Assembly (NCBI GenBank): GCA_022709405.1
Contig: JAKLIV010000002.1
Location: 5,700-69,699 of the forward strand
Length of the DNA: 64,000 bases
From: Spirochaetota bacterium
GTDB taxonomy: Bacteria > Spirochaetota > UBA4802 > UBA5550
Direction: 5' to 3'
A program made the position numbers and the translations under genes. The notes under the pieces were generated by a model that did no database searches, was not told where the DNA came from, and worked only from the letters and a program-made list of their open reading frames with translations. Positions within the stretch are counted from its first letter, which is position 1. Each line of letters opens with the position of its first letter. Below are positions 1 to 64,000 of the stretch, in pieces.

Positions 1-273
1 TTCCTTCTCGCATTTGAGATACTCCAGTATTACCGGGGAGCGGTTGATTTCGTCCCTCAGGGACTCCAGCTCCAGGATTTCGTACTGCTCGACGATATCG
101 CCCATTTTCTTCCTGGTTTCGATTTCCCCGCTCGATTTATAATACCGGTCGAGCATTTCCGACGCCGGCCTGTCGGAGCCAAGCATCCTGCCGGCCCTTT
201 CATATCTTTTATAGATATCGGTGTCCCGGATGAGAAGGCCTATCTCGCGGGCTATTTCAATAATTTTTTCCAT
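1..273 (-). CDS. YlbF/YmcA (UPF0342)-like helical regulatory protein, C-terminally truncated by window edge
   Basis: Reverse-strand ATG at 273-271. Translation begins MEKIIEIAREIGLLIRDTDIYKRYERAGRML..., a helical pattern like the YheA/YlbF family. The ORF runs off the window start. Confidence 0.45.
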   Translation of the reverse strand, partial: MEKIIEIAREIGLLIRDTDIYKRYERAGRMLGSDRPASEMLDRYYKSSGEIETRKKMGDIVEQYEILELESLRDEINRSPVILEYLKCEKE

Positions 274-408
274 CGTCCGTCATTCCCCGAAAAATCTATG
301 ATGCATCATCCCGTAATTATTTCAAGAAGATTAGTCCCTGCCCCGTAAAAATCCCGGTTTCTGGCATCCGGAGGAACGCCCGGAGACTGGAACCGTTTAC
401 CGATTTTA

Positions 409-437
409 TTTGACAGATAAATTCACATTATTTATAA
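409..437 (+). promoter_or_regulatory. sigma70-type consensus promoter (TTGACA-17 bp-TATAAT) driving the bactofilin and outer-membrane-protein genes
   Basis: ttgaca at 409-414, a 17-nt spacer, tataat at 432-437. The bactofilin ATG at 504 is preceded by the RBS aaggag. Confidence 0.6.
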
Positions 438-503
438 TTACCACCGTTTACGGGGCTCTCCGTCCCCGGCCGTTTTACTTCCAATTCCCGTCAAGGAGCA
501 GGT

Positions 504-863
504 ATGACCGAAAACATCAAAGAGATTCTCGAAGACGAAAACAAGATCGGCACCGTGATCGCTGACGATATACACTTCAGGGGGCGCCTGTCATTCAAGA
601 ATTCCCTCAAGATCAAGGGCATTTTCGAGGGAAAAATCGAGACCGACGGGCATCTCATCATAGGCAGGGAGGCCAGGGTCAGCGCGGACATCAAGGCCGA
701 CCTCGTTTCCATAAGCGGCATCGTGAACGGCAAGATAAAGACAACCCAGAGGATCGACCTCTACAAAAAAAGCCAGACCAGCGGCGATCTCGTCACTCCC
801 GAACTCTGCATCGAATCGGGATCGATATTCAATGGGACCTGCCTGATGGAAGAAAAGAAATAG
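504..863 (+). CDS. bactofilin (DUF583) cytoskeletal protein
   Basis: 119 aa. Repetitive beta-helical pattern typical of bactofilin/CcmA (IKGIFEGKIETDGHLIIGREARVSADIKADLVSISGIVNGKIKT). RBS ggagcagg upstream. Confidence 0.8.
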   Translation: MTENIKEILEDENKIGTVIADDIHFRGRLSFKNSLKIKGIFEGKIETDGHLIIGREARVSADIKADLVSISGIVNGKIKTTQRIDLYKKSQTSGDLVTPELCIESGSIFNGTCLMEEKK

Positions 864-867
864 GCCC

Positions 868-1551
868 GTGAACATGAAAAAAGCGATTACCCTGCTCATC
901 GTCTGCGCGGCCCTGTATCTTCCTTCGGCGGTCAGGGCGGATGAACCGCAGCCCGACCCCAATGTCTCTTTCGGATTCGTCCTTACCGGCGGATACACCA
1001 GCATATGGCAGCGTATCGGCTCCCAGAACGACTGGGGCTGGGGCTACCTCGCAGGTGGAGGTTTCGTTTTCGAAAAGATGTTCACCAACCGGCTCGGGAT
1101 CCATACCGGCCTCTCCTATATCTATTCCATGACGAACATCGAACCGGGCGACGACATTCATGCCCAGGCGACCATGCATTCCCTCATGGCCCCGCTGTAC
1201 CTGATCGTGTCAGCCAACAGGGGCATATTCTCTTTCAACTTCCTCACCGGCCTCGACATAATGGTCATTACCGACTGTTCGATGCACGGGGATTCCGACA
1301 TGCTGCCGAACAAGACCGCTGCAGTGACGCAATACCTGTCCCCCGCCCAGTTCGGGCTCGCAGCCGGGTTCAATTTCAAGTTCCGGGTCGCACACTATGT
1401 CGATTATTATTTCGGCTTCATCGGGGATTTCTACGTCTCGAGCTTCGAGCGCCAGCATGAAGGTTACGATTCGTACGCGCATATCTACGACGGCCGCCTC
1501 ATGACCGGCGTGCTGTTCAGGACCAACCTGTTTCCCATGCCTGAAAAATAG
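868..1551 (+). CDS. secreted outer-membrane beta-barrel-like protein (OmpW/OmpA-TM-like), hypothetical
   Basis: Signal peptide MNMKKAITLLIVCAALYLPSAVRA. Aromatic-rich alternating pattern. Starts 4 bp after the bactofilin stop, so probably co-transcribed. Confidence 0.55.
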   Translation: MNMKKAITLLIVCAALYLPSAVRADEPQPDPNVSFGFVLTGGYTSIWQRIGSQNDWGWGYLAGGGFVFEKMFTNRLGIHTGLSYIYSMTNIEPGDDIHAQATMHSLMAPLYLIVSANRGIFSFNFLTGLDIMVITDCSMHGDSDMLPNKTAAVTQYLSPAQFGLAAGFNFKFRVAHYVDYYFGFIGDFYVSSFERQHEGYDSYAHIYDGRLMTGVLFRTNLFPMPEK

Positions 1552-1815
1552 CGGCCGATACGACGAAACGATCTTCACCATCCGCAATTGCCGCAATCTC
1601 ATCGCCCGGTTGGGAGCAACCGGGTATAAACCGCCGGTTCTGATTCAGTTTCCGCACAAGATTGACACTGTTTCCATGAACTCCGGTTTCCGGGATTTAC
1701 TTGACGCGCGCAATGTGGATTGATAAATTAAGCTGTTCCGGATGCATCCAAGCATCCGACTTCGGTCTGACCGTACGATATGTACAATGTAACTATCTTT
1801 TCAAGGAGATCCAAA

Positions 1816-3663
1816 ATGAAGAGAACAGCCAGCTTTCTGATCCCGTGCACCGTGTTTATATTGTCCTTATTTTTGCTTTCATGCGACGATGATTCGGACA
1901 AGAAATCCTCTTCGGGATTGAAATGGGCTTCAGGGTATCCGACCGCGGCGGCAGTTGTTGATACGGTAAGCATCACAGGCCAGGACATCTCGTCTACCGC
2001 GAGAACCAATAAAGACTGCACCGTTTATTATGTTGCAGTATCATCCGGCGATCCCGCGCCGTCGGCAGACCAGATAATCGCAGGTCAAAACGGTTCCGGT
2101 GCGGCCGCATTCAATTCAGGCAATCAGGCAATAACGGCCCTGACGAACACGGTCCTGACCATGAGCTCTTTTCCCTATTCAACAGCATATGACATATATA
2201 TCATAGGGGAAAATACAACCCTGAACCAGCGTACCGCAATAAAAAATTACACGGTCGCTATCGGCGAACGGAATATTATTTTCGTAAGAAAAACCGGAAA
2301 TGATTCCAATACCGGCCTGGATCCAATGTTTCCGAAACTGACAATTCAGGCGGGAGTAACAGCAGCCGCGGCCCTTACCGGTTCATTCAAAAAAGTTTAC
2401 GTAGCAGCAGGCACATATGGCGAATCCGTCAGCCTTACCGGCGGCGTTTCCCTGTATGGCGGTTTCAGCGCAGCAGACTGGAGCGACCGCGACAGGGTGA
2501 ACCGGTCAAATGCGACTTACCAGACAATAATCCAGGGACCTGGCACAAGCCAGAGCGCCATTGGGGTTACCAGCACATCCACGGGCGATAGTATCGTCGA
2601 GGGTTTCACCATCCAGAGCACCCATGCTAATAATTCATACGCTGTTAACATATACGATGTCTCCGCCACGGTCAGATACAACACCATTGACGGCGGCCCC
2701 GGCGATAATGAGTCGAATGGTATATACATCCATGGCGACAACGCTGAGACCGTTATCGAACACAATATGATAAACGGCGGCAGTTCTACAAGCTCCACAT
2801 CAAACGGCATCTACATCGAAACATCAGCCGACCAAGTCATCACCGACAATACCATCGACGGCGGATCCGGCGCAAACTCTTCACACGGTATAACCATTAC
2901 CTATCCCCTGGCAAGCACCTCTCTTATTGCCCGCAACACCATAAACGGTGGATCTAATTCAAACAGCACCTACGCAATCGCGATTTATAATAATAATATC
3001 GTGGGAACTTCCGCACCGATGATCCACTCCAATGACATTGACGCAGGCGACGGCGAAAACTGCCGGGGTATCTTCTGCTACGGTTCTGCAGACGGATATA
3101 CGGTAGCCCCAATAATATGTAACAATATCATCAAAGCGGTTGGCACACATCCCCGGGCGCTGCTCTTTCAGGATGTCGACGGGAGCCCTTTGGTTTACAA
3201 CAACACCATATCAACTTCAGGGACCGACCAAGCCAACGTAATTTCATCCATTGGATCAGTTAACCAAGCATCTTCTCCCGATATCCGAAACAACATTATA
3301 ATTGGCGATTCATCGCTTTGCGTGGCGTTTTATGAGGAAAACAACAGCAACAGTCTTTTTTCATATATCATGAACAATGATATTTACGACTGCACATGCA
3401 CTATAATAACAGCCGCGACTGCGTATTTTGAACTTACCGACTTGAATGGACTCCGCTCCGGGATTTCAGCTAATATATCCGTTGATCCTGCTCTCGATGC
3501 CGATCTGGCTCCGACCGTATCCACTCCCATATCGGTGAACGCCGGCGCCCTCGACCTTTCAGGAGTTGCGATCTTCCCTGAAAACGCAGATGGCGATAAG
3601 ATAGATAAAATCGGCGGAGATCGTACTCCCGGCTGGACCATGGGGGCATATGAAATAGACTAG
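1816..3663 (+). CDS. lipoprotein with right-handed parallel beta-helix repeats (pectate-lyase-like/DUF1565-type), paralog 1
   Basis: RBS aaggag then ATG at 1816. Lipobox LLSC followed by DDDSDKKSSSG. Repeated NTIDGG/NGIYI beta-helix rungs. About 40% identical to the downstream paralog. The ORF track's upstream extension to 1780 is unlikely to be translated. Confidence 0.75.
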   Translation: MKRTASFLIPCTVFILSLFLLSCDDDSDKKSSSGLKWASGYPTAAAVVDTVSITGQDISSTARTNKDCTVYYVAVSSGDPAPSADQIIAGQNGSGAAAFNSGNQAITALTNTVLTMSSFPYSTAYDIYIIGENTTLNQRTAIKNYTVAIGERNIIFVRKTGNDSNTGLDPMFPKLTIQAGVTAAAALTGSFKKVYVAAGTYGESVSLTGGVSLYGGFSAADWSDRDRVNRSNATYQTIIQGPGTSQSAIGVTSTSTGDSIVEGFTIQSTHANNSYAVNIYDVSATVRYNTIDGGPGDNESNGIYIHGDNAETVIEHNMINGGSSTSSTSNGIYIETSADQVITDNTIDGGSGANSSHGITITYPLASTSLIARNTINGGSNSNSTYAIAIYNNNIVGTSAPMIHSNDIDAGDGENCRGIFCYGSADGYTVAPIICNNIIKAVGTHPRALLFQDVDGSPLVYNNTISTSGTDQANVISSIGSVNQASSPDIRNNIIIGDSSLCVAFYEENNSNSLFSYIMNNDIYDCTCTIITAATAYFELTDLNGLRSGISANISVDPALDADLAPTVSTPISVNAGALDLSGVAIFPENADGDKIDKIGGDRTPGWTMGAYEID

Positions 3664-3685
3664 CTTTTCTTACTCGATCCAATAA

Positions 3686-3717
3686 CAAAAAACCCCGCTT
3701 TCGCGGGGTTTTTTGTT
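3686..3717 (+). terminator. rho-independent terminator (ccccgc-tttc-gcgggg + T7)
   Basis: GC stem 3693-3708 followed by a T-run at 3709-3716, directly after the stop of paralog 1. Confidence 0.7.
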
Positions 3718-3757
3718 ATAAGATTCTGATTCAGTATCAGATGTTTTCATTCCGACC

Positions 3758-3845
3758 AGGTGCTGGATGGCACCGGAGATGCCGATCGCCATGTACAGCT
3801 CCGGAGTGACGGTCTTGCCCGACTGTCCGACCTGGCGTGCTGTTC
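3758..3845 (-). pseudogene. fossil 3'-end fragment of etfA, a duplicate of 6102-6185 on the minus strand
   Basis: 80 of 82 nt identical to the real etfA 3' region (tgctggatggcRccggagatgccgatcgccatgtacagStccggagtgacggtcttgcccgactgtccgacctggcgtgc). No start codon and no 5' part present. Confidence 0.75.
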
Positions 3846-3877
3846 AGGACAAACCTGTTTCCCATGCCTGAAAAATA
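3836..3877 (+). pseudogene. fossil 3'-end fragment of the outer-membrane-protein gene, a duplicate of 1511-1551
   Basis: gtgctgttcaggacAaacctgtttcccatgcctgaaaaata matches the last 40 nt of ORF 868-1551 with one mismatch. It abuts the etfA fragment through the shared microhomology gcgtgc. Confidence 0.75.
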
Positions 3878-4058
3878 ATCCGTCCTGCATGCACCGCCTG
3901 ATGCAGCCCGTATGCAGCTTCACCCTGATATCAACGGTCCATTTACATGCGGATTATCAGTGATATTACGGTAAAACCGTTGACAAAACCGTTTACTACC
4001 TGAAAAATCTTTTCTGTAATTCCTTCACCAAATATCTCAAAATTTCAGGAGTGTTCCC

Positions 4059-5897
4059 ATGAGAAAAAAATCTTTATTGATTTTCCTGGCAGCTTTTTTT
4101 TGCCTGGGCATCCTTGCTGGGTGCGACGATTCTTCTTCAAGCGATAAAAAATCGCCAGACCTGCCGCAGTGGTCCGTGGGGTATCCCAGCATATCGACGC
4201 TTGATACCAACCTTTATATCCAGGCTTCGGCAAACAAAAATGGAACTGTTTATTGCGTTCTGCTTCCAGATGGAAGCGATGGACCTTCTGCTCTTCAGGT
4301 CAAAAACGGCCAGGATGCCGCAGGCTCGACCCTTGTAACATCGAGAACCGCATCAGATACTTTAAATAACGGTACGGCCACCGCGCTCATCATGTACGGA
4401 CTCTCTTACTCAACTGATTACGATCTATATATTGTCGCAGAAGATGACTCATCCCATCTCCAGTCATCCGCAACCATGCTCGATGTTGCAACAGGTGTAC
4501 GCGATACACTTTTTGTATCAAAAAATGGGGCTGATGTCAACACCGGCGGCATCGAAGACCCTTTGCCCACGATAACCTTGGCATTGTCAGCTGTCAGCGG
4601 TGACATCAATAAAGTCTGCGTCTCCGCCGGAACCTACGCCGAATCCGTTACCCTTGAAGACGGCGTTTCACTGTACGGCGGATTCAGCGCAACAGACTGG
4701 AACGACCGCGACATAGAGGACCGCGACAACGCGACCTACGGCACCGAAATACATGGGGTTGCCACATCGAACTTCGGCGTAGCCTTTTCCGGATTTTCAA
4801 CCGAAGAATGGGTCCTGGAAGGGTTTACCGTAACCACCACTCATCCTGACAATTCTCATGGCGTTCGCGTCAATATATCAGGCGGAACTGCCACAGTTCG
4901 TTATAACACAATCGTGGGCGGATCAGGATACTACGAATCAAATGGCATCTATGTCAATGGAGATGTCTCCAGCATGATTGTCCAGCACAATGACATCAAT
5001 GGCGGCTCCTCCACAAATGCGAACTCAAACGGCATTTACATTGAAACCGCCGCAGACCAGATCGTCACCGACAACACGATCGACGGAGGTACTGGTAACA
5101 ACGCCTCTCTCGGTATCGTCGTATCTTATCCCCTTGGGAATACTTCGGTGATCTCCCGCAATGACATAAACGGCGGCGCGTCAGTCTCGGGGGAAACGTA
5201 TGGATTCCAGATCACTAACGACACCGTGAACACCACGATGTCCTGCGTAATCTCGCAAAACCATATTGATGCCGGATCAGGATCTACAACAGTTGGAATA
5301 TACTGCTATGGACTTGGGGACACCAAGGCCATTGAACCCATGATATGCAATAATGTCATAGTGGCCGCAGCTTCGATTAGGGGCACTGGGCTGGATCTGC
5401 GGTTTGCCGACGGGACTCCGCACGTGTACAACAACACCATTATCGTGAGCGGCACGGTTAACTATTCAATCGGTATCTATGCCACCGGCATCGACGACCG
5501 TGACACAACGCCCGACGTGCAGAACAACATCATTATCGGGCAATCATCCGGTGCGGGCGGCAATGACATCATGTTGAGCGACACCTCGTTCGGGATATTC
5601 CCCTCGGTGAAGAACAATGTATTCTTCGGATTCATGTGCATCACGAATTACTTTTGCGATATCGACGGCTACAACGACGACGATACGGGTGACAGCATCT
5701 ATGGCAACATCGACATTGACCCGGCCCTTGACGCCGAATACAATCTAACGGCATCGAGCCCGGCATCGGTAACCGAAGGCGGCCTCGACCTCTCAGGCGT
5801 CGTTCTTTTCCCCGAAAACTCATCAGCACAGAAAATTGACATGAACGGCACACGCCGTACCGCGCCCTGGTCCATCGGGGCATACGAACTCGATTAA
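4059..5897 (+). CDS. lipoprotein with parallel beta-helix repeats, paralog 2
   Basis: RBS aggag then ATG. Lipobox LAGC followed by DDSSSSDKKS. Same repeat architecture and C-terminal ...DLSGV..FPEN...GAYE motif as paralog 1. Confidence 0.75.
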   Translation: MRKKSLLIFLAAFFCLGILAGCDDSSSSDKKSPDLPQWSVGYPSISTLDTNLYIQASANKNGTVYCVLLPDGSDGPSALQVKNGQDAAGSTLVTSRTASDTLNNGTATALIMYGLSYSTDYDLYIVAEDDSSHLQSSATMLDVATGVRDTLFVSKNGADVNTGGIEDPLPTITLALSAVSGDINKVCVSAGTYAESVTLEDGVSLYGGFSATDWNDRDIEDRDNATYGTEIHGVATSNFGVAFSGFSTEEWVLEGFTVTTTHPDNSHGVRVNISGGTATVRYNTIVGGSGYYESNGIYVNGDVSSMIVQHNDINGGSSTNANSNGIYIETAADQIVTDNTIDGGTGNNASLGIVVSYPLGNTSVISRNDINGGASVSGETYGFQITNDTVNTTMSCVISQNHIDAGSGSTTVGIYCYGLGDTKAIEPMICNNVIVAAASIRGTGLDLRFADGTPHVYNNTIIVSGTVNYSIGIYATGIDDRDTTPDVQNNIIIGQSSGAGGNDIMLSDTSFGIFPSVKNNVFFGFMCITNYFCDIDGYNDDDTGDSIYGNIDIDPALDAEYNLTASSPASVTEGGLDLSGVVLFPENSSAQKIDMNGTRRTAPWSIGAYELD

Positions 5898-5918
5898 CCA
5901 TTCATTTCGATCACCAAA

Positions 5919-5948
5919 CAAAAAACCCCGCGGAAGCGGGGTTTTTTG
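5919..5948. terminator. bidirectional rho-independent terminator between beta-helix paralog 2 and etfA
   Basis: A-run, stem ccccgc-ggaa-gcgggg, T-run. It serves the convergent genes on both strands. Confidence 0.7.
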
Positions 5949-5970
5949 TTATTGGATTCTGATATTGTTA

Positions 5971-6921
5971 TCAGAGGTTTTCCATCAGCTGGGGAACGAC
6001 TTCGAAGAGGTCCGCAACGATCCCGTAAGCCGCTATGTTGAAAATAGGAGCTTCAGGGTCTTTGTTGATCGCGACGATGCATTTCGATCCTTTCATGCCG
6101 GCAACGTGCTGGATGGCGCCGGAGATGCCGATCGCCATGTACAGGTCCGGAGTGACGGTCTTGCCCGACTGTCCGACCTGGCGTGCCGCCTCGGTCCAGC
6201 CGGAGTCAACGACCGGCCTGGATGCGCCATACTCGCCGCCGAGCTTCTTGGCAAGGGGGATGATGACGTCTTTGTACTTGTCGCCGTCCTTGAGTCCGCG
6301 GCCGCCGGATACGATTATCTTGGCCTGGGAAATGTCGACAGCGCCGGCCATGGTGGCGATGACTTCCTTCACTTTAGTCCTGACGTTGCTTATCGATGCG
6401 GATACCGCTGTTACAGCGCCTGCTCCGCCTGCTGCTTCCATTTCGTACGCGCCTTTCTCGAAAGTGGCGACGAATTTGTCGGTCTTGACCTTTTTCTGTT
6501 CCTGGATCTTTCCATTGTAGGTGTTCCTGGTGAAAACAGGCGCTCCGCCTTCAACAGCAACCTTGTTGCAGTTGGAAACGATGCCGGCGCCCATCGCCAT
6601 CGCGACTTTGGCCGCGAAGTCAACGCCGTCATAGCTCTGGGCTATGAGAACGCCTTTGACGTCCTGGGAATCGATAACGGCCTTGGCCGCCTGTGCATAT
6701 CCGTCCGAGGTGTATTTCTCGAGAGCGGCGTCTGCCACGCAGAATACCGTGGGGATATATTTCGCAACTTCCTTGGCGATCGAATCATCTTTTCCAAAAC
6801 AAGCTGCGGCAGGCTCGCATCCCATCGCCGAGGCGATCGTTTTCGCGGCCTTGCAGAGTTCAAGCGTACCGTCGCTTAACTTTCCGTCTCTGTGTTCAGC
6901 AATTACTAATATTTTAGCCAT
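5971..6921 (-). CDS. etfA: electron transfer flavoprotein alpha subunit
   Basis: 316 aa, MAKILVIAEHRDGKL... Typical EtfA N-terminal and FAD-binding C-terminal regions. Confidence 0.9.
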   Translation of the reverse strand: MAKILVIAEHRDGKLSDGTLELCKAAKTIASAMGCEPAAACFGKDDSIAKEVAKYIPTVFCVADAALEKYTSDGYAQAAKAVIDSQDVKGVLIAQSYDGVDFAAKVAMAMGAGIVSNCNKVAVEGGAPVFTRNTYNGKIQEQKKVKTDKFVATFEKGAYEMEAAGGAGAVTAVSASISNVRTKVKEVIATMAGAVDISQAKIIVSGGRGLKDGDKYKDVIIPLAKKLGGEYGASRPVVDSGWTEAARQVGQSGKTVTPDLYMAIGISGAIQHVAGMKGSKCIVAINKDPEAPIFNIAAYGIVADLFEVVPQLMENL

Positions 6922-6939
6922 GATTATTGCCCTCCTTCA

Positions 6940-7710
6940 CTATATCACTTTAGCTTCGTTTTTGAGTTTGTCGATCAGGGCTTTGGCCGCTGTCGCAGGG
7001 TCTCCCTTGATGATTTCCGCTTTCTTGTCGGAAACCGGGAAGAACATTTTCACGAATTCAGTTTTCGAATCCGTGCTGGCGCCGAGATCGGACGCTTTCT
7101 TGGCATCAAGCTGTTTTTTCTTGGCCTTCATGATACCCGGGAGGGTCGGATACCTGGGCTCGTTGATACCTGACTGGATGCTGAGGACCGCGGGGGCGCT
7201 CATTTCGAGGACCTCGTTGAGTCCGCCTTCGAGCTCCCTGTTGACGGTCATGTTCGCTCCGCTGATGTCGAGTTTAACGACGTTGGTGCAGTGCGGCATT
7301 CCGAGAAGTTCGGCGAGCATGACGCCGGTAACGGCCGCCTGGTCGTCTTCGGCCTGAACGCCGGTAAGAACGAGGTCCACCCCGCCGATGCCCTGGATCG
7401 CTTTCTGGAGGCACTGGGCAACCACGAAATTGTCGCCAGCCTGGACTGCAGGATCATTGATCTGGATGCCCCAATCGGCTCCCATTGCAAATGCCTGTCT
7501 GATGTCTTTGGCTGCTCTGTCGGGACCAGCGGATACGATGATGACTTCGCCGCCGTTTTTTTCTTTCAGCTGAAGGGCTGCTTCAACGGCGTAGTTATCG
7601 AAATCGTTGATTTTAAAAGCTACCTGGGATTCATCAATGCTTTTTCCATCGATGATTTTGAAGTTGGATTCCATGTCTGGAACCTGTTTTAAGCAGACAA
7701 CTATCTTCAT
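6940..7710 (-). CDS. etfB: electron transfer flavoprotein beta subunit
   Basis: 256 aa, MKIVVCLKQVPD... Canonical EtfB start. Lies immediately upstream of etfA. Confidence 0.9.
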   Translation of the reverse strand: MKIVVCLKQVPDMESNFKIIDGKSIDESQVAFKINDFDNYAVEAALQLKEKNGGEVIIVSAGPDRAAKDIRQAFAMGADWGIQINDPAVQAGDNFVVAQCLQKAIQGIGGVDLVLTGVQAEDDQAAVTGVMLAELLGMPHCTNVVKLDISGANMTVNRELEGGLNEVLEMSAPAVLSIQSGINEPRYPTLPGIMKAKKKQLDAKKASDLGASTDSKTEFVKMFFPVSDKKAEIIKGDPATAAKALIDKLKNEAKVI

Positions 7711-7881
7711 CTCCTTACTCCCTTAAATTATTATTTTTTAGTAAATAGCCAAAGATGACGATTCAGGAACATTTTTAACAACCCGCTCCTGTATGTCAAT
7801 CGGAATAGGCTGTTATTATCATTTTTTTGTTTTTGACCATCACCATGGCATGAAAAATGACTCCATGCGGTTCTTCGCCGG

Positions 7882-9591
7882 TTATTTCATCGTTTCCCTG
7901 ACAAGCTTAACAAGGTTTTCCTTTGCGGATTTCAAAATTTCGGAACCCCCGCGGGACTTGACCTCTATTTCCCCGCCGGAAAAGTATGTCTTGCCTACCG
8001 TCACCCTTACCGGGATGCCGATAAGGTCCGCATCCGCGAACTTGAAGCCGGGGCTCGCCTGGCGGTCGTCGTACAGGACGTCGATCCCGCCTTCGACCAG
8101 GAGATCGTATATCTCTTCCACCCGGGCAATTTCCTCCGGGCTCTTGCCCAGCCCCACCATGTGCACGTCGAAAGGCGCGACCGACCGGGGCCACATGATT
8201 CCCCGTTCGTCGTAATGCTGTTCGACGATCGCGGCCATTGTCCGGTTGACGCCTATCCCGTAGCAGCCCATTATCGGGGTCACGGTCTTGCCCTTTTCAT
8301 CGAGTACGGTCACGTTCATCGATTTGGTGTACTTGTATCCGAGTTTGAAGATATGTCCCACCTCGATGCCTTTCTTCACGCTCATGGCGGCGCCGCATTT
8401 CGGGCACATGTCGCCCTCCACCGCGGAGGTTATGTCCGCCTCGTTCTTTACGGTGAAATCGCGCCCGGAGTTCACGCCCGTGAAATGCATGTCCTTCTCA
8501 TTGGCGCCGGTGATGCCGTTCACCACGTCGGCGACCGAAAGGTCATACACGACCGGTATCTTTATATCGGAAACAGGGCCGGCGAACCCGACCGGTGCCT
8601 TTGTCACGTCCATGACCACCGTGTCCGGTGCGAGCTCGAGATCGGTCGCTCCCAGCGCGCGTTTCAGCTTCAGCTCGTTGATCTCGCGGTCGCCGGTAAC
8701 CACTGCCATGACCGGCTTTCCGTCGGCCAGGTATATGATGCTTTTCAAAAATTTATCGGCCCCGCACTTGAAGAACGCGACGAGGTCATCGATCGTTTTC
8801 ACGTCAGGAGTCGGGACCTTCTTGATATCCGCCTGCGGCTCGTTTCCCTGCCTGCCCGTGCGCCGGTATTCGGCTTTTTCCTGGTTCGCGCGGTATCCGC
8901 ATCCGCACAGCAGCAGGTATTCCTCGCCGACTTCCGACGCGACCATGAATTCCTCGGAGTTGCTCCCTCCCATTGACCCGGTATCGGCCTCGACCGGTAT
9001 CGTCTCGAGGCCGCAGCGCTCGAATATCCTCCGGTACGCCTTTCTCATGGCCTGGTATGATTCTTCGAGCCCCTTCTCGTTCATGTCGAAAGAGTACGCG
9101 TCCTTCATGATGAACTCCTTGCTGCGGATCACGCCGAATCTCGGCCTGATCTCGTCCCGGAACTTGGTGTTCATCTGGTACACGGTCACCGGCAGGTCGC
9201 GGTATGACGCTACGATCTGGCGCACGACATTGGTCATCGCTTCCTCGTGCGTGGGCGCCAGCGCGTACTCCTGCCCGTTGCGGTCTTTTATGCGGAACAT
9301 CTCGGGCCCCATGGTGTCCCATCGCCCGGATTCCTTCCATAAGTCGGCGCTGGTCATTTCCGGCATCAGGAACTCCAGCGCGCCGGCGCGGTCCATCTCC
9401 TCGCGCACGATGTCCATGATTTTCCTGAGCACCCTGAAACCCAGGGGAAGGTACGCGTACATGCCGGCGCTTTCCTTGCGGATGAGCCCGGCCCTGATCA
9501 TGAGCCTGTGGCTGGTGACCACCGCGTCCGAGGGCACCTCCTTGAGCGTCGGGACCATGTATCTTGAAAGTTTCATTGCTTCACCTTTCAT
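7882..9591 (-). CDS. proS: prolyl-tRNA synthetase (bacterial type with INS editing domain)
   Basis: 569 aa, MKLSRYMVPTLKEVPSDA...HRLMIRAGLIRK... Class II aaRS motifs. Confidence 0.9.
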   Translation of the reverse strand: MKGEAMKLSRYMVPTLKEVPSDAVVTSHRLMIRAGLIRKESAGMYAYLPLGFRVLRKIMDIVREEMDRAGALEFLMPEMTSADLWKESGRWDTMGPEMFRIKDRNGQEYALAPTHEEAMTNVVRQIVASYRDLPVTVYQMNTKFRDEIRPRFGVIRSKEFIMKDAYSFDMNEKGLEESYQAMRKAYRRIFERCGLETIPVEADTGSMGGSNSEEFMVASEVGEEYLLLCGCGYRANQEKAEYRRTGRQGNEPQADIKKVPTPDVKTIDDLVAFFKCGADKFLKSIIYLADGKPVMAVVTGDREINELKLKRALGATDLELAPDTVVMDVTKAPVGFAGPVSDIKIPVVYDLSVADVVNGITGANEKDMHFTGVNSGRDFTVKNEADITSAVEGDMCPKCGAAMSVKKGIEVGHIFKLGYKYTKSMNVTVLDEKGKTVTPIMGCYGIGVNRTMAAIVEQHYDERGIMWPRSVAPFDVHMVGLGKSPEEIARVEEIYDLLVEGGIDVLYDDRQASPGFKFADADLIGIPVRVTVGKTYFSGGEIEVKSRGGSEILKSAKENLVKLVRETMK

Positions 9592-9682
9592 TAATAAATG
9601 CTTGATTTCGACATACTTTTCTTGTCATGTTTTCACCTGTCAATTCTTTTTAAAAGGGATTCAGGGGGATTCCCGGACGCGC

Positions 9683-10387
9683 ATGACCATCGACCGAACC
9701 GCAATCATTAGCCCTGACGCCACGCGGGAGATGCTGGATTCCCTCGTGAAATTCGACATCAGGCCGGTTATAATCCCCCGGTGCCCGGGCGTCGCGCCGC
9801 CGCTTCTCGGCCACCCTGACCTCCAGGTGTTCGTGCTCGGCCGCACCGTCTACTGCCACCGGAACATCGATGCCGGATTTCTGAAGAGTCTCGGGAGTTT
9901 CGCCGATACCGTCATCTGCCCGACCGAGCTCGGCCCTGAATACCCGGCGGACTGCTCTTTCAACATTGCGCTGGCCGGCAATTGCGCCTTCCACCGGGCC
10001 GACATCACCGACCCTGTGGTTCGAAGCGCGCTTGACAAAGCTTCAGTGCGCATGCTCGACGTGCGCCAGGGCTACTCCAGGTGCTCAACGGTGATCGTCA
10101 GTAAAAGCGCGATCATCACCGCGGACGCAGGAATTCACCGCAGGGCCGAAGAAAACGGACTGTCATCGCTGCTTGTTGTTCCAGGCCATGTGCGCCTGCC
10201 GGGGTACGAACATGGATTTCTCGGCGGCGCATCCGGGTCCACTGGAGACACGGTTTTCTTCACCGGCTCGCTCGACCGCCATCCTGACCGGGATGCAGTC
10301 ATAGCTTTCATCATGCAATCAGGGAAAAGGGCTGCCTTTCTGTCTCGTGGTCCTCTTGTCGATCTCGGTTCGATACTTTTTCTATGA
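9683..10387 (+). CDS. conserved hypothetical protein (function unknown)
   Basis: ATG at 9683 with upstream aggggg. About 234 aa, MTIDRTAIISPDATREML...GHPDLQVF...GFLGGASGSTGD. It reads as a real globular protein. It is divergent from proS. It is in frame with the 3' part of the spurious long ORF 8288-10387. Confidence 0.4.
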   Translation: MTIDRTAIISPDATREMLDSLVKFDIRPVIIPRCPGVAPPLLGHPDLQVFVLGRTVYCHRNIDAGFLKSLGSFADTVICPTELGPEYPADCSFNIALAGNCAFHRADITDPVVRSALDKASVRMLDVRQGYSRCSTVIVSKSAIITADAGIHRRAEENGLSSLLVVPGHVRLPGYEHGFLGGASGSTGDTVFFTGSLDRHPDRDAVIAFIMQSGKRAAFLSRGPLVDLGSILFL

Positions 10388-10476
10388 AACCGCATTTTTT
10401 AGACGCCATAATCCCGGTTCCACTCATCCCATATTTTCATTGACAGGGTAAAAGTTTCCATGGCAATACGTGAAGC

Positions 10477-11289
10477 ATGAACCGGCTTCCCGAAAATTAT
10501 TACTCGATCATGACCCACCGTTCAGAGCTGGTCCTGGGCAAAGAAGCGATGGACAGACTGGCCAGCACACAGGTCATCGTTTTCGGCCTGGGAGGCGTCG
10601 GAAGCTGGTGCGCCGAGGCGCTGGTGCGCACCGGAATTCGGCACATAACCTTAGTCGACTACGACATTATCTGCCCGACCAACATCAACCGGCAGGTACA
10701 GGCCACATCAGCAAATACCGGTATGCCCAAGGCCGATGTGCTGAAAAAACGCCTGCTCGAAATAAATCCCGGCCTCGACGTGAGTGCAATCGGTATTTCC
10801 TATGATGTTCAATCCTATGATAAGTTCGACTTGTCCGAATATGACTATGTGATCGACGCCATAGACAGCATACAGAGCAAGCTTCACCTGATCGAAGAAT
10901 GCATAACAAAAAAAATAACGGTATTCTCCTCAATGGGGGCAGGCGCCAAGACCGATCCCTCGAGGATCAGGACCGAGCTGCTGTCGAACACTCATACCTG
11001 CCCGCTGGCGCGGCTTGTGCGTACCGGCCTGCGTAAAAAAAACGTATCAACCGATATCATGTGCGTTTTCAGCGATGAATCGCCGATAGCTCCGGCCTGT
11101 GCAGATATCGCTGATGCTGACCCGGCCTCGCCCGATACCATGATTGAGGAGCCAGTCCCCTGCGGCGGTTCCGAATCCCCCCACAGCCCTGTAAGAAATA
11201 AACGGGTGAACGGCTCACTTGTTCACATTACCGGAATTTTCGGATTCATGCTTGCAGGCCTCGTGATCCGTGATATAATAAAAAAGTGA
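10477..11289 (+). CDS. tcdA: tRNA threonylcarbamoyladenosine dehydratase (ThiF/MoeB-family E1-like)
   Basis: 270 aa. VFGLGGVGSWCAEALVRTGI...TLVDYD...NRQ...YVIDAIDS, collinear with E. coli TcdA/CsdL. Confidence 0.8.
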   Translation: MNRLPENYYSIMTHRSELVLGKEAMDRLASTQVIVFGLGGVGSWCAEALVRTGIRHITLVDYDIICPTNINRQVQATSANTGMPKADVLKKRLLEINPGLDVSAIGISYDVQSYDKFDLSEYDYVIDAIDSIQSKLHLIEECITKKITVFSSMGAGAKTDPSRIRTELLSNTHTCPLARLVRTGLRKKNVSTDIMCVFSDESPIAPACADIADADPASPDTMIEEPVPCGGSESPHSPVRNKRVNGSLVHITGIFGFMLAGLVIRDIIKK

Positions 11290-11400
11290 TATTTCTCACA
11301 AAGAACCCATCAAGATTCTGATTATTTGCTTGTCATTTCCCTGTACTTTCTGTAGATTATTCTGATAAAAATTTCCATACTCCATAAAAGAGGTTTTGCC

Positions 11401-11922
11401 ATGAGAAAAGAAGAACTGGACATCACCATAAAAGAACTTCGTAAAGGCAAAAGACTGGCCATGGCCATCATCCAGGAACTCGAAAAAAGCGGCGCAACCG
11501 ATAAACTCGACATACTGGACAAGCTCGATGCGCTCCCGCCGCTGCCGACCGACAATGACACCTGGGACCTCAAGGATTTCAAAGAGACGAAGGATGTTTA
11601 CAAACGCCTTTACACCCTTGCCGCCCGTTCGATCATGGAAATCATCAACACGAATTTCATGCATGGCAGGCATGACCCTGACAAATCCTTCAATTACGCG
11701 GACCCGATCGAGCCCCTTAAGGCTGCGAAAAAAATCGGCTTTCTTCCCAAGGCGTATATGGGAGGCCCCATAAAAGCGGCGATCACCAGCCCTTACAACG
11801 AGGTAAACAAGGTGGCGGTCCAGTTCTATGACATACTGCCCCAGGACATGAAGTACTCGGAATCCTTCCCCGACATAATGCGGAAAAAAATCAGGTCGAT
11901 TAAGCAGGGAAGCGCTGGCTGA
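11401..11922 (+). CDS. hypothetical protein
   Basis: 173 aa with RBS aaaagagg. Balanced composition. Preferred over the overlapping Arg-rich antisense ORF 11296-11964. Confidence 0.4.
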   Translation: MRKEELDITIKELRKGKRLAMAIIQELEKSGATDKLDILDKLDALPPLPTDNDTWDLKDFKETKDVYKRLYTLAARSIMEIINTNFMHGRHDPDKSFNYADPIEPLKAAKKIGFLPKAYMGGPIKAAITSPYNEVNKVAVQFYDILPQDMKYSESFPDIMRKKIRSIKQGSAG

Positions 11923-12138
11923 CCGGCCTCGAACAAGCATTCGGATCAGCTCATTGCAATCCATGGCGCCCGCCGCTTCAGCGGGCGCAGCATTAAAAAT
12001 TCACCCGCCATGCCAGACGTTTCAATAAATCAATAGACATCCCGTCGCCGGTTATTTAGTATGGCCATGTCCGTATAACGGCGATTATGATATTCTCAGC
12101 CATGGCGCGTCTATTCCGCCGGCTGCAATGCAACGGCC

Positions 12139-13932
12139 ATGATCAACAGGGACCTTCTCCATACCCTGAAACAGTTCGCTCTTTACCGTCTCGACAGGAA
12201 AGGCGGAGACATTCCCTTTTTTAAATCCATAGCACGTCTTCTCCTGTTCAGACTTACCTGGAAAAAACGAAACATCGACTATTCCCCTTCCGGTCTCGAC
12301 TGCGATAAATTCAAGTCAGCGAGAAAGGCGGTCGCGATGATTCCCGACGGCTCGACGGTTTTCACGACCGGCATAGCGGCCAATTCCCGGTGCTCGATAT
12401 TTTACTGGGCCATACGTGAACGTTTCATGAAAACCGCATCTCCCCGGGGTATCACGCTGGTCGCCCTCGGAGGCGTCGGAGGCAGAGGAAAGGCTCCCGG
12501 CACCATCGAGGAGCTGGGCGTCCCCGGACTGGTTGACCGGCACATAAGCGCGCACCTGGAAACCCATAAATCCCTGCTCATGATGGCCGACCGGGGATTG
12601 ATCGAGCTCCATACGATGCCCATGGGTGTGCTCGCATTTCTCGTCGAGGCGCAGGGCCGCGGCGTGCGCTCGATAAAAACAGGCGTCGGGACCGGCACCT
12701 TCGTTGATCCGAGGTCCGGCCCCGGCACCATCATGACATTGCCGAATCCCGGCTCCCTGCCTTCGCTGTCAAGACCGTCAGGCAAGCTCCTGAAATACTC
12801 GCTTCCCACGATCGATGTCGCCTGTTTCTGCGCTCCATACGCCGACAGGGAGGGCAACATATACTTCAAAAACGCCGCGGTCATTACCGACAACCTCGAC
12901 GGTGTCCGTGCAGCCAAAGCCGCCGGGGGGATTGCGCTTGCAACCGTGAGCGGCATCATCGAGAAAGATGAAAAATCCATATCCATCCCCGCCTCGATGA
13001 TCGACGCCGTCGTCGTCAACCCCAGAAACGAGCAGACCGGAGGAGTGCTGCAGACGAATTACTATCCCATGTTCACGCAGGGGGCGAGCGCCGATATCAA
13101 GGAGGCGTATCTCATCATCAAGCTGATCAATCTTTTCATGGGGATCACTCCACAACGGGGAAAAACCGAGTCGACGATCGCCCGAATGGCGGCTTCGCTT
13201 TTTGTCGAGGAGGCGAGGCCCGGAGCGGTCGTCAACATCGGCGTGGGGCTCCCCGAGGAAGTGAGCCGTCTCCTCTTTGAAAGCGGCCTGTACAACGACC
13301 TCGTTTTCACGACAGAAAGCGGCATATACAACGGCCTACCCACCTCGGGGATCTATTTCGGGGCAGGGATCAACCCTGAAAGGATAATCAGCTCCTCGGC
13401 CATGTTCCACCTGTACGAAAAGGAGCTTGACATTGCGGTGCTCGGCTTTCTGCAGGTCGATTCGAAAGGGAACGTCAACGTATCGCGTAAGAGCGGGTCG
13501 CTTGCGGACTATGTCGGTCCCGGAGGATTTCCGAATATCACCTCATGCGCGAAGACAATCATTTTCGTCGGCAACTGGATGGACGGAGCGAAGTATTCGC
13601 TCAGGGGCGGATTATTGAAAATAAAAAAGCCCGGCATCGGTAAATTCGTCAGCAAAGTCGATGAGATCACGTTCAATGCCGACGCGGCACTCCGCGATGG
13701 GAAGAACGTCTACTACGTGACCACGATCGGGATATTCAGGCTGACCGTAAAGGGACTCGAACTGATTGAAATCATGCCGGGAATCTCGACCGACGATATC
13801 CGCACGACATGCGGCTCGGATATCGTCATCCCAGCCTGGGATTTTATTCCGAAGGTGCGCCCCGAAACGGTGTCAGGTAGGGGATTCTCGCTTCAATGGA
13901 AAATCGATTCAATGAAGATGACCCCCAATTGA
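12139..13932 (+). CDS. fused two-domain family-I CoA-transferase (3-oxoacid/acetate CoA-transferase, YdiF-like)
   Basis: 597 aa. ...KFKSARKAVAMIPDGSTVFTTG..., GGVGGRG and SESGIYNG motifs resemble the A and B subunits of 3-oxoacid CoA-transferases. Exact start uncertain. Confidence 0.5.
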   Translation: MINRDLLHTLKQFALYRLDRKGGDIPFFKSIARLLLFRLTWKKRNIDYSPSGLDCDKFKSARKAVAMIPDGSTVFTTGIAANSRCSIFYWAIRERFMKTASPRGITLVALGGVGGRGKAPGTIEELGVPGLVDRHISAHLETHKSLLMMADRGLIELHTMPMGVLAFLVEAQGRGVRSIKTGVGTGTFVDPRSGPGTIMTLPNPGSLPSLSRPSGKLLKYSLPTIDVACFCAPYADREGNIYFKNAAVITDNLDGVRAAKAAGGIALATVSGIIEKDEKSISIPASMIDAVVVNPRNEQTGGVLQTNYYPMFTQGASADIKEAYLIIKLINLFMGITPQRGKTESTIARMAASLFVEEARPGAVVNIGVGLPEEVSRLLFESGLYNDLVFTTESGIYNGLPTSGIYFGAGINPERIISSSAMFHLYEKELDIAVLGFLQVDSKGNVNVSRKSGSLADYVGPGGFPNITSCAKTIIFVGNWMDGAKYSLRGGLLKIKKPGIGKFVSKVDEITFNADAALRDGKNVYYVTTIGIFRLTVKGLELIEIMPGISTDDIRTTCGSDIVIPAWDFIPKVRPETVSGRGFSLQWKIDSMKMTPN

Positions 13933-13944
13933 CCGGAGGAGTTT

Positions 13945-15093
13945 CTAACTTCTCAGCTTTCCCCCCAGTTTCGCATAGGCATCAGCCGCCTCCCGGACCG
14001 TGCGCTCGACCACCTGCCTTACCGCAGGAGTATCGCGGATGATCCCGGTGATCTGGCCCAGGGCGAGAACGCCCTTCTCGTTATCTCCGTCCATGGTGCC
14101 GGTCTTGAAAGCGCCGAAACCGACCGCCATTCTCGACATCTGCTTCATGGTCCTGAACATTTTTCTTGCGGCTTCGAATGAAACGGCTTTCTTTTTATTC
14201 CGGCCAGCCGACAGAGCCTGCTTTTTATCCCGTGAAGGGTCTGGAGCGGCAGTTTTCTTCTTCGGCGCGGGAGAGATCATTCCCCCGATTATTGATGACA
14301 TCGATAGCCCGATCTCTTTCGTGATCGACCTGGCCCTGTACGCCGCCACGAAGGGATTGAAGCGTTTTTTCATCAGGCGGCGCAGTCCTGGTGAATCCAT
14401 CATTCGCGCGTTCATCCCGTCGACCCTGTCGGTATAGATCGTGTCGAAGGCGCTCTTATCCACGCTCATTTTTTTCTGTGCTTCATGGACCGGGCTTTCA
14501 ACCGTGTTCATGAGTCGCGTTCCCATCGCCACTGCGTCCGCCCCGAGCGCCAGCGCAGCAGCCAGGCCACGGCCGTCAGCGAACCCGCCTGCCGCGATAA
14601 GGGGGATGTCGACCGCATCAGCGATTGTCGGAATAAGAACCATAGAGGTAACCGCGCCGCCATGGGCCGCTGCCTCATGGCCGGTCACTATCAGGGCGTC
14701 GGCTCCTTCTTTCTGCGCGGCGAGCGCGTGCTTCAGCGTCGTCACCGTCGCTATGACCTTGCCGCCGTAAGCATGCACTGCGTCTGCTATCCATCCCCCC
14801 TTGCCGAGGGAATAGTTGATCACCGGTACTTTCAGGTCGATTAGGACTTCTGCGTTTTTTTCCGAACCGGGAAAATACAGGGTAACGTTTGCCGCGAACG
14901 GCTTTTTAGTCAACTCCCTCACCCGGGTAACGGACCTGACTGTTTCTTCAGGAGAAAGAATGCCGGTGGCGAGAATACCGATTCCCCCGGCGTTCGATAC
15001 GGCAGCAACGAGTTCAGGGGTGCTGATCCAGCTCATTCCTGAAAGGACAATGGGATATTTGATTTTTAAAAGTTCGGTAATGCGTGTTTTCAT
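13945..15093 (-). CDS. NAD(P)H-dependent flavin oxidoreductase of the nitronate monooxygenase/FabK family, with a lysine-rich insertion
   Basis: Likely start MKTRITELLKIKYPIVLSGMSWIS at 15093 with RBS gagga. TIM-barrel NMO motifs (GGIGILATG, AAGGFADGRGL). A roughly 45-aa K-rich insert (PAPKKKTAAPDPSRDKKQALSAGRNKKKAV) lies near the C-terminus. The ORF track's upstream extension to 15159 is probably not translated. Confidence 0.65.
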   Translation of the reverse strand: MKTRITELLKIKYPIVLSGMSWISTPELVAAVSNAGGIGILATGILSPEETVRSVTRVRELTKKPFAANVTLYFPGSEKNAEVLIDLKVPVINYSLGKGGWIADAVHAYGGKVIATVTTLKHALAAQKEGADALIVTGHEAAAHGGAVTSMVLIPTIADAVDIPLIAAGGFADGRGLAAALALGADAVAMGTRLMNTVESPVHEAQKKMSVDKSAFDTIYTDRVDGMNARMMDSPGLRRLMKKRFNPFVAAYRARSITKEIGLSMSSIIGGMISPAPKKKTAAPDPSRDKKQALSAGRNKKKAVSFEAARKMFRTMKQMSRMAVGFGAFKTGTMDGDNEKGVLALGQITGIIRDTPAVRQVVERTVREAADAYAKLGGKLRS

Positions 15094-15107
15094 TGTAATC
15101 CTCATTA

Positions 15108-15125
15108 AATTAGACTGACATGTCA
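15108..15125. promoter_or_regulatory. perfect 14-bp palindrome ACTGACATGTCAGT, 15 bp upstream of the NMO-like gene start; candidate operator
   Basis: aaactgacatgtcagttt sits in the short leader between the -10 region and the ATG. Confidence 0.35.
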
Positions 15126-15228
15126 GTTTATTATTTTTACAAGCATGACTGTCAAGCAAATATTATTAATTTACTCTGAGCAATATACATCATCCAGGCA
15201 GCAATTATATCTTTGTAGATAACTTTTC

Positions 15229-15966
15229 ATGCTTGATTTGTGCTTTCACAAAAATGATTATTATTATAAGGATCATCCTGAATCCGATTCTTTTAAAAAC
15301 CGGAGAAGCATCCTGATAACATTATTAATGAGCATTGATGAGATACTGAGCTATCTCGAAAACAAATCGGAGCCTGTAATGGAAGCCGATCTGCTGAAAA
15401 AATCATTCGGCCTTGACCGGCTGCCCATAGGAGCGGAAAGTCTGTTCGATATTCATTTCGCCCTGTACCATCGGCTGTACCTAGCCCGGAGACCCCTTGC
15501 CCTTAGAGGGATGTACCTGCATCTTGACCCTATGAGAATAAGGCTCGTCCGCTATCCTGCCATGGGCAGATGCTTTCACTACTTCCCGGAGAGCGGCGCA
15601 TTCTGCGGAAGCGGATGCAGCGGCGTCTACTGTCCTGATCACGAAGACCTGTATCGGGATGACAGGGCCCGGCCGAGCATAGACATGCTCGGAGATTTTT
15701 ATATTAATGAAGAAAATATATCATTCGGGAAGTGCGGTCTGCTGGAAAAACTGATGAACGGCATCGTAATCTATGCCTTTAAAAAAGGCGAAATCGACAA
15801 TGCACTGAACATCTTCGGCCTTACAAAGCCATCGGCCAGAACCATTGCCAGTACCTATCATTTTCTGGCGCGAAAATATCATCCCGACCTCCACGACGGC
15901 GACGACAACAAAATGAAGGAGATCAACCGCGCATACCAGGTATTACGCGAGGTATTCATCATATGA
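15229..15966 (+). CDS. J-domain (DnaJ-like) protein with Cys-rich central region; start uncertain
   Basis: C-terminal KYHPDLHDGDDNKMKEINRAYQVL is a J-domain with the HPD motif. CFHYFPESGAFCGSGCSGVYCPDH looks like a Zn-binding cluster. Alternative starts at 15328 and 15379. Confidence 0.5.
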   Translation: MLDLCFHKNDYYYKDHPESDSFKNRRSILITLLMSIDEILSYLENKSEPVMEADLLKKSFGLDRLPIGAESLFDIHFALYHRLYLARRPLALRGMYLHLDPMRIRLVRYPAMGRCFHYFPESGAFCGSGCSGVYCPDHEDLYRDDRARPSIDMLGDFYINEENISFGKCGLLEKLMNGIVIYAFKKGEIDNALNIFGLTKPSARTIASTYHFLARKYHPDLHDGDDNKMKEINRAYQVLREVFII

Positions 15967-16102
15967 ATCGAGCATCCATCATTCACAGCCTTTATTCGCC
16001 GAATTTCAGGCCTTTAATCAAACCGTAAAAATGATTTGACTACCTGGCCCGATTTTCATAAAATCCGCCAACTCATGACCACAAGGCCCCAGGGTTGTTA
16101 TT

Positions 16103-17476
16103 ATGCATAAAACCACGTTGAAAATCGGGTTCCGCAGCATCAGGGAATCCATGCATCCCCTCCAGAAAGTGATCCTGAGCTTCATTGCACTCATTCTTGC
16201 CGGATCAGGACTTCTCATGATACCGATATCGACGACTCATGGGATATCCTTCGTCGATGCGCTCTTCACCTCCACCTCGGCGGTGTGCGTGACCGGCCTG
16301 ACGGTCCTCGACACCGCGAACGACTTCACGCTTTTCGGCAAAATCGTCATCGTGCTGCTCATCCAGTTCGGCGGCCTCGGCATCATGACCTTCTCGATAG
16401 CGATCCTCTCGTTCATGGGCGGCAATTACTCGATGAAATGGAGGTTCACCTTCGAGAGCATGTACAGCGAAGGTAACCGGATACCGATACGTTCCCTGCT
16501 CAAACGCATTCTTCTTTACACGGCTTTCATCGAACTTGCAACAGCATGCGTGCTTTTCACACGCTTCATCCGGAAGTTTCCTCCTGTCGATGCCATCGGC
16601 CACGCTCTTTTCCATTCGGTGTCGGCCTTCTGCAATGCGGGGTTTTCGACCTTTTCTGACAACCTCATGGGATACAGCTCGGATTACATCGTAACCGGGG
16701 CGGTAAGCCTTGACGTGATCCTGGGAGGCCTCGGGTTCCTTGTCCTCAGCGAGATGGCCCGTACAAGGCATAATAAGGGTAAAAACCTATTCATGCAGTA
16801 TTCGCTCCACACCCGGATTGTCCTGATCATGACCGCAGTCCTTCTGGTTTACGGCACCCTGACCATTCTGGCGCTCGAATGGAACTACGTACTAAGAGAC
16901 TTCACCGTGGCCGAAAAAATAATGAACGCATTCTTCCAGTCGATGACATGCCGCACCGCCGGGTTCAACACGATCGATATTGGCGCGCTCAGGGGAAGCA
17001 CGCTGTTTGCCATGGTCAGCCTCATGTTCATCGGCGGCTCGCCCGGATCAATCGCCGGCGGCGTCAAGACAACCACGATCGCGGTGGTTCTGGGCGTCGT
17101 CATTTCAAGGATTTCGAAAAAAAGCCAGGTCGTGTTCTGGGAGCGCGCCCTTGACAGCGACACCATCAACGGCAGCATGACCCTGATCATCCTGGCGGGT
17201 CTATTCGTTTCGTTCGCGACTTTTGTGCTGCTATTCACCTACTCGTTCGACATCCACCATACGTTCATCACCGGCCTTTTCGAAGTAACCTCGGCGTTCG
17301 GCACCGTGGGCCTCTCCACAGGCATTACAGCCAAACTTCATGATCTCGGCAAGCTTCTGCTCGTGGTGGTCATGTTCGTGGGCAGGCTCGGGCCTTTTGC
17401 CCTCATCGCGGGCCTGACCACCGGCAGGTCGGAGCAGCATCTCGAATATCCCGAAGAGCACATCATGATCGGATAG
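16103..17476 (+). CDS. ktrB: Ktr/Trk-family potassium transporter membrane subunit
   Basis: 457 aa. Repeated MPM motifs with GLGIMTF and selectivity-filter glycines. Confidence 0.85.
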   Translation: MHKTTLKIGFRSIRESMHPLQKVILSFIALILAGSGLLMIPISTTHGISFVDALFTSTSAVCVTGLTVLDTANDFTLFGKIVIVLLIQFGGLGIMTFSIAILSFMGGNYSMKWRFTFESMYSEGNRIPIRSLLKRILLYTAFIELATACVLFTRFIRKFPPVDAIGHALFHSVSAFCNAGFSTFSDNLMGYSSDYIVTGAVSLDVILGGLGFLVLSEMARTRHNKGKNLFMQYSLHTRIVLIMTAVLLVYGTLTILALEWNYVLRDFTVAEKIMNAFFQSMTCRTAGFNTIDIGALRGSTLFAMVSLMFIGGSPGSIAGGVKTTTIAVVLGVVISRISKKSQVVFWERALDSDTINGSMTLIILAGLFVSFATFVLLFTYSFDIHHTFITGLFEVTSAFGTVGLSTGITAKLHDLGKLLLVVVMFVGRLGPFALIAGLTTGRSEQHLEYPEEHIMIG

Positions 17477-17486
17477 GAGACCAACC

Positions 17487-18164
17487 ATGAAAAAATTCAT
17501 CGTCATCGGCCTGGGGAATTTCGGCCTCAACCTTGCAAAGACGCTGATCGAAAACGGATGCGAGGTACTGGGCATCGACAGCGACCGGGACACAGTCCAG
17601 CGGGCCAAAGACATCATCACCCATGCCGTAATCGGCAACGCGACGAATAAATCCGTACTGCATTCGCTGCCCATAAAGGATTTCGACGGCGCGATCGTGA
17701 GCATAGGCCAGGAATTGACGGCGAGCATCCTCATTTCCCTGTACCTCAAGGAAATGGGCATCTCCCGTATCGTCGTTCGCGCGATTTCCGAGGATCATGA
17801 AAAGATTTTGAAAATGCAGGGGATTTCGGACATCCTGTTCCCGGAAAGGGACATGGCCATGCGCTTCGGAACAATTCTCGCCAGGAAAAACGTAATCGAC
17901 TATCTTCCCCTGACCGGCGATTACGTGATCATGGACGTATCGCCGCCTCCGGGCTTCATCAATAAGAGCATCAGGCAGCTCATGATCGGTTCCAGGTTTT
18001 CCTGCCAGATTCTGGGCATACGCTACGGAGCCGAGGCAGGCGGGAAACCGGCTGAAGGTGAAATCAAAATAGCGCCATCTGCGGACGATATCATTCTTCC
18101 CGGTACGGTAATGATCATGCTCGGCCGCGAATCCGACATCGACCGAATCCAGAAGGAAGGCTGA
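17487..18164 (+). CDS. ktrA: Ktr/Trk system NAD-binding RCK regulatory subunit
   Basis: MKKFIVIGLGNFGLNLAKTL Rossmann motif. 10 bp downstream of ktrB. Confidence 0.85.
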   Translation: MKKFIVIGLGNFGLNLAKTLIENGCEVLGIDSDRDTVQRAKDIITHAVIGNATNKSVLHSLPIKDFDGAIVSIGQELTASILISLYLKEMGISRIVVRAISEDHEKILKMQGISDILFPERDMAMRFGTILARKNVIDYLPLTGDYVIMDVSPPPGFINKSIRQLMIGSRFSCQILGIRYGAEAGGKPAEGEIKIAPSADDIILPGTVMIMLGRESDIDRIQKEG

Positions 18165-19118
18165 TTAAAGGTCTATTTCGAGGCCCTCGTGGGCGATATC
18201 GACCCGGAGTTTCCCGACATGGCGGTTGAAGCTCATGTAGGTCCTGGCGTTGGCCAGGACATTGTCGAGTTTGATGTCGTTGTAGTCAGGGTCATGGTGG
18301 AACAGGATGAGCCGTTTGATGTTGAATTTGACGGCGATATCGATCGCTATTGACGCAGAGGAATGCCCGTAATCCATCTTGTCGATCGATTCCTCGAAGG
18401 TGTACTGAGTGTCGAACACGGCCACATCGGCATTGAGAAAGAATTCCCGGTACGTGTCGATCAGGTCGATATGATCGATGTTGAACTCGCAGTCCGTGGT
18501 GTAAACGAACACTTTCCCGTTCTCTTCCAGCCGGTATCCGAACGCCCCCCCGGGATGCGGCATGCGCTTGTTTATGATCCTCGTATTGTTCAGCACGAAT
18601 TCCTCCTCGTGCTCCAGCCGGTAGAACTTTTTCTCGGCCGGCATGTAATCCAGCGTGACCGGGAAATGTGTCGGCACCTGCTGGTAATCCAGGCGCTCCT
18701 TGATGTCGTCGAACGGAGAGAAGATATTGAAACAGTTGCCCTTTATATAGAATGGCAGAAAAAAAGGAACACCCTGGATATGGTCCCAGTGCGTATGAGT
18801 GAGAAAAATATATCCCAGGCCCCTGCCCTTGCCGAAGTCCCCCTTCATGAGCTCACGGCCGAGATTCCTGATGCCGCTGCCGGCATCGATGATTATTTCA
18901 TCCGAGGTATCCGTCACCACTTCAATGCAGGTAGAATTGCCGCCATAGGTGCTGCGCACCGAAAATGGAAGTGTCCTGATATACGATTCGACCGCTTCTG
19001 GCGAGGAGATGTCCCCTGGCTTCGCCATTGAAAGAGCGGCGCGTATTTTATCCTCGACGATCGCGCCTGAAATCGGAGTCGGGATCGAACCTCTGACTCC
19101 CCAAAATTTAATTTTCAT
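18165..19118 (-). CDS. MBL-fold metallo-hydrolase (PhnP/RNase-BN-like)
   Basis: 317 aa. HTHWDHIQG metal-binding motif. Convergent with ktrA, and the stops abut. Confidence 0.7.
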   Translation of the reverse strand: MKIKFWGVRGSIPTPISGAIVEDKIRAALSMAKPGDISSPEAVESYIRTLPFSVRSTYGGNSTCIEVVTDTSDEIIIDAGSGIRNLGRELMKGDFGKGRGLGYIFLTHTHWDHIQGVPFFLPFYIKGNCFNIFSPFDDIKERLDYQQVPTHFPVTLDYMPAEKKFYRLEHEEEFVLNNTRIINKRMPHPGGAFGYRLEENGKVFVYTTDCEFNIDHIDLIDTYREFFLNADVAVFDTQYTFEESIDKMDYGHSSASIAIDIAVKFNIKRLILFHHDPDYNDIKLDNVLANARTYMSFNRHVGKLRVDIAHEGLEIDL

Positions 19119-19189
19119 CGAACATCACCGTTTTTTCCAATCTTGTTATTATTCGGGATAAACAACATCAGGCAGGTTCATCAATAATT

Positions 19190-19789
19190 CTATTGTATAA
19201 ATTTATATATAGTGATCAGGACCGTCACCATGGCGAAACCGGCTGTCAGCAGTGCAGTAATCCGGTTAAACCTGCGATCGACCTGTTCAAAACGACGTTC
19301 GGTCTGCTCAAAACGTTTATCCATCTGGTGGAATATGCCGTCAAAGCGCTTATCCATCAGTTCAATGCGGCCATCCATCTGTTCAATACGCTTATCGATC
19401 TGTTCAATGCGTTTATCGACCTGCTCGAAGCGTTTATCGACCTGCTCGAAGCGTTTATCGACCTGCTCGAAGCGTTTATCGACCTGCTCGAAGCGTCTGT
19501 CAGACTGATGCAGCAGGTCATTAAATCGTATGTCCATCCGGGTAAAACCTTCATGCATTGAATCAATCAAATTTTTCATAATACCGGCTTGTTCTTCAAT
19601 TGCGCGTGAGTTATCTTCAATGTGTGACGACATCAGAGCCTGAGCATGCATTCCGCTATAGATCACTTCTGCAAGATCGTTGATACTGACCTCGCTGGGA
19701 TTTTCGATGGCGTCCCTGACAGTTTTCACGATTATTGATTTCGGTATTGTCATTGCCTGCGCCTTGTTGTAAAGCGAATCTTTCTGCAT
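19190..19789 (-). CDS. tail-anchored coiled-coil membrane protein with heptapeptide (DKRFEQV) tandem repeats; XhlA/DUF1640-like architecture
   Basis: 199 aa. ...DRRFEQVDKRFEQVDKRFEQVDKRFEQVDKRIEQIDKRIEQMDGRIELMDKRF... followed by the C-terminal TM helix ITALLTAGFAMVTVLITIYKFIQ. Confidence 0.6.
   Translation of the reverse strand: MQKDSLYNKAQAMTIPKSIIVKTVRDAIENPSEVSINDLAEVIYSGMHAQALMSSHIEDNSRAIEEQAGIMKNLIDSMHEGFTRMDIRFNDLLHQSDRRFEQVDKRFEQVDKRFEQVDKRFEQVDKRIEQIDKRIEQMDGRIELMDKRFDGIFHQMDKRFEQTERRFEQVDRRFNRITALLTAGFAMVTVLITIYKFIQ
19362..19514. repeat. 21-bp tandem repeat array: four perfect copies (19410-19493) flanked by degenerate copies, encoding the heptad repeats
   Basis: cgtttatcgacctgctcgaag occurs four times head to tail. 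The neighbouring units differ by 2-5 nt. Confidence 0.85.
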
Positions 19790-19964
19790 TGTAATTCCCC
19801 CTGTTATTAAATCAATCGTTTTTCCTCTTGATTAATACGATTAAACGGGGGATAAAATAAAAAAAAAGATGAAGTCACGCCTGTTTTCAGGCTGATTTTT
19901 CCTGAAATATTCCATATATTAATCTCTTGCCAGGAATTCCATATTATGAAAAATAGTTCATATC

Positions 19965-20840
19965 ATGCGATATGAAGGAAATATTTTCAGGCCATTCAGC
20001 GAAGCCAACAGCTACCTGCTCCAGGTGACGGTGGGCTGTTCCCACAACCGATGCACATTCTGCGGGATGTACAAGGACAAAAAGTACCGGGTGCGCACGC
20101 TTGATGACATCAAAACCGATATTTCCATGGCGAAGGCCCATTATGGAGACGTCGAAAAGGTGTTTCTCTGTGACGGCGATGCCATAGCGGTCGATAACGG
20201 GATGCTACTCGAAATCATAAATCTGCTGTACCGATCATTTCCCTCTCTGCGGCACGTCGGGTCGTATGTCGGTCCACAGAGTACGCTGTCAAAAAGCATG
20301 TCCGAACTGGGCGCTCTCAGGGCGGCCGGACTGACCAAGGCCTATCTCGGCGTAGAGTCCGGCAGCGACAGTGTTCTTAAATCGGTAAAAAAAGGAGTCA
20401 ACGCCGCTGAAATGCTCCAGGCCGGCCAGAACCTGGTGGCTGCCGGCATCAATCTTTCATCCATGGTGCTTCTCGGTCTTGCTGGTAAAGACGGGTCGAC
20501 AGAGCACGCCATGGCTACGGCAGAGATTACGAATAAAATGCGGCCGCAATACCTGGCCGCGCTGACCGTAACCCCCGTACCGGGGACAGAACTGTACAGA
20601 CAGATTGAAAATGGATCATTTACGCTTCTTGATCCGTTCGAGACGCTTGAAGAGATGAAAACTTTGTTTGAGAATATAACAATCGACAACCTGAAATTCG
20701 TAGGTATCCACGCATCCAACTATCTTCCAGTCAACGGGACCCTCCAGCGCGACCGTTCTGCGATGATCCAGACAGTGAACCGCGTGCTCGAGACGAGGGA
20801 CAGGGGCGCTTTACGGAGCGAAAACATTCGCGGCCTGTAA
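19965..20840 (+). CDS. radical SAM superfamily protein with atypical CX4CX2C cluster spacing
   Basis: 291 aa. SYLLQVTVGCSHNRCTFCGMY. Glycine-rich SAM-binding region (FLCDGDA). No B12 or SPASM extension. Confidence 0.55.
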   Translation: MRYEGNIFRPFSEANSYLLQVTVGCSHNRCTFCGMYKDKKYRVRTLDDIKTDISMAKAHYGDVEKVFLCDGDAIAVDNGMLLEIINLLYRSFPSLRHVGSYVGPQSTLSKSMSELGALRAAGLTKAYLGVESGSDSVLKSVKKGVNAAEMLQAGQNLVAAGINLSSMVLLGLAGKDGSTEHAMATAEITNKMRPQYLAALTVTPVPGTELYRQIENGSFTLLDPFETLEEMKTLFENITIDNLKFVGIHASNYLPVNGTLQRDRSAMIQTVNRVLETRDRGALRSENIRGL

Positions 20841-20945
20841 AAAATAATTGCTTCCAAAGAGGGATCGGGATATTAATCGCTGACTGGGGTTAATTCCCCT
20901 GAAAGCCGATAAATATATCAAACCGTACAAGGGACCGCAGTTACC

Positions 20946-23597
20946 ATGAAAATACTGTTTGAACACTTTTCGACCCAGGATTCGCCGTCGGTACTGGGCG
21001 ATTTCATCTCCCGTCAAAAAATCGGAAGGCTCCTCGATCATCAGGTGTCGACAATTTTTCTTATTTCTTCGGATATTGTTGAATCCGAAACATACCTCGG
21101 GCTCGTACATGCATACCGCGAGGCCGGATTCACGGTTCACACGATTCACCTGGACTCCCTTGAAGCGGGTCGTCCGGACATAATGCTTAAGGCAGTTGAA
21201 AAAATAGACCGCGCTTTTGCCACCGGAAACTGCTACATACTGTCATACGGAAAAAGCTACGCCCTCACAATAATAACATGCTTTTACATGTTTACCGGTA
21301 AAACCGCCGAAGAATCCAAAAGATCCATCGGCGATATACGAAAACGGCTCCTCAAGGAAAACGAGGATGATGCATTCATTCACGCTTTCAGCGATTACAT
21401 GAGAGAAAAAGGCCTCGCGCGACAAGGCATGCCCTCATCCGGGTCAGTGCCCTCCGAATCCGCCAAAACGCTGCCTGCTCCAGCTCAAACGCCCGCTAAA
21501 AGCACGACTGAGAGCAAATTATCCGCAAGGGCGAAAGGCGCCCCTGTTCCGGATGCCGCCAGGCAAGTCACGGAACGCCCTGCCGCACCGGCACCTCTCG
21601 CACCAGGAAAACCGGCAGGGGCAGATCAGGAATCCCTGAAAACGCCAAAAACGCCTGACAAGGACAAAGAAAAGAAAGAAGATAACCGTTTATCCGAACA
21701 GGAATACCTCAAAATCAGTGAACAATTTTTACGGGCTGCCCACTCGGGGCCGTTTTATCGTTCGCTCAAATTCAAATTGATAACAATTATCTCTTCAATT
21801 ATCATTGTTTCGATGTCGGGAATGATTTTCATCGCGACATATTTTTTTAAAAATGACAACACCGTTCGTGTTCAGGAAAACAACCTCAAGTTTTCAGAAA
21901 TCATATCATCCAAGGTCGCATCCGAAATCGATAAATCGATCCTCATCGCCTCCACGATGCTCAAATCATCCGACACGGACGCCGATTCAACGGATTTCAA
22001 CACCAGCGACGTTCTTTACAGCGGCCTGGTAAGCGCCGGGAGCGAGAAGGAGCCGTTCAAGACCATAAAATCATTTTATAACACGCCGGTGATGGACCGG
22101 TATCTTCTTTCCAGAGAAAAAGTCGACGACATACAATCCCGCATCTCAGAACCGATCTCCCGCTCGTTCAAGGGTGAGACTGTTGTCCATAACGCATCCC
22201 AGGGTCTCGATGCGCCGGTGCTTACCGTGTCCCTGCCCTACAGGCCGGTCAGGGGCCAGCCCGTAGCCACGGTCCTTGTCCTCTATCTCAAGCTCGATAC
22301 GCTCCTCAAAGCATTCCAGACATCCGGAATCGTCAAACCCTTCATGGTCAACGACAGAGGTGACATCATCGCCCATCCCGAGAGCGCGATTGTCCTTTCC
22401 GGCGGAAATCTATCCAAGCTTCCTATCGTTGTCATGATGATGAAAAGCAGGATCGATAACGGCCAGACCAGATATGCCGACAGCGACCAGGTCTACTATC
22501 TGGCGTCTTTCAAGAAGCTTCCAAATTACGGCTGCGGCGTCATATCTTCGGTTGAAGAGGCGACCGCTTATCAGGAAGTCTACAATATCCAGAGAAGAAA
22601 CATCTATCTGATGATCATCATGCTCTCGACCGCCATCCTCATCGTTTTCTTTTTCGGGAGGAGCATCACCACCCCGATCATCAGACTGGTTGTCGCCACC
22701 AAGCAGATCATACAGGGCAACTATCATGTCAATATCAGGCCCACTTCCAAGGATGAAATCGGAGAGCTTACCTATTCCTTTATCGAAATGGGCAAGGGAC
22801 TCGAAGAGCGCGAAAAAATAAAAAGCGCGTTCGGCAAATTCGTCAACAAGGAGATCGCCGACGCTGCGATGCGCGGAGAGCTTCGGCTCGGCGGAGAGCG
22901 TAAAAACGTCGCCATCTTCTTTTCAGACATACGCTCCTTCACCTCGATATCGGAAAAGCTTGAGCCGGAGGAAGTGGTCGAGTTCCTCAACGATTACATG
23001 ACCCGAATGGTTACGATCATTGAGTCCCATCACGGCGTCGTCGACAAGTTTATCGGCGACGCGATCATGGCCACATGGGGCGCGATCCTTTCAAAGGGTA
23101 ACGACACCGAAAACGCCATCAACGCATCCCTGCTCATGCGCAAAGAGCTCATTAACTTCAACAGGGACCGCGGCGGATCGAGAAAGCCGCTCATCAAGAT
23201 CGGCTGCGGAATCAACACGGGGCCGGTGCTCGCGGGGCAGATAGGATCCGAGGCCAGGATGGAATACACGGTCATCGGAGACGCGGTTAACCTCGCATCG
23301 AGGATCGAATCGCTCAACAAACCGTTCGGGACCGACATTTTGATCAGCGAGGACGCCTACGAAATCGTCAAGGAAATCTTCAGCGTTGAGAAAATGCAGA
23401 CAATCAAGGTCAAGGGCAAGGAAGCCCCGCAGCAGATATTTGCCGTACTGGGACGTTACGACGATCCATCCCGCATAAAGACTCTGGACGAGTTGAGGGT
23501 CCTGCTCGGAATGGAGCCCCAGCCGTTCAACAGGCGCAGCAGCGACAGTGACTCCCTCGAAGAAGGTGAAAAGAAATATGAGATTATCAAGGAGTGA
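20946..23597 (+). CDS. membrane-bound class III adenylate/guanylate cyclase with an N-terminal cytoplasmic domain of unknown function, a periplasmic sensor domain and HAMP
   Basis: 883 aa. C-terminal FSDIRSFTSISEKL...FIGDAIMATWG cyclase core. Two TM segments bracket a sensor domain of about 230 aa. The N-terminal 160 aa are unannotatable, followed by a Pro/Ala-rich linker. Confidence 0.8.
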   Translation: MKILFEHFSTQDSPSVLGDFISRQKIGRLLDHQVSTIFLISSDIVESETYLGLVHAYREAGFTVHTIHLDSLEAGRPDIMLKAVEKIDRAFATGNCYILSYGKSYALTIITCFYMFTGKTAEESKRSIGDIRKRLLKENEDDAFIHAFSDYMREKGLARQGMPSSGSVPSESAKTLPAPAQTPAKSTTESKLSARAKGAPVPDAARQVTERPAAPAPLAPGKPAGADQESLKTPKTPDKDKEKKEDNRLSEQEYLKISEQFLRAAHSGPFYRSLKFKLITIISSIIIVSMSGMIFIATYFFKNDNTVRVQENNLKFSEIISSKVASEIDKSILIASTMLKSSDTDADSTDFNTSDVLYSGLVSAGSEKEPFKTIKSFYNTPVMDRYLLSREKVDDIQSRISEPISRSFKGETVVHNASQGLDAPVLTVSLPYRPVRGQPVATVLVLYLKLDTLLKAFQTSGIVKPFMVNDRGDIIAHPESAIVLSGGNLSKLPIVVMMMKSRIDNGQTRYADSDQVYYLASFKKLPNYGCGVISSVEEATAYQEVYNIQRRNIYLMIIMLSTAILIVFFFGRSITTPIIRLVVATKQIIQGNYHVNIRPTSKDEIGELTYSFIEMGKGLEEREKIKSAFGKFVNKEIADAAMRGELRLGGERKNVAIFFSDIRSFTSISEKLEPEEVVEFLNDYMTRMVTIIESHHGVVDKFIGDAIMATWGAILSKGNDTENAINASLLMRKELINFNRDRGGSRKPLIKIGCGINTGPVLAGQIGSEARMEYTVIGDAVNLASRIESLNKPFGTDILISEDAYEIVKEIFSVEKMQTIKVKGKEAPQQIFAVLGRYDDPSRIKTLDELRVLLGMEPQPFNRRSSDSDSLEEGEKKYEIIKE

Positions 23598-25737
23598 TCT
23601 TCTCGTAGTCGGCGGGATTTCATCCGTCATCATTACATTTTCCCTTCTTTTCTACTTCGACGTCACCAGGAAAGTCGACCTGAGCGGTTCCGAGGTCGTG
23701 GGCACCCTGACATTCAAGAGAAAGATCGCACAGAGGAAATACTCATCGCAGGTCGTATGGGAAGACGTCCAGCAGAAGACGCCCGTGTATAATTACGACT
23801 CCATCCGCACCGCGGAACTGTCCGAAGCCGTCATAAAGCTGAAGGACGGCACCGAAATATCCCTGGACGAAAACAGCATGATATTCATCTCCCTGACCGA
23901 CAACGAGGTCGGCATCGACTTTACCCAGGGATCCATCAAGGCCAGCAGGGAAGACGTCTCCGACAAATCGCTCAAGACGCTTCAGATCAAATCCCAGGGC
24001 ACCACGGTATCCATAGACAAGAGCGATGTCAGCCTCACGCAGGAAAGCGGCAAGGAGCTCAGCCTTACGGTGAACAAGGGTAACGCCGTTATTGACGCAG
24101 GCGGCGAGAAGCAGACATTGAAACAGGACCAGAAGATAATCGCATCCAAGGATGAGGTGAAGGTTTTTGAGCTTTCCATCAAGCTGCTCAAACCGGAACC
24201 GAGGGCGTATTTCACCAGCCCGTCGGCCAATTCGAAAGAGAACATTCCTTTCGGCTGGGAGAAGGTCGAGGGCCCGTTTGACCTGAACCTGGAAATATCA
24301 TCTGATGCGCTTTTTGAAAAAGGATCGATCAAACGCAGGGTTGTCGGCGAGTCCCAGGCCATCCCCCTGTCTGAAGGCAACTATTACTGGCGACTTACCG
24401 GGATCAATCGGAACACAAAAAAAATGGAACTCAGCGAGATAAGACGCTTCTCCATCGTTCGCGACGATGCAATCCGGATCATCTCGCCGGAGAATAAATC
24501 CGTCGTCTATTACCGGACCGAGCTCCCTATGATTCAGTTAAAATGGACCGAAACCGATATGGTTTCGGGATACCGCGTATCCATAGCAAGGGACAGGGAC
24601 ATGAAAGATGTCCTTTCATCCACCGAAGTCTCGTCTCCTTCCCTCTCGGTATTCGATCTTGCCAAGGGCAACTATTTCTGGAAAGTAAACAAGGTTTCCG
24701 GGATAAGCGGCCTCGAGCTCAAAGGGTCGAGCCCGGTGTATCAGCTTATCATCGATAAAAGAAACCAGGTCGAACCTCCAAGGCTCATATCCCCGTCAGA
24801 AAATAAAAAGATAAGCCAGATAGTCGCGCAGAAACGAAACATCGTCTTTTCCTGGAAAAAGAGCGATGAGATAGTCAAATCAAGGATTGACATCGGCTCC
24901 GATCAGGACTTTGCCAGGACCATACATACATCAGAAACCGACAACAATTTTGTCGCTCCCGAGATTGATCTGCCTGTCGGGAAATATTTCTGGAGAGTCA
25001 CCGGAATTCTCGGTGACGGAGCTTCCACGGCTGCATCGGAAATCAGGGGCCTCGAAATAATCAAGTCCGAGGAAGTTGTCCTGGTGAAACCGGAGGAGAA
25101 CGAAATCATGGCCCTCGAGGATGATTCTTCGGGGCAAGACATCAATTTTTCCTGGAAAAAAATCGATATCGATGGATCGTTCATGCTCGAAATTGCACGA
25201 AATGCGTCTTTCAGCGATATATATAGAAAAATAGAAACATCGGATTTCTACTCCGCGGAAGACGAAATCAAGCCGGGCCGTTATTTCTGGCGAATCACCA
25301 TGAAAGACACCGACGGAAACGAGTTGATGAAAAGCCCATCGAGACAGTTTACCGTGCTCAAACAACTCGACAGACCGATTGGGGTTGCGCCGGCTGACGG
25401 TTCGGTCATCGACATGATCGATAAAAACAGCATTACATTTTCATGGAAACAGTCCGCGGGCGCCACTTCATACCGGATGAGCCTGTATCAGGAAAGGGCC
25501 GGTATGGCTCAATGGATTACGAATATCGATACAACCGAGAACAGGTGCGAGATGGGAGACCTGAAAAAACTGGATGTCGGATCATTCTACTGGACCGTAC
25601 AGGCATATGACCTTGAAAAAGGAACCAACAGGGTCCTCCGTAAGAGTCCGGTAACCAGGAATAACTTCAGGATCAAGCTCGGTTCAGGCGGCTCGGGCCT
25701 GAAGATCAAAATCCCCGATGTCATTTATATAGAGTGA
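23578..25737 (+). CDS. membrane-anchored FecR-like protein with five tandem FN3-like domains
   Basis: ATG at 23578 overlaps the cyclase 3' end by 20 nt, suggesting translational coupling. N-terminal TM helix. Repeated tyrosine-corner motifs GNYYWRLTG, GNYFWKVNK, GKYFWRVTG, GRYFWRITM and GSFYWTVQA. Confidence 0.6.
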   Translation: MRLSRSDLLVVGGISSVIITFSLLFYFDVTRKVDLSGSEVVGTLTFKRKIAQRKYSSQVVWEDVQQKTPVYNYDSIRTAELSEAVIKLKDGTEISLDENSMIFISLTDNEVGIDFTQGSIKASREDVSDKSLKTLQIKSQGTTVSIDKSDVSLTQESGKELSLTVNKGNAVIDAGGEKQTLKQDQKIIASKDEVKVFELSIKLLKPEPRAYFTSPSANSKENIPFGWEKVEGPFDLNLEISSDALFEKGSIKRRVVGESQAIPLSEGNYYWRLTGINRNTKKMELSEIRRFSIVRDDAIRIISPENKSVVYYRTELPMIQLKWTETDMVSGYRVSIARDRDMKDVLSSTEVSSPSLSVFDLAKGNYFWKVNKVSGISGLELKGSSPVYQLIIDKRNQVEPPRLISPSENKKISQIVAQKRNIVFSWKKSDEIVKSRIDIGSDQDFARTIHTSETDNNFVAPEIDLPVGKYFWRVTGILGDGASTAASEIRGLEIIKSEEVVLVKPEENEIMALEDDSSGQDINFSWKKIDIDGSFMLEIARNASFSDIYRKIETSDFYSAEDEIKPGRYFWRITMKDTDGNELMKSPSRQFTVLKQLDRPIGVAPADGSVIDMIDKNSITFSWKQSAGATSYRMSLYQERAGMAQWITNIDTTENRCEMGDLKKLDVGSFYWTVQAYDLEKGTNRVLRKSPVTRNNFRIKLGSGGSGLKIKIPDVIYIE

Positions 25738-25740
25738 TAC

Positions 25741-26625
25741 ATGGTACGAATTTTCAAATCAACTGCTCTCTTGTCCCTGGCCCTGTTTTTATTCCTTCCC
25801 CGTCCACTCGGCGCGGAAGACAAGCCGGAGGCCAATAAAAAACGCATCACATGGGAAGAGTCGGAGGGCGTCGTCCGTTATGATGTAGCGATTAAAAATT
25901 CCTCTGAAGAGATCGTCATATCCTCCAGCACGCAGAAAGGCGAAATCGAGATAGACCTTCCGGCAGGCACCTACTGGATACAAATCACCGCCGTCAATAA
26001 ATTCGACAAGGTCGGCCAGCAGAGCGACTGGCAGAAATTCGAGATAAAGCAGGCTCCAAAAAAAGAAAAGAGTATATTCGTCCAGGACCTCCTCAATGTC
26101 GGCCTGAAAATAAGTGCGGGCTATTTTTATTCGGTGCCTCTCGAAGATTGGGCTGATACATACAACGACGGCTATGCTACCGCAATCCTTCGTTTTAGCC
26201 TGAATTTCGGCAATCTCGGGTTATTGAAGAATTACAGATTTTTCCGTCATTTCGGCCTTGAAGCCGATACCTCTTTCTCCCAATTCGAAGGCAAACAGGT
26301 CCCGGGTAAAATCAAGTTCGATACCATGAATATTTCAGCCGGCTGCAACGCATTTCTTACCACGGCCCTGTCGCTGCCTATCAATGTAACCCTGCGTTTC
26401 GGAGGAGGCGGATGCTTTACCCGTTTCGAATACGCAGCGTCGAATACTACAGAATCGGTTGATATATGGTCAACCGACCCCTATTTCCTGACCGGACTCT
26501 CAATCGAGATAACCTTTTACCGTTTTCTTTTCCTTGAAATAGGGGCTGACTTCGTTTATGTGGATTATATCGGGAAGGACTTCATGAGCGTTCGATACGT
26601 CGCGATGATCGGCATCAGGTTGTAA
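25741..26625 (+). CDS. secreted protein with an N-terminal FN3-like domain and a C-terminal beta-barrel-like domain (hypothetical outer-membrane protein)
   Basis: Signal peptide. AGTYWIQITAVNKFDKVG FN3 motif. Aromatic-rich alternating C-terminal half. Starts 4 bp after the upstream gene. Confidence 0.5.
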   Translation: MVRIFKSTALLSLALFLFLPRPLGAEDKPEANKKRITWEESEGVVRYDVAIKNSSEEIVISSSTQKGEIEIDLPAGTYWIQITAVNKFDKVGQQSDWQKFEIKQAPKKEKSIFVQDLLNVGLKISAGYFYSVPLEDWADTYNDGYATAILRFSLNFGNLGLLKNYRFFRHFGLEADTSFSQFEGKQVPGKIKFDTMNISAGCNAFLTTALSLPINVTLRFGGGGCFTRFEYAASNTTESVDIWSTDPYFLTGLSIEITFYRFLFLEIGADFVYVDYIGKDFMSVRYVAMIGIRL

Positions 26626-27220
26626 TATAGCTGACGAGCGATATCAACGATAAAAGGCCCATGAAGAAAAAAACGATGGATATGAACAGATATGGAAAAA
26701 TAAAAATGAGAACAGTACGACCCGCCTGAATCGAATGCATTTCTGAAATGCCGATCACCGCGATCCACGCCGACCACACGAAAAGAACAAGCGAAAACAG
26801 TACAAACATGAAAACCGGCGCGAAATTAATGATCGAAAAAATCATGGATGTCGGAAGGATGAACGCCTGTGGAAACAACGAAAAGTTCAGCAGGCTCACC
26901 ATCTCCCGTATGTTCCCCCTGCTTCCCTGGAACTGGCATGCCATGTCCATAAGGGCTGCAAGGATGACAATCTTGAAAGACTCCCAGATGAAAAGAAGTA
27001 TCCACCCATATGTGATTTTCGTGAAAAAAAACGACGTCTGTTTTCCCAGAAGCGAAAGAGCCAGTATCCCTGATATGGTCGATATGGCCGGCACAGTGAA
27101 GCTGAGCAGAAAAGGCCTTGGGTCGTTTTTCCCGATCTGCCTATAGAGAAGGCGCGGATCGACCAGCGAATAAAGAAAAAAATCCGCCCAGAGCAGGGAC
27201 CTGATCTTCGCGATTATCAT
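26615..27220 (-). CDS. Yip1-family (DUF1282-like) integral membrane protein
   Basis: 201 aa with five predicted TM helices. Its 3' end overlaps the convergent upstream gene by 11 nt. Confidence 0.45.
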   Translation of the reverse strand: MIIAKIRSLLWADFFLYSLVDPRLLYRQIGKNDPRPFLLSFTVPAISTISGILALSLLGKQTSFFFTKITYGWILLFIWESFKIVILAALMDMACQFQGSRGNIREMVSLLNFSLFPQAFILPTSMIFSIINFAPVFMFVLFSLVLFVWSAWIAVIGISEMHSIQAGRTVLIFIFPYLFISIVFFFMGLLSLISLVSYITT

Positions 27221-28167
27221 GGAAGCAACCTGTATTCGAGCCTGTAATAATCATCCATGGAAAGGCCGTTTTGGATAAGTCCGTTTCCCCTGAACATCCC
27301 GTTGACGGAAAAAAGTAACTGTTCGAGCGGCGTTTTCATTTCGTCATATACAGGAGATGATGCCGGGAGTTCGGCAAGCTGCCTGGCCCTGTCGACGGCA
27401 TCCTCGAAAGTCCCGATGCCGTCGATGAGCTTGTATTTCATCGCAGTCTCTCCGGTCATTACTCTGCCGTCGGCTACCGGGCGTATGTCCGATTCGTTCA
27501 TGTTTCTTCCCAGGGCGATGTCCTTTATGAATTTTTCGTAAGAGATGTCGATGAGCTGCTGGATGAGTTCGCGTTCATCGTCCCGCATTTCCCTGTGGAA
27601 GGCCATCGAATCCTTGAACTTCCCACTCTTGATCACGTTCATTTTTATTCCGAACCTGTCAAGCAGTCCTTTCAGGTTCGGTGAAGCGGCGATAACGCCG
27701 ATTGAGCCGGTAAGCGTCCCCTGATTGGCGATGATATGATTACATGCCGAAGCGATGTAGTATCCGCCTGAAGCCGCAACTTCTCCCATCGAGGCGACCA
27801 CTACGATGTTCTTTTTCCTGAGCTTCCAGATTTTCTGATAGATCTCCTGGGTTGCGGCCACGGTTCCCCCGGGAGAATTGATCCTGAGGACTACCGCTTT
27901 AATGTTCGAATCTTTTTCCAGGTCATCGAGCCGATTTATCAGATCCTCGCTTCCCCTTGCCATCGAAAACGGACTCTTATCGACAGAAAAACCGATCGGT
28001 CCCTCGACCCTGGCTATCCCCACACCGGGCCCGAACTGCGGAACGTTGACGGAAAGAGAGAAGCTCTTTTCTTCCTGGATCGTCAGGCTTACATGGACGA
28101 TTGCTATCACCGCCGTGAGAACAAGCATGGCCAGGATCGATATGAGTATTTTCCGGTTTCTATCCAT
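27217..28167 (-). CDS. sppA: signal peptide peptidase SppA (36K type)
   Basis: N-terminal TM, then INSPGGTVAATQEIY...GGYYIASACNHIIANQGTLTGSIGVIA, the ClpP/crotonase-fold SppA signature. Confidence 0.85.
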   Translation of the reverse strand: MDRNRKILISILAMLVLTAVIAIVHVSLTIQEEKSFSLSVNVPQFGPGVGIARVEGPIGFSVDKSPFSMARGSEDLINRLDDLEKDSNIKAVVLRINSPGGTVAATQEIYQKIWKLRKKNIVVVASMGEVAASGGYYIASACNHIIANQGTLTGSIGVIAASPNLKGLLDRFGIKMNVIKSGKFKDSMAFHREMRDDERELIQQLIDISYEKFIKDIALGRNMNESDIRPVADGRVMTGETAMKYKLIDGIGTFEDAVDRARQLAELPASSPVYDEMKTPLEQLLFSVNGMFRGNGLIQNGLSMDDYYRLEYRLLP

Positions 28168-28202
28168 TCGGTTTTACCGCCGCGCGATTTATTTTTAAAA
28201 TG

Positions 28203-28505
28203 TCAGTAACTTGATTTTCCGATGCAGATGCAGGAATACACCATGTCCTTGGGCGCAATGCAGCTGTTTTTCTTGACCGCGGGACGCATGTCGTTGTTGA
28301 CTCCCTCGCAGGTGCAGTAGCTTACGACATAGAGCTCCTGCCGGCTTACGGCGGATTTTGCGAGCATTTCGGCAAGGGTCAGGCTTTCTTCGCATATGTA
28401 AAAATCAACCACCTGATACGCTTTGCCGGCGCCTGAAGCGTCAATCGTCAGAGATGCAATCAGCAAAACGAGGGCTATTAATGTCGATAAAACGATTTTT
28501 TTCAT
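28203..28505 (-). CDS. small secreted cysteine-rich protein (hypothetical)
   Basis: 100 aa. Signal peptide, eight Cys, RBS ggagg. Co-directional with and immediately downstream of rnpB. Confidence 0.45.
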   Translation of the reverse strand: MKKIVLSTLIALVLLIASLTIDASGAGKAYQVVDFYICEESLTLAEMLAKSAVSRQELYVVSYCTCEGVNNDMRPAVKKNSCIAPKDMVYSCICIGKSSY

Positions 28506-28634
28506 ATAAGAGCCTCCATATAAACGACCCTCGCCTGTTATCCAGCGCAGAAGTATTTTAAAGCAACATATTCAGTATATACAAAAAAAATTAAGTCAGC
28601 AACAACTAAATTTTCAACGCCTGGAATAAAAATT

Positions 28635-29038
28635 GGAGGGGAACGTAAGCCGAATTCTGTTTTTTCCGCCATTTGTCTTGCCTGCATGTCGCCATACAGG
28701 TCCTTGCAACCTACCCGCGGCCTCGAACGGGCAGCTCTCAGACGGCCGCTTACTTGGTCTTGCACCGGATGGGGTTTGCACTGCCGTCGACCTTACGGCC
28801 GGCGCGGTGAGCTCTTACCTCGCCTTTTCACCCTTACCCATTGGGCGGTATGTTTTCTGTTGCACTTTCCGTCGCCTCGCGGCGCCCGGCCGTTAACCGG
28901 CATCCTGCCCTGCGGTGTTCGGACTTTCCTCACCGCCCCGCACCAGGGATTTTCCCGAAATGGCATTAAAGGCGATAACGGCCCTTTCCGGGACGCTCGC
29001 TGGTGCGGGGCAAGCGCGGCGGATTGTTCCCCTCCGCC
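28635..29038 (-). ncRNA. rnpB: RNase P RNA, bacterial type A
   Basis: The minus-strand sequence contains GGAAAGUCCGAACACCGCAGGGCAGGAUGCCGGUUAACGGCCGGGCGCC...AAAGUGCAACAGAAAACAUACCGCC...ACAGAAUUCGGCUUAC. P1 pairing GGAGGGGAAC/GUUCCCCUCC defines both ends. The ORF track's small ORFs 28633-29124 are artefacts. Confidence 0.9.
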
Positions 29039-29157
29039 TCAAGTTAACCAGCGGATATCATGAAGGTCAACCCATAATTTTATCGAATCCCCCAAAAAAA
29101 GATTTGCGCTCGATTGCCGGATGATTTCATTATGAGTACAGTTTAGAAGAGAGGCTA

Positions 29158-29952
29158 ATGAAAGCAAATACTACAGCAAACGATCGGCTTGTGATCGCGG
29201 GAAAGGTTTTTAATTCGCGCCTCCTCCTCGGAACGGGAAAATTTTCATCAATCGACATGATGAAAAAGGCGATTATTTCCTCGGGAACCGAAATAGTCAC
29301 CCTGGCTCTTCGCAGGGTAGATCTGGACAATCCCGCCGACGATCTTCTCAATTCGGTGACGGGCATTGAGCGCATCCAGCTCCTTCCTAACACTTCGGGC
29401 GCCCGCGATGCAAATGAGGCGATTCGCCTGGCAAGGCTCGCCCGGGCCGCGGGCTGCGGAGACTGGCTCAAGCTTGAAGTCACCCCTGATCCCCGCTACC
29501 TTCTGCCCGACCCCATCGAGACCCTGGGCGCCGCAGAAAAGCTCGTCAAGGAAGGGTTCATCGTGCTTCCGTATATCAACGCCGACCCCATTCTCGCTAA
29601 AAGACTCGAAGAGGCCGGCACGGCCACAGTCATGCCTCTGGGTTCCCCGATCGGGTCAAACCGCGGGCTCAAGACCGAGGACAACATAAGAATCATCATC
29701 GAGATGGCTAAGGTCCCGGTTATAGTCGATGCCGGGCTCGGGCTCCCTTCACATGCTTCCCATGCCATGGAAATGGGCGCATCGGCTGTTCTGGTCAACA
29801 CGGCCATCGCCGCGGCCCAGGATCCGGTGCTTATGGCCGAAGCGTTTAAAAAAGGCGTCGAGGCCGGCAGGCAGGCGTACCTCGCAGGCAGAGCGGCCGA
29901 AAGCCCCACCGCCAGCGCATCCAGCCCGCTGACCGGTTTTCTCCGGGATTGA
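29158..29952 (+). CDS. thiG: thiazole synthase
   Basis: 264 aa. LLLGTGKF...[14 protein letters not shown]...[13 protein letters not shown] match the ThiG TIM-barrel signature. Confidence 0.9.
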
Positions 29953-29958
29953 TTTCTC

Positions 29959-31068
29959 ATGTTCGAAGAAATTTACCATAAGTATGACTGGGAAAAAATC
30001 AAGAAGGGGATTTACGGGTCGACCGGGGAAGATTTTCTGAGATCACTCGCCAAGGACACTTTTACGCCCGACGACATCATCCCCCTGTTTTCCCCTGCTG
30101 CGGACCAGTATCTGGAGGAAATGGCGGCGAAATCGCTGACAATTACCCGGCAGAGGTTCGGCAACACGATCCAGCTCTATGCTCCGCTGTATGTATCGAA
30201 TGTATGCTCGAATTCGTGCGTCTATTGCGGATTCAGCAGATCCAACCTGATCAAGAGAATCACGCTCTCACCCCGGGAAGTCGAGGACGAGGCCCGGATA
30301 CTCTACGACCGCGGATTCAGACACATCCTTCTGCTCACCGGTGAGGACCGCAGGGCAGTGACGCCGTCCGACCTCGCAAAAATCGCGAGATCGATCCACG
30401 GCCGTTTCGCATCCGTATCGATCGAAGTATATCCGATGGAAACCGATGAATATCGCATGATGGCGGAATCCGGCATTGACGGCCTCACGCTCTACCAGGA
30501 GACATACCATCGCGAGACCTATGCGAATGTTCACCCGGCCGGTAAGAAAAGGGACATTTCCTGGAGGCTCAACGGCCCTGACCGGGGCGGCATGGCCGGA
30601 TTCAGAAAAATCGGGATCGGGGCGCTCCTCGGACTCGCCGACTGGAGGATTGAATCGTTCTTCACCGCAGTGCATGCCATGCATCTTTCCAGGACATACT
30701 GGAGAAGCCTGATCCAGATATCTTTCCCCAGGCTAAGAAACGCTCCGGCCGGATTTACAGTTCCCTTTCCGGTCGACGACCGTTCGCTCATTCACATGAT
30801 CTGCGCCATGAGGATTATTTTCCCCGATGCCGGGCTCGTTCTGTCGACCCGCGAACCCTCCCGCATCCGCGACGGCCTGCTCCCTCTCGGAATCACGATG
30901 ATGAGCGCCGGTTCGAGCACCGGGCCTGGCGGCTACGGGCATCCAGGCCTTGCCGGGGACCAATTCCCGGTTGAAGACACGCGAACGCCCGAGGAAATCT
31001 GCTCTTTGATCAGATCAAAAGGGCTCGACCCGGTATGGAAGGACTGGGACAGAAAATTCATCGAGTGA
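29959..31068 (+). CDS. thiH: 2-iminoacetate synthase (radical SAM, tyrosine lyase)
   Basis: 369 aa. CSNSCVYCGF CX3CX2C motif. Directly downstream of thiG. No thiS-sized ORF is visible between rnpB and thiG. Confidence 0.85.
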   Translation: MFEEIYHKYDWEKIKKGIYGSTGEDFLRSLAKDTFTPDDIIPLFSPAADQYLEEMAAKSLTITRQRFGNTIQLYAPLYVSNVCSNSCVYCGFSRSNLIKRITLSPREVEDEARILYDRGFRHILLLTGEDRRAVTPSDLAKIARSIHGRFASVSIEVYPMETDEYRMMAESGIDGLTLYQETYHRETYANVHPAGKKRDISWRLNGPDRGGMAGFRKIGIGALLGLADWRIESFFTAVHAMHLSRTYWRSLIQISFPRLRNAPAGFTVPFPVDDRSLIHMICAMRIIFPDAGLVLSTREPSRIRDGLLPLGITMMSAGSSTGPGGYGHPGLAGDQFPVEDTRTPEEICSLIRSKGLDPVWKDWDRKFIE

Positions 31069-31101
31069 CGACCGCCGGCGCTTTTTCCGGATCCCGCTGC
31101 A

Positions 31102-32316
31102 TCACTTCACGCCGCATCCTTTGCCGAGGTACAGACCGCGCAAATACGGCTTCTGCGACGCAAACGCGAGCGACTGTTCCAGGATGGCTTCCTCAGCGTA
31201 ATCGATGCGGTATTTCCATGTTTCATAGTCGAAGGTTACCGACCGGGCGAAATACAGCGGTTTCATGGCCTCGATGATATCGCTTTTCACCTGCCTGGAA
31301 CCGGTGTCGAAGGCGAAGAGCAGCTGGTAGACCGTCTGTGTCCACGAAAGGGTGTTCATCTCGAAATGGTCGTGTTCGACCATCCGGCTGAAATTCCTAT
31401 ACAGATATTCGCTGAGATATTTCTTCAGAAGCTTTTCCCGCGACAGAAACTCGGTCCTCAACTGGTCCTTGAGCGACCGAAGATCGACTTTCAGTTCCTG
31501 AGGCGGAGCGAGGCGCTTGAGACCATACAGCGGTTTGGGCTTCACCCTCCCTGGCGCCTGCTGCATCCATTGATCTTTCGTAGAAAGCAGCATGTCGAAA
31601 AATGTCGTCACCACCTGGGTAAACATGGGGCCGAGCTTGGGCGCGCTCGCCTTGTGCACTTTAGCGCCGAGTCCGACCTCGCATATCTTGAATTTGCCGA
31701 TTACCGCGTTCAGGGACATGAAAATATCGATGCCGTACAGCCTTGTCGACGGCAGCCATTTCTGTTCCATCCAGTAGCTCATCAGAGCGGGCGAAAACGC
31801 GAACTCACCCCCTATCGGCTGGCGGATGTTCTCGCCCATCAGGCCGTAAAGGAGAGGATAGCAGATATGATTTGTTATGGTGCCGTCGAACTGATGCCTG
31901 GAATACCGGGGAAGCGCGTAATCGAAACCCTTCACGATGGGTTCAGCGAGGTATTTTATCCACTCGGGCGTTATGGATTTCAAGTCGGCGTCAACGACCA
32001 CGATTGCCTTTAAATCCGACATCTGCGTTTTGCCGTATTTGAAAAGGTTCAGAAAATTGTTCCCCTTGCCTTTGACCCCCTGCGGGGTGGTTATGTATTT
32101 CTTGGATGTTGCGGTCGGTGTGGAGAGGAATGCGTCCCTGGTATTGTCCTCGCTGTTGTTGTCGACATTGACGATAAGCGACCTGTATTGCGAAAAATAC
32201 CGCTGAAGCCCTCGGTCGACCTGCTGCGTCACGAATCCGATTGAATCCGCCTCCATGTACGACGGTATTCCCACAATGATCTCGGCGTGTCCATCTTTTT
32301 TGGTGCTCATAACCAC
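31102..32316 (-). CDS. GT-A fold glycosyltransferase (GT2/GT81-like, glucosyl-3-phosphoglycerate-synthase-like)
   Basis: 404 aa. IVGIPSYMEADSI...VVDADL DXD-type motifs in an N-terminal Rossmann-like half. Long helical C-terminal half. Confidence 0.5.
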   Translation of the reverse strand: MVMSTKKDGHAEIIVGIPSYMEADSIGFVTQQVDRGLQRYFSQYRSLIVNVDNNSEDNTRDAFLSTPTATSKKYITTPQGVKGKGNNFLNLFKYGKTQMSDLKAIVVVDADLKSITPEWIKYLAEPIVKGFDYALPRYSRHQFDGTITNHICYPLLYGLMGENIRQPIGGEFAFSPALMSYWMEQKWLPSTRLYGIDIFMSLNAVIGKFKICEVGLGAKVHKASAPKLGPMFTQVVTTFFDMLLSTKDQWMQQAPGRVKPKPLYGLKRLAPPQELKVDLRSLKDQLRTEFLSREKLLKKYLSEYLYRNFSRMVEHDHFEMNTLSWTQTVYQLLFAFDTGSRQVKSDIIEAMKPLYFARSVTFDYETWKYRIDYAEEAILEQSLAFASQKPYLRGLYLGKGCGVK

Positions 32317-32491
32317 TTCCCTTCACTTGAGGATGATATTCATACATACGCCGTCTTCGCGAGTCCGGCCTTCATCCCTGCCGGTCTTCGCTGAGACTAT
32401 GGTTGTATTATATCTTTATCGGGATATATGGCAACAATATTACGCTGCCGCAGGATTGCAGCCATAGAAAATCATTCGGATGTTCGAACCA

Positions 32492-32523
32492 GACAAAAAA
32501 GAGGCTGTCCGAAGACAGCCTAA
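32492..32523 (-). terminator. rho-independent terminator ending the hydrogenase operon transcript
   Basis: Stem aggctgtc-cgaa-gacagcct flanked by aaaaaag, which gives a U-run on the minus strand. Sits 90 bp downstream of the REC gene. Confidence 0.7.
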
Positions 32524-32610
32524 GTTACTTATTAAGAGGGATTGATTCCCCGGACGTATGCCGTCCAGAGAACAATTGGCATTACACAATACTATAAAAC
32601 GCTGTTGGCG

Positions 32611-33015
32611 TCACTTGACGATGGCTTTGACTTTTTCAAGCATCACATCGAGGTTGATGGGTTTCGTCAAAAAGTCATTAACCTTCGGCAAAAAGCTCTC
32701 TTCCTGGTTCAGGGAAAAACGGTTGTTCGTCACCTGGTTGATGGCGGTCAGGATTATGATGGGAACATCCTTGACTGCCTTGTATTTGGAAGAGTCCCTT
32801 TTATCGCGGATCTGGTAAACCGCTTCGAAACCTGCGGTATCCCGCTCCATCATGATGTCAAGAATCATGAGGTCTGGTTTTTCAGCGAGAAGCTTGCCGA
32901 GTCCTTCCTGTCCGCTGTATGCTTCGGCCACTTCGTATTTATTGGACCTGAGGACCTGCGCGATGGACTGCACAAGATCCTTGTCATCATCAACGATTAA
33001 AATCTTATTCCCCAT
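32611..33015 (-). CDS. single-domain CheY-like response regulator receiver with an insertion
   Basis: 134 aa. ILIVDDDKDL...DLMILDIMM...TKP. Last cistron of the hydrogenase operon. Confidence 0.8.
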   Translation of the reverse strand: MGNKILIVDDDKDLVQSIAQVLRSNKYEVAEAYSGQEGLGKLLAEKPDLMILDIMMERDTAGFEAVYQIRDKRDSSKYKAVKDVPIIILTAINQVTNNRFSLNQEESFLPKVNDFLTKPINLDVMLEKVKAIVK

Positions 33016-33113
33016 ATTAAAACTCCCTGTATTAATATCAAGATCGCATCATTGCTGATCGAATTCGCGGCGCATTCGGTGAAATCCGGCGAGCGCGCCG
33101 CGACAGACTCGAA

Positions 33114-33644
33114 TCAGTTCTTCAGCAATTCATAAATAACGTTTCTCTGCTCCCATGCCTTGTTTCTTTCGTACATGTCGATCGGGAATTCCATCTGCTT
33201 CAACTCGATCGGGGCCGCCTGTTTGGGAACGAGACCAAGGGCGAGCGCCACACCGTAAATGATCGCTTCCGGACGGGGAGGACATCCCGGGATGAAATAG
33301 TTTACCGGCACGGCCTTGTCTGCGCCTCCGGAAACATTGTAGGTATCGAACCAGCTGCCGCCGCCTGTGGCGCATGACCCGATGCCGAAAACGAGCTTGG
33401 GCTCGGGCATGGCGTCGTACGCTTTTTTGGCCAGGGCCAGTGTCGGCCTGGTCACTCCGCCCGAGATTAGCATGACATCAGCGTGCCTGGGTGAAGCGAC
33501 AAGCTTGATCCCGAACCGCTCGACATCGTAATACGGCGTCAGGACGTTCAATATCTCGATATCGCATCCGTTGCATGACCCTGAATTGCAGTGATACACC
33601 CAGAGCGAACGACCAAAAAATTTCTTAGCTAAATTGGACAACAT
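33114..33644 (-). CDS. group-4 [NiFe] hydrogenase small subunit (HycG/EchC/NuoB family)
   Basis: CNSGSCNGCD...GIGSCATGGG...PGCPPRP cluster-binding motifs. Confidence 0.85.
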   Translation of the reverse strand: MLSNLAKKFFGRSLWVYHCNSGSCNGCDIEILNVLTPYYDVERFGIKLVASPRHADVMLISGGVTRPTLALAKKAYDAMPEPKLVFGIGSCATGGGSWFDTYNVSGGADKAVPVNYFIPGCPPRPEAIIYGVALALGLVPKQAAPIELKQMEFPIDMYERNKAWEQRNVIYELLKN

Positions 33645-33654
33645 GACGTAACTC

Positions 33655-34194
33655 CTATAATTTTGTCGGTCTCTGATATTTTTCAGTTTCTTTCAGGACA
33701 TTCGGATCGAAATGCTCCGTTGTCTTGCGGATAAGAGCCCTTGCTTCGAGGCTGTCATACCGGTAGCCCCTGAGGTCGAGGCGCTCCAGGGCGTTCGTGT
33801 TTTCCATGTCATAGCACCTTCCGCACCTCTGGCAGGTGAGCATGAAAAGCTCGATCCTTTCGGTGATGTCCTCCCTGTCGCCTGTCGCATTTTCGAATTC
33901 CTGGCTCATCGTTATTGCCTTTTCCGGGCAGACGTCCGCGCAGCGGCCGCAGTAGGTGCAGCGCGAACCGTCGTAGAGCATGATACGCAGCTCCTGGCAA
34001 GTATCGCGGACGAGTATGCAGCGGGCCGAGCAGTGGTTCGAGCATGCTCCGCAGCCGACGCATTTATGGTGATCCCAGTGCGGTCTTCCCCTGAAATTCT
34101 CGGGAGCGGGATGCGGCTCGAACGGATATTTCAGAGTTACGACGCCGGGCTTTATTACCATGAGTACCTGTTTTACTTTACTGGTTAACCACAC
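33655..34194 (-). CDS. 2x[4Fe-4S] ferredoxin subunit (HycF/NuoI family)
   Basis: CVGCGACSNHC and CTYCGRCADVCP motifs. Confidence 0.8.
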   Translation of the reverse strand: MWLTSKVKQVLMVIKPGVVTLKYPFEPHPAPENFRGRPHWDHHKCVGCGACSNHCSARCILVRDTCQELRIMLYDGSRCTYCGRCADVCPEKAITMSQEFENATGDREDITERIELFMLTCQRCGRCYDMENTNALERLDLRGYRYDSLEARALIRKTTEHFDPNVLKETEKYQRPTKL

Positions 34195-34217
34195 GATATT
34201 ACTCCTTATCTATGAAA

Positions 34218-35120
34218 TTATATGCCATATACTGACAGGCCGACCGCACAGAGCGCAAGGACTATCAGCACCGAATAGAACTTGATCGCCTGATCTATCC
34301 TGAGCCTGGCGTTCGTCGAGCCGATCAGGGAGATAAATCCGAAAACGACGCCGATTTCGACGATCTGCACGGCGAGATTCACGATATAAATACCGGTATT
34401 CAGGAAAGGTATGAATACCATCACGAAAAGCGCCGCATAGAACATCTGCTTGAGCATCATGTAATATTTGAACAGTGCGTAATTGGGGCCGCTGTACTCG
34501 ATGAATGGTCCCTCGAGTATCTCAATTTCGGCCTCGCTTATGTCGAAAGGAGGACGCCCGACAAAGGCCTGCAGCGCCGCCAGGTAGACGACCAGCATCA
34601 GCGCCACCGACCATCCGTATCCGACCGAATTGATGCTGAACATGGTTATGTCGATCCCGAGGCTTTTCATCTTGACCGCGCCCATGATCAGGGTCATCGC
34701 CAGCACCGGCTCCACCATGATCATGGTGATCATTTCACGGCTTGCGCCGATCATCGCGTAAGTGTTCTTGCTCGAAAGCGCTCCGAGAAGGACCGCGATC
34801 CCCCCCAGCGTAAGCAGGTAGATGATCGTGATGATGTCGGCATACTGGGTCAGGTAATTCGCCTTGTTGGCCAGCGGGAAAAACGCTATGACCGACACGA
34901 TCGAGGCGAAAGCCATCATCGGCGCGAACTTGAATCCCCAGTTGTCCGCTGAATTGATCGTGGTCTTGCCCAGAAGCTTGAAAATGTCCATATACGGCTG
35001 ATATATGGGCGGCCCCTGGCGCGACTGGACCTTGGCGGTGATCTTTCTGATTATCCCCTCGAAAAGCGGGGCCAGACCGAGAAATACTAAAAGGTTAACG
35101 ATAATATATACTGCTTCCAT
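34218..35120 (-). CDS. membrane subunit HycD/EchB/NuoH family
   Basis: 300 aa polytopic membrane protein with QSRQGPPIYQPYMDIFKLLGK. Confidence 0.8.
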   Translation of the reverse strand: MEAVYIIVNLLVFLGLAPLFEGIIRKITAKVQSRQGPPIYQPYMDIFKLLGKTTINSADNWGFKFAPMMAFASIVSVIAFFPLANKANYLTQYADIITIIYLLTLGGIAVLLGALSSKNTYAMIGASREMITMIMVEPVLAMTLIMGAVKMKSLGIDITMFSINSVGYGWSVALMLVVYLAALQAFVGRPPFDISEAEIEILEGPFIEYSGPNYALFKYYMMLKQMFYAALFVMVFIPFLNTGIYIVNLAVQIVEIGVVFGFISLIGSTNARLRIDQAIKFYSVLIVLALCAVGLSVYGI

Positions 35121-35137
35121 AAGATACCTTCCCCTGC

Positions 35138-36805
35138 TTATGCTCTTCTTGACATTCTTTCCAGATCCCTCTGGTTCATCACATTGACCTTGCCTGATTT
35201 TATGTCCACGACCTGAACGCGGTCAGTACAGGAGAAACAGGGGTCAATACTTCCTAGAATTATCGGAAAATCGGCGAACTGATCGTTAAGGAGCATCGTC
35301 GGAACTCCCTGGAGGTTCGGATAGGTTGGGGCGCGGACTCTCCACCGGTCTGCCCTGTTTTCGTCGCCGGATATCACATAGTGCACCGATTCGCCCCTGG
35401 GCGCCTCGACATGGGATATCGCATGGCGTTGTGATTGTATGACATCATCCATTTCAGTGATGATCTTGCCCTCGGGCAGCTGATCGAGCGCCTGACGGAC
35501 GATCTTGATCGCTTCAAATATCTCGAGTATGCGGACGACGACCGTTCCCCAGACGTCATTGGTGTCGACGACCGGAACATCGAACTTGACCGCGTCGTAC
35601 GCGGCGTAGGGATGGTCCCTGCGCACGTCTATGTCGACTCCCCTCGCCCTGGCGGGAGGCCCGACTATGCTCCACTGGACGGCCTCTTCGTGGGTCATGT
35701 AACCGACGCCTTTGGTCCTCTTGTGTATTGTGGTGTCACCGATGATGGCCTTATGAACGACAATGCACTCTTCTTCGACTTTTTTAAGCACGCGGAGCAT
35801 ATCGTCCTTGAGCTCAGGAGTGATGTCCCTTCTGACACCGCCCACGACGATCATGCCGTATGTCTTCCTGTTTCCGGTCCATTTCTCGCAGAGCCACATG
35901 ATGTCCTCGCGGATCCTCCATGACTGCATGAAAACCGTGTCGAACCCGATCAGGTGGCCGGCGACGCCCAGCCAGAGGAGGTGGGAGTGCAGCCTTTCTA
36001 TCTCGAGCATGATCGTCCTGATGAATTCCGCCCTGCGGGAGATCTTGAGGTCAGCGACCATTTCAACGCACTGAGCATATGCCGTTGCATGCACCGATCC
36101 GCAGATACCGCAAATGCGCTCCGCGATGAACGGAACTTCATTGTAGCTGACCTGGGTCGTGCAGAGCTTTTCAATTCCGCGGTGAGTCATGAATCCGCGG
36201 TAGTCGCATCCCTTGATCGTTTCGCCGTCGACGAATATCGACCAGTGGTTGGGCTCATGCAGCGACGGATGGAAAGGTCCCACCGGAACTACCGAGCATC
36301 CTTCCGGGCACTCGTCCATCTGGTAAGCTACATTTTCCGCCGGAGGCGGAACCAGGTTGTAAGGGACTTCCTTCCGCAGGGGATGGATTCCCTCGGGCCA
36401 GTCGTCCGAGAGTACAAGCCTTTTGGGCTTGGGATGTCCCGTGAATTTCATCCCGAGCAGGTCCATGTATTCCCTTTCGGACCAGCCGGCATTGGGGACG
36501 TCCGGGGTGATGGAATCCATCACCGGGTCGTTTTCGGGCACCCAGGCCCTGACGCAGATAACTGTGCTGTCCTTGTCGAACGCGAAGGTATGTATCATAC
36601 CCAGCGTGTTGTCCCTCTTGGTGTTATCATAGCCTATGCCGACCAGATAACGGCCTCCCTGAGTGAACAGCTCCTTGCAAACCCCCTTGACGCCCTCTTT
36701 CTTGACGTCAACGAAGAGCCTGTCTTCCAGGGGGGACTCGAATTTGATGATATTGCCGCCGAATTTGCTTTTTAAAGTATCTTTCAATTGTTCTAAAGCT
36801 TTCAT
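35138..36805 (-). CDS. group-4 [NiFe] hydrogenase large subunit, fused NuoC-NuoD type (HycE-like)
   Basis: 555 aa. N-terminal NuoC-like domain. L1 motif ERICGICGSVH and L2 motif DPCFSCTDR are both intact. A roughly 26-aa C-terminal extension after L2 is available for protease processing. Confidence 0.85.
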   Translation of the reverse strand: MKALEQLKDTLKSKFGGNIIKFESPLEDRLFVDVKKEGVKGVCKELFTQGGRYLVGIGYDNTKRDNTLGMIHTFAFDKDSTVICVRAWVPENDPVMDSITPDVPNAGWSEREYMDLLGMKFTGHPKPKRLVLSDDWPEGIHPLRKEVPYNLVPPPAENVAYQMDECPEGCSVVPVGPFHPSLHEPNHWSIFVDGETIKGCDYRGFMTHRGIEKLCTTQVSYNEVPFIAERICGICGSVHATAYAQCVEMVADLKISRRAEFIRTIMLEIERLHSHLLWLGVAGHLIGFDTVFMQSWRIREDIMWLCEKWTGNRKTYGMIVVGGVRRDITPELKDDMLRVLKKVEEECIVVHKAIIGDTTIHKRTKGVGYMTHEEAVQWSIVGPPARARGVDIDVRRDHPYAAYDAVKFDVPVVDTNDVWGTVVVRILEIFEAIKIVRQALDQLPEGKIITEMDDVIQSQRHAISHVEAPRGESVHYVISGDENRADRWRVRAPTYPNLQGVPTMLLNDQFADFPIILGSIDPCFSCTDRVQVVDIKSGKVNVMNQRDLERMSRRA

Positions 36806-36841
36806 ATTCTACCCCTTGATAATTATATCCGTTTGAAGCAC

Positions 36842-38752
36842 CTATTTCTTGACGTTGCCGCCGGTCCACCAGAGGAAAGACTTCAATGCGGAGAACATAT
36901 TGCTTTCCTTGTATCTTGTCAGGTTGTGAAGATCCTGGTAGCCGCACAGCCAGGTATCGGCCTTGCGCTCGGTTGAACCAGCGGAATTTTTCAGAGCCCA
37001 GGCGATCAGGAACGCGACCGCGAAAACGACCACCATCACCACCGGAACGGCGACAGACGTGGCGATTCCGGACATGCCGGTCAGGCTTACGCCCATCGCG
37101 GTCGTATCAAGGTATTTGCTGAAATCGAAAGTCCTGAAAGTATGATAGAAAATCGATCCCTGCGACTTGCTGAATATATCGATAATTGTCGTGTAATAGA
37201 AGAAAGGAATCAGTCCCTGTACGATGCAGAGGATTGTAAGAACGGCCTTGGGAGCGATCATCGTCCCCGGAACCTCCTTGATCTCCTTCTTGATGTTCCA
37301 CTCCGCGCCTGACGCAGTGTAGGTCAAACCGAAGAATTTCACGTAGCAGGAGAGGGTTACCGCGCTGGTGAACAGGGCTATGATGCCGAAGACCACCAGA
37401 AAAAGCACCTCGCTTCCGGCGAGCAGGTTCGTTGAGATGATGGTCCACTTGCTCGCGAACCCGCTGAAAGGCGGCACGCCCGCGATCGACAGGGAGGCTA
37501 TGCCGGCGATGATTCCGCTTATCGGCATGACCTTGAGCAGACCGCCGAGCTTGTTCATGTCTTTCGTGCCAGTCGCGTACAGAACGCTGCCGGCCGAGAG
37601 GAACAGGAGTCCCTTGAATATCGCATGGTTGAGAACGTGGTATATAGCGCCGACGATCGCGATGAGCCCCATGAGCTTGACGAACTCGCTCTCGCTGTGG
37701 AACATCACGAGTGAAGAACCGACCGCCAGGACTATGTAACCTATCTGGCCTATCGAGCTGTACGCGAGAAGCCGCTTGATGTCGCTCTGTTTCATGGACT
37801 GCACGGTGCCGATGAACAGGGTGACCACGCCGAAAGTGGCGATCACGACGCCCCAGAACGTACCGTTGAAATGAGCGCCCTCGGTGTGGGGAACCATCCA
37901 GAAGAAGGTCCTGATGATGCCGTAGATGCCGGTCTTGATCATGACCCCGGAAAGCAGCGCGCTTATCGGCGACGGCGCTATCGAGTGGGCGTCAGGCAGC
38001 CACATCTGCCCGAAGGGGAATATGGCGGCCTTGAAGGCGAACCCGAGAAGGATCAGGCCGAACACGAAATACGTCATGACCGGTCCGGTTTCGCCGAGCT
38101 TGTAGGTCAGCTCGTGCACGGAATCGCCGAGGCCGGCGCCCTTGATAAGGAATCCTCCCACGACGACGAGGAGCCAGGCAAGCTCCATCAGGATGAGGTA
38201 CTTGTTGGCGCTCTTGACGTTCTCGGCCTTCTTGAATTCGAACTTTACCAGGAAGTACGATGAAATGGTCATCATCTGCCAGGCTATCGTGAATCCGACC
38301 GAAAGGTCATCGAGAGTGACAAGACCGATCATTCCGCATATGAACAGCGGAAAGTTGACATAAAAGGGCTTCATGCTGTAGTCGGGATAATGCTCCATGT
38401 ACTGCATGGAGTAGAATGCGCTCATTATCGCCATGAAGATGATAAGCCCGATAAAGAAGGCCGAGAAGCTGTCCAGCAGCATGAAGAGCTTGAAGCTCCC
38501 TATGGAGATGGCGATGTTTGACATATCCATCATCCCGGTCAGGCTTAGAAAACCCAGGTCGAAGACCGAGCTTTCGTCCCCGAAAATCGACGCATAGCTT
38601 ATGTTGAGTAATATGATTCCCGCTATAGCAACCAGCGCAAAGTTAAGCCATCCCGCGAGCTTCCGGTTGTCCGAAAAGAACGGGACGACAATGGCTGACA
38701 GCAGCAGTACGGCCATTGCGGTTAGTAAATTCCCATAAATATCTGCACTCAT
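36842..38752 (-). CDS. antiporter-like membrane subunit (HycC/HyfB/NuoL family)
   Basis: Start at MSADIYGNLL (38752) with RBS aaggag and an ATGA overlap with the hycI stop. Polytopic, with the NuoL/MnhA fold pattern. The ORF track's 38776 start would overlap hycI by 28 nt. Confidence 0.75.
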   Translation of the reverse strand: MSADIYGNLLTAMAVLLLSAIVVPFFSDNRKLAGWLNFALVAIAGIILLNISYASIFGDESSVFDLGFLSLTGMMDMSNIAISIGSFKLFMLLDSFSAFFIGLIIFMAIMSAFYSMQYMEHYPDYSMKPFYVNFPLFICGMIGLVTLDDLSVGFTIAWQMMTISSYFLVKFEFKKAENVKSANKYLILMELAWLLVVVGGFLIKGAGLGDSVHELTYKLGETGPVMTYFVFGLILLGFAFKAAIFPFGQMWLPDAHSIAPSPISALLSGVMIKTGIYGIIRTFFWMVPHTEGAHFNGTFWGVVIATFGVVTLFIGTVQSMKQSDIKRLLAYSSIGQIGYIVLAVGSSLVMFHSESEFVKLMGLIAIVGAIYHVLNHAIFKGLLFLSAGSVLYATGTKDMNKLGGLLKVMPISGIIAGIASLSIAGVPPFSGFASKWTIISTNLLAGSEVLFLVVFGIIALFTSAVTLSCYVKFFGLTYTASGAEWNIKKEIKEVPGTMIAPKAVLTILCIVQGLIPFFYYTTIIDIFSKSQGSIFYHTFRTFDFSKYLDTTAMGVSLTGMSGIATSVAVPVVMVVVFAVAFLIAWALKNSAGSTERKADTWLCGYQDLHNLTRYKESNMFSALKSFLWWTGGNVKK

Positions 38753-39249
38753 TGATATACTCCTTTTTGGCTGCAATTTATGGATTTAAGTAATAAATCC
38801 GTTACAGTATCCGCGCTTTTCTTGACATCGTCTGAAAGCCCGATTCCGAAATCTATGTCATCGGCGATGATGCCCAGCAGATACGTGCTTTTGTTGTTTT
38901 CTTCCAGTATTTTACCGGAGATGCTCAGGGAGAGCTTATGGGTGGAAAACATCCCCTCGAACATCCCCATATCGTTGATTCTGCCGAAGATGACCGAGCC
39001 GCGTTCTCCCTCCGCCTGGACCGCGTCAACGATTATGACGTTTTCACAGTCCATTCCGGCGATCTTGAACACATAGCTCTCGATTACGTCCTCGACATTC
39101 AGAACAGTCAATGTTTCAGATTCAACGGCTTCTTTGAGCCGGTCGACGATATACAGGCCGACGGCATCGTCGGTTTTATAATAGTTGCCCATACCGACTA
39201 TGCATGTCCTCGCGCCCATTATTTCGTCTATTTGAGAAATAAAATCCAT
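38749..39249 (-). CDS. hycI: hydrogenase maturation endopeptidase (HycI/HybD family)
   Basis: Start MDFISQIDEIMGARTCIVGMGNYYKTDDAVGLYIVDRL at 39249. TGATG overlap with the upstream stop. The ORF track's long N-terminal extension is Arg/His-rich and non-genic. Confidence 0.75.
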   Translation of the reverse strand: MDFISQIDEIMGARTCIVGMGNYYKTDDAVGLYIVDRLKEAVESETLTVLNVEDVIESYVFKIAGMDCENVIIVDAVQAEGERGSVIFGRINDMGMFEGMFSTHKLSLSISGKILEENNKSTYLLGIIADDIDFGIGLSDDVKKSADTVTDLLLKSINCSQKGVYQ

Positions 39250-40091
39250 CAGATCTGCTCTCCGAGAGTCTTGATCTGCTTGTATGTGTAGACCGGGCCG
39301 TCGGTGCACACCAGCGTTCTGCCGATCGCGCAGTGCTGGCATTTGCCGATGCCGCATTTCATGTGCCGCTCGAGCGTGGAGATAATGTTCTCCTCTCTCA
39401 TTCCGCGGTTGACCAGGTCTTTGATGACCGAGTTGAACATGATCGGAGGCCCGCAAACGAATGCGACCGAATTGTCAACGGGAACTTTCGCCTTCTCGAC
39501 CAGGGTGTTGACGAATCCAACCTCGTATTTCCATCCCGGCGCCGGACTGTCTATCGTGGTGTATATCTCAACGCCCTCGATCTTCCGCCATTCGTCGATG
39601 TTGTAATTGTACATGAGGTCCTGGGGAGTCCTGGCCCCGTAAAGGACGATCACCCTTCCGAATTCATTCCTGTGCTGCAGGACATGAACGATCGATGACC
39701 GGAGCGGAATGATTCCGATACCGCCGGCGACATATATGACGTTCTTGCCCTTGATTTCATCGAAGGGGAAGCCGTTGCCGAATGGTCCGCGAATACCGAC
39801 CTTGTCGCCGGGCTGCAGCGAGTGAAGGACCTTGGTCACTTTTCCCGCCGCGCGCACCGAGATGTGAAAACGGTCGTTCTCGGGGCTGGGAGGCAGCGAC
39901 ACGGCAAATTCGCCCGCGCCGAAGATCGTGCACATGATGAACTGGCCCGATTTGATCTTGAAATTCTTGGCCACTTCGGGGTTCTCGAATTCGAGATAGA
40001 ACGTGCTTGTGTCTTCTATCTCTTTCTTGATTTCCTTGATTACCGCTACTTCAGGTACCGTTATGACTTTATATTCACTCATAATACCCAC
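39249..40091 (-). CDS. FAD/NAD(P)-binding oxidoreductase with C-terminal [2Fe-2S] (AsrB/HydG/PyrK family)
   Basis: 280 aa. VIYVAGGIGIIPLRS NAD fold. C-terminal MKCGIGKCQHCAIGRTLVCTDGPVY cluster motif. Confidence 0.75.
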   Translation of the reverse strand: MGIMSEYKVITVPEVAVIKEIKKEIEDTSTFYLEFENPEVAKNFKIKSGQFIMCTIFGAGEFAVSLPPSPENDRFHISVRAAGKVTKVLHSLQPGDKVGIRGPFGNGFPFDEIKGKNVIYVAGGIGIIPLRSSIVHVLQHRNEFGRVIVLYGARTPQDLMYNYNIDEWRKIEGVEIYTTIDSPAPGWKYEVGFVNTLVEKAKVPVDNSVAFVCGPPIMFNSVIKDLVNRGMREENIISTLERHMKCGIGKCQHCAIGRTLVCTDGPVYTYKQIKTLGEQI

Positions 40092-41162
40092 CTATTCGTT
40101 AATTTCTCTTTCAGTAATTTCTCTCCTGACATAAGTCACGACATTGGGCAGACCGATGTCGCCGGGGCACACCCACGCGCAACGCCCGCAGCCGACGCAG
40201 CCCGGCCGAAGGTATTTTTTCGACTGTGAATAGGAGAGTTTGCAGAAGAAGCGCTTGTTGCGCCTGTCTTCAATCGGTTTGCGGGGGTTATGATCGCCGG
40301 CCATCCTTGTGTACCCTTCGAAGGAGCAGGAATCCCATTCGCGCATCCTGTCGACCGCGGTGTCGGGCTTGTTGAAGTCCTCGATGTTGAAGCACGAGCA
40401 GGACGGGCATACGAACGAGCAGGCGCCGCACTCGAAGCACTGATCGCCGATGAACTCCCATACCTGGGGCTTGATGAAGCCGGTCGTGATCCTGTTCATC
40501 ACGCGTGAGATCCAGGCCTTGTTTTCGACCGCCTCTTTCTCGAATGAATCGAGGGACTTGTCGACGACCTTCACTTTTTCGGCCGCATGGGCGGCCTCGG
40601 ACTTCTGCAGGCCCATTTTCTCGCAGAGTTCCTTGCCCTTGTCGCTGCCGACTTCGATTAAATACGAATCGCCGATGTCGGTCAGGTTAAGGTCGTATCC
40701 CTCTTTCGCCGAGGGGCCGCTGTCGGTGCAAGCGCAGAAGCACTGCGCGAAAGGCTTTGTGCAGGTGTTGGTCACTATGAACATCTGCTTGCGATGAAGC
40801 AGGTACACGTCGTCGACGAATTCCTGTCCCAGAAAAAACCTGTCGAGGCACTGTATGCCGGCCAGATCGCATGAACGCAGGCCGAATATGGCCTTTGCCT
40901 GAGGGACGACGACCATCTTTATGTCGACGTTTTTGCTGTTCCTGTCGTATTTGTATCCCAGTATCTTCTCGATTTGGGGAAACACGACGCTCTTCGGGGG
41001 AAGCGCGGGGATCGGGGCGTTCAGGTCAATATCGTTGACGCTGTCGACTTTCGTCAGGAAAGCCTGCCCGGATTCCTTCTCGACCACCGGACCGTAAACC
41101 GCATAGGATTTCTCCAGCTCTTGCGCCAGTTTTAATACTTCGTTCTTTTTTATTAAAAACAT
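40092..41162 (-). CDS. Fe-S subunit of the AsrA/HydB family (two 4Fe-4S motifs)
   Basis: 356 aa. CFECGACSFVCPSC and CVGCGRCAWVCP. Its stop abuts the start of the HydG-like gene. Confidence 0.7.
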   Translation of the reverse strand: MFLIKKNEVLKLAQELEKSYAVYGPVVEKESGQAFLTKVDSVNDIDLNAPIPALPPKSVVFPQIEKILGYKYDRNSKNVDIKMVVVPQAKAIFGLRSCDLAGIQCLDRFFLGQEFVDDVYLLHRKQMFIVTNTCTKPFAQCFCACTDSGPSAKEGYDLNLTDIGDSYLIEVGSDKGKELCEKMGLQKSEAAHAAEKVKVVDKSLDSFEKEAVENKAWISRVMNRITTGFIKPQVWEFIGDQCFECGACSFVCPSCSCFNIEDFNKPDTAVDRMREWDSCSFEGYTRMAGDHNPRKPIEDRRNKRFFCKLSYSQSKKYLRPGCVGCGRCAWVCPGDIGLPNVVTYVRREITEREINE

Positions 41163-41165
41163 AGC

Positions 41166-43172
41166 TTATACCTTCTCAATTCTTACTGGGATTATTGCGT
41201 CTTCGCCTTGTTCTAATAATTCTTTATGCTCCATGAGGAATTCCGAAATCATGTCCCTGATGAAGTACGGAACATACGCCGACTCGGATTTCACATCCGG
41301 TGTCACTTTTACCGTGACCTTCATGGAGCCGTAAGGAGAAACCACTTTAACCGGCCATTTGTCGCGCACCTGGATGCTTTTCGCGTCCTCGGGGCTTATT
41401 TCGACATAGCCTTTCGGATACAGAAGCAGGGTCGCATTGTATTCCCTCATGGGGATGAAGGTCCTTCTCATGAGGTTGTTCTGGTGCCAGAAATGCTGGG
41501 CCTTTCCGGTCATCATGAGATAGGGGAACTCGGTGTTCTTCTCGGCCCCCTTGAAATTCGCCGAAACCGACACGAACTTGATCTTGCCCTTGGCGTCGCC
41601 CGCGTTGAATCTCGGGCAGCCCTGCGGGTACTTGTCGTTGCACGGCCACTGGATTCCGCCGATGCCCTTGAATTTGTCGTACTTGACGCCGGAATAGTTC
41701 GGGGTAAGTGACGCTATCTCGGCCATTACCGCGGCCGGAGAATCGTAATTCCACTTCGCCCCGGCTTTGGCTGCAACCATGGAATAAACCTGCCAGCCCG
41801 CCTGGATGCCCTTGACCGGCTCGACTTTCCTGTGCGAAAGCTGTATGCGCCTGTCGGTGCTGGTGAACGTGCCGTCGGATTCCACATAGGTTCCGATCGG
41901 TATCACGACGTCTGCAAGTTCGGTGAACGGGTTGTTGAACGCGCCGAAATAGACGACGAAATCGAGGTCATCGATCGCCTTTTGCTGGCGGACGATCAGC
42001 TCGTCATGGTCGACCACGACAAGGCCTTTGAGCTTCTTGGCCGCGAGCAGGTCGTACACGTCTTTACCGTTTTCGACCGGAAGGTCCGCGCCCCACGCCT
42101 TGCCGAATTTCTTGGCCGTTTCGGCATCCTTGATGCTCTGGAATCCGGTCAGCAGATCGGGAGCGACGCCCATATCGTAGGTTCCCTGGAGGTTCGCGAT
42201 CCCGGCGATCGGGTTGACGCCGCATCCTTCCTTGCCGATTTTACCGGCAACGACGAAAAGATTGTATATGTAGCTGATGGTGTCCTCGTCGAGGCCCGAT
42301 ATTCCCGACGAAAAGAAAGCCATCGCCGTTTTGGCTTCAGACAGATTCTTGACGACCGCGGCTATTTGCTGGGCGCTCACGCCGGTAAGGGACTCGATGT
42401 CCCCGTCGTTCAACGATCCGAGCGAGTTGGCGAATCCTTCGAAGCCCTCGGTGTATTTCTGGACGAAATCCGCATCGTGAAGGTTCTTTTCGATAAGCCC
42501 CTTGGCCATGGCCGCGAGCAGAATCTTCTTGGAGCCCGGCTTGCACTGCAGATGGATATCGCTGAGCTTCGCAATTTGCGACTTGCGGCTGCAGATCGTA
42601 ACAACGGTCGAGCCGTTCATCGCCGCCATGTGAATCTCACTTCCGATGATCGGGTTCTGCTTCGTTATGTCGGTGCCGACCACAAGGATGAACTCGGCCT
42701 TCTTGATCTCTTCGATCGATCCGAGCATCCCCGCCATGCCCGTGCCCTTGTACAGGACGTTGAGGCTTTCCCTCTGTCCGGATTCGGACTGAATACTGAC
42801 GTTGTTCGTTTTGAAAACCGACCTGGCGAGCTTCATGAAGAGATAGTTTTCTTCATTTGAGGAGCGGGGCGAAGCGAGGAAGCCGAGCTCTTCGGACGGC
42901 TTCTTGATCCCTTTCAATTTTTCAACCGCGAAGGAAACGGCCTCGTCGTAGCTCGCGCTTTCGAGCTTGCCGTTCTTTCTGATCAGGGGGGTGGTCAACC
43001 GATCATCGGTTCTGATCAGTTCATGGATGTGCCATCCCCTTACACAGAGCCTTCCCTTGCTGACAGGATGATTACGGGAAGGAAAAACGCCGCTAATTTT
43101 CCCGTCTTCAACATTCAGCAGATGGCCGCACCCTGTGCCGCAAAAATTACAAATCCCTGCCTTATAATTCAT
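41166..43172 (-). CDS. molybdopterin-oxidoreductase (MopB) subunit collinear with formate dehydrogenase H (FdhF), but apparently lacking the Sec/Cys-His active-site pair
   Basis: 668 aa. N-terminal CNFCGTGCG...GRLCVRGW 4Fe-4S motif. ...KTNNVSIQSESGQRESLNVL aligns with FdhF TNNVDCCARVUHGPSVAGL, with Gly and Gln at the U140 and H141 positions. No in-frame TGA. Confidence 0.7.
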   Translation of the reverse strand: MNYKAGICNFCGTGCGHLLNVEDGKISGVFPSRNHPVSKGRLCVRGWHIHELIRTDDRLTTPLIRKNGKLESASYDEAVSFAVEKLKGIKKPSEELGFLASPRSSNEENYLFMKLARSVFKTNNVSIQSESGQRESLNVLYKGTGMAGMLGSIEEIKKAEFILVVGTDITKQNPIIGSEIHMAAMNGSTVVTICSRKSQIAKLSDIHLQCKPGSKKILLAAMAKGLIEKNLHDADFVQKYTEGFEGFANSLGSLNDGDIESLTGVSAQQIAAVVKNLSEAKTAMAFFSSGISGLDEDTISYIYNLFVVAGKIGKEGCGVNPIAGIANLQGTYDMGVAPDLLTGFQSIKDAETAKKFGKAWGADLPVENGKDVYDLLAAKKLKGLVVVDHDELIVRQQKAIDDLDFVVYFGAFNNPFTELADVVIPIGTYVESDGTFTSTDRRIQLSHRKVEPVKGIQAGWQVYSMVAAKAGAKWNYDSPAAVMAEIASLTPNYSGVKYDKFKGIGGIQWPCNDKYPQGCPRFNAGDAKGKIKFVSVSANFKGAEKNTEFPYLMMTGKAQHFWHQNNLMRRTFIPMREYNATLLLYPKGYVEISPEDAKSIQVRDKWPVKVVSPYGSMKVTVKVTPDVKSESAYVPYFIRDMISEFLMEHKELLEQGEDAIIPVRIEKV

Positions 43173-44107
43173 ACTGTAAACTCCTCGACCTTTTTTTTAG
43201 GGGCCCGATTGAAAAGGCTGTTCCCTGAATGTCACTTAAGGTGTTTCTCCCCCCGCCGCTGAGCAGTGGCGGGAGGGGGAGGAACATCTTAAATTTTACA
43301 GCAGACTAACCGCTGTACATGTTTTTCGAGTTTGTTAATTATATAGCAGATTCCCGGCAGTTTTGTAAATAGGGGAATAACCTTAATTTACCTGAGTGGA
43401 ACAACCTATACATAGTATATTTTATGTATATTTTTATTATTGTTCCCATGGGTGAGGATTATTGGAAATGAGAAGGAAAGGCTTGCAGGGCTGGCCGCCC
43501 TGCACCCGCTCAGAGTAAAACCTGCCAGAATATGATTGCTCAGAGCAAAAATGACTTATAACCGGCTAATTATAGTTGTTACGTCTTCAGTGCACTGCGT
43601 CCGCTCAGCGCGGCCCTTTGAGCGTGATTTATTCCATGGAATTATTTTTAGAGGCTGCGGAGGTCCATCCTGTCTAATCCTCGCCCGTCGGCTACATCCA
43701 TGTAGCCTCCACTTAAGCTTACGATATTCTCTGAGCGAACCACGCCCGCGGCCACGCTTCAAGCGGACTCCGTGACGCAGGCAGCGCTTTCAACGCCGGT
43801 GCTTGCTCAGAGCAAGATTTCGGCCACGATCTTCTGTACTTACTCATAACGCGGCCATGGATGGCCGCGTTGGGCGAGGCCATCAGGATGATGATCCGAG
43901 CCTTACACTGTTGATTTACTGATACTGGCGTGACTGAAAATTGCGGATGCTTATAATTGATGTTTGTTTGATGATTATCTGTTACTGGAGTGAAGCCTCC
44001 CCGGCGTATAAGGGGCAGCCTCCGCCGGCGTTTGAGGCGGCGGCTTTTTGCTCCTCTTTTTCGCCGGTTGAAAAAGAGGCAAACCCTCCCCTGTCAGGGG
44101 GACAATC

Positions 44108-44142
44108 CCGGCCCGGTACTCCGGGCCAAACCCCCGCGCCGG
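44108..44142. repeat. hairpin repeat copy 1 (CCGGCCCGGTACTCCGGGCCAAACCCCCGCGCCGG)
   Basis: 7-bp stem GGCCCGG/CCGGGCC with a 4-nt loop. Related copies at 45114-45151 and 45189-45214. Confidence 0.6.
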
Positions 44143-44443
44143 TTATCGGCGCATACCTGCCTTCGAGTACCGAAATTTTCTGAAAGGGTGTGCCAAAAGA
44201 ACATTATAACTGTATGATACGATACATAGGAAATTCCTCTGGCAAAAATCCGCTTCAAGTGACTTAATGCATTTTTCTTGTGCTGAGCATGTCGAAGCAT
44301 CGGAACAATTTTTACCTAACCCGAATGTGTATCTATTGACAAAAAAAGCCCCGGATGCAAGGTCTTTTTTCAAATTTTTGCATCAAATCCTCCCTTTTTC
44401 TGACTACTATATGATTCCCATTCAGGCATACAGGAGGCGGCAC

Positions 44444-44992
44444 ATGGCAATAGCACACTTGAACCCGGTAATAGACTCGATCAGCGGCAGCGTGGGGAAG
44501 CTCGTGTTCTACGAGCGGTACGGCAAAACGGTCATGCGCGCATACATCATACCGCCCAATCCCCGCACCGCGGCCCAGCAGGCCAACCGCTCCAGGTTCA
44601 GGCAGGCCATGGCCTCATGGCGGCAATTGCCGGATTACGAGAAAGATTCCTACAACCGTAGGGCCAGGAAGCTTTCCATGACCGGCCACAACCTGTATAT
44701 CTCGCGGTACATGAAGGGAACATCCGTTGCGGAACGCGTGCAGACTGGGATTGCTCCGGCGTACAGGGGGGATAATGACGGCGGATTGTTTCCTGATTCT
44801 TACTCCCCCTCTCCTTTCAGGAGAGGGGGCCGGGGGGTGAGGTCAGCAACAACAAACCCTGCTCAGAGCAAGGTTTCAGATACGCTTCACGGCCTTTACC
44901 GCTCCGTCTCCTCTTCGTCATCACCGGCATACGATCTTTTCCTGCCCCGGTCAGCAGCTGTCACGCACGCCATGCCTCCCGGATCCGATTGA
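44444..44992 (+). CDS. hypothetical protein (doubtful; strong hairpins and palindrome motifs lie inside the ORF)
   Basis: Perfect RBS aggagg 7 nt before the ATG at 44444. N-terminal 110 aa look protein-like. The C-terminal half is Ser/Gly-rich low complexity and coincides with a 10-bp-stem hairpin (44805-44829) and a TGCTCAGAGCAAG palindrome (44860-44873). Confidence 0.3.
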   Translation: MAIAHLNPVIDSISGSVGKLVFYERYGKTVMRAYIIPPNPRTAAQQANRSRFRQAMASWRQLPDYEKDSYNRRARKLSMTGHNLYISRYMKGTSVAERVQTGIAPAYRGDNDGGLFPDSYSPSPFRRGGRGVRSATTNPAQSKVSDTLHGLYRSVSSSSSPAYDLFLPRSAAVTHAMPPGSD

Positions 44993-45113
44993 CCTTTCCC
45001 GTTTTTTCGATTCCCGATGCCCTGTCCGCAAAATTCTGGCTTTGATCTTTTTCAAATACCGTTGAGGCGGTGTCATCTCCACTTTCTCTGGACAAGCAGA
45101 GAAAGTGTCACTT

Positions 45114-45214
45114 CCCGGCCCGGTACGCCGGGCTAAAACCTCTGCCGGAGGTTCCGGCAACAACCTCACCGGTGAAAAAGTAGCACAACCCCGGGCCAAA
45201 ACCCGTGCCGGAGG
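45114..45214. repeat. hairpin repeat copies 2 and 3 (about 26-bp units, 65-bp period) preceded by an 8-bp-stem hairpin at 45073-45096
   Basis: ccgggcTaaaaccTCtgccggaggt at 45128-45152 and ccgggcCaaaaccCGtgccggaggt at 45193-45217. Copy 2 has the full GGCCCGG-TACG-CCGGGC stem-loop. Confidence 0.6.
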
Positions 45215-45347
45215 TATCGTCAAAAAGTGATACTCATATTCAGGGCATACGGTAAATTTTTCTGTTTGACTTCACGCCACCTCCATGAAGGATGAATTAT
45301 GAAGGGGCCGTTATATTTTCGCTTTTCAACATAATTAAAAAAAAGAC

Positions 45348-46427
45348 ATGGACCGTTTCAAACGCATAGCACCGGAAAGCGTTCCGCGGACCACCCGGTT
45401 CGGGGAAGTACCGAAATACGCCGAGGGATTGTACGATCTCGGCAACGACATCTATGCCTGGATGGTGCCCAACGGTTCATGGGGCGAAAGCAATTCCGGC
45501 CTGGTCGTCGGCAAAGGTTCATCCCTGCTCATAGACACGCTGTGGGACCTTAAATATACCCGCGCCATGCTCGAAGCCATGCATCCCCTGGCGCGCCTGA
45601 ACCCGATCCGCACCCTCGTCAACACGCACGCCGACGGCGATCACTGGTGGGGCAACGAGCTTGTCCCCGGGGCCGAAACCATATCTTCCCGCGCCGCTTT
45701 CAACGAGATGCGCCATATCAAACCGGTTTCGATGATACTCATGGGCAGTGTGCTGGGTAAAACCCTGGAATATATCGGAGCGAGCCGGGTCGGGCACTGG
45801 TTCAGCGCGATGTGCGCGCCGTACGATTTCGGCGAGGTCACCCCTTCCCTGCCCGGACGCACTTTCGACAGAGAGCTCACGATCGATGCGGGCGGACGGG
45901 AAATCCGCCTGTACATGGTCGGTCCCGCCCATACCGAGGGCGACGTTATCGTCCACGTGCCCGACGCCGGCGTGCTTTTCTGCGCGGACATCGTGTTCAT
46001 TGACTCTACGCCGGTAATGTGGGCGGGCCCGGTGAACAACATGATCGCCGCCCTGAACAGGATACTTGACATGGACGCCGACATCATCGTTCCCGGCCAC
46101 GGACCGATTACTGACAGGTCGGGCGTGCGCCTGGTGCTCGAATACTGGCAGTACGTCGAGTCCCGGGCGAACATGCGGTATGACGACGGCATGTCCGCGG
46201 CAGAGGCGGCGGCGGATATTCTCCTTTCGATAGATTTCGCCGCGCAGCCGTTCTCGCGCTGGAACTCGCCCGAACGCATGATGACCAACGTAAACACGAT
46301 ATATCGCCACCGCAGCGGCAGGACCGGTCAGCCCGGGGTTCCCGGGCTCCTGAACGTGCTCGCGAAGCAGGCCCGGATCGCGCATCTTCTGCCCGACGCC
46401 CAACCGGCCGTCATGCGCAAGCGGTGA
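45348..46427 (+). CDS. MBL-fold metallo-hydrolase
   Basis: 359 aa. NTHADGDHWWGN and HGP metal-ligand pattern. Confidence 0.7.
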   Translation: MDRFKRIAPESVPRTTRFGEVPKYAEGLYDLGNDIYAWMVPNGSWGESNSGLVVGKGSSLLIDTLWDLKYTRAMLEAMHPLARLNPIRTLVNTHADGDHWWGNELVPGAETISSRAAFNEMRHIKPVSMILMGSVLGKTLEYIGASRVGHWFSAMCAPYDFGEVTPSLPGRTFDRELTIDAGGREIRLYMVGPAHTEGDVIVHVPDAGVLFCADIVFIDSTPVMWAGPVNNMIAALNRILDMDADIIVPGHGPITDRSGVRLVLEYWQYVESRANMRYDDGMSAAEAAADILLSIDFAAQPFSRWNSPERMMTNVNTIYRHRSGRTGQPGVPGLLNVLAKQARIAHLLPDAQPAVMRKR

Positions 46428-46445
46428 TCCACCCGGGGAGGACAC

Positions 46446-47450
46446 ATGAAACTCGTCACCTTTACAGTCAAAAACGGCCAGCCGCAGATCGGAGCGCTCA
46501 TCGAGGGATGCCGCACCATCGCGGTTTTACAAACCGGCGCTGCGGCCATGGACGGAAAAAAGTCGCCGTTTTTCAGCGACATGATTTCCTTTCTCAGGGG
46601 CGGCCTGGAGGCCAGGGACAAGGCGCTGAAGGTCATTGCGTTCATAGAGGCGAAATCCCCCCCGAAGAAGAAAATACCTCTTGCCAGGGCCAGGCTCCTC
46701 GCTCCGGTGCCCAGGCCCGAATCCATACGCGACTGTATGTCGTTCGAACAGCACATCATCAACAGCATAAGGGCGGTCGGATTGAAGAAGCTCGCGCCGA
46801 TCGACGAGTTCATCGAGAAGGCGCTGGGACGCAAACGCACCATCGCCTATTTCGCCAACCGGGAATGGTACCGGCGCCCGATATACTACAAGGGCAACCG
46901 CTTTTCGGTCGTCGGCCCCGAAGCCGAGGTCCGGATGCCGTCGTACACCTCCATGCTCGACTACGAGCTCGAATGGGGCGTGTTCATCAACAGGCAGGGT
47001 TCCGACATTCCCCGTGAACGGGCGCATGAATACATCGGCGGATATACCGTGTTCAACGATTTCTCGGCGCGCGACATCCAGCTCGCCGAACAGGGCGGCC
47101 GCCTCGGGCCAGCCAAGGGCAAGGATTTCGACACCGGCAACGCGATGGGGCCCATTCTCGTCACGCCGGACGAGATGTCCGACCCGTACAACCGCCTCAT
47201 GATCGCGCGCGTCAATGGCAAGGAATGGTCCCGGGGAAATTCCCGCGACATGCGCTGGACCTTCGAGGACACCATATCGTATGTCTCGCGGTCCGAGACC
47301 CTCTACCCGGGAGAATTCATCGGTTCAGGCACGTGCTCGGGCCCGCAGGGAAAGGGCTGCGGCCTTGAGATGGGGAAGTTTTTGAAAAGGGGCGACGTGG
47401 TCGAGCTCGAGGTACAGGGGATTGGCGTGCTCAGGAACCGGATCGTATAA
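46446..47450 (+). CDS. fumarylacetoacetate hydrolase (FAH) family protein
   Basis: 334 aa. C-terminal FAH-fold motifs (GTCSGP..G). Follows the MBL gene after 18 bp. Confidence 0.7.
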   Translation: MKLVTFTVKNGQPQIGALIEGCRTIAVLQTGAAAMDGKKSPFFSDMISFLRGGLEARDKALKVIAFIEAKSPPKKKIPLARARLLAPVPRPESIRDCMSFEQHIINSIRAVGLKKLAPIDEFIEKALGRKRTIAYFANREWYRRPIYYKGNRFSVVGPEAEVRMPSYTSMLDYELEWGVFINRQGSDIPRERAHEYIGGYTVFNDFSARDIQLAEQGGRLGPAKGKDFDTGNAMGPILVTPDEMSDPYNRLMIARVNGKEWSRGNSRDMRWTFEDTISYVSRSETLYPGEFIGSGTCSGPQGKGCGLEMGKFLKRGDVVELEVQGIGVLRNRIV

Positions 47451-47455
47451 TCTGT

Positions 47456-47971
47456 TTACGGATAGGTCTTCATGATCTCTTCGAATTCTGCGAGCAGGTC
47501 CCTGTTCATGAACCCGAGGTTTCGTATCGTCTCAGACGTGAATGTGGCGATGACCGCCTTCGAGCGGGCGCACTCCTTTCCCTTTTCGTTGTAGAGGAAA
47601 CCCTCGATGACCGCCTCGCGGTCGCTCGTTATTTCGGCAACCCGGCCCACGGCCCGGAGCGGTTTTTCGATCATTACCGGCCTCAGAAAATCTACTGAAA
47701 TCGATTTCGTCAGCAGCAGGACCTTGAGCCTGTAGATCGCGGTCCAGCTCATGACCTCGTCCATGATCGTGGTGATCACCCCGCCGTGGACCAGTTTGTC
47801 CCAGCCGCAGCAGTGAGCAGGCACGGCCACGATCGAACATACACGGTCCCCATCGGGAAAAAATTCCATGCGCAGGCCCTTGTCGTTGGTCGGGCTGCAC
47901 CCGAAGCAGTTGTGGTTCCTGATGTTCCGTATCTTCTCGACCGCCGCTGCGGCCATGACGCGCTCTTCCAT
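47456..47971 (-). CDS. hotdog-fold thioesterase (PaaI/4HBT-like)
   Basis: HGGVITTIMDEVMSW hotdog motif. Start taken at MEERVMAAAA (47971) because the ORF track's longer start would overlap the upstream regulator. Confidence 0.55.
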   Translation of the reverse strand: MEERVMAAAAVEKIRNIRNHNCFGCSPTNDKGLRMEFFPDGDRVCSIVAVPAHCCGWDKLVHGGVITTIMDEVMSWTAIYRLKVLLLTKSISVDFLRPVMIEKPLRAVGRVAEITSDREAVIEGFLYNEKGKECARSKAVIATFTSETIRNLGFMNRDLLAEFEEIMKTYP

Positions 47972-47988
47972 TGCGAATCCCCCCTGAA

Positions 47989-50184
47989 TCATGCTCCCGA
48001 CTGTCCGCTCTTGCTCTTGTCGATCACCCACTGAACGGCATACTGCACCATCTCGGATGCGCTTTCCAGGTTCAGCTTGTTTTTAATGCGCTCGCGGTAA
48101 TTCTCCACGGTCTTCACGCTTATATTGAGCTTCTCCGCGATGTGCCTGTTGCCCAGGCCGTTCCCGATGTACTGGAACACCTCGAACTCCCTCATGGTGA
48201 GGCATTCCAGGGACGACATCGTCTCCCTTCGGCCCTCGTACGGCATGCGGCTGATAAGCTCGGCCGTGACCCTGGCGCTCAGGAACTGTTTGCCCGCCAG
48301 CACGGTGCGAATCGCGGTGACCACGGTCTGAGGGGCCTCCTGCTTCATCACGTATCCCCTGGCCCCGGCCCTGAGCGCCCTCTCCGCATAGATCATCTCG
48401 TCGTAGATCGAAAGCACGAGCACGGGCAGCCCTGCGTAGCGCGCCCTGAGCGCCTTGATCAGGTCAAGACCGCTCGCGCCGTCTATTGATATGTCCACGA
48501 TGATAAGGTGCGGATTCAGCCTCGCCACCTGGCGCACCGCCTCGTCGGCGTTCGTCGCCTCGCCGCACACGAGAAGGTCCTCTTCCCGGTTGATGATCTG
48601 CGCGAGCCCCTGGCGCACGATCGGATGGTCATCGACCACGAGAATCCCGGCCTTGCGGTCAGAGGTGTTCACCATGTATTTCTTCATGTCGCTTTCCGAG
48701 ATATCGGGCCGCCTGGAGCCTTCATGCTTGCGCAGATTGCAGGTGATGACAGTTCCGCCGCCGGCGTTGCGCTCGATAGAGAAGGCCGCGCCGATGATCC
48801 ATGAACGGTACCGCATGATCCGTATCCCGACCCCGCTGCTTTCCTCGAAAGAGTCCGGAAGGCCCTCCCCGTCGTCGGTGATCTTCATCGTGATCATATT
48901 TTCGCCCGATGTCATTGTTATGATCACGTTCCCGGCCTTGCCGTGCACGACGGCGTTCTCCACCGCCTCCCTGGCGATGTAGTAGAAATTCGAGGCCTCG
49001 AGATCGTCGATCCGTCCGAGATCTTCATCCAGATTGAGCAGGCACTTGACCCTGCCCTTTTTCTCGAACTCGAGGCGAAGCTCTTCGAACGCGGCATATA
49101 GACCGCCCGACGCCATGTCCACCGGGCAAAGGTCGCGCGCGAGGCCCCTGGTCTGGGTCATGGCGTCATGAATAAGATTGATTATCTCCTCCATGCCGGC
49201 GGCCTCTTCCGGATTTTTCTCCTTGAGCTTGAGCCGGAGTATTTCGCTCTTGAACACGAGCCCCGCCAGGTTCTGTCCCAGCCTTTCATGAAGGTCCTGC
49301 CCGATTTTGTGGCGCTCCATCTCTGAACTGCTCAGTATCATCCTTTCGAGGCGTTTGCGCTCGGTCATGTCGATTCCGACGAAAAACACGAAATCAAGCG
49401 ACTCGTCCTTGCGGAAAAACGGCCGCGCGTGCCATTCGACCAGGCGCTCCTCCCCCGACCTGGTCAGCACCTTGTTCTCGATGACCATCTCCTTTCTGCT
49501 TCTTTTAAGGGCCTCGAAGCTGTGAACGGCCGCATCACGTTCGGCGGGCGGTATGATCTTCGATACGTAATCCCCGCCGGAGACCTCCCCGATCTGGTAG
49601 CCCAGGGCCTCGAGAAACGAACGGTTCATCGTGATTACCGATCCCTTTTCGTCCAGCGCTATGTAGTAGGCCGGCGATGCGTCCTCCAGGCTCCTGATGA
49701 AATCCCGCTCCTTGATGAGCTTCTGCTCGGACTGCACCAGCGCGATCGTCCTCTCTCTCACCGCTACTTCGAGCAGGTCCTTTTCCCTGCGCAGCAGGTC
49801 CTCGGCGTTCTTTATCCTGAGCATTACCTTGATTTGCGCGACAAGTTCGGCCTCGTCCACCGGCTTGGTCAGAAACGCGTCAGCCCCGGTCTCGAGTCCC
49901 CTGATCCTGCTGCTGACGTCTGTCTTTATTGCTGTCAGCAGGATAATGGGTATGTGCGAAGTCGCGGGCTCGGCCTTGAGAATCGTGCACACTTCGAAGC
50001 CGTCCATGCCGGGCATTTTAATGTCGAGTATGATCACGTCTGGAAGGTTCGCCGACGCCTTCTCGATCCCCTCGGGCCCCGACTGGGCGGTCAGCACCGA
50101 GCATCCCGGCATGAAGCTCTTGAGCAGGGCCGATATGGTTATCAGGTTGTCCTGGTTGTCGTCGATCGCGAGAATCGTGCTCAT
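47989..50184 (-). CDS. fused REC-PAS-histidine kinase (HisKA_3/NarX-LiaS type)-HATPase-REC-LuxR HTH protein (kinase and NarL-type regulator in one polypeptide)
   Basis: 731 aa. N-terminal receiver (ILAIDDNQDNL...ILDIKMPGMDG). PAS. H-box ERHKIGQDLHERLGQNLAGL. ATPase G-boxes. Second receiver (ILVVDDHPIVRQGL...). C-terminal LTMREFEVFQYIGNGLGNRHIAEKLNISVKTVENYR LuxR-type HTH. Confidence 0.8.
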   Translation of the reverse strand: MSTILAIDDNQDNLITISALLKSFMPGCSVLTAQSGPEGIEKASANLPDVIILDIKMPGMDGFEVCTILKAEPATSHIPIILLTAIKTDVSSRIRGLETGADAFLTKPVDEAELVAQIKVMLRIKNAEDLLRREKDLLEVAVRERTIALVQSEQKLIKERDFIRSLEDASPAYYIALDEKGSVITMNRSFLEALGYQIGEVSGGDYVSKIIPPAERDAAVHSFEALKRSRKEMVIENKVLTRSGEERLVEWHARPFFRKDESLDFVFFVGIDMTERKRLERMILSSSEMERHKIGQDLHERLGQNLAGLVFKSEILRLKLKEKNPEEAAGMEEIINLIHDAMTQTRGLARDLCPVDMASGGLYAAFEELRLEFEKKGRVKCLLNLDEDLGRIDDLEASNFYYIAREAVENAVVHGKAGNVIITMTSGENMITMKITDDGEGLPDSFEESSGVGIRIMRYRSWIIGAAFSIERNAGGGTVITCNLRKHEGSRRPDISESDMKKYMVNTSDRKAGILVVDDHPIVRQGLAQIINREEDLLVCGEATNADEAVRQVARLNPHLIIVDISIDGASGLDLIKALRARYAGLPVLVLSIYDEMIYAERALRAGARGYVMKQEAPQTVVTAIRTVLAGKQFLSARVTAELISRMPYEGRRETMSSLECLTMREFEVFQYIGNGLGNRHIAEKLNISVKTVENYRERIKNKLNLESASEMVQYAVQWVIDKSKSGQSGA

Positions 50185-53141
50185 TTTTCCCTCAGCCAGA
50201 AGCGGATTTTTTCGGTCAGGTCCTGCACGGTGAACGGCTTGGGTATATAGTCGTCGCAGCCCGCTTCAATGGTCTTCTCGCGATCGCCCGACATGGTGAG
50301 CGCGGTCAGGGCGATGCAGGGGATGCTCCTGGTCTCCCGGTTTTCCTTGAGCTCCCGCGCGACGATGAATCCGTTCTTTTCGGGAAGCGCCATATCGAGG
50401 AGTATGAGGTCAGGACGCTCCGAAAAAACCATGGCCACGGCCTCGTTCCCGTCGTGCGCCTCGCACACACGGTACCGTTCTCGCAGGACCGCCCTCACCG
50501 CAAGTATGTTGTCGCTGTCGTCGTCGACGACCAGAACCTTCGGCAGGACGCTGCGCGTCCTGATCCTCGACGAGCTCCATGTCCTGCCGGCCGCCGCCGA
50601 ATCCCCCGCCATGAGCACCGAAAGGGGAACCGATACGTCCCTCTTGATGTCGAGGTTGTTCAGCTCTCTCTCGTCGAGCTCCTCGGGATCGCGCCATTCG
50701 ACCGGAAAAAGTATCTCGAACCTCGTGCCGGTGCCGACCTTGCTCGACACGCTGATGGTCCCTGAAATCAACTGCGCCGACTTCGAAGCTATCGCAAGGC
50801 CGAGGCCCGTGCCCTCGTACCTGCGCGTCAGCGTTCCGTCGATCTGCCTGAACTCCTCGAAAATATGCGGAAGCTCCCTCGGATCGATGCCGATACCGGT
50901 ATCGTCCACCGATACAGCCGCGCCCGATTCCTCCGAGGAAACGGTTATCGTCACGCCGCCCCGTTCGGTGAACTTCACCGCGTTTCCGATGATGTTCTGC
51001 AGAATCTGGTACACCCTCGACTCGTCGCTCTCGATATGGGGGATGTCTCCCTCGATGACGAGCTTGAGGCCGATACCCTTGTCCTCGGCAATCTGCTCCA
51101 GGTTGTCGACGATCACGCGGACGATGCCGACGAGCGAAAGCGGCTTGATCTTGAGGTCGATCCTTCCGGCCTCGATCTTCGAAAGGTCCAGTATGTCGTT
51201 TATCAGGGACAGCAATTTGCCGCCGTTCCGGTCGATTATTTCGAGATATTCCATTTCTTCATCCGTCAGGCGGTCCTTCCCCTGCAGGATGAGCACGTGT
51301 GACAGGGCCACAATCGAATTCAGCGGCGTCCGAAGCTCATGGCTCATATTGGAAAGGAATTCGGTCTTGAGCTTGTTGGCCTCCTCGACCTTGAGCCTCT
51401 GGTTCTCCAGCTCCATGTTCTGCTTCTGGACCCTCTCGCTCTGGTGCTTGAGCTCCCGGGCCTGGGTTATCAGCTCCTCCTTCTGGTTCTCGAGAAGCTG
51501 GTTTTTTTCAGAAAGCTCCTTTGCGAGCCTTCTTGACTCCTCGTCTGAGAGTATGTTCGAGAAGGCCGTGTTCATTACCGGCCGGACCTGGTTCAGTATC
51601 GTCGCGACCTCGAACGGGTACTCAGTGAGTGTCGCCAGGGAAATGATGGCCACGGTCCTGTTGTTGACGATGACCGGGATGGTCATGATCTCCTTGGGCA
51701 CGATGTCGCCGATGATTGTGCGCATGCGCACCATGGATTTCTCGGAAATGTTCCTTGTCACGGCTATCTCACGGGTCGCCAGCACCCTCCCGAATTCGCC
51801 CTCAAGCCTTCCGGCATGGAATGTCTCGAGCGAGCCGATATCGAGACCGATCGAAGTGACATGGTTGAATTCGCGGCCGTCGGGAGACAGCATGTAAAAG
51901 GCGCCGACGCTCGATTCGGTCACCTCGACGAATTTTCTGAGCACGTTCCTGCTGAATTCATCCAGGCTCAGGGTCGAGACCATGACCTGTATGATGTCGG
52001 AGCTGATTTTCTGGACATTGAGCTGCGAGACTATGATTTCGGTCATCCTGTTGAACGATGCGGCCATCGCGCCGATTTCATCGTTCCCGAAGGGCAGAGA
52101 TCTGGCGGTGTAGTCGCCGTCCGAAATCCGTTCCGCCACGCGGGCGACGGATTTCATCGGTGCGGAAATCCATACTGCAACACCCCTTGCCGCGAAAAAT
52201 ACTGCGGCGGCGAAGGCGATCGAAAGGCCCGCCATCAGCGAGAGCAGCGTGTAAACCGGACCGTATGCCTCGTCTGCGTCCTTTTTAACCACGATGCCCC
52301 ATCCGAGACGGGGGATGTGCCGGTATGCGGCCAGTACCATTTTCCCGCGGTAGTCCCTGCACATGGCCACCCCCGACCCGCCCCGTACGGAGGCAAGGGA
52401 TGCCTCATCGCGAAGTTTTTTCGATATCAGGTAGCCGTTCTGCCCCCGGAGCGGGCTCATCGCCGAGAGATCCCTGTTTACCAGCTGGATTTCGCCCGAC
52501 TTGTCCAGATCATCGTGCTCGAGAAGGAGCCCGTAGATCGAGCGTTCGAGATTGATACGGGCCACGAGCAGGCCGAATGGTTTTTTCGCGCCCAGCCCGG
52601 ATGGCCCGAGAGGCAGTGCGATAGTCATTGTGGGGATGTTCAGCCTGCTGGAAAAATATATGCCGCGGATCGCGATATCGCCGCCGGCTCCCGAATCGAC
52701 GACATATTCCCGGTGCAGAAAATCTATGCCCAGGCCCTTGCTGTCGGTCGAATATACGGTTCTTCCGGTCCGGGCGCTGACAATGAATATCTCGCGGTAA
52801 ACAGAGTTGTTTTCAAGGTAGGAGTTCAGGACCCACGACAGCGCGCCCGGGGCGGTTCCGGCAGGCCGTGCGCCGACGCACAGTTCCCGCGCCGGGGCAT
52901 AGAGGTCGTTCAATCTCGACATGGTCTTCAGGTCACCCTCGACGCGGTCTACGATGGCGATGATTTCCCGGGTCCTGTCGTCCCTGATCGACTCGATGAT
53001 CCCTGTCTCCCTTTCATGAACATGCATCCAGAAAAAGACAATCGAGGGGATGCAGAACACGAGACACGCCAATCCGAAAAAGATAAAAGACCTGACAAGG
53101 AGCCTCGATTCGATCGATCTGTATGTTGAGCCTGTTTTCAT
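50181..53141 (-). CDS. hybrid sensor histidine kinase: TM-Cache-like sensor-HAMP-GAF-HisKA-HATPase-REC-REC
   Basis: 986 aa. SHELRTPLNSI H-box. C-terminal dual receivers (VLVVDDDSDNILAV...). ATGA overlap with the downstream gene. Confidence 0.8.
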   Translation of the reverse strand: MKTGSTYRSIESRLLVRSFIFFGLACLVFCIPSIVFFWMHVHERETGIIESIRDDRTREIIAIVDRVEGDLKTMSRLNDLYAPARELCVGARPAGTAPGALSWVLNSYLENNSVYREIFIVSARTGRTVYSTDSKGLGIDFLHREYVVDSGAGGDIAIRGIYFSSRLNIPTMTIALPLGPSGLGAKKPFGLLVARINLERSIYGLLLEHDDLDKSGEIQLVNRDLSAMSPLRGQNGYLISKKLRDEASLASVRGGSGVAMCRDYRGKMVLAAYRHIPRLGWGIVVKKDADEAYGPVYTLLSLMAGLSIAFAAAVFFAARGVAVWISAPMKSVARVAERISDGDYTARSLPFGNDEIGAMAASFNRMTEIIVSQLNVQKISSDIIQVMVSTLSLDEFSRNVLRKFVEVTESSVGAFYMLSPDGREFNHVTSIGLDIGSLETFHAGRLEGEFGRVLATREIAVTRNISEKSMVRMRTIIGDIVPKEIMTIPVIVNNRTVAIISLATLTEYPFEVATILNQVRPVMNTAFSNILSDEESRRLAKELSEKNQLLENQKEELITQARELKHQSERVQKQNMELENQRLKVEEANKLKTEFLSNMSHELRTPLNSIVALSHVLILQGKDRLTDEEMEYLEIIDRNGGKLLSLINDILDLSKIEAGRIDLKIKPLSLVGIVRVIVDNLEQIAEDKGIGLKLVIEGDIPHIESDESRVYQILQNIIGNAVKFTERGGVTITVSSEESGAAVSVDDTGIGIDPRELPHIFEEFRQIDGTLTRRYEGTGLGLAIASKSAQLISGTISVSSKVGTGTRFEILFPVEWRDPEELDERELNNLDIKRDVSVPLSVLMAGDSAAAGRTWSSSRIRTRSVLPKVLVVDDDSDNILAVRAVLRERYRVCEAHDGNEAVAMVFSERPDLILLDMALPEKNGFIVARELKENRETRSIPCIALTALTMSGDREKTIEAGCDDYIPKPFTVQDLTEKIRFWLREK

Positions 53142-53158
53142 TGAGTATCGCAGACGAA

Positions 53159-53656
53159 TTATTTTTTCTGTGCTTCCAGGGCGAGTTTCACTATGTAGGA
53201 GATATTATAGAAAATGCTTATCCCGCCTATAAACCGCTCCTTGACCATACCGAGCGGCAGCCTGTCAATATCAAACTTGATTTCATCGATTATCCTCATT
53301 ACCGAGGTGTGAATCGACAGCACGTGCTCGAACCCGAACTCCCCGACGCACGCCTGAAGCGCCGGATTTACCAGTGAAACGTCCTTGATTATGGACCTCA
53401 GACATTCTTTTATGTGCCGGTCACGGTCGACAAGGATTTTTTCAAGGATGCAGACGCGCGCGATTTCGTATCCCAGCAGCACTTCCTGGCTGTTTCTATG
53501 GCTGTATGAGTCGGGATAGCGGTTGAAATACGCTTCGCCGAGCCTGAACATTTCATCGGTATCGAACATGAATTCCCCGTTCAGGGAGACGATCTTTTCC
53601 CTGAACTCGTCGAAGTTGCCTGTTTCGATGAAAATCCGGGCCGGCGACTGGCTCAT
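53159..53656 (-). CDS. hypothetical cytoplasmic protein embedded in the signalling island
   Basis: Start MSQSPARIF at 53656 with RBS aggaga. No recognisable motif. Confidence 0.4.
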   Translation of the reverse strand: MSQSPARIFIETGNFDEFREKIVSLNGEFMFDTDEMFRLGEAYFNRYPDSYSHRNSQEVLLGYEIARVCILEKILVDRDRHIKECLRSIIKDVSLVNPALQACVGEFGFEHVLSIHTSVMRIIDEIKFDIDRLPLGMVKERFIGGISIFYNISYIVKLALEAQKK

Positions 53657-53672
53657 GCTTTCTCCTGTTTCA

Positions 53673-54059
53673 TCAGGCGCCGCCCCTGCGGTCCAGCGCT
53701 TCACGAACCGCGCCTACCAGCAGTTCCGGGTCGATCGGCTTTTTCAGAAATCCGTCGAACCCGATTTTAGAGAAATCATACCTGTTGTCGACCGCATCGG
53801 CGATGCTGCTTATCAGGATAACCGTAACGCGTGGGTATCTGGCCTTTATTTCGCGCACCAGGTTCACTCCCGTGTCGATCGACTCCATCATCATGTCGCA
53901 CAGGACGAGATCGGGCTCCCTTGCGGTCAAAAAACCGAGCGCTTCGTCATAGCCGAGCGCCCCGGCTGTTTCGTATCCGGATGCGTCGAGTACGGCCCGG
54001 GTCGTCATTACAATGACCGGGTCGTCGTCGATTATTAATATCAGCCTGCGCGCATTCAT
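53673..54059 (-). CDS. single-domain CheY-like response regulator receiver
   Basis: 128 aa. LILIIDDDPVIV...LVLCDMMM...LKKP. Confidence 0.8.
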   Translation of the reverse strand: MNARRLILIIDDDPVIVMTTRAVLDASGYETAGALGYDEALGFLTAREPDLVLCDMMMESIDTGVNLVREIKARYPRVTVILISSIADAVDNRYDFSKIGFDGFLKKPIDPELLVGAVREALDRRGGA

Positions 54060-54062
54060 GTC

Positions 54063-55133
54063 TCACGCCCTGGGCACAGTGAAGTTGAACCGCACCCATG
54101 ATCCTTCCTCTGATTCGGCCCATATCTTCCCGTTGTGCTTTTCGACGATCTTCTTGCAAATATACAGGCCGAGGCCCGACCCCTTCACTCCTTCGGTCCC
54201 TTTCTGCTTGAGCCTGATGAACTTGCCGAAGAGCTTTTCATCAATGTCCTTTTTGGAAATCCCGACACCCTCGTTGTAAATCGAGAAGACCGCGTATCCG
54301 CCCTCTTCGCGCAGCGAGATCTTCACGTCGGTGCCCTCCTTCCCGTATTTGATCGCGTTGTTGACCAGGTTGGTGACGACGATCTTGAGAAGATTCGGAT
54401 CGCCCTTGACGGATATCTCGCCCTTGAAATCCGCGACCAAATTCATCTTTTTCATGTTATTGCCGTATTCGGGGACCTCGATGACCGGCTTTATCACGGC
54501 CTCGACGAACCCGATGTTCTCCTGGAACGATTCAAGCTGGTCGAGCTCCATTTTCGACAGGTCGATGTACGTGCGGATTATATCTTCCAGATACTGGCAG
54601 TTGCGGATGATGGTCTCGATTATCTGCTGCTGCTTAGGCTCGAGATTCCCGAAATATCCCTTGTAAAGGGTGTCGGCCGTCGTCCGCACGACCGATACCG
54701 GGCTTTTCAGCTCGTGGGAAACGATCGCCATGAGATCGAGCATCTGGGCGCTCCCCTGGTCGATCCGCGCCTTTATCGCGTTCTTTATCACGTCTCTGAA
54801 CTCCTCGGGGGTGAATGGTTTGGGAATATAATCGAACGCCCCCAGCTTGAGGGCCTCGCGGGCTGTTTCCGCGGTGGCGAAGCCGGTGAAGATGACCACG
54901 ACGAAATCCCTTTTTTGGTTCTTCACCCTGCGAAGGAACTCCATGCCGCCCATGCCGGGCATCATGAGGTCGGTGATGACCACGTCATACTCTTTCTGGT
55001 CGATTTTTTCGAGCCCCTGCTCCGCGGAGGTGGCGGTATCGATTTCATAGGTTTCGTGTTTCAGGATCCGCAGGCAGCTTTTCAGGACGATGTCCTCGTC
55101 GTCGATGATCAGCAGTTTTGTTGATGTATCCAT
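54063..55133 (-). CDS. REC-HisKA-HATPase hybrid histidine kinase (cytoplasmic)
   Basis: 356 aa. Receiver LLIIDDEDIVL...ITDLMMPGMGG. H-box SHELKSPVSV. G-boxes GSGLGLYI. Confidence 0.8.
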   Translation of the reverse strand: MDTSTKLLIIDDEDIVLKSCLRILKHETYEIDTATSAEQGLEKIDQKEYDVVITDLMMPGMGGMEFLRRVKNQKRDFVVVIFTGFATAETAREALKLGAFDYIPKPFTPEEFRDVIKNAIKARIDQGSAQMLDLMAIVSHELKSPVSVVRTTADTLYKGYFGNLEPKQQQIIETIIRNCQYLEDIIRTYIDLSKMELDQLESFQENIGFVEAVIKPVIEVPEYGNNMKKMNLVADFKGEISVKGDPNLLKIVVTNLVNNAIKYGKEGTDVKISLREEGGYAVFSIYNEGVGISKKDIDEKLFGKFIRLKQKGTEGVKGSGLGLYICKKIVEKHNGKIWAESEEGSWVRFNFTVPRA

Positions 55134-55157
55134 TATAGCGACTCCAGGTTATTATTT

Positions 55158-57113
55158 TCAACTCACGGGCAGCTCGATCGTGAATGTCGTACCTTTCCCA
55201 ACCAGGCTGTGCACGTTTATGTTTCCCCCGTGGCGCTCGATTATTCCGTAAATTACCGCGAGCCCCAGGCCGGTTCCTTTTCCGGTTTCCTTTGTGGTGA
55301 AAAACGGATCGAATATCCTGCCGATGATCTCCTCGGGGATGCCGACGCCGGTGTCCGAGACATCCATGACGATGGTCCCTTTCTCCTTGTTGTGGTACGT
55401 CGAGATGGTCAGCTCTCCCCCGTCCGGCATGGCGTCGGCCGCGTTCACGCACAGGTTATTGATGACCGACTTCATCTGGTTGACGTCGAAATTTGATATC
55501 GGAATCGTCGGAGCCAGTTCCTTGATGATCCGGATATTCTGGAAATTCACGTGCTTTTCGAGAATGGACAGGGCCTCCATGATTATCTGGTTTATCTGGA
55601 CCGGCTGTTTCTCGAGCTTCGTCTCCCTCGCGAAGTCAAGCATGCCACGGACTATCTTGCGGCAGCGGAGAGTTTCAGTTATGATGGTGTCCAGATCTTC
55701 GGCGTATTCCGTGTTGTTCAGGTCCTCTTTGAGCAGGCTGCTGTATGTCAGGATCCCGGTCAGGGGATTGTTGATCTCGTGCGCGATCCCCGAAGCGAGT
55801 CGACCCAGGGATGCGAGCTTTTCTGACTGCACCATCTGTTTTTGCGTCTGCTCTTTAAGCATCCTGTCCCTTTCATCGATAGCGTCAACCATTTTGTTGA
55901 ACGTGTTTATCAGATTCCCGATTTCACCCTCGTACTGGTTCATTATTTTACGGTTCAGGTTGCCCTTTGCCACCTCTTTCGACGCGTCAACCAGGATGTT
56001 TATCGGTTTTATGATGTAGCGAATGAGGTACGAGGAAAGTATTATCGCCACGGTTGCCGATATGCACAGGGTCAGCAGAAAATAGGATGTCGTCTTTCTC
56101 TGTACGCTGCGGTATTTGTCTTCGAGTATCCCGACATAGAGTATGCCGACCGCTTTGTCGTTTACGTCATATATCGGCACATAGCCCGAAATATACCACG
56201 TGTTGACCACGAAAGCCTTGTCGAGCCAGAGCTTCTGTTGTATGAACACCTTGTCGTATACCTCTTTCGACACCCTGGTCCCGATTGTCCTTACTCCGTC
56301 GTTGTTTTTGACGTTCGTCGATATCCGGAGGTCATCGAGAAAAATGGTCGCGGTCCCGAGCTCGCGGCCGTCGATTTTTTCATCCTTGAACACGAGGCTC
56401 CTGATCTGGTCGACGATCTCGTAATTGTTGTTTATGATAACCGCACCGTAAATGACCCCGATGAAGCGCTCGCCGCTGAAAATCGGGTATGCGGCCTTGA
56501 GCGCCATCGCGCGGTCCTCGAACTTTTTGTCCACGGGCCGGGCCCTTTCGGTGGGGATCACATTGATATACGCCTGTTCGGCCAGGTCGCTCCCCTCGCG
56601 GGCGAGCATCTCTTTCGGGATGATATCGGTGCCATAGCAGGGCTTCTTGTTGTCCAGAACCTTCATAATGCAGGAATCGGCGCTTACATCGTCGCCTGCG
56701 AGCATCCGGTTGCGGGAGCGAACGATTATTCGTCCTCTGTCGTCGGTAATGTTCAGGATATCGAGATTGAGCTCTTCCTTTACCTCCGTCAGCTTCTTGA
56801 AAAGAAGCGTTCTGTCCCGGTTGGCGACGGCCTTTTCGATATATGAAAGGGATGCGACATGCTTCACCAGAAGGTTGATGCTGTTGATCTTGTTTTCATA
56901 GACATACTGGGCGGTATTTATGTCTCTGAGCACCGCGTCATACGCCTGTCCCATGATATTGCTGTTGATTATTCCGTAGCCGATAATTATAGACGATATC
57001 CCCGTGATCAACACGATAGAAAGAAGGCTCGCAATGAGCCTTATACGGATATTAATGGTTATTCTCTTACGCATCCGGCAAAGCCGTTCCCTCTTTTTTA
57101 TAATAGCATGCAT
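55158..57113 (-). CDS. membrane sensor histidine kinase with double-Cache-like periplasmic domain and HAMP
   Basis: 651 aa. [12 protein letters not shown]-box. GTGLGLAV G2-box. Alternative start at 57074. Confidence 0.8.
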
Positions 57114-57278
57114 TTGGCAAATCTAAAGGTCAAGCAAAAAAGGAATAACAACCCCGGCGGCCCTGCTTTAGCTCAGCCACCTTCCCCTTACCAAGGGATT
57201 GACATGGAAGGGGTGTAAAAAACATTGACATCACCGGTACGCTGTGCACAGATAAATCTTGTAAAATCCGGTCAATCG

Positions 57279-58592
57279 ATGAAAAAGAACAGTAATACCA
57301 ACCTCCGGTATATAGACGCAGCAGCGCCCGGCCGTGAGACACAGGCTCCCGGCATCTATTCCCCTTCGGAAAAGGAGATCGCGGCCATAGACCGGGTAAA
57401 CCGGAAAATTGCCGGGCTCCGCAACGTCCGGGATACATTGGAATTCCTTTTCGCCGAAACCCAGGACCTTTTTCCCTGCGACAGGATCGGCCTGGCTTTT
57501 TTCGAGGAGGGAGGCAAGCGTCTGGCCCTCCGTCATGTCATCGCAAACTATTCCCCGCAGTTTATCGGTGAAGGATATACATCTGATGTTTCGGGCAGCT
57601 CGCTCGAAAAGATCTTCAGCGACGGAACTCCCCGCATCATAAACGACCTGGAAGCTTATGCGGCCGCAAACCCGGGCAGCGCATCGACCGCCCTCCTCCT
57701 CAGGGAGGGAGTCATGAGCAGCATGACATGCCCGCTCCTGGTCGACGGGCGGCCGGTCGCCCTGCTTTTCAGAAGCGCACGCCGGAAAAACGCATATAAT
57801 GAAAGGGAAATTTCACTGCACCTTCTCATAGCCGAGCGTCTGTCGCAGGCGGTCGAGAAAACCTACCTCATCGACGAGCTTTCCAGGGCCATGAACTCAT
57901 ACATGGAAATGCTCGGCTTCGTCACCCACGAGCTGAAAAGCCCCCTGGATTCGATCATAATGATGGGTAAAACCATGTCTTCGGGTTACCTGGGCGAACT
58001 TTCACCGAAGCACAAGGATTACATCGACCGCATGATCAGAAAGGCCGAATATCTCAGCTCGATCGCAGGCGATTACCTGAACCTCTCCCGCTTTGAAAGC
58101 GGCAGAGTCACATTCAACCCGCGCAATGCCGGTTTCATCCGCGAGATTGCCGAGGAGTCGCTGGAGATCATAATGCCGCAGGCGCGCGAAAAAAACATCG
58201 CCATAGAAAAGCGGTATTCAGAACCGGAAATCTCCGTCGAGTGCGACCAGGCGCTGATGAAAATCGTCATGGTGAACCTTCTGGGCAACGCGGTGAAATA
58301 CGGCGACGCCGACGGCATCGTCAGGCTCACCGTGTCGGCCGGTAATGGTACGCTCTCGGTTGCGGTGTGGAACAGCGGACCGGGCTTCGCGCCGGAAGAA
58401 AAGCACAGGCTCTTCAAGAAATTTTCCCGCCTCGGCTCGCCGGAGCTCGCAGCGAGGAAGGGATCGGGCATCGGCCTTTATACGACATGGAAAATAATTC
58501 AGGTCCACGGCGGGAAGATATGGGCGGATTCGGAAAAAGGAGAATGGGCTGAATTCAGCTTTACCTTGCCGCTCGCGCCTTCAAGCCGATAA
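57279..58592 (+). CDS. GAF-domain sensor histidine kinase (cytoplasmic)
   Basis: THELKSPLDSI H-box. GSGIGLYTT G-box. Start taken at MKKNSNTN. The ORF track's ATG at 57225 is also possible. Divergent from the Cache kinase. Confidence 0.75.
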   Translation: MKKNSNTNLRYIDAAAPGRETQAPGIYSPSEKEIAAIDRVNRKIAGLRNVRDTLEFLFAETQDLFPCDRIGLAFFEEGGKRLALRHVIANYSPQFIGEGYTSDVSGSSLEKIFSDGTPRIINDLEAYAAANPGSASTALLLREGVMSSMTCPLLVDGRPVALLFRSARRKNAYNEREISLHLLIAERLSQAVEKTYLIDELSRAMNSYMEMLGFVTHELKSPLDSIIMMGKTMSSGYLGELSPKHKDYIDRMIRKAEYLSSIAGDYLNLSRFESGRVTFNPRNAGFIREIAEESLEIIMPQAREKNIAIEKRYSEPEISVECDQALMKIVMVNLLGNAVKYGDADGIVRLTVSAGNGTLSVAVWNSGPGFAPEEKHRLFKKFSRLGSPELAARKGSGIGLYTTWKIIQVHGGKIWADSEKGEWAEFSFTLPLAPSSR

Positions 58593-58842
58593 TCGCGTTA
58601 ATACCGCTATATGTTCGTCCTGGACTCAAATCATAACGGTGGTGCATCCAGCAGCAACAGGCCCCCTCATCCGGCGTTGGCCGCCATGGCTGCCGACGCC
58701 GGGAATGTTCAATATTACTTGGTCATTCATTATCGTTTAGTATAAAAAATTTTTGCAGGCGATTTGCACCATTATTGGGCAGGATTGGTACAATACATCA
58801 TAGAGGCAATTATCTTACTTTTTTATTTCATACGGAGACGAT

Positions 58843-59184
58843 ATGGAAAAATCCATGCTTTTCATCACATGCCCCAGGTGCGGTAAAAACGAACTTTTAA
58901 TCGAGAAGAATGGCCAGCACCTCTGCTCATCCTGCCTGTTCAACTATACGGAGCTGAAAGAGGACTCCCTTAAATTAGATGAAGTGCTGGTCGAAAACAT
59001 CAATACAAAAGGACTCGGCCCGATGTTCGCATCGTGCCTGTACCAGAAACTGACCCTGGCGCATCCCCTGGAAGCCAACCGCTACATCCAGGAGCTGGCC
59101 GAAAAAAACGGCATCGACATCATCCACGGGCACCGTATTCCGGTCGACAGTATTGACGGCCTGTGCAGGATGCTCAAGCTGTAA
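58843..59184 (+). CDS. small zinc-ribbon protein (hypothetical)
   Basis: 113 aa. CPRCG...CSSC. RBS ggagacg. Confidence 0.45.
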   Translation: MEKSMLFITCPRCGKNELLIEKNGQHLCSSCLFNYTELKEDSLKLDEVLVENINTKGLGPMFASCLYQKLTLAHPLEANRYIQELAEKNGIDIIHGHRIPVDSIDGLCRMLKL

Positions 59185-59203
59185 ACGCCCGTTCGGTAAT
59201 ATC

Positions 59204-60931
59204 CTATCTTGACATCCTGAACCGCATATCCAGTTTTCTGTCGGACGCACTCACAACAGCCGCGCCCGGAGAACCCGTGGCAGTCTGATTCACGTATCTT
59301 GTCCCTGAGGAAGCAGACATCACGCATACATGGTCCGAGGCAGCGCCCGACGGTCCGGTCGTTCCCAGCCAGACCGCGAGATTGCGTTTGCCGTCATAGA
59401 AAAACGGCCTCGACAGGGGGATTTCGATCCAGTCGCCCTTCACAAGCCCTGCCGGCACCGACACGATGCCGCTGAACGCTGTGCTCCGGTCGACGAAATT
59501 GCCTGAAGCCGGTTCCTCCTGCAGAGCGTCAAGGCCGCTGTGGCCGATCAGGACCCGGTAGCCGGCGTAGCTTTGCGCGCTCGAATGCCCGTTGAACATG
59601 CGGCACGCTATCGATGTGATGGTCCCGGCCGATCCCAGCTCGCAGGCCCGATACAGGTTCAGCCTGCCTGCGGTTCCGGTGTTGAACACGTTTGCGGTCT
59701 CGCCGGACCCGGAAGTTATCACGTCCAGCGTGCCGCCGTTGAAGCGGAATTTAACGCCGTAACAGACATCAGAGAGGGCCCCATTCTCCGCCGCCGGAAC
59801 TCCCCGCAGAAAGCGATTCGTACCGCCGGTATTCTGCACATAAAAACGTCCCGATGACGCCGCGCTCACCATGATTTCAACCACGAGATTGTCAGTCCCG
59901 TTATAGGTAAAAGCGCCGTCAGGCAGCGGAAGCCAGATATACGATCCGCGCGGCAGGCCTGCGGGCACGTCGAACCGTATCCCGTCAGCAAGGGTCACGG
60001 GAGACCCGACATTGGAATTGGCGGCGAAGCTGGTTGTCAGCCCGGAAAGGTCCGTGTGTCCCATTTTTACCGTGATCGTGTAGGTTTCGGATTCGGTCCA
60101 CTCCGCGTCCGAGAGCAGCGCGATCCCGGTTATCGGCCCTGAGCCGCCGATCTCGCCCGCGAGATACAGAAGTTGCACCTTCTGGTAGGAGGTCTCGGTG
60201 CTGAACGGAGCGTAACGGTCTTCGGTTGATTCCCCGGCCACGACGATCTCATCACCGCCGGCGAATGCGAACTTTACGTGCGGGACGAAAAAAGCAGTTT
60301 CAGAACATGTATCCGGCGCGCCGCTATCATCGGAGCGCGCCCGTGACGTATATGAATCACTGCCGCGGCCGCTCCATAAATCCTGATCGTTGGAGCAGAC
60401 AGCAGTTCGCGTAATGTCCACGACCAGGTTATCCATCCCGTTGTAATCGAATCCAGCCTCCAGCGGGATCTCAAAATATTCGCCGGTATCTCCCGCCGGT
60501 ATGGTATAAGTCCCGTCATCAAGGACAGTAACGGCTGATCCCTTGTTTGCAATATTCAGGGTCATGTCGGTGCCCGCACCCCCCAGGTTTTCAACATCCG
60601 TATGCGCCAGTTTAATGGTGACATGCGGGCATGTAATGCCCGGCGACGCGGTGGCACCGCTGCGCCTGAAAAAAATCGACGCGACCGGGCCGGAGCCGCC
60701 GATATCAGCCGGCTTGTACAGCCATTGATAATGGCGGAAAGGAATGGAGCTTGAAACAAGTTCAGTAACAACAGCGGTTTCAACACTCAGGGCGACTTCC
60801 CTGGTAAACTCACCCGCGGGCAGCGGCTCCCTGCCGGGCCCGCCGCTATCACTGCTTCCGCCGTCGTCGCACGTCGCCAGGGCCAGAGCCGCAAGAATTG
60901 CCATCATCAGTGATTTTATATGTGCGCTCAT
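59204..60931 (-). CDS. lipoprotein with three internal repeats of about 170 aa, function unknown
   Basis: Lipobox LATC plus DDGGSSDSGGPG linker. Repeated ...IGGSGP(V/I)(A/T)(S/G)I...(K/I)(L/M)(A/G)HTD... blocks. Confidence 0.55.
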   Translation of the reverse strand: MSAHIKSLMMAILAALALATCDDGGSSDSGGPGREPLPAGEFTREVALSVETAVVTELVSSSIPFRHYQWLYKPADIGGSGPVASIFFRRSGATASPGITCPHVTIKLAHTDVENLGGAGTDMTLNIANKGSAVTVLDDGTYTIPAGDTGEYFEIPLEAGFDYNGMDNLVVDITRTAVCSNDQDLWSGRGSDSYTSRARSDDSGAPDTCSETAFFVPHVKFAFAGGDEIVVAGESTEDRYAPFSTETSYQKVQLLYLAGEIGGSGPITGIALLSDAEWTESETYTITVKMGHTDLSGLTTSFAANSNVGSPVTLADGIRFDVPAGLPRGSYIWLPLPDGAFTYNGTDNLVVEIMVSAASSGRFYVQNTGGTNRFLRGVPAAENGALSDVCYGVKFRFNGGTLDVITSGSGETANVFNTGTAGRLNLYRACELGSAGTITSIACRMFNGHSSAQSYAGYRVLIGHSGLDALQEEPASGNFVDRSTAFSGIVSVPAGLVKGDWIEIPLSRPFFYDGKRNLAVWLGTTGPSGAASDHVCVMSASSGTRYVNQTATGSPGAAVVSASDRKLDMRFRMSR

Positions 60932-60940
60932 AAATCCCCC

Positions 60941-63109
60941 CTACTCTATTGTCCCGATGGTTATGATCGAACGCGGATTTCCCCCTGCTTCCGCCGCGGC
61001 TCCCGGGGTCAGAAAACCGGTTGCCTGGTCGATCGTGAAAACCGAAATGTCTTCGGAATATGTATTTACCGCGTAGACGAATCGCCCGGAAACATCGACG
61101 GTGAGCGAATACGAGGCGCTGTTAGTGTCATCCGCGCTTCCCTCTTCCAGGCCGCCCGTGGCCTGGTCGATCGTGTACATGCAGACGTTGCCGGAGGAGC
61201 CGGCGGTGTAGACGAACCTCCCCGAGGGATCAACGGCGATCGAATAGGGGTTGTTCCAGGCGGCGACCTCCGCGCCCGGGCTCAGCGAACCGTTTGACTG
61301 GTTGATCGTATAAACGGAAATAACATCGGCTGAACCATCTGCTACATAGGCGAACCTACCCGACGGGTCGACCGCTACCGACCACGCGCCGTGTCCGACA
61401 TCCACAGCGGCCGCTGGCGCCAGAGAGCCGTCCACGGGATCGACTGTATACGCCGAGATATAAGTCGCGCCCCAGCTCGCCACATAGACGAACCTGCCCG
61501 AGGGATCGATTGTTATGGTCCAGGGGGTTGATCCCGTAGCGGCCGCGCCCCCCGGAGAAAGAGCTCCGGTCGACTGGTTGATTGAATACACTCCTATGCT
61601 GCTGGAGTGAAAGTTGGCGACGTAAGCGAACCTGCCTGAGGGCTCCACGACTGAGGAAACGGCCCCATCCTCAGCATCAGCTGAAACCTGGGTTCCTGAA
61701 ATCAATTCTCCAGATGACTGGTCGATTCTGTAGATGTATACCGGGTCTACGGAGGTAAGGCCATCGGAAGGCACATAGGCGAACCTGCCCCGGGTATCCG
61801 CCGCGACAGCACAGGGGAACCCGGTCGTATCGGGGATGGATACCGATGAGGCAAGAGAAAGCGCCCCGTTATTAGGGTTGATCGAATACATGGACACAGT
61901 GTCCGTCGTTTCATTGGCGACATACGCGAATTTCGGAACATGCTTTATCGGGGAAGTTCCGCTCGATACGGCGAGCATGAAAGGAATATTGCGCGCCGAA
62001 CATGTCCCTGCCGGAGCCAGGGCTCCCGAATCCCGGTCGATTTCATAGGCGGATACGGTGTTGGAACCCTGGCAGGGTGCGTACACGAATTTCCCTGACG
62101 GATCGACCGTGGCCGAAAGCGGCAATGATCCGGTTGCGGCATCAGCGCCCGCCGGGGTCAACGATCCAGAGTCCGGGTCGATCGCATACGCGGATATGCT
62201 GGAGCTGTCACGGTTCGCCGCATACACGAATTTACCCGAAGGGTCCACGGTCACGTAAATGGTGAATGTTCCGGCATCGACCGAGGCGGGCGAAGCCGGG
62301 GTCAGGGCGCCGGTGTTCCGGTTCACGGTGAATACAGAAACGCTGCCGCTGCCGGCGTTCGCCACGTAGGCGAATTCACCTGAAGGATGGAACGCGATGC
62401 AGTGGGGCTTGTCTCCTGCGGTTGCCGATGCGGTCGCGGCTGGCGACAGGGCGCCGGTTTCACGGTCTATCCGGTATATCGAAACGGTGTCATTGCCCGA
62501 ATCCGACCCTGAACCGTAATTGGCGGCATAGGCGAACTTTCCCGACGGATGCACGGCGACCGAAACCGGCTGGTTTCCCGCGGCGATTGTCGGTGTTGCG
62601 CACGGGGTCAGAGCGCCGGTATCCAAATCTATGGTATACATCGAGATAGTGTCCGGACCGGAATCAGCGTCCACGCCCCGGTCCGCCGCATAAGCGAATC
62701 TGCCCGACGGGTCGACGGCGATACTTCGGGTGTTGATCCCTGATTCGACGCTCACCGGGGTCCCGGGAGCGAGGGCCCCGCTCGAACGGTCTATCATGTA
62801 CATCGATACGGTGTCCGGATTGGTGTTGTCGGCCCCGTAATTGGCCGTGTACAGGAACCTTCCGGACGGGTGCAGCGCGACCGCGCATGCGCCCGTGTCC
62901 ATGAGCACATACCCGTTGTGCCGGAGCTGCCCGGTTTCGGCGTTTACCGTGTACATGGATATCGTGCTGTCGGAATAATTCACCGCGTATGCAAAGCGCG
63001 GAAAATTCTGCGGGGAGTCCTCGCTGCCGCCGCCGCTGTCGCACGCGGTGACGAGAAGCGCCGAGACGAGCGCATTGATGATGACAAGTGATTTCACATG
63101 CTTATTCAT
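60941..63109 (-). CDS. lipoprotein with about 14 blade repeats of the 7-bladed beta-propeller lactonase family (double propeller)
   Basis: Lipobox VTAC plus DSGGGSEDS. Repeats of SGRFAYVAN..S.SISVY.ID..TGAL.P at about 48-aa periodicity. Confidence 0.65.
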   Translation of the reverse strand: MNKHVKSLVIINALVSALLVTACDSGGGSEDSPQNFPRFAYAVNYSDSTISMYTVNAETGQLRHNGYVLMDTGACAVALHPSGRFLYTANYGADNTNPDTVSMYMIDRSSGALAPGTPVSVESGINTRSIAVDPSGRFAYAADRGVDADSGPDTISMYTIDLDTGALTPCATPTIAAGNQPVSVAVHPSGKFAYAANYGSGSDSGNDTVSIYRIDRETGALSPAATASATAGDKPHCIAFHPSGEFAYVANAGSGSVSVFTVNRNTGALTPASPASVDAGTFTIYVTVDPSGKFVYAANRDSSSISAYAIDPDSGSLTPAGADAATGSLPLSATVDPSGKFVYAPCQGSNTVSAYEIDRDSGALAPAGTCSARNIPFMLAVSSGTSPIKHVPKFAYVANETTDTVSMYSINPNNGALSLASSVSIPDTTGFPCAVAADTRGRFAYVPSDGLTSVDPVYIYRIDQSSGELISGTQVSADAEDGAVSSVVEPSGRFAYVANFHSSSIGVYSINQSTGALSPGGAAATGSTPWTITIDPSGRFVYVASWGATYISAYTVDPVDGSLAPAAAVDVGHGAWSVAVDPSGRFAYVADGSADVISVYTINQSNGSLSPGAEVAAWNNPYSIAVDPSGRFVYTAGSSGNVCMYTIDQATGGLEEGSADDTNSASYSLTVDVSGRFVYAVNTYSEDISVFTIDQATGFLTPGAAAEAGGNPRSIITIGTIE

Positions 63110-63149
63110 ATGGCCTCGTTGTTTGTATTATTTTTCACGCATTGATTCT

Positions 63150-64000
63150 CTATTTTATGGTCCATGATATCGTCAGTTTCTTGGCATTCGTGGTTGCGGT
63201 ATCCACGGTGGACGAGGCGGCCAGGGCGCCCGTATCCGCATTGATCGCATATGTCCTTATGACGCTTGAATCGCGGTTCGCCATGTACAGGAACCTTCCC
63301 GAAGGATCGATGACCGTGTACTCGGGCACCGATGGCGTGGTCAGCACAGGCCCCGCCGCAAGGGTGCCCGTGTCCTGGTCGATCGCGTACACCGGGAGGC
63401 TGCTGGATTCATACATCACATAGGCGAATCCGCCTGATGGATGAACGATCACCGAGCGCGCCGTACCGCCAAGGACGACCGAATCATCAGCAGTCAATTC
63501 GCCCGTGGCCTGATCGATGGTGAATACCGACACGTCAAGACCGGCCGAATTTGCGGAATAGGCGAACCTGCCCGACGGATCAACGGCGATCGAGACCGGA
63601 TCGCCCCCTGTCGCCGTGGCCGCGGTCTGCGCGGTCAGTTCGCCCCAGGAACCGGGATCGATCGCGTACACGTGGATGTTCGTGGAGACCATCTGGGTCA
63701 CATAGGCGAACCTTCCCGAGGGGTCGATCTCGCAGTCGGTCAGGTAATCGGATCCGGTAATCGTGTATTCCCGCCACCCGGTCAAATATCCGGAGACACT
63801 GTTTATCCCCACTCGTGATATCCCGACTTCGTGCGTCATGCAGGCGATCATTCCCGAGGGATCGATGGCGAACGCCTGCGGGTCATACGAGGTGGCGATA
63901 TCATATCGTTCGGTCAGCGATCCATCCGCCCCGTCTATTTCGTACACGTGGACAGCAGGCGAACCCTCTTCTGGAACGTACGCGAACCTCCCTGACGGGT
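63150..64000 (-). CDS. second beta-propeller lactonase-family repeat protein; 5' end lies beyond the window
   Basis: The same SGRFAYV...Y.ID repeats. The reading frame is open from 63947 to the window edge. The ORF track's M at 63947 is an internal GTG. Confidence 0.6.
   Translation of the reverse strand, partial: PSGRFAYVPEEGSPAVHVYEIDGADGSLTERYDIATSYDPQAFAIDPSGMIACMTHEVGISRVGINSVSGYLTGWREYTITGSDYLTDCEIDPSGRFAYVTQMVSTNIHVYAIDPGSWGELTAQTAATATGGDPVSIAVDPSGRFAYSANSAGLDVSVFTIDQATGELTADDSVVLGGTARSVIVHPSGGFAYVMYESSSLPVYAIDQDTGTLAAGPVLTTPSVPEYTVIDPSGRFLYMANRDSSVIRTYAINADTGALAASSTVDTATTNAKKLTISWTIK

Follow-up and report, generated by a model that had tools for sequence, protein, structure and literature searches.

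A ten-gene operon of an uncultured Spirochaetota bacterium, in which a gene for a formate dehydrogenase (FdhF)-like protein precedes genes for an NAD(P)H-type module and a membrane-bound [NiFe] hydrogenase, raises the question of whether such clusters encode a formate hydrogenlyase or a complex with a different electron input. The operon lies in a 64,000-nt stretch of DNA, referred to here as the window. The preferred reading, given a probability of about one half, is that it encodes a single membrane complex on a Hyc-type chassis, in which a pyridine nucleotide has taken over from formate as the electron input, the FdhF-like subunit acts as an adaptor, and expression is under two-component control.

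Organization of the operon

Ten co-directional genes occupy the minus strand between positions 32611 and 43172, and all ten were confirmed by Pfam and NCBIfam profile searches, as the first-pass annotation had described them. The FdhF-like and AsrA-like genes are separated by 3 nt and the AsrA-like and AsrB-like genes by 0 nt, the asrB-like stop and hycI start share a TGATG overlap, and the hycI stop and hycC start share an ATGA overlap. From hycC to hycG, the remaining spacers of the hydrogenase genes measure 36, 17, 23 and 10 nt. The earlier description of all junctions as overlaps or spacers of 3-40 bp applies to these, but not to the junction ahead of the receiver gene, where the spacer is 98 nt and contains a weak promoter-like match found by scanning. 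The terminator placed at 32492-32523 was recovered as an intrinsic-terminator-like hairpin followed by a T run (32502-32521, minus strand). The structured leader reported at 43173 was also recovered: RNA folding of 43173-43335 gave -58 kcal/mol (z = -4.2), with a long hairpin in the 5' leader at 43234-43294 on the minus strand. This hairpin is kept only in the closest relative (L001), and an Rfam search with the leader matched no family.

A putative promoter precedes the leader. The motif TTCCCCTATTTACAA, read from the sequence at 43363-43377 (minus strand), overlaps a -35-like TTTACA at 43364-43369, and a -10-like TATATA is present at 43340-43345. Across 24 Spirochaetota loci the motif holds the same position 5' of the FdhF-like gene, and it usually follows the palindrome ATAGGGGAATTCCCC.

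The hydrogenase core

The hydrogenase genes, all on the minus strand and assigned by Pfam and NCBIfam, begin mid-operon with a HycI-type maturation endopeptidase (166 aa, 38749-39249). They continue with a HycC/HyfB-like antiporter-type membrane subunit, also compared with E. coli (636 aa, 36842-38752), a HycE-like [NiFe] large subunit with fused NuoC and NuoD parts, also matched in the PDB (555 aa, 35138-36805), and a HycD/NuoH-like membrane subunit (300 aa, 34218-35120). A HycF-like Fe-S subunit with 12 invariant Cys (179 aa, 33655-34194) and a HycG/NuoB-like small subunit (176 aa, 33114-33644) complete the set. E. coli HycE shares 40% identity with the window HycE, whose best PDB match is 7z0s_E (410 bits). 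The window protein carries the Ni-Fe motifs L1 (RICGICGSVH) and L2 (DPCFSCTDR), whose ligands are invariant in 61 sequences, and a 26-residue C-terminal extension of the kind removed by HycI; the Cys residues of HycG are likewise invariant across the family alignment. The invariant Ni-Fe ligands, the HycG Cys, the HycE extension and the in-operon hycI together indicate an intact, working hydrogenase. Neither HycB nor HycH homologues were found in the operon. These results uphold the first-pass view of a Hyc-type core with one antiporter subunit, a NuoCD-fused large subunit with intact L1 and L2, a mid-operon HycI and no HycB.

The antiporter-like subunit carries a distinctive substitution. NuoM, NuoN and E. 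coli HycC share a conserved Glu in TM5, where all 62 HycC-like members have Gln, while the Lys residues of TM7, TM8 and TM12 are kept. Given this Gln, the coupling to ions may be changed or lacking altogether.

A putative NAD(P)H module

Two minus-strand genes between the FdhF-like gene and hycI encode the putative NAD(P)H module. The first (40092-41162) specifies a HydB/ShyB/AsrA-like Fe-S protein of 356 aa, recognized by Pfam and NCBIfam, with a Fer4_22 domain and 17 invariant Cys; its best solved relative is the beta subunit of P. furiosus SHI (9nez_B, 141 bits). The second (39249-40091) specifies a HydG/AsrB-like FAD/NAD(P)-binding [2Fe-2S] protein of 280 aa, with FAD_binding_6, NAD_binding_1 and DHODB_Fe-S_bind domains, and is closest among solved structures to SHI gamma (9nez_C, 205 bits). 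The 73 AsrB-like sequences compared share the GGIGxIP, CGPP and RxH[LI][ST] motifs as well as the four [2Fe-2S] Cys, every position being invariant or nearly so except two of RxH[LI][ST]. Both proteins score far under the NCBIfam equivalog cut-offs (160 vs 690 for the AsrA-like and 210 vs 650 for the AsrB-like protein). Their matches bear out the earlier AsrA/HydB and AsrB/HydG identities and indicate true homologues of SHI beta and gamma. These relationships, the conserved FAD, NAD(P) and [2Fe-2S] motifs and the 17 Cys form the basis for reading the pair as an NAD(P)H module, and the use of NAD(P)H is thereby predicted from homology and motifs.

Conservation as a single unit

The comparison set comprised 80 related genome loci. 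A synteny search revealed that the gene order recurs: all ten genes occur together in 52 of the 80 loci, mainly of Spirochaetota and Aminicenantes/Acidobacteriota, 50 in the order of the window and two rearranged (L032 and L049), with hycC-hycD shifted upstream. Most loci without the full ten stop at a contig edge or miss one gene. In the Thermodesulfobacteriota variant L049, the FdhF-like, AsrA-like and AsrB-like genes, together with hycI, lie between hycD and hycE. This recurrence in several phyla, the overlapping or abutting codons and the L049 order argue for one conserved unit, and the cluster thus behaves as the single system first suggested.

It is nevertheless conceivable, if improbable, that the operon encodes two enzymes that are merely co-expressed: a ferredoxin-dependent, Ech-like HycCDEFG hydrogenase and a separate soluble NAD(P)H-linked oxidoreductase made of the FdhF-like, HydB-like and HydG-like proteins. 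Ech-type hydrogenases take ferredoxin directly at their NuoI-like subunit. In addition, two distant, degenerate FdhF-like proteins (P0246 and P0249) also precede AsrA-like genes, in one case with an AsrB-like gene too, which suggests that the three genes constitute a module in their own right. However, none of the 80 loci has them apart from the hydrogenase genes, and even in the rearranged variant they stand between hycD and hycI-hycE; start/stop overlaps run from asrB-like through hycI into hycC. A Hyc-type core also needs an Fe-S connector, a role filled by HycB in E. coli, and the HydB-like protein is the only one encoded.

The FdhF-like subunit

The first gene of the operon (41166-43172, minus strand) encodes a 668-aa protein with the molybdopterin-oxidoreductase fold, composed of Molybdop_Fe4S4, Molybdopterin and Molydop_binding domains. 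It retains an intact N-terminal [4Fe-4S] site but has neither the Mo ligand nor the catalytic residues. One reading, close to that first proposed, makes the operon a true formate hydrogenlyase, perhaps with an NAD(P) link as well, and "formate hydrogenlyase complex" is the usual annotation of such clusters in metagenome-assembled genomes, routinely applied, for example, to an Aminicenantes bin (PMC5459899). Full-length similarity to FdhF/FdhA (TIGR01591, 479 bits; 1aa6, 299 bits) favours this interpretation, but the TIGR01591 score falls under the 666-bit cut-off and the key residues are absent. The position of the Mo ligand Sec/Cys140 is Gly in the window and in 77 of 80 relatives and Trp in the other three. 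Neither the window copy nor any relative has Arg at the site equivalent to Arg333, and in the window as in 80/80 relatives Lys44 is replaced by Arg. His141 is absent from the window copy as well. Because the equivalents of Sec/Cys140, Arg333 and Lys44 are missing, the complex would not be a formate hydrogenlyase in the enzymatic sense; formate as substrate is thus very unlikely, and this part of the first-pass annotation is abandoned.

Other residues point both to decay and to constraint. Asp202 is variable within the family (D/S/C), and H181, D429 (G), D478 (G/A), R581 (K/Q), H655 (F) and K679 (A/S) are lost; these charged or polar residues are conserved in all true formate dehydrogenases. 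Such enzymes retain 0.91 of the FDH-conserved positions, compared with about 0.59 for the FdhF-like family and 0.38 for the cofactor-less NuoG. Near the former cofactor site, N173-P174, N327/G330/D333, R441/Q444 and a WHQNN motif remain invariant in the family, and 67 of 80 members (84%) retain His141. Given these residues, the subunit may bind a ligand or possess a new activity.

A tentative alternative, with odds well short of even, is that the FdhF-like protein is still an enzyme, with a Mo/W-bisPGD centre lacking a protein ligand or with a new site, and that a three-way redox complex, perhaps a confurcating or bifurcating one, links another substrate with NAD(P)+/NAD(P)H and H+/H2. Arsenite oxidase provides an example of a bisPGD centre that functions with no ligand from the protein. 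The invariant motifs line the cofactor and active-site region of true formate dehydrogenases, and they, the frequent His141 and a retention clearly above that of NuoG agree with this alternative; the loss or variability of D202, D429, D478, R581, H655 and K679 and the Trp at the ligand position in three members speak against it. The FdhF-like protein is also the least conserved soluble subunit bar the HycI protease (mean identity 56%, compared with 67-72% for the AsrA-like, AsrB-like and HycF proteins), and no recognized bifurcating flavin site is evident, the HydG-like protein appearing to be of the simple PyrK/NfnA type. A three-way complex was proposed for related group 4b clusters by the authors of PMC13582414, whose AlphaFold3-based three-branch Fe-S network supports it.

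Receiver gene and linked regulators

The last cistron (32611-33015, minus strand) encodes, as noted at first pass, a receiver-only CheY-like response regulator of 134 aa, identified by Pfam. D9, D10, D53 and K118 are invariant in 63 orthologues and T90 is T or S; of the 60 loci that extend as far as hycG, 59 have the gene 3' of it. Its likely cognate kinase is an sCache/HAMP histidine kinase found by domain search (55158-57113, minus strand), whose orthologue directly follows the receiver gene in 36 loci. A 731-aa hybrid regulator (47989-50184, minus strand), with two receivers, PAS, HisKA_3, HATPase_c and a GerE-type DNA-binding domain, is a candidate transcriptional regulator of the operon; in 22 Spirochaetota loci an orthologue precedes the FdhF-like gene by 1.9-7.2 kb, and in 18 of them by no more than 3 kb. 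Locus comparison also identified a conserved, operon-linked helical protein of 165 aa (53159-53656, minus strand). In 46 loci an orthologue precedes the FdhF-like gene in the same orientation, and the two are direct neighbours (≤1.1 kb apart) in 25, mostly of Aminicenantes/Acidobacteriota. This protein matched nothing in Pfam or NCBIfam, and no fold relative of its AF2 model (pLDDT 91) was found.

Proposed mechanism

Gene content, motif status and synteny, observed directly, suggest a scheme for subunit contacts, reaction direction, nucleotide specificity, ion coupling and regulatory wiring, in which the complex is probably an ion-coupled, Hyc-type NAD(P)H:H+ oxidoreductase. NAD(P)H would be oxidized at the FAD of the HydG/AsrB-like subunit, and electrons would pass through its [2Fe-2S] cluster to the multi-cluster HydB/AsrA-like subunit, which would take the place of E. 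coli HycB. HycF and then HycG would carry them on to HycE, whose Ni-Fe site would reduce H+; the reverse path, from H2 to NAD(P)+, is also possible. The FdhF-like protein, with its fold and single [4Fe-4S] cluster, would not oxidize formate but sit on the HydB-like subunit as an adaptor, either structural or of the Fe-S kind, a role parallel to those of NuoG (complex I) and OmeA (Dehalococcoides). Hydrogen production from NAD(P)H is uphill under standard conditions, which counts against this explanation. The HycC/HycD membrane arm could couple the small NAD(P)H-H2 free-energy gap to ion movement, so that H2 release would be aided by ion influx, or be feasible only at low H2, and H2 uptake would export ions. 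The Cache-domain kinase, the CheY-like receiver and the GerE-type hybrid regulator may constitute a dedicated two-component relay controlling expression.

Comparison with known systems

The closest textbook system is E. coli formate hydrogenlyase-1 (FdhH + HycBCDEFG, group 4a, 7Z0S/7Z0T), with which the operon shares HycC/D/E/F/G homologues (26-50% identity), a NuoCD-fused large subunit, a single antiporter-like subunit, a HycE extension of the HycI-processed type and an FdhF-fold subunit with one [4Fe-4S] cluster. Unlike that system, it lacks HycB and HycH, as well as Sec/Cys140, Arg333 and Lys44 in the FdhF-like protein, adds SHI-beta/gamma-like NAD(P)H subunits and a receiver gene, and shows a Glu-to-Gln exchange in TM5 of its HycC. 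The added subunits have the same domain sets and Cys, FAD and NAD(P) motifs as the beta and gamma subunits of P. furiosus SHI (group 3b, 9NEZ) and AsrA/AsrB. However, in SHI these subunits are joined to a soluble group 3b alpha-delta dimer, whereas here they would sit on a membrane group 4 core; in contrast to anaerobic sulfite reductase, AsrC is absent.

The FdhF-like protein resembles NuoG and OmeA (DET0187; PMC5736913), two molybdopterin-fold proteins that lack formate dehydrogenase activity and serve in electron transfer or as scaffolds. All three combine an FDH-like fold that keeps its Fe-S cluster with a Mo ligand that is lost or changed, beside a hydrogenase-type module. NuoG has an Fe-S domain fused at its N terminus and NuoEF as its partners, whereas the FdhF-like protein is free-standing; OmeA, a periplasmic protein with Ser at the ligand position, is associated with Hup and a dehalogenase, whereas the window protein is of the cytoplasmic FdhF type and has Gly. 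In Dehalococcoides, an FDH-like protein without activity bridges a hydrogenase (PMC5736913), and an in silico study of September 2026 (PMC13582414) described group 4b clusters with an Fdh-like protein lacking the Cys/Sec ligand and SHI-beta/gamma homologues, placed by AlphaFold3 models in one Fe-S network. Together, these two studies provide literature support for the adaptor reading.

The combination itself is not unprecedented, and the novelty first claimed for it was overstated. A Saganbacteria RX5A group 4 region, called "enigmatic" in 2019 with its function left undetermined (PMC6349859, Suppl. Note 5), resembles the operon by description in its unclassifiable FdhH-like protein with one [4Fe-4S] domain, asrA-like and asrB-like genes and membrane group 4 hydrogenase, but is of Mrp-Mbh type, with two Mrp antiporters and a CooF-like protein. 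The likeness to the PMC13582414 clusters, drawn from gene content, extends to the ligand-less Fdh-like protein and SHI-beta/gamma homologues beside a group 4 [NiFe] hydrogenase. Those clusters have several antiporter, several ferredoxin and HyfE/HyfC-like subunits, whereas the window family has only HycC and HycD and no extra ferredoxin, and includes an in-operon hycI and CheY-like gene; the text of PMC13582414 mentions neither Spirochaetota nor response regulators. No biochemistry of the FdhF-like, SHI-beta/gamma and group 4 combination was found in the literature. What is new here is the minimal Hyc-type version of this system, its cross-phylum distribution, its tightly linked two-component system and its invariant antiporter Glu-to-Gln substitution.

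Organization of the operon

ORF listing combined with Pfam and NCBIfam profile searches bears out the earlier description of ten co-directional genes, which run on the minus strand from 43172 to 32611. The operon opens with an FdhF-like molybdopterin-fold protein (41166-43172), a HydB/ShyB/AsrA-like Fe-S protein (40092-41162; the beta-like subunit) and a HydG/AsrB-like FAD/NAD(P)/[2Fe-2S] protein (39249-40091; the gamma-like subunit). These are followed by HycI (38749-39249), a HycC/HyfB-like antiporter-type subunit (36842-38752), a NuoCD-fused HycE-like large subunit (35138-36805), HycD (34218-35120), HycF (33655-34194), HycG (33114-33644) and a receiver-only response regulator (32611-33015); Pfam and NCBIfam matches agree with the first-pass annotation in placing hycI inside the operon and the receiver as its last cistron. 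The first two junctions measure 3 and 0 nt, a TGATG overlap joins the asrB-like gene to hycI and an ATGA overlap joins hycI to hycC, and the genes from hycC to hycG are spaced by 36, 17, 23 and 10 nt. Before the receiver gene the spacer is 98 nt, longer than the 3-40 bp of the first-pass annotation.

The structured leader and the terminator described earlier were both recovered. The 5' leader is strongly folded (-58 kcal/mol, z = -4.2), its hairpin being kept only in the nearest relative among the loci compared, and a terminator scan with inspection of the sequence places a terminator-like hairpin and T run at 32502-32521 on the minus strand. A riboswitch or other known RNA in the leader was considered and rejected, as an Rfam E-value scan of 43100-44300 returned chance-level matches only. 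Division of the operon by internal promoters or terminators was likewise rejected: the scan found no strong match of either kind inside it, and such matches are not commoner than in shuffled sequences, so that the cluster still reads as a single unit.

The direct flanks are unrelated to the operon, with thiamine biosynthesis and glycosyltransferase genes downstream and hydrolases upstream. An unusually long intergenic gap of about 1.1 kb (43173-44266), containing several GC-rich hairpins and no Rfam match, separates the operon from the next gene, which encodes a 241-aa protein without a Pfam match (44267-44992). The near-palindrome TTGCTCTGAGCAA, found at 43536-43548, 43803-43815, 44859-44871 and 15171-15183, has two exact copies within this upstream region and is commoner than expected (9 strand-matches with at most 2 mismatches, against 1.4 expected). 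A Pfam scan of ORFs in the window from 150 aa upward, a few of them matchless, detected no hyp or molybdopterin-biosynthesis genes. Genes for electron-transfer flavoprotein alpha/beta, CoA-transferase-like and nitronate-monooxygenase-family (PF03060 NMO) proteins at 5971-7710 (minus strand) and 12139-15159 fit an anaerobic fermentative lifestyle.

The hydrogenase core

Homologues of HycC, HycD, HycE, HycF and HycG are encoded together (Pfam and NCBIfam), as they are in FHL-1, or group 4a Hyc. The large subunit aligns with E. coli HycE over its full length at 40% identity (BLASTP), and its top PDB match is the E. coli FHL subunit 7z0s_E at 410 bits, ahead of MbhL from P. furiosus at 249 bits; its putative place within group 4 is anchored on these two proteins only. 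Identities to the other E. coli proteins are 50% for HycG, 36% for HycF, 33% for HycD and 26% for HycC (BLASTP). The L1 motif (RxCGxCxxxH) reads RICGICGSVH at residues 230-239 and the L2 motif (DPCxxCxxR) reads DPCFSCTDR at residues 521-529, followed by 26 further residues that form a C-terminal extension of the kind removed by HycI, itself encoded in the operon. The Ni-Fe ligands of HycE and the cysteines of HycG are invariant in 61 orthologues, as are twelve cysteines of HycF within the family. Judged by these residues, the hydrogenase part is intact and Hyc-type, as previously proposed together with the single antiporter subunit, the NuoCD fusion and the intact L1/L2 motifs. No homologue of E. 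coli HycB or HycH occurs among the operon proteins (HycB at E <= 1e-3), in line with the absence of HycB noted at first pass.

The antiporter-type subunit departs from its relatives at one position. Alignment of HycC with E. coli NuoM places Gln, within the sequence WQMM of the HycC-like protein (36842-38752), at E144 in all 62 family members; NuoM, NuoN and E. coli HycC share a conserved Glu at this TM5 position. Across the same 62 sequences K234 and K265 are retained, E407 is Lys as in NuoN, and the lysines of TM7, TM8 and TM12 are thus all present. The TM5 substitution would call for caution on ion coupling.

The FdhF-like subunit

HMMER alignments set the window FdhF-like protein against two FDHs, E. 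coli FdhH (1aa6) and an F420-dependent enzyme (9t1s). At the positions of Sec/Cys140, His141, Arg333 and Lys44 (E. coli FdhH numbering; Lys44 lies between the pterin and the cluster), it carries Gly132, Gln133, Ala323 and Arg45, respectively. Across 80 sequences, comprising this protein and 79 relatives, 77 have Gly and 3 have Trp at the Mo-ligand position, with Cys or Sec in 0/80; the His141 position is H67/Q12/Y1, the Arg333 position is T, A, P, S or V (Arg in 0/80), and the Lys44 position is Arg in 80/80. The four cysteines of the N-terminal [4Fe-4S] site are invariant. Cys317 was examined as a compensating Mo ligand and rejected: it is invariant in 20 sequences, but the full set of 80 gives C60/S18/G2. 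True FDHs, taken from a search of 1.84 billion representative proteins with selected matches aligned, have the C-H pair, Arg at position 333 and the PLRGQNNVQG and TGR..H.H motifs in all aligned representatives. These residue data speak against a true formate hydrogenlyase, which is unlikely, and the FdhF-like subunit, as far as its residues tell, is not a formate dehydrogenase. The first-pass annotation, right on the parts of the operon, is wrong on formate as substrate, since the equivalents of Sec/Cys140, Arg333 and Lys44 are replaced in all 80 proteins.

The degree of divergence was estimated over 96 FDH-conserved positions, at each of which no more than one of 13 true FDHs deviates. Per sequence, the operon family retains 59% of them. 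True FDHs, each withheld from the reference set in turn, retain 91%, the other degenerate proteins 73% and E. coli NuoG 38%. The losses include several charged or polar residues, and Asp202 is D, S or C within the family. With a mean identity of 56%, against 67-72% for the AsrA-like, AsrB-like and HycF proteins, the FdhF-like protein is the least conserved soluble subunit save the HycI protease. Many positions near the former cofactor site are still invariant, which counts against complete decay. A less likely rival is a three-way enzyme whose FdhF-like subunit would still be catalytic, on an as-yet unnamed substrate.

Putative NAD(P)H-linked subunits

Both extra subunits proved to be related to AsrA/HydB and AsrB/HydG, as had been proposed. 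The beta-like subunit contains an Fer4_22 dicluster domain (PF17179, 96.5 bits, Pfam), and its best solved relative is 9nez_B, the beta subunit of P. furiosus sulfhydrogenase I (SHI), at 141 bits. Its 17 cysteines, unchanged wherever a residue aligns with them in 77 sequences, would be enough for three or four clusters. The gamma-like subunit combines three Pfam domains, FAD-binding, NAD(P)-binding and PyrK-type [2Fe-2S], and is closest among solved structures to 9nez_C, the SHI gamma subunit (205 bits). In 73 sequences its GGIGxIP and CGPP motifs and four [2Fe-2S] cysteines are invariant or nearly so, and the RxH[LI][ST] flavin motif is conserved. The top NCBIfam models are ShyB/HydB/AsrA for the beta-like and HydG/ShyC/AsrB for the gamma-like subunit, with all scores below the equivalog cut-offs: 160 against 690, 152 against 750 and 146 against 323 for the former, and 210 against 650, 198 against 600 and 190 against 289 for the latter. 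Because these scores lie far under the cut-offs, the two proteins are homologues rather than equivalogs or orthologues. Neither an AsrC sirohaem subunit nor a group 3b alpha/delta pair was found in the operon or its annotated neighbors (10 kb downstream, 15 kb upstream), where the hydrogenase subunits are of group 4 type only.

Distribution and synteny

Relatives of the FdhF-like protein were scanned in one genome per species, and 198 genomes encode one; 80 loci were kept. Most are Spirochaetota MAGs, some of them auto-labelled Leptospirales; Aminicenantes/Acidobacteriota form the second large group, and a few loci are labelled Thermodesulfobacteriota, "delta proteobacterium" or Eubacteriales. 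The closest FdhF-like homologue, from a Spirochaetota MAG, has 83% identity. When the ten window proteins were compared with the loci by tblastn, the full gene set described at first pass was recovered in 52 of the 80 loci, 50 of them in the window order, while the others mostly reach a contig edge or miss one gene. Identity to the window proteins ranges from 44-83% (FdhF-like) to 75-94% (HycG). Four loci show a variant order, and two of these (L032 and L049) carry all ten genes, arranged as hycC-hycD-FdhF-like-AsrA-like-AsrB-like-hycI-hycE-hycF-hycG-receiver. Conservation of the operon is far beyond chance, which argues for one functional unit; two separate enzymes, with co-expression as their only tie, are improbable.

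The AsrA-like protein, used as a route to distant contexts, led back to the same family in 120 of the 120 matches listed. The nearest relatives of the FdhF-like protein outside the family, at 33-38% identity, are further degenerate FdhF-like proteins. Two distant loci, L084 (protein P0249) and L085 (protein P0246), encode FdhF-like proteins of 33-36% identity that lack the Cys-His pair and Arg333. An AsrA-like gene follows in both, and an AsrB-like gene is also present in L085, so the FdhF-/AsrA-/AsrB-like module is wider than the operon family; both contigs end too early to show whether a hydrogenase lies downstream.

A linked signaling system

The terminal receiver has PF00072 as its sole domain and no output domain. 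D9, D10, D53 and K118 are invariant in 63 orthologues and T90 is T or S; because this acidic pocket, D53, T/S90 and K118 are kept, the protein is a working phospho-acceptor. A signaling block on the minus strand (47989-57113), 5-14 kb upstream of the operon in the window, is syntenic with it in other loci. The block encodes an sCache/HAMP histidine kinase (55158-57113), a receiver-kinase protein, a 128-aa receiver that falls below the 150-aa cut-off of the ORF list (53675-54059), a helical 165-aa protein (53159-53656) that belongs to no known family, a 986-aa hybrid kinase and a hybrid regulator (47989-50184) whose domains are of receiver, PAS, histidine-kinase and GerE-type DNA-binding kinds. 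In 36 loci, the gene that comes immediately after the terminal receiver gene is the orthologue of the sCache/HAMP kinase. Orthologues of the hybrid regulator occur 1.9-7.2 kb upstream of the FdhF-like gene in 22 Spirochaetota loci (less than 3 kb in 18). An orthologue of the 165-aa protein is encoded upstream of, and on the same strand as, the FdhF-like gene in 46 loci; in 25 of these, chiefly from Aminicenantes/Acidobacteriota, the two genes are directly adjacent. Since orthologues flank the operon in many genomes, the block is probably its dedicated regulatory system.

The 165-aa protein gave no Pfam match even at E <= 10 and no NCBIfam match, and a word-indexed protein search returned 7 homologues only. 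Its AlphaFold2 model is confident and all-helical (pLDDT 91), with no convincing fold relative in a Foldseek search of the PDB (best E 0.1); assignment as Hpt, HycH or another known family was rejected on these profile and fold results.

A common putative promoter layout is shared by the window and 24 Spirochaetota loci, in which a ATAGGGGAATTCCCC palindrome stands about 20 bp upstream of TTCCCCTATTTACAA. The latter overlaps a -35-like hexamer (window 43363-43377, minus strand) and is followed by a -10-like TATATA, the layout spanning 43340-43377; the window copy of the distal palindrome is degenerate. Among all loci, 24 of 27 motif matches fall at this position upstream of the FdhF-like gene (within L001-L066). 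The GerE-type regulator may bind this palindrome and motif, with GGGGAATTCCCC / TTCCCCTA as putative sites.

Proposed mechanism and implications

The simplest model that fits the data, and the most likely one, would be a Hyc-type membrane complex whose input has been switched from formate to NAD(P)H. Electrons would pass from the FAD and [2Fe-2S] cluster of the gamma-like subunit to the clusters of the beta-like subunit, which would take the place of HycB; HycF and HycG would then carry them on to the Ni-Fe site, and the FdhF-like protein would have the role of an adaptor, either structural or Fe-S. At low H2, the NAD(P)H/H2 couple is near equilibrium; therefore, the HycC/HycD arm could drive H2 release by an ion gradient or conserve energy in H2 uptake. 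Of this model, we infer the subunit contacts, the reaction direction, the nucleotide specificity and the ion coupling. In its fullest form, to which we assign a probability of about 35%, this NAD(P)H-input complex would be a membrane [NiFe] hydrogenase working reversibly as an ion-gradient-coupled NAD(P)H:H+ oxidoreductase, and would use pyridine nucleotides directly through an input module of SHI-beta/gamma and degenerate FDH parts that arose independently of NuoEFG.

To our knowledge, no membrane-bound, potentially energy-coupled hydrogenase taking NAD(P)H electrons has been characterized. Such an enzyme would be new biochemistry and would bear on the re-oxidation of NAD(P)H against H2 in fermenters and syntrophs, which could then spend membrane potential to shed NAD(P)H as H2. 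NuoG of complex I carries a dead molybdopterin domain, and the operon architecture lends itself to comparison when the origin of the input module of complex I is considered; if the NAD(P)H:H+ reading is true, it would be a living parallel to the step from an FHL-like ancestor to complex I.

Comparison with known systems

Metagenome annotation routinely names such clusters formate hydrogenlyase, as in Aminicenantes bins annotated plainly as "formate hydrogenlyase complex" (PMC5459899). If the FdhF-like protein is inactive, formate-to-H2 fluxes would be mis-assigned for Spirochaetota and Aminicenantes in digesters, sediments and aquifers. FHL-1 has a catalytic FdhH (Sec/Cys140, His141, Arg333, Lys44) and a HycB ferredoxin link, whereas the operon is without both. 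Precedent for an inactive FDH-like protein bridging to a hydrogenase is provided by OmeA/DET0187 of Dehalococcoides (PMC5736913). An "enigmatic" group 4 hydrogenase region in Saganbacteria contains an unclassifiable FdhH-like gene with asrA-like, asrB-like and cooF-like genes, its function being left undecided by the authors (Matheus Carnevali et al. 2019, PMC6349859, Suppl. Note 5).

The nearest comparison is with group 4b clusters, in which about half of the Fdh subunits lack the Cys/Sec ligand (PMC13582414, 3 September 2026). Like the operon, these ligand-less clusters carry homologues of SHI-beta and SHI-gamma; AlphaFold3 models of the group 4b complexes show an Fe-S network with three branches, and confurcation or bifurcation, involving a substrate yet to be named, is the suggestion of the authors. 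Spirochaetota and response regulators are absent from that report. The operon is an uncharacterized variant of the FHL/group 4 family whose general architecture had previously been noticed in silico. The compact Hyc-type form, the cross-phylum conservation, the probably dedicated two-component system and the invariant Glu-to-Gln substitution had not been described in the searchable literature. The group 4b clusters of PMC13582414 have several antiporter, several ferredoxin and HyfE/HyfC-like subunits, whereas the operon has a minimal set, with one Proton_antipo_M protein, one NADHdh protein and no extra ferredoxin, and the same ten-gene set recurs in the variant-order locus L049. Set against the larger group 4b versions, this compact ten-gene form, with one antiporter-like subunit and its own protease, is the more tractable one to express and to study by cryo-EM.

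What the first reader, a model, noticed from the sequence alone, without database searches (positions are those of the whole stretch)
43173..45347. Roughly 2 kb of hairpin-dense, largely noncoding DNA upstream of the hydrogenase operon with a repeated TGCTCAGAGCA palindrome and dispersed hairpin repeats
**What the sequence shows.** No convincing gene occupies 43173-44443. Three features stand out.

- A GC-rich imperfect hairpin lies in the operon leader at 43247-43282.
- Many perfect stem-loops are present: 43484-43502, 43688-43705, 43849-43868 (9-bp arms), 44046-44072, 44805-44829 (10-bp arms) and 45073-45096.
- The palindrome TGCTCAGAGCA(AG) occurs at 43537-43547, 43802-43816 and 44860-44873. 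Degenerate copies sit at 43507 and 43728, and TGCTGAGCA at 44281.

The lone RBS-equipped ORF (44444-44992) contains both a palindrome and the strongest hairpin, which makes it suspect.

**Possible readings.** The region could be:

- a regulator-binding array for the adjacent operon;
- one or more structured ncRNAs or a riboswitch-like leader (a Moco-type leader would fit a Mo-enzyme operon);
- a decayed mobile or phage remnant.
Basis: seen in the sequence. Interest (0 to 1): 0.6.

Follow-up and report, generated by a model that had tools for sequence, protein, structure and literature searches.

The report
Hairpin-repeat mosaic around dispersed small gene
The hairpin-rich stretch is real, but it is not a control region for the hydrogenase operon: it is a patchwork of low-copy structured repeats around a genuine, multi-copy small gene of unknown function, and it sits inside a 4-kb insertion that the closest relative lacks.

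Summary
The region has 9 perfect hairpins (4.1/kb against 0.8/kb elsewhere). TGCTCAGAGCA occurs exactly three times here and nowhere else in the 64 kb.

- **Operon control.** Only 43173-~43445 belongs to the formate-dehydrogenase/hydrogenase operon: a sigma70-like promoter and a 5' leader whose long hairpin is almost identical in the sister species L017. No Moco or other Rfam family matches.
- **Insertion.** About 43450-47455 is absent from L017.
- **The ORF.** ORF 44444-44992 is a real gene. Its N-domain is under purifying selection (pN/pS 0.23-0.52). A C-terminal motif is in frame in 19 of 20 paralogues. The family holds 5,696 clusters, is distantly DUF6266-like, and has several copies per genome at unrelated loci.
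- **The non-coding DNA.** It is a mosaic of modules (A, B, C, D, G+X) shared piecemeal with the upstream regions of only a few paralogues (L075, L076, L081).
- **The palindrome.** It is the family's linker repeat (GCT-CTG-AGC, "ALS"). Region A is an inverted linker fragment.
- **The strongest ORF hairpin.** Elsewhere this repeat flanks a DUF559 endonuclease cassette.

Some modules keep their structure through compensatory changes, so small RNAs remain possible but unproven.

The parts
43173..43331 (-). 5' leader of the formate-dehydrogenase-like/hydrogenase operon. It carries a long imperfect GC hairpin (about 43237-43291, core 43247-43282) and a Shine-Dalgarno site.
   Evidence: It is almost 100% identical to L017 over ~135 nt, whereas the coding sequence is 83% aa identical. 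The single stem change is G-C to G-U. RNAfold gives a stable hairpin. No Rfam family matches.
43338..43377 (-). Sigma70-like promoter of the operon: TTTACA (43369-43364), an 18-nt spacer, TATATA(AT) (43345-43338), preceded by CCCCTA.
   Evidence: Read from the sequence. The CCCCTATTTACA block is conserved in L017 and recurs upstream of the same operon in other Spirochaetota. Inference only; no transcript data.
43450..47455 (.). Insertion of about 4 kb relative to the sister species. It holds the non-coding mosaic, the small gene, and the metallo-beta-lactamase-fold and FAA-hydrolase genes.
   Evidence: In L017 the thioesterase stop codon is followed within ~50 nt by the operon promoter. Homology to the window breaks at ~43445 and resumes at 47456. 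No direct repeat of 9 nt or more sits at the two ends. The right part has higher G+C.
43473..43580 (-). Module A: a GC hairpin (43484-43504) and two palindrome units (43508-43520, 43536-43548). It is an inverted fragment of a paralogue's variable linker.
   Evidence: The minus strand 43555-43502 translates to VIFALSNHILAGFTLSGC, preceded by a stop codon. This is the phi-A-L-S-N repeat of paralogues P0004 and P0005. By blastn it is 79-95% identical to the linker regions of L072 and L064 in reverse orientation.
43581..43833 (+). Module B: a 253-nt structured element. It has a long-range helix (43590-43626 pairing with 43741-43781), an internal hairpin (43690-43707) and palindromes at 43726 and 43803.
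   Evidence: It is 86% identical to L076 3351-3604 with sharp boundaries, which is more conserved than the adjacent coding N-domain (74%). The substitutions show no codon periodicity. All 7 changes in predicted pairs keep the pairing, but only two sequences exist. The palindromes are degenerate in L076.
43842..44049 (+). Module C. It contains two hairpins with A(U)GGAU loops (43848-43871, 43885-43897), a conserved single-stranded-looking core, a promoter-like site (43930-43957), and a GC stem plus T-run that looks like a terminator (44018-44049).
   Evidence: It is 73% identical to L075 2249-2490, and a partial copy lies at L075 1376-1448 on the other side of a PIN/antitoxin cassette. Hairpin C2 changes CATCA/TGATG to GAGCA/TGCTC. 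There is a weak TwoAYGGAY hit.
44046..44165 (+). Module D1: a rearranged partial copy of module D. Its hairpins are 44053-44079, 44087-44102, 44110-44127 and 44136-44152.
   Evidence: The covariance model built from D scores it 34.8 bits (E about 1e-6). Hairpin 44053-44079 covaries with L075 (CCTC/GAGG against GCTAC/GTAGC). RNAfold z-score is -3.2.
44228..44372 (+). Module G+X: a dispersed repeat of ~145 nt. It starts at GGAAATTCC and ends in an A-tract, a short GC stem and a T-tract (44341-44368). A promoter-like site (44190-44218) precedes it.
   Evidence: Nine copies occur in seven loci, always in the orientation of the small gene and often on either side of toxin-antitoxin cassettes or unknown ORFs. 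The stem is weak, with a consensus energy of -3.2 kcal/mol.
44375..44443 (+). Conserved upstream region and ribosome-binding site of the small gene: CAAATCCTCCC-TTTTTCTGACTAC-TATATGAT... then AGGAGG at 44432-44437.
   Evidence: It is conserved in all paralogues examined.
44444..44992 (+). Real gene for a 182-aa protein. The N-domain is 44444-44716 (a beta-hairpin plus three helices, DUF6266-like). The rest is a disordered variable linker that ends in the LHxxYRSV(T/S)xxS motif.
   Evidence: It has 17 homologues, with the N-domain 70-84% identical. pN/pS is 0.23-0.52 in the N-domain and 3.7 in the linker. The C-terminal motif is in frame in 19 of 20 paralogues. AlphaFold2 gives pLDDT 89.9 for residues 1-98. 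The family holds 5,696 clusters. Distant relatives hit PF19781.
44797..44845 (+). Solo hairpin repeat inside the ORF linker: CCCCCTCTCC-TTTCA-GGAGAGGGGG followed by CCGGGGGGTGAGG.
   Evidence: It is 100% conserved at the DNA level while the flanking linker diverges. In L080 inverted copies of it flank a DUF559 endonuclease gene.
44846..44878 (+). A 33-nt in-frame indel that carries the palindrome AAACCCTGCTCAGAGCAAGGTTT. It is an inverted copy of the linker repeat unit.
   Evidence: It is absent from the otherwise collinear L010 and L060 genes. Paralogue L009 has seven such units, all read as phi-A/T-L-S-x.
45052..45235 (+). Module D2: a closing stem and three hairpins (45080-45107 with a GACAAG loop, 45116-45133, 45143-45159), followed by a degenerate 63-nt repeat of the last two hairpins.
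   Evidence: It is 79% identical to L076 3701-3833. Of 31 pairs, 2 are compensatory, 4 are wobble changes and none is broken, but 120 of 500 shuffles do as well. z-scores are -3.6 here and -5.9 in L076. A diverged D-like module lies in L081.

Best explanation
The 2-kb stretch is two different things joined together.

**(1) The operon's own control region, 43173 to about 43445.** This is the control region of the Mo-oxidoreductase/hydrogenase operon on the minus strand. It consists of a sigma70-like promoter and a ~155-nt leader with a conserved long hairpin.

**(2) The left half of a ~4-kb lineage-specific insertion, from about 43450 onward.** This part is built around a genuine, dispersed, multi-copy small gene (DUF6266-like N-domain, then a disordered repeat linker, then a conserved C-terminal motif).

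I read the non-coding DNA on both sides of that gene as a recombination-shuffled mosaic of low-copy, hairpin-forming modules that travel with paralogues of the gene:
- an inverted pseudogene fragment of a paralogue's linker (A), which supplies the TGCTCAGAGCA palindromes (GCT-CTG-AGC = Ala-Leu-Ser);
- structured modules B, C and D;
- a terminator-like dispersed repeat (G+X);
- inside the ORF, a solo terminal repeat of a DUF559-endonuclease cassette.

**Proposed mechanism.**
- Shown: paralogous loci exchange sequence by recombination or gene conversion (a chimeric allele exists).
- Shown: small selfish cassettes (toxin-antitoxin pairs, DUF559) lie next to or inside these loci, flanked by copies of the repeats.
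- Inferred: these cassettes insert and leave, so that repeats are duplicated or left behind.
- Inferred: the hairpins act locally, mostly as terminators or insulators between the divergent operon and the small gene and as mRNA or sRNA structure. They are not a dedicated regulatory array.
For: **Insertion.** L017 (83% aa identity in the FDH-like protein) keeps the promoter and leader but goes straight to the thioesterase gene.

**Real gene.**
- Homologues and alignment.
- pN/pS 0.23-0.52 in the N-domain.
- C-terminal motif in frame in 19 of 20 paralogues.
- Confident fold.
- 5,696 clusters.

**Dispersed gene with no fixed partner.** Neighbours differ at every locus and no recombinase is enriched among 106 neighbouring ORFs.

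**Mosaic.**
- B is found only in L076, C only in L075 (twice), and D only in L076 plus a diverged copy in L081.
- G+X has nine copies in seven loci.
- All lie in the gene's orientation and keep the order B, then C/H, then D, then the promoter.

**Low copy number.** None of the motifs recurs elsewhere in the 64 kb.

**Palindrome is the linker repeat.**
- L009 has seven units read as phi-ALS-x.
- Region A translates to VIFALSNHILAGFTLSGC on the minus strand.
- A 33-nt in-frame indel carries the ORF copy.

**Recombination.** L060 is a chimera of the window allele and the L010 allele.

**Cassettes flanked by the repeats.**
- A DUF559 gene lies between inverted copies of the ORF hairpin in L080.
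- Toxin-antitoxin pairs lie between X copies in L004 and between C copies in L075.

**The window is an outlier.** Most family members have upstream gaps of 50-700 nt with 0-2 hairpins.
Against: - B is better conserved between the window and L076 (86%) than the adjacent coding domain (74%). Its substitutions avoid or preserve predicted pairs. That looks like selection on an RNA or DNA structure, not junk.
- D and C show compensatory changes.
- I found no terminal inverted repeats, no target-site duplications and no empty sites for any module. No direct repeats bound the island. Mobility is therefore inferred from distribution only.
- Only loci that carry the small gene were sampled, so the link between the modules and that gene could be an ascertainment artefact.
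- No expression data exist.
Confidence: 0.5

Rival explanations
1. The modules are genes or cis-elements for novel structured RNAs read from the plus strand. Candidates are D (closing stem plus three hairpins, ~120 nt), B (~250 nt with a long-range helix), a ~85-nt RNA from the promoter-like site at 43930-43957 to the stem and T-run at 44018-44049, and G+X (~145 nt). They would act as sRNAs or as leaders or trailers of the small gene's mRNA.
For: - D has two compensatory and four wobble changes and no broken pair in 31 pairs.
- The G-U pattern fits the plus strand only.
- RNAfold z-scores are -3.6 to -5.9.
- Hairpins C2 and C5 covary.
- B is 86% conserved, shows no codon periodicity, and has its changes concentrated in unpaired columns.
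- Promoter-like sites sit ~10 nt upstream of where the G homology and the C transcript would start.
- All modules share the orientation of the small gene.
Against: - Only 2-3 copies of each module exist, and the shuffle control is not significant (120/500).
- There is no Rfam match.
- Protein searches of spurious ORFs across B and D found nothing in 5.8 billion proteins.
- The covariance model found no further copies in 465 kb of family loci.
- Most paralogues lack these modules altogether.
- The X stem is weak.
Confidence: 0.25
2. The palindromes and cruciform-prone hairpins are binding sites for the small protein itself. The protein would be a DNA-architectural, HMG-box-like factor that recognises distorted DNA around its own gene, for autoregulation or to promote recombination among paralogues.
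For: - The protein is small and basic, with a beta-hairpin and three helices.
- 20-25 of 114 family members give weak hits to three HMG-box Pfam families.
- hhalign against an HMG-box alignment gives 59% probability and E = 9e-5 over the W..L...EK..Y...A segment.
- The repeats cluster only at loci that carry the gene.
Against: - All HMG hits are below Pfam thresholds.
- Foldseek of a confident model against the PDB finds no HMG box (best E = 0.19).
- The profile search of PDB sequences gives TFAM only at E = 8.8.
- Most paralogues have no hairpin-rich flanks.
- The palindrome is not conserved in L076's copy of B.
Confidence: 0.1
3. The region is an operator or enhancer array through which a transcription factor that binds TTGCTCAGAGCAA controls the adjacent Mo-enzyme/hydrogenase operon.
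For: Two perfect 13-bp palindromes lie 365-640 bp upstream of the operon start. The motif is significantly over-represented in the window.
Against: - The sister species has the same operon, promoter and leader without any of this DNA.
- No copy occurs in the 42 FDH loci from other genomes.
- The same motif is a coding repeat in paralogous small genes.
- It is degenerate in the B homologue.
Confidence: 0.03
4. The region is an integron-like cassette array (a cluster of attC-type sites without an integrase), in which the hairpins are folded single-strand recombination sites and the toxin-antitoxin modules are cassettes.
For: - Toxin-antitoxin cassettes and unknown ORFs are bracketed by copies of X or C in L004, L075, L059 and L069, all in one orientation.
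- Chromosomal integrons are known from spirochaetes (background knowledge, not tested here).
Against: - No integrase or any recombinase occurs within 2.5 kb of more than 40 loci.
- X and C lack the paired R''/L''-L'/R' architecture and the RYYYAAC/GTTRRRY cores when read by eye.
- The window's own mosaic contains no cassettes.
- No attC model was available to run.
Confidence: 0.04

Closest known systems
REP/BIME and REPIN elements (repetitive extragenic palindromes of proteobacteria)
   Same: Short hairpin-forming units are combined in mosaics in intergenic DNA. Some have a G-rich tail next to the stem, some occur in inverted pairs (43679-43707 and 43848-43879), and a local role in termination or mRNA stability is plausible.
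   Different: - Copy number is very low: none elsewhere in 64 kb.
- The modules are long (120-250 nt).
- They are tied to paralogues of one small gene.
- No RAYT transposase was seen.
Rickettsia palindromic elements (RPEs) and similar MITE-like elements that sit in frame inside genes
   Same: Palindromic or hairpin units are tolerated inside an open reading frame. Here these are the 33-nt in-frame indel with the palindrome and the 49-nt hairpin repeat. The same units also occur in non-coding DNA.
   Different: - In most paralogues the palindrome unit is always in one frame and one orientation (phi-ALS-x). It therefore behaves as a peptide repeat, not as a randomly inserted element.
- No TIR or TSD was found.
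- The taxon is different.
DUF559 (Vsr-like PD-(D/E)XK endonuclease) cassettes
   Same: The hairpin CCCCCTCTCC..GGAGAGGGGG + CCGGGGGGTGAGG at 44797-44845 is the repeat that flanks a DUF559 gene in inverted orientation in L080.
   Different: The window has only a solo copy, inside the small gene, and no DUF559 gene. Mobility of such cassettes is my inference; I found no paper describing it.
Pfam DUF6266 (PF19781), function unknown
   Same: It shares the N-terminal signature G.vG..v.y.r.G....R....P.NP.T..Q...R..F. Distant relatives of the window protein pass the Pfam threshold (76 bits), and 16 of 114 family members give hits at E <= 1 (best 8.2e-06).
   Different: The window protein itself gives no Pfam hit. 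It has a helical W..L...EK..Y...A segment and a disordered repeat tail, not the ~200-aa DUF6266 body. No literature exists.
TwoAYGGAY RNA (Rfam RF01731)
   Same: Two adjacent hairpins at 43848-43902 have AUGGAU and AGGAU loops. A third AUGGAU-loop hairpin lies on the opposite strand at 43690-43707.
   Different: - The score is 23.7 bits against a gathering score of 43, and only model positions 49-107 are matched.
- The homologue in L075 has AGGAC and AGGAU loops.
- The taxon and context are different.
Integron attC arrays / CALINs
   Same: Toxin-antitoxin cassettes are bracketed by same-orientation repeats next to a fixed anchor gene.
   Different: There is no integrase, no attC core sites by eye, and no cassettes in the window's copy.

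Membership tests
Moco/Tuco riboswitch (Rfam) or any other Rfam family | Covariance-model score at or above the family's gathering score in the leader or the mosaic | tested here: not met
   At E <= 10 the region gives 11 weak hits, none of them Moco and none near threshold. At gathering thresholds the whole window yields only RNase P RNA at 28631-28989. Homologous loci give nothing.
TwoAYGGAY RNA (RF01731) | Score of at least 43 bits over the full model | tested here: not met
   23.7 bits, E = 1.9, model positions 49-107 of 168.
TwoAYGGAY RNA (RF01731) | Both terminal loops AYGGAY and conserved in homologues | tested here: not met
   The window has AUGGAU and AGGAU. The L075 homologue has AGGAC and AGGAU, and its partial copy differs again.
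REP/BIME-type extragenic palindromes | High-copy dispersal through the genome | tested here: not met
   No further copy of any motif occurs in the other 62 kb of the window. B, C and D occur in only 2-3 of ~80 family loci. The whole genome could not be scanned.
REP/BIME-type extragenic palindromes | A cognate RAYT (Y1 transposase) in the genome | not tested
   Only 64 kb of the genome and the fetched loci were available. None was seen among 106 neighbouring ORFs.
MITE / non-autonomous transposon | Terminal inverted repeats and target-site duplications; filled and empty sites | tested here: inconclusive
   B begins with ACGTCTTC and ends with ACGATCTTC in both loci, so this is part of the element and not a TSD. 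No TIRs were found, and no direct repeat of 9 nt or more sits at the island ends. The only filled/empty comparison available is for the whole 4-kb island.
Integron cassette array / CALIN | attC sites with R''-L''/L'-R' structure and a tyrosine-recombinase IntI nearby | tested here: not met
   No recombinase appears among the neighbours. The repeats lack the core sites by eye. No attC model was available, so the site test is visual only.
Diversity-generating retroelement (template/variable repeat) | A reverse transcriptase nearby, and template-versus-variable repeat mismatches confined to adenines | tested here: not met
   There is no RT in the locus. The 25-nt repeat at 43804 and 44860 differs at 4 positions (84% identity), with changes of more than one base type.
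Pfam DUF6266 (PF19781) | hmmscan score at or above the gathering score (23.4 bits) | tested here: not met
   The window protein gives no hit at E <= 0.1. Distant relatives from the same search score 76 and 28 bits, and 16 of 114 family members give hits at E <= 1. The relationship is remote homology, not membership.
HMG-box DNA-binding domain | Sequence-profile match above threshold | tested here: inconclusive
   20-25 of 114 members hit three HMG Pfam families at E = 0.002-1, all below the cut-offs. hhalign gives 59% probability and E = 9e-5 over 44 columns.
HMG-box DNA-binding domain | L-shaped three-helix fold | tested here: not met
Intrinsic (rho-independent) terminators | GC-rich stem followed by a T-run | tested here: inconclusive
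   The consensus scan finds 3 sites (all on the minus strand) against 3.4 expected. 44018-44049 (a 9-bp GC stem with one mismatch, then TTTTT) and X (44341-44368) fit by eye, but the X consensus stem is weak at -3.2 kcal/mol.

The most novel reading that the evidence does not exclude
The small DUF6266-like gene and its structured flanks (B, D, G+X, the linker hairpin, and the 11-nt direct repeat ACCGCTCCGTC x2 at its 3' end) form a previously unrecognised kind of dispersed genetic unit.

In this reading a ~100-aa nucleic-acid-binding protein works with its own adjacent structured RNA or cruciform DNA. It would either spread the unit or recombine paralogous copies, or it would create hotspots where toxin-antitoxin and DUF559 cassettes lodge.

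This would explain three things: why a family of 5,696 clusters sits at unrelated loci in several copies per genome, why alleles are chimeric, and why the best-conserved sequence at the locus is non-coding.
Probability: 0.1. Interest if true: 0.7.

Novelty: new variant of a known kind. Interest (0 to 1): 0.35.

Why it matters
**For the hydrogenase operon.** The result is deflationary. Only ~270 bp (a promoter and a conserved hairpin leader) belong to the operon, and there is no Moco-type riboswitch.

**What remains.**
- A large, entirely uncharacterised family of small proteins (thousands of clusters in Spirochaetota and Bacteroidota metagenomes, remotely DUF6266-like) behaves like a dispersed, recombining, multi-copy gene.
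- Its disordered linker is built from palindromic repeat units and hosts the terminal repeat of DUF559 cassettes.
- A few copies are accompanied by long non-coding modules that are better conserved than the gene itself.

If those modules are RNAs or protein-binding structures, this would be a new protein and structured-nucleic-acid pairing. If not, it is a clear example of how hairpin-rich "dark" intergenic DNA arises from pseudogene fragments and cassette footprints.

Tried and rejected
- **Rfam.** Searched the region (E <= 10), the whole window, eight FDH loci and three paralogous loci. Nothing usable came up.
- **tRNA/tmRNA and tandem repeats.** None found.
- **Pseudogene remnants of neighbours' ORFs.** tblastn of all ORFs from six paralogous loci against the region found only the small gene and weak linker-repeat similarity.
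- **More copies of B and D through spurious ORFs.** Searches in the 5.8-billion-protein collection found none.
- **Viral contigs.** No B core and no relatives of the small protein. PHROGs, NCBIfam and PADLOC gave no hit.
- **PDB sequence profile.** Nothing significant.
- **Covariance model of D.** A search over 465 kb found only the known copies and one weak diverged hit.
- **Conserved neighbours or recombinases.** A Pfam scan of 106 flanking ORFs found none.
- **tRNA adjacency.** Only 3 of 37 loci.
- **Direct repeats at the island ends.** None of 9 nt or more.
- **DGR reading.** Rejected: no RT, and the mismatches are not adenine-specific.
- **Literature.** No paper mentions DUF6266 or PF19781. 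Nothing on DUF559 flanking repeats.


Full report

Yes. A scan for perfect stem-loops (stem >=7 bp, loop 2-10 nt) finds 9 in 43173-45347, or 4.1/kb. The rest of the window has 0.79/kb, and this is the highest count of 310 sliding windows of the same size.

TGCTCAGAGCA is exact at 43537, 43804 and 44860 and nowhere else in the 64 kb. With one mismatch allowed on both strands there are 7 matches against 0.73 expected, and none of 100 shuffles reaches that. The dispersed two-hairpin repeat is also real: CCCGGCCCGGTACNCCGGGC occurs twice and CCGGGCYAAAMCC three times.

No gene was called between the Mo-oxidoreductase gene and the small ORF in four independent assemblies of this locus. Simple promoter and terminator consensus sites are not enriched.

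**2. Where the window comes from, and what belongs to the operon.**

The locus is on contig DAOTDL010000025 of a Spirochaetota MAG, GCA_035453685.1. Gene 41166-43172 (minus strand) is a molybdopterin oxidoreductase that heads an FeS/flavoprotein/HycI/antiporter-like operon.

The closest species in the genome collection is L017, with 83% aa identity. It aligns upstream of the start codon almost base for base for ~135 nt, including the long hairpin (window 43237-43291). Its one stem difference turns G-C into G-U. The alignment continues more loosely through a TTTACA-N18-TATATA(AT) promoter to about window 43445.

In L017 the next gene upstream is the thioesterase, followed by the two sensor-kinase genes. 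In the window these lie at 47456-53141. So about 43450-47455 is an insertion relative to L017, or a deletion in L017. It holds the non-coding mosaic, the small ORF, more non-coding DNA, and the metallo-beta-lactamase-fold and FAA-hydrolase genes. No direct repeat of 9 nt or more marks its ends.

The leader is therefore a conserved 5'-UTR hairpin of unknown role. It is not a Moco riboswitch: no Rfam family matches here or in eight related FDH loci.

**3. The ORF is a real gene.**

- **Homologues.** ORF 44444-44992 has an AGGAGG site 6 nt upstream. It has 17 homologues in the 90%-clustered collection, all from Spirochaetota MAGs or anaerobic-digester metagenomes, and three paralogues come from one MAG.
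- **Domain layout.** The first ~91 residues are 70-84% identical. The middle is variable in length and sequence. A C-terminal motif LHxxYRSVTAPS recurs.
- **Selection.** The N-domain is under purifying selection, with pN/pS 0.23-0.52 in five comparisons. The linker shows 10 non-synonymous changes to 1 synonymous.
- **Frame conservation.** The C-terminal motif is in the frame of the N-domain in 19 of 20 distinct paralogues, at distances of 25-118 codons. The whole ORF is therefore translated.
- **Predicted structure.** AlphaFold2 with 114 sequences gives a confident beta-hairpin plus three helices (pLDDT 89.9) and a disordered tail.
- **Family size.** An exhaustive profile search finds 5,696 50%-identity clusters at E <= 1e-3, typically ~145 aa. 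Named members are Spirochaetota or Bacteroidales hypothetical proteins.
- **Database matches.** The window protein hits nothing in Pfam, PHROGs, NCBIfam, PADLOC or PDB sequences. Distant relatives found in the same scan pass the threshold of Pfam DUF6266.
- **HMG-box lead.** 20-25 of 114 members give sub-threshold hits to three HMG-box families. hhalign against a hand-typed HMG alignment gives 59% probability. Foldseek finds no HMG box. This stays a lead, not a classification.
- **Genomic neighbours.** Neighbours differ at every locus, and no recombinase or other family is enriched among 106 flanking ORFs.

**4. What the palindrome is.**

In paralogue L009 the linker contains seven units of the type TTTGCTCTGAGCAAC. 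Unit lengths are all multiples of three, and every unit is read as phi-(A/T)-L-S-x. GCT-CTG-AGC (Ala-Leu-Ser) is palindromic, apart from its central base, simply through these codons.

The window's ORF carries one such unit in inverted orientation, inside a 33-nt in-frame indel (44846-44878). The otherwise collinear L010 and L060 genes lack it.

The two upstream copies in region A lie 30 nt apart. On the minus strand they translate to VIFALSNHILAGFTLSGC, just after a stop codon. That is the linker repeat of P0004 and P0005. By blastn, region A matches the linkers of L072 and L064 in reverse orientation. Region A is therefore an inverted fragment of a paralogue's linker.

The copy in module B reads NLALSK on the minus strand. 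It is degenerate in B's only homologue (CTCGCTCAGTGCAAG), so the palindrome as such is not under constraint there.

None of the 42 FDH loci from other genomes contains the motif. This removes the operator-array reading.

**5. The non-coding modules.**

A metagenome scan returned 79 loci with relatives of the small gene. blastn of the window's non-coding DNA against them shows a patchwork.

- **B (43581-43833).** It is 86% identical to L076 3351-3604, which lies between an FKBP gene and that locus's small gene. The boundaries are sharp.
- **C (43842-44086).** It is 73% identical to L075 2249-2490. A partial second copy sits on the far side of a PIN/antitoxin cassette.
- **D (45052-45175).** It is 79% identical to L076 3701-3833. 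A rearranged partial copy lies at 44046-44165, and a diverged D-like module is duplicated in L081.
- **G+X (44228-44372).** It has nine copies in seven loci, often on either side of toxin-antitoxin pairs or unknown ORFs.

All modules share the gene's orientation and keep the order B, then C/H, then D, then the promoter. None recurs elsewhere in the window. A covariance model of D finds no other copy in 465 kb of family loci. Most paralogues have ordinary upstream gaps of 50-700 nt with 0-2 hairpins, so the window's locus is the extreme case.

**6. Evidence for structure.**

- **D.** It folds as a closing stem with three hairpins. z-scores are -3.6 in the window and -5.9 in L076. Between the two full copies, 31 predicted pairs show 2 compensatory and 4 wobble changes and no disruption, and the wobbles fit the plus strand. 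With two sequences the shuffle control is not significant (120/500).
- **C.** Hairpin C2 changes CATCA/TGATG to GAGCA/TGCTC. Hairpin 44053-44079 changes CCTC/GAGG to GCTAC/GTAGC, with a conserved loop.
- **B.** It has a ~37-nt long-range helix. Its 36 differences from L076 show no codon periodicity (14/11/10). Only 7 fall in paired columns, and all 7 keep the pair.
- **Candidate transcripts.** Promoter-like sites precede a possible ~85-nt transcript ending at a GC stem and T-run (44018-44049), and they precede the start of the G+X homology.
- **X.** The X stem is weak.

These points keep a small-RNA reading alive, but they do not establish it.

**7. Cassette footprints and recombination.**

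The strongest hairpin in the ORF (44797-44845, CCCCCTCTCC..GGAGAGGGGG + CCGGGGGGTGAGG) is 100% conserved at the DNA level while the surrounding linker diverges. In L080, inverted copies of it flank a DUF559 (Vsr-like endonuclease) gene immediately downstream of that locus's small gene.

Toxin-antitoxin pairs are bracketed by X copies in L004 and by C copies in L075.

L060's gene is a chimera: its first ~150 nt are identical to the window and the rest is identical to L010.

Together these results show that these loci recombine with one another and collect small selfish cassettes.

**8. Conclusion.**

The best-supported account has two parts. The first ~270 bp are the operon's own promoter and conserved hairpin leader. 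The rest is the left part of a lineage-specific insertion built around a real, dispersed small gene. Its flanks are a recombination-shuffled mosaic made of a linker pseudogene fragment, low-copy structured modules, a terminator-like dispersed repeat and a solo cassette repeat.

I put 0.5 on this account. The main rival is that some modules (D and B above all) are functional plus-strand RNAs, at 0.25. A reading in which the small protein binds these structures gets 0.1. The operator-array and integron readings get 0.03-0.04 each.

What is shown:
- the insertion;
- the gene's reality;
- the identity of the palindrome;
- the module homologies;
- the DUF559 link;
- the chimeric allele.

What is inferred:
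- mobility of the modules and cassettes;
- terminator or insulator roles;
- any RNA or protein-binding function.

Noticed in passing
L080 4507-4550 (-) and 4925-4973 (+), gene 4585-4968: A DUF559 (Vsr-like endonuclease, Pfam E = 1.9e-28) gene is flanked by inverted copies of the hairpin repeat CCCCCTCTCC..GGAGAGGGGG + CCGGGGGGTGAGG. It looks like a small selfish cassette with hairpin termini. I found no paper describing this.
   Followed up: partly
L019, L020, L021, L023, L025, L026: the 150 nt upstream of the FDH-like gene: A clade of Spirochaetota or Leptospirales MAGs shares a different, very stable and well-conserved leader structure (-55 to -74 kcal/mol) in front of the same Mo-oxidoreductase operon. 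No Rfam family matches. It is a candidate new cis-regulatory RNA.
   Followed up: partly
window 43364-43377 (-) and the equivalent sites in L017, L018, L028, L035, L037, L046: The motif (A)TCCCCTATTTACA recurs upstream of the FDH/hydrogenase operon across distant Spirochaetota. In some it is preceded by a GGGGAATTCCCC palindrome. It is probably the -35 region plus an upstream element or a regulator site.
   Followed up: no
L060 3017-3526: This allele of the small gene is chimeric. Its first ~150 nt are identical to the window allele and the remainder is identical to L010. That is direct evidence of recombination or gene conversion among copies or strains.
   Followed up: partly
window 44900-44925; L076 4430-4455: The conserved C-terminal peptide motif RSVTAPS is encoded by an 11-nt direct repeat (ACCGCTCCGTC twice). 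This period is not a multiple of three, so the DNA itself may also be under constraint.
   Followed up: no
L137 253-5031; L122 3983-5860: Distant DUF6266-like relatives occur as tandem paralogues. One is a 786-aa protein with long internal repeats, which hints at a structural or surface role for the wider family.
   Followed up: no
L081 2640-3300: The upstream region of this paralogue contains a ~420-nt tandem duplication of a module (H) that is also present in L076 3604-3700, followed by a diverged D-like module.
   Followed up: partly
window 28631-28989 (-): Bacterial RNase P RNA class A (257 bits). It is the only Rfam family in the window at gathering threshold.
   Followed up: no
window 45348-47450: The metallo-beta-lactamase-fold and FAA-hydrolase genes in the right half of the insertion have clearly higher G+C (0.60-0.65) than the flanking operon (0.53-0.59). 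This is consistent with separate, possibly horizontal, acquisition.
   Followed up: no
L009 5819-5903 (-), L063 1568-1652 (-), L102 4640-4713 (+): A tRNA gene (Leu-CAA, Arg-CCG) lies just downstream of the small gene in 3 of 37 loci. This is not a general feature.
   Followed up: yes
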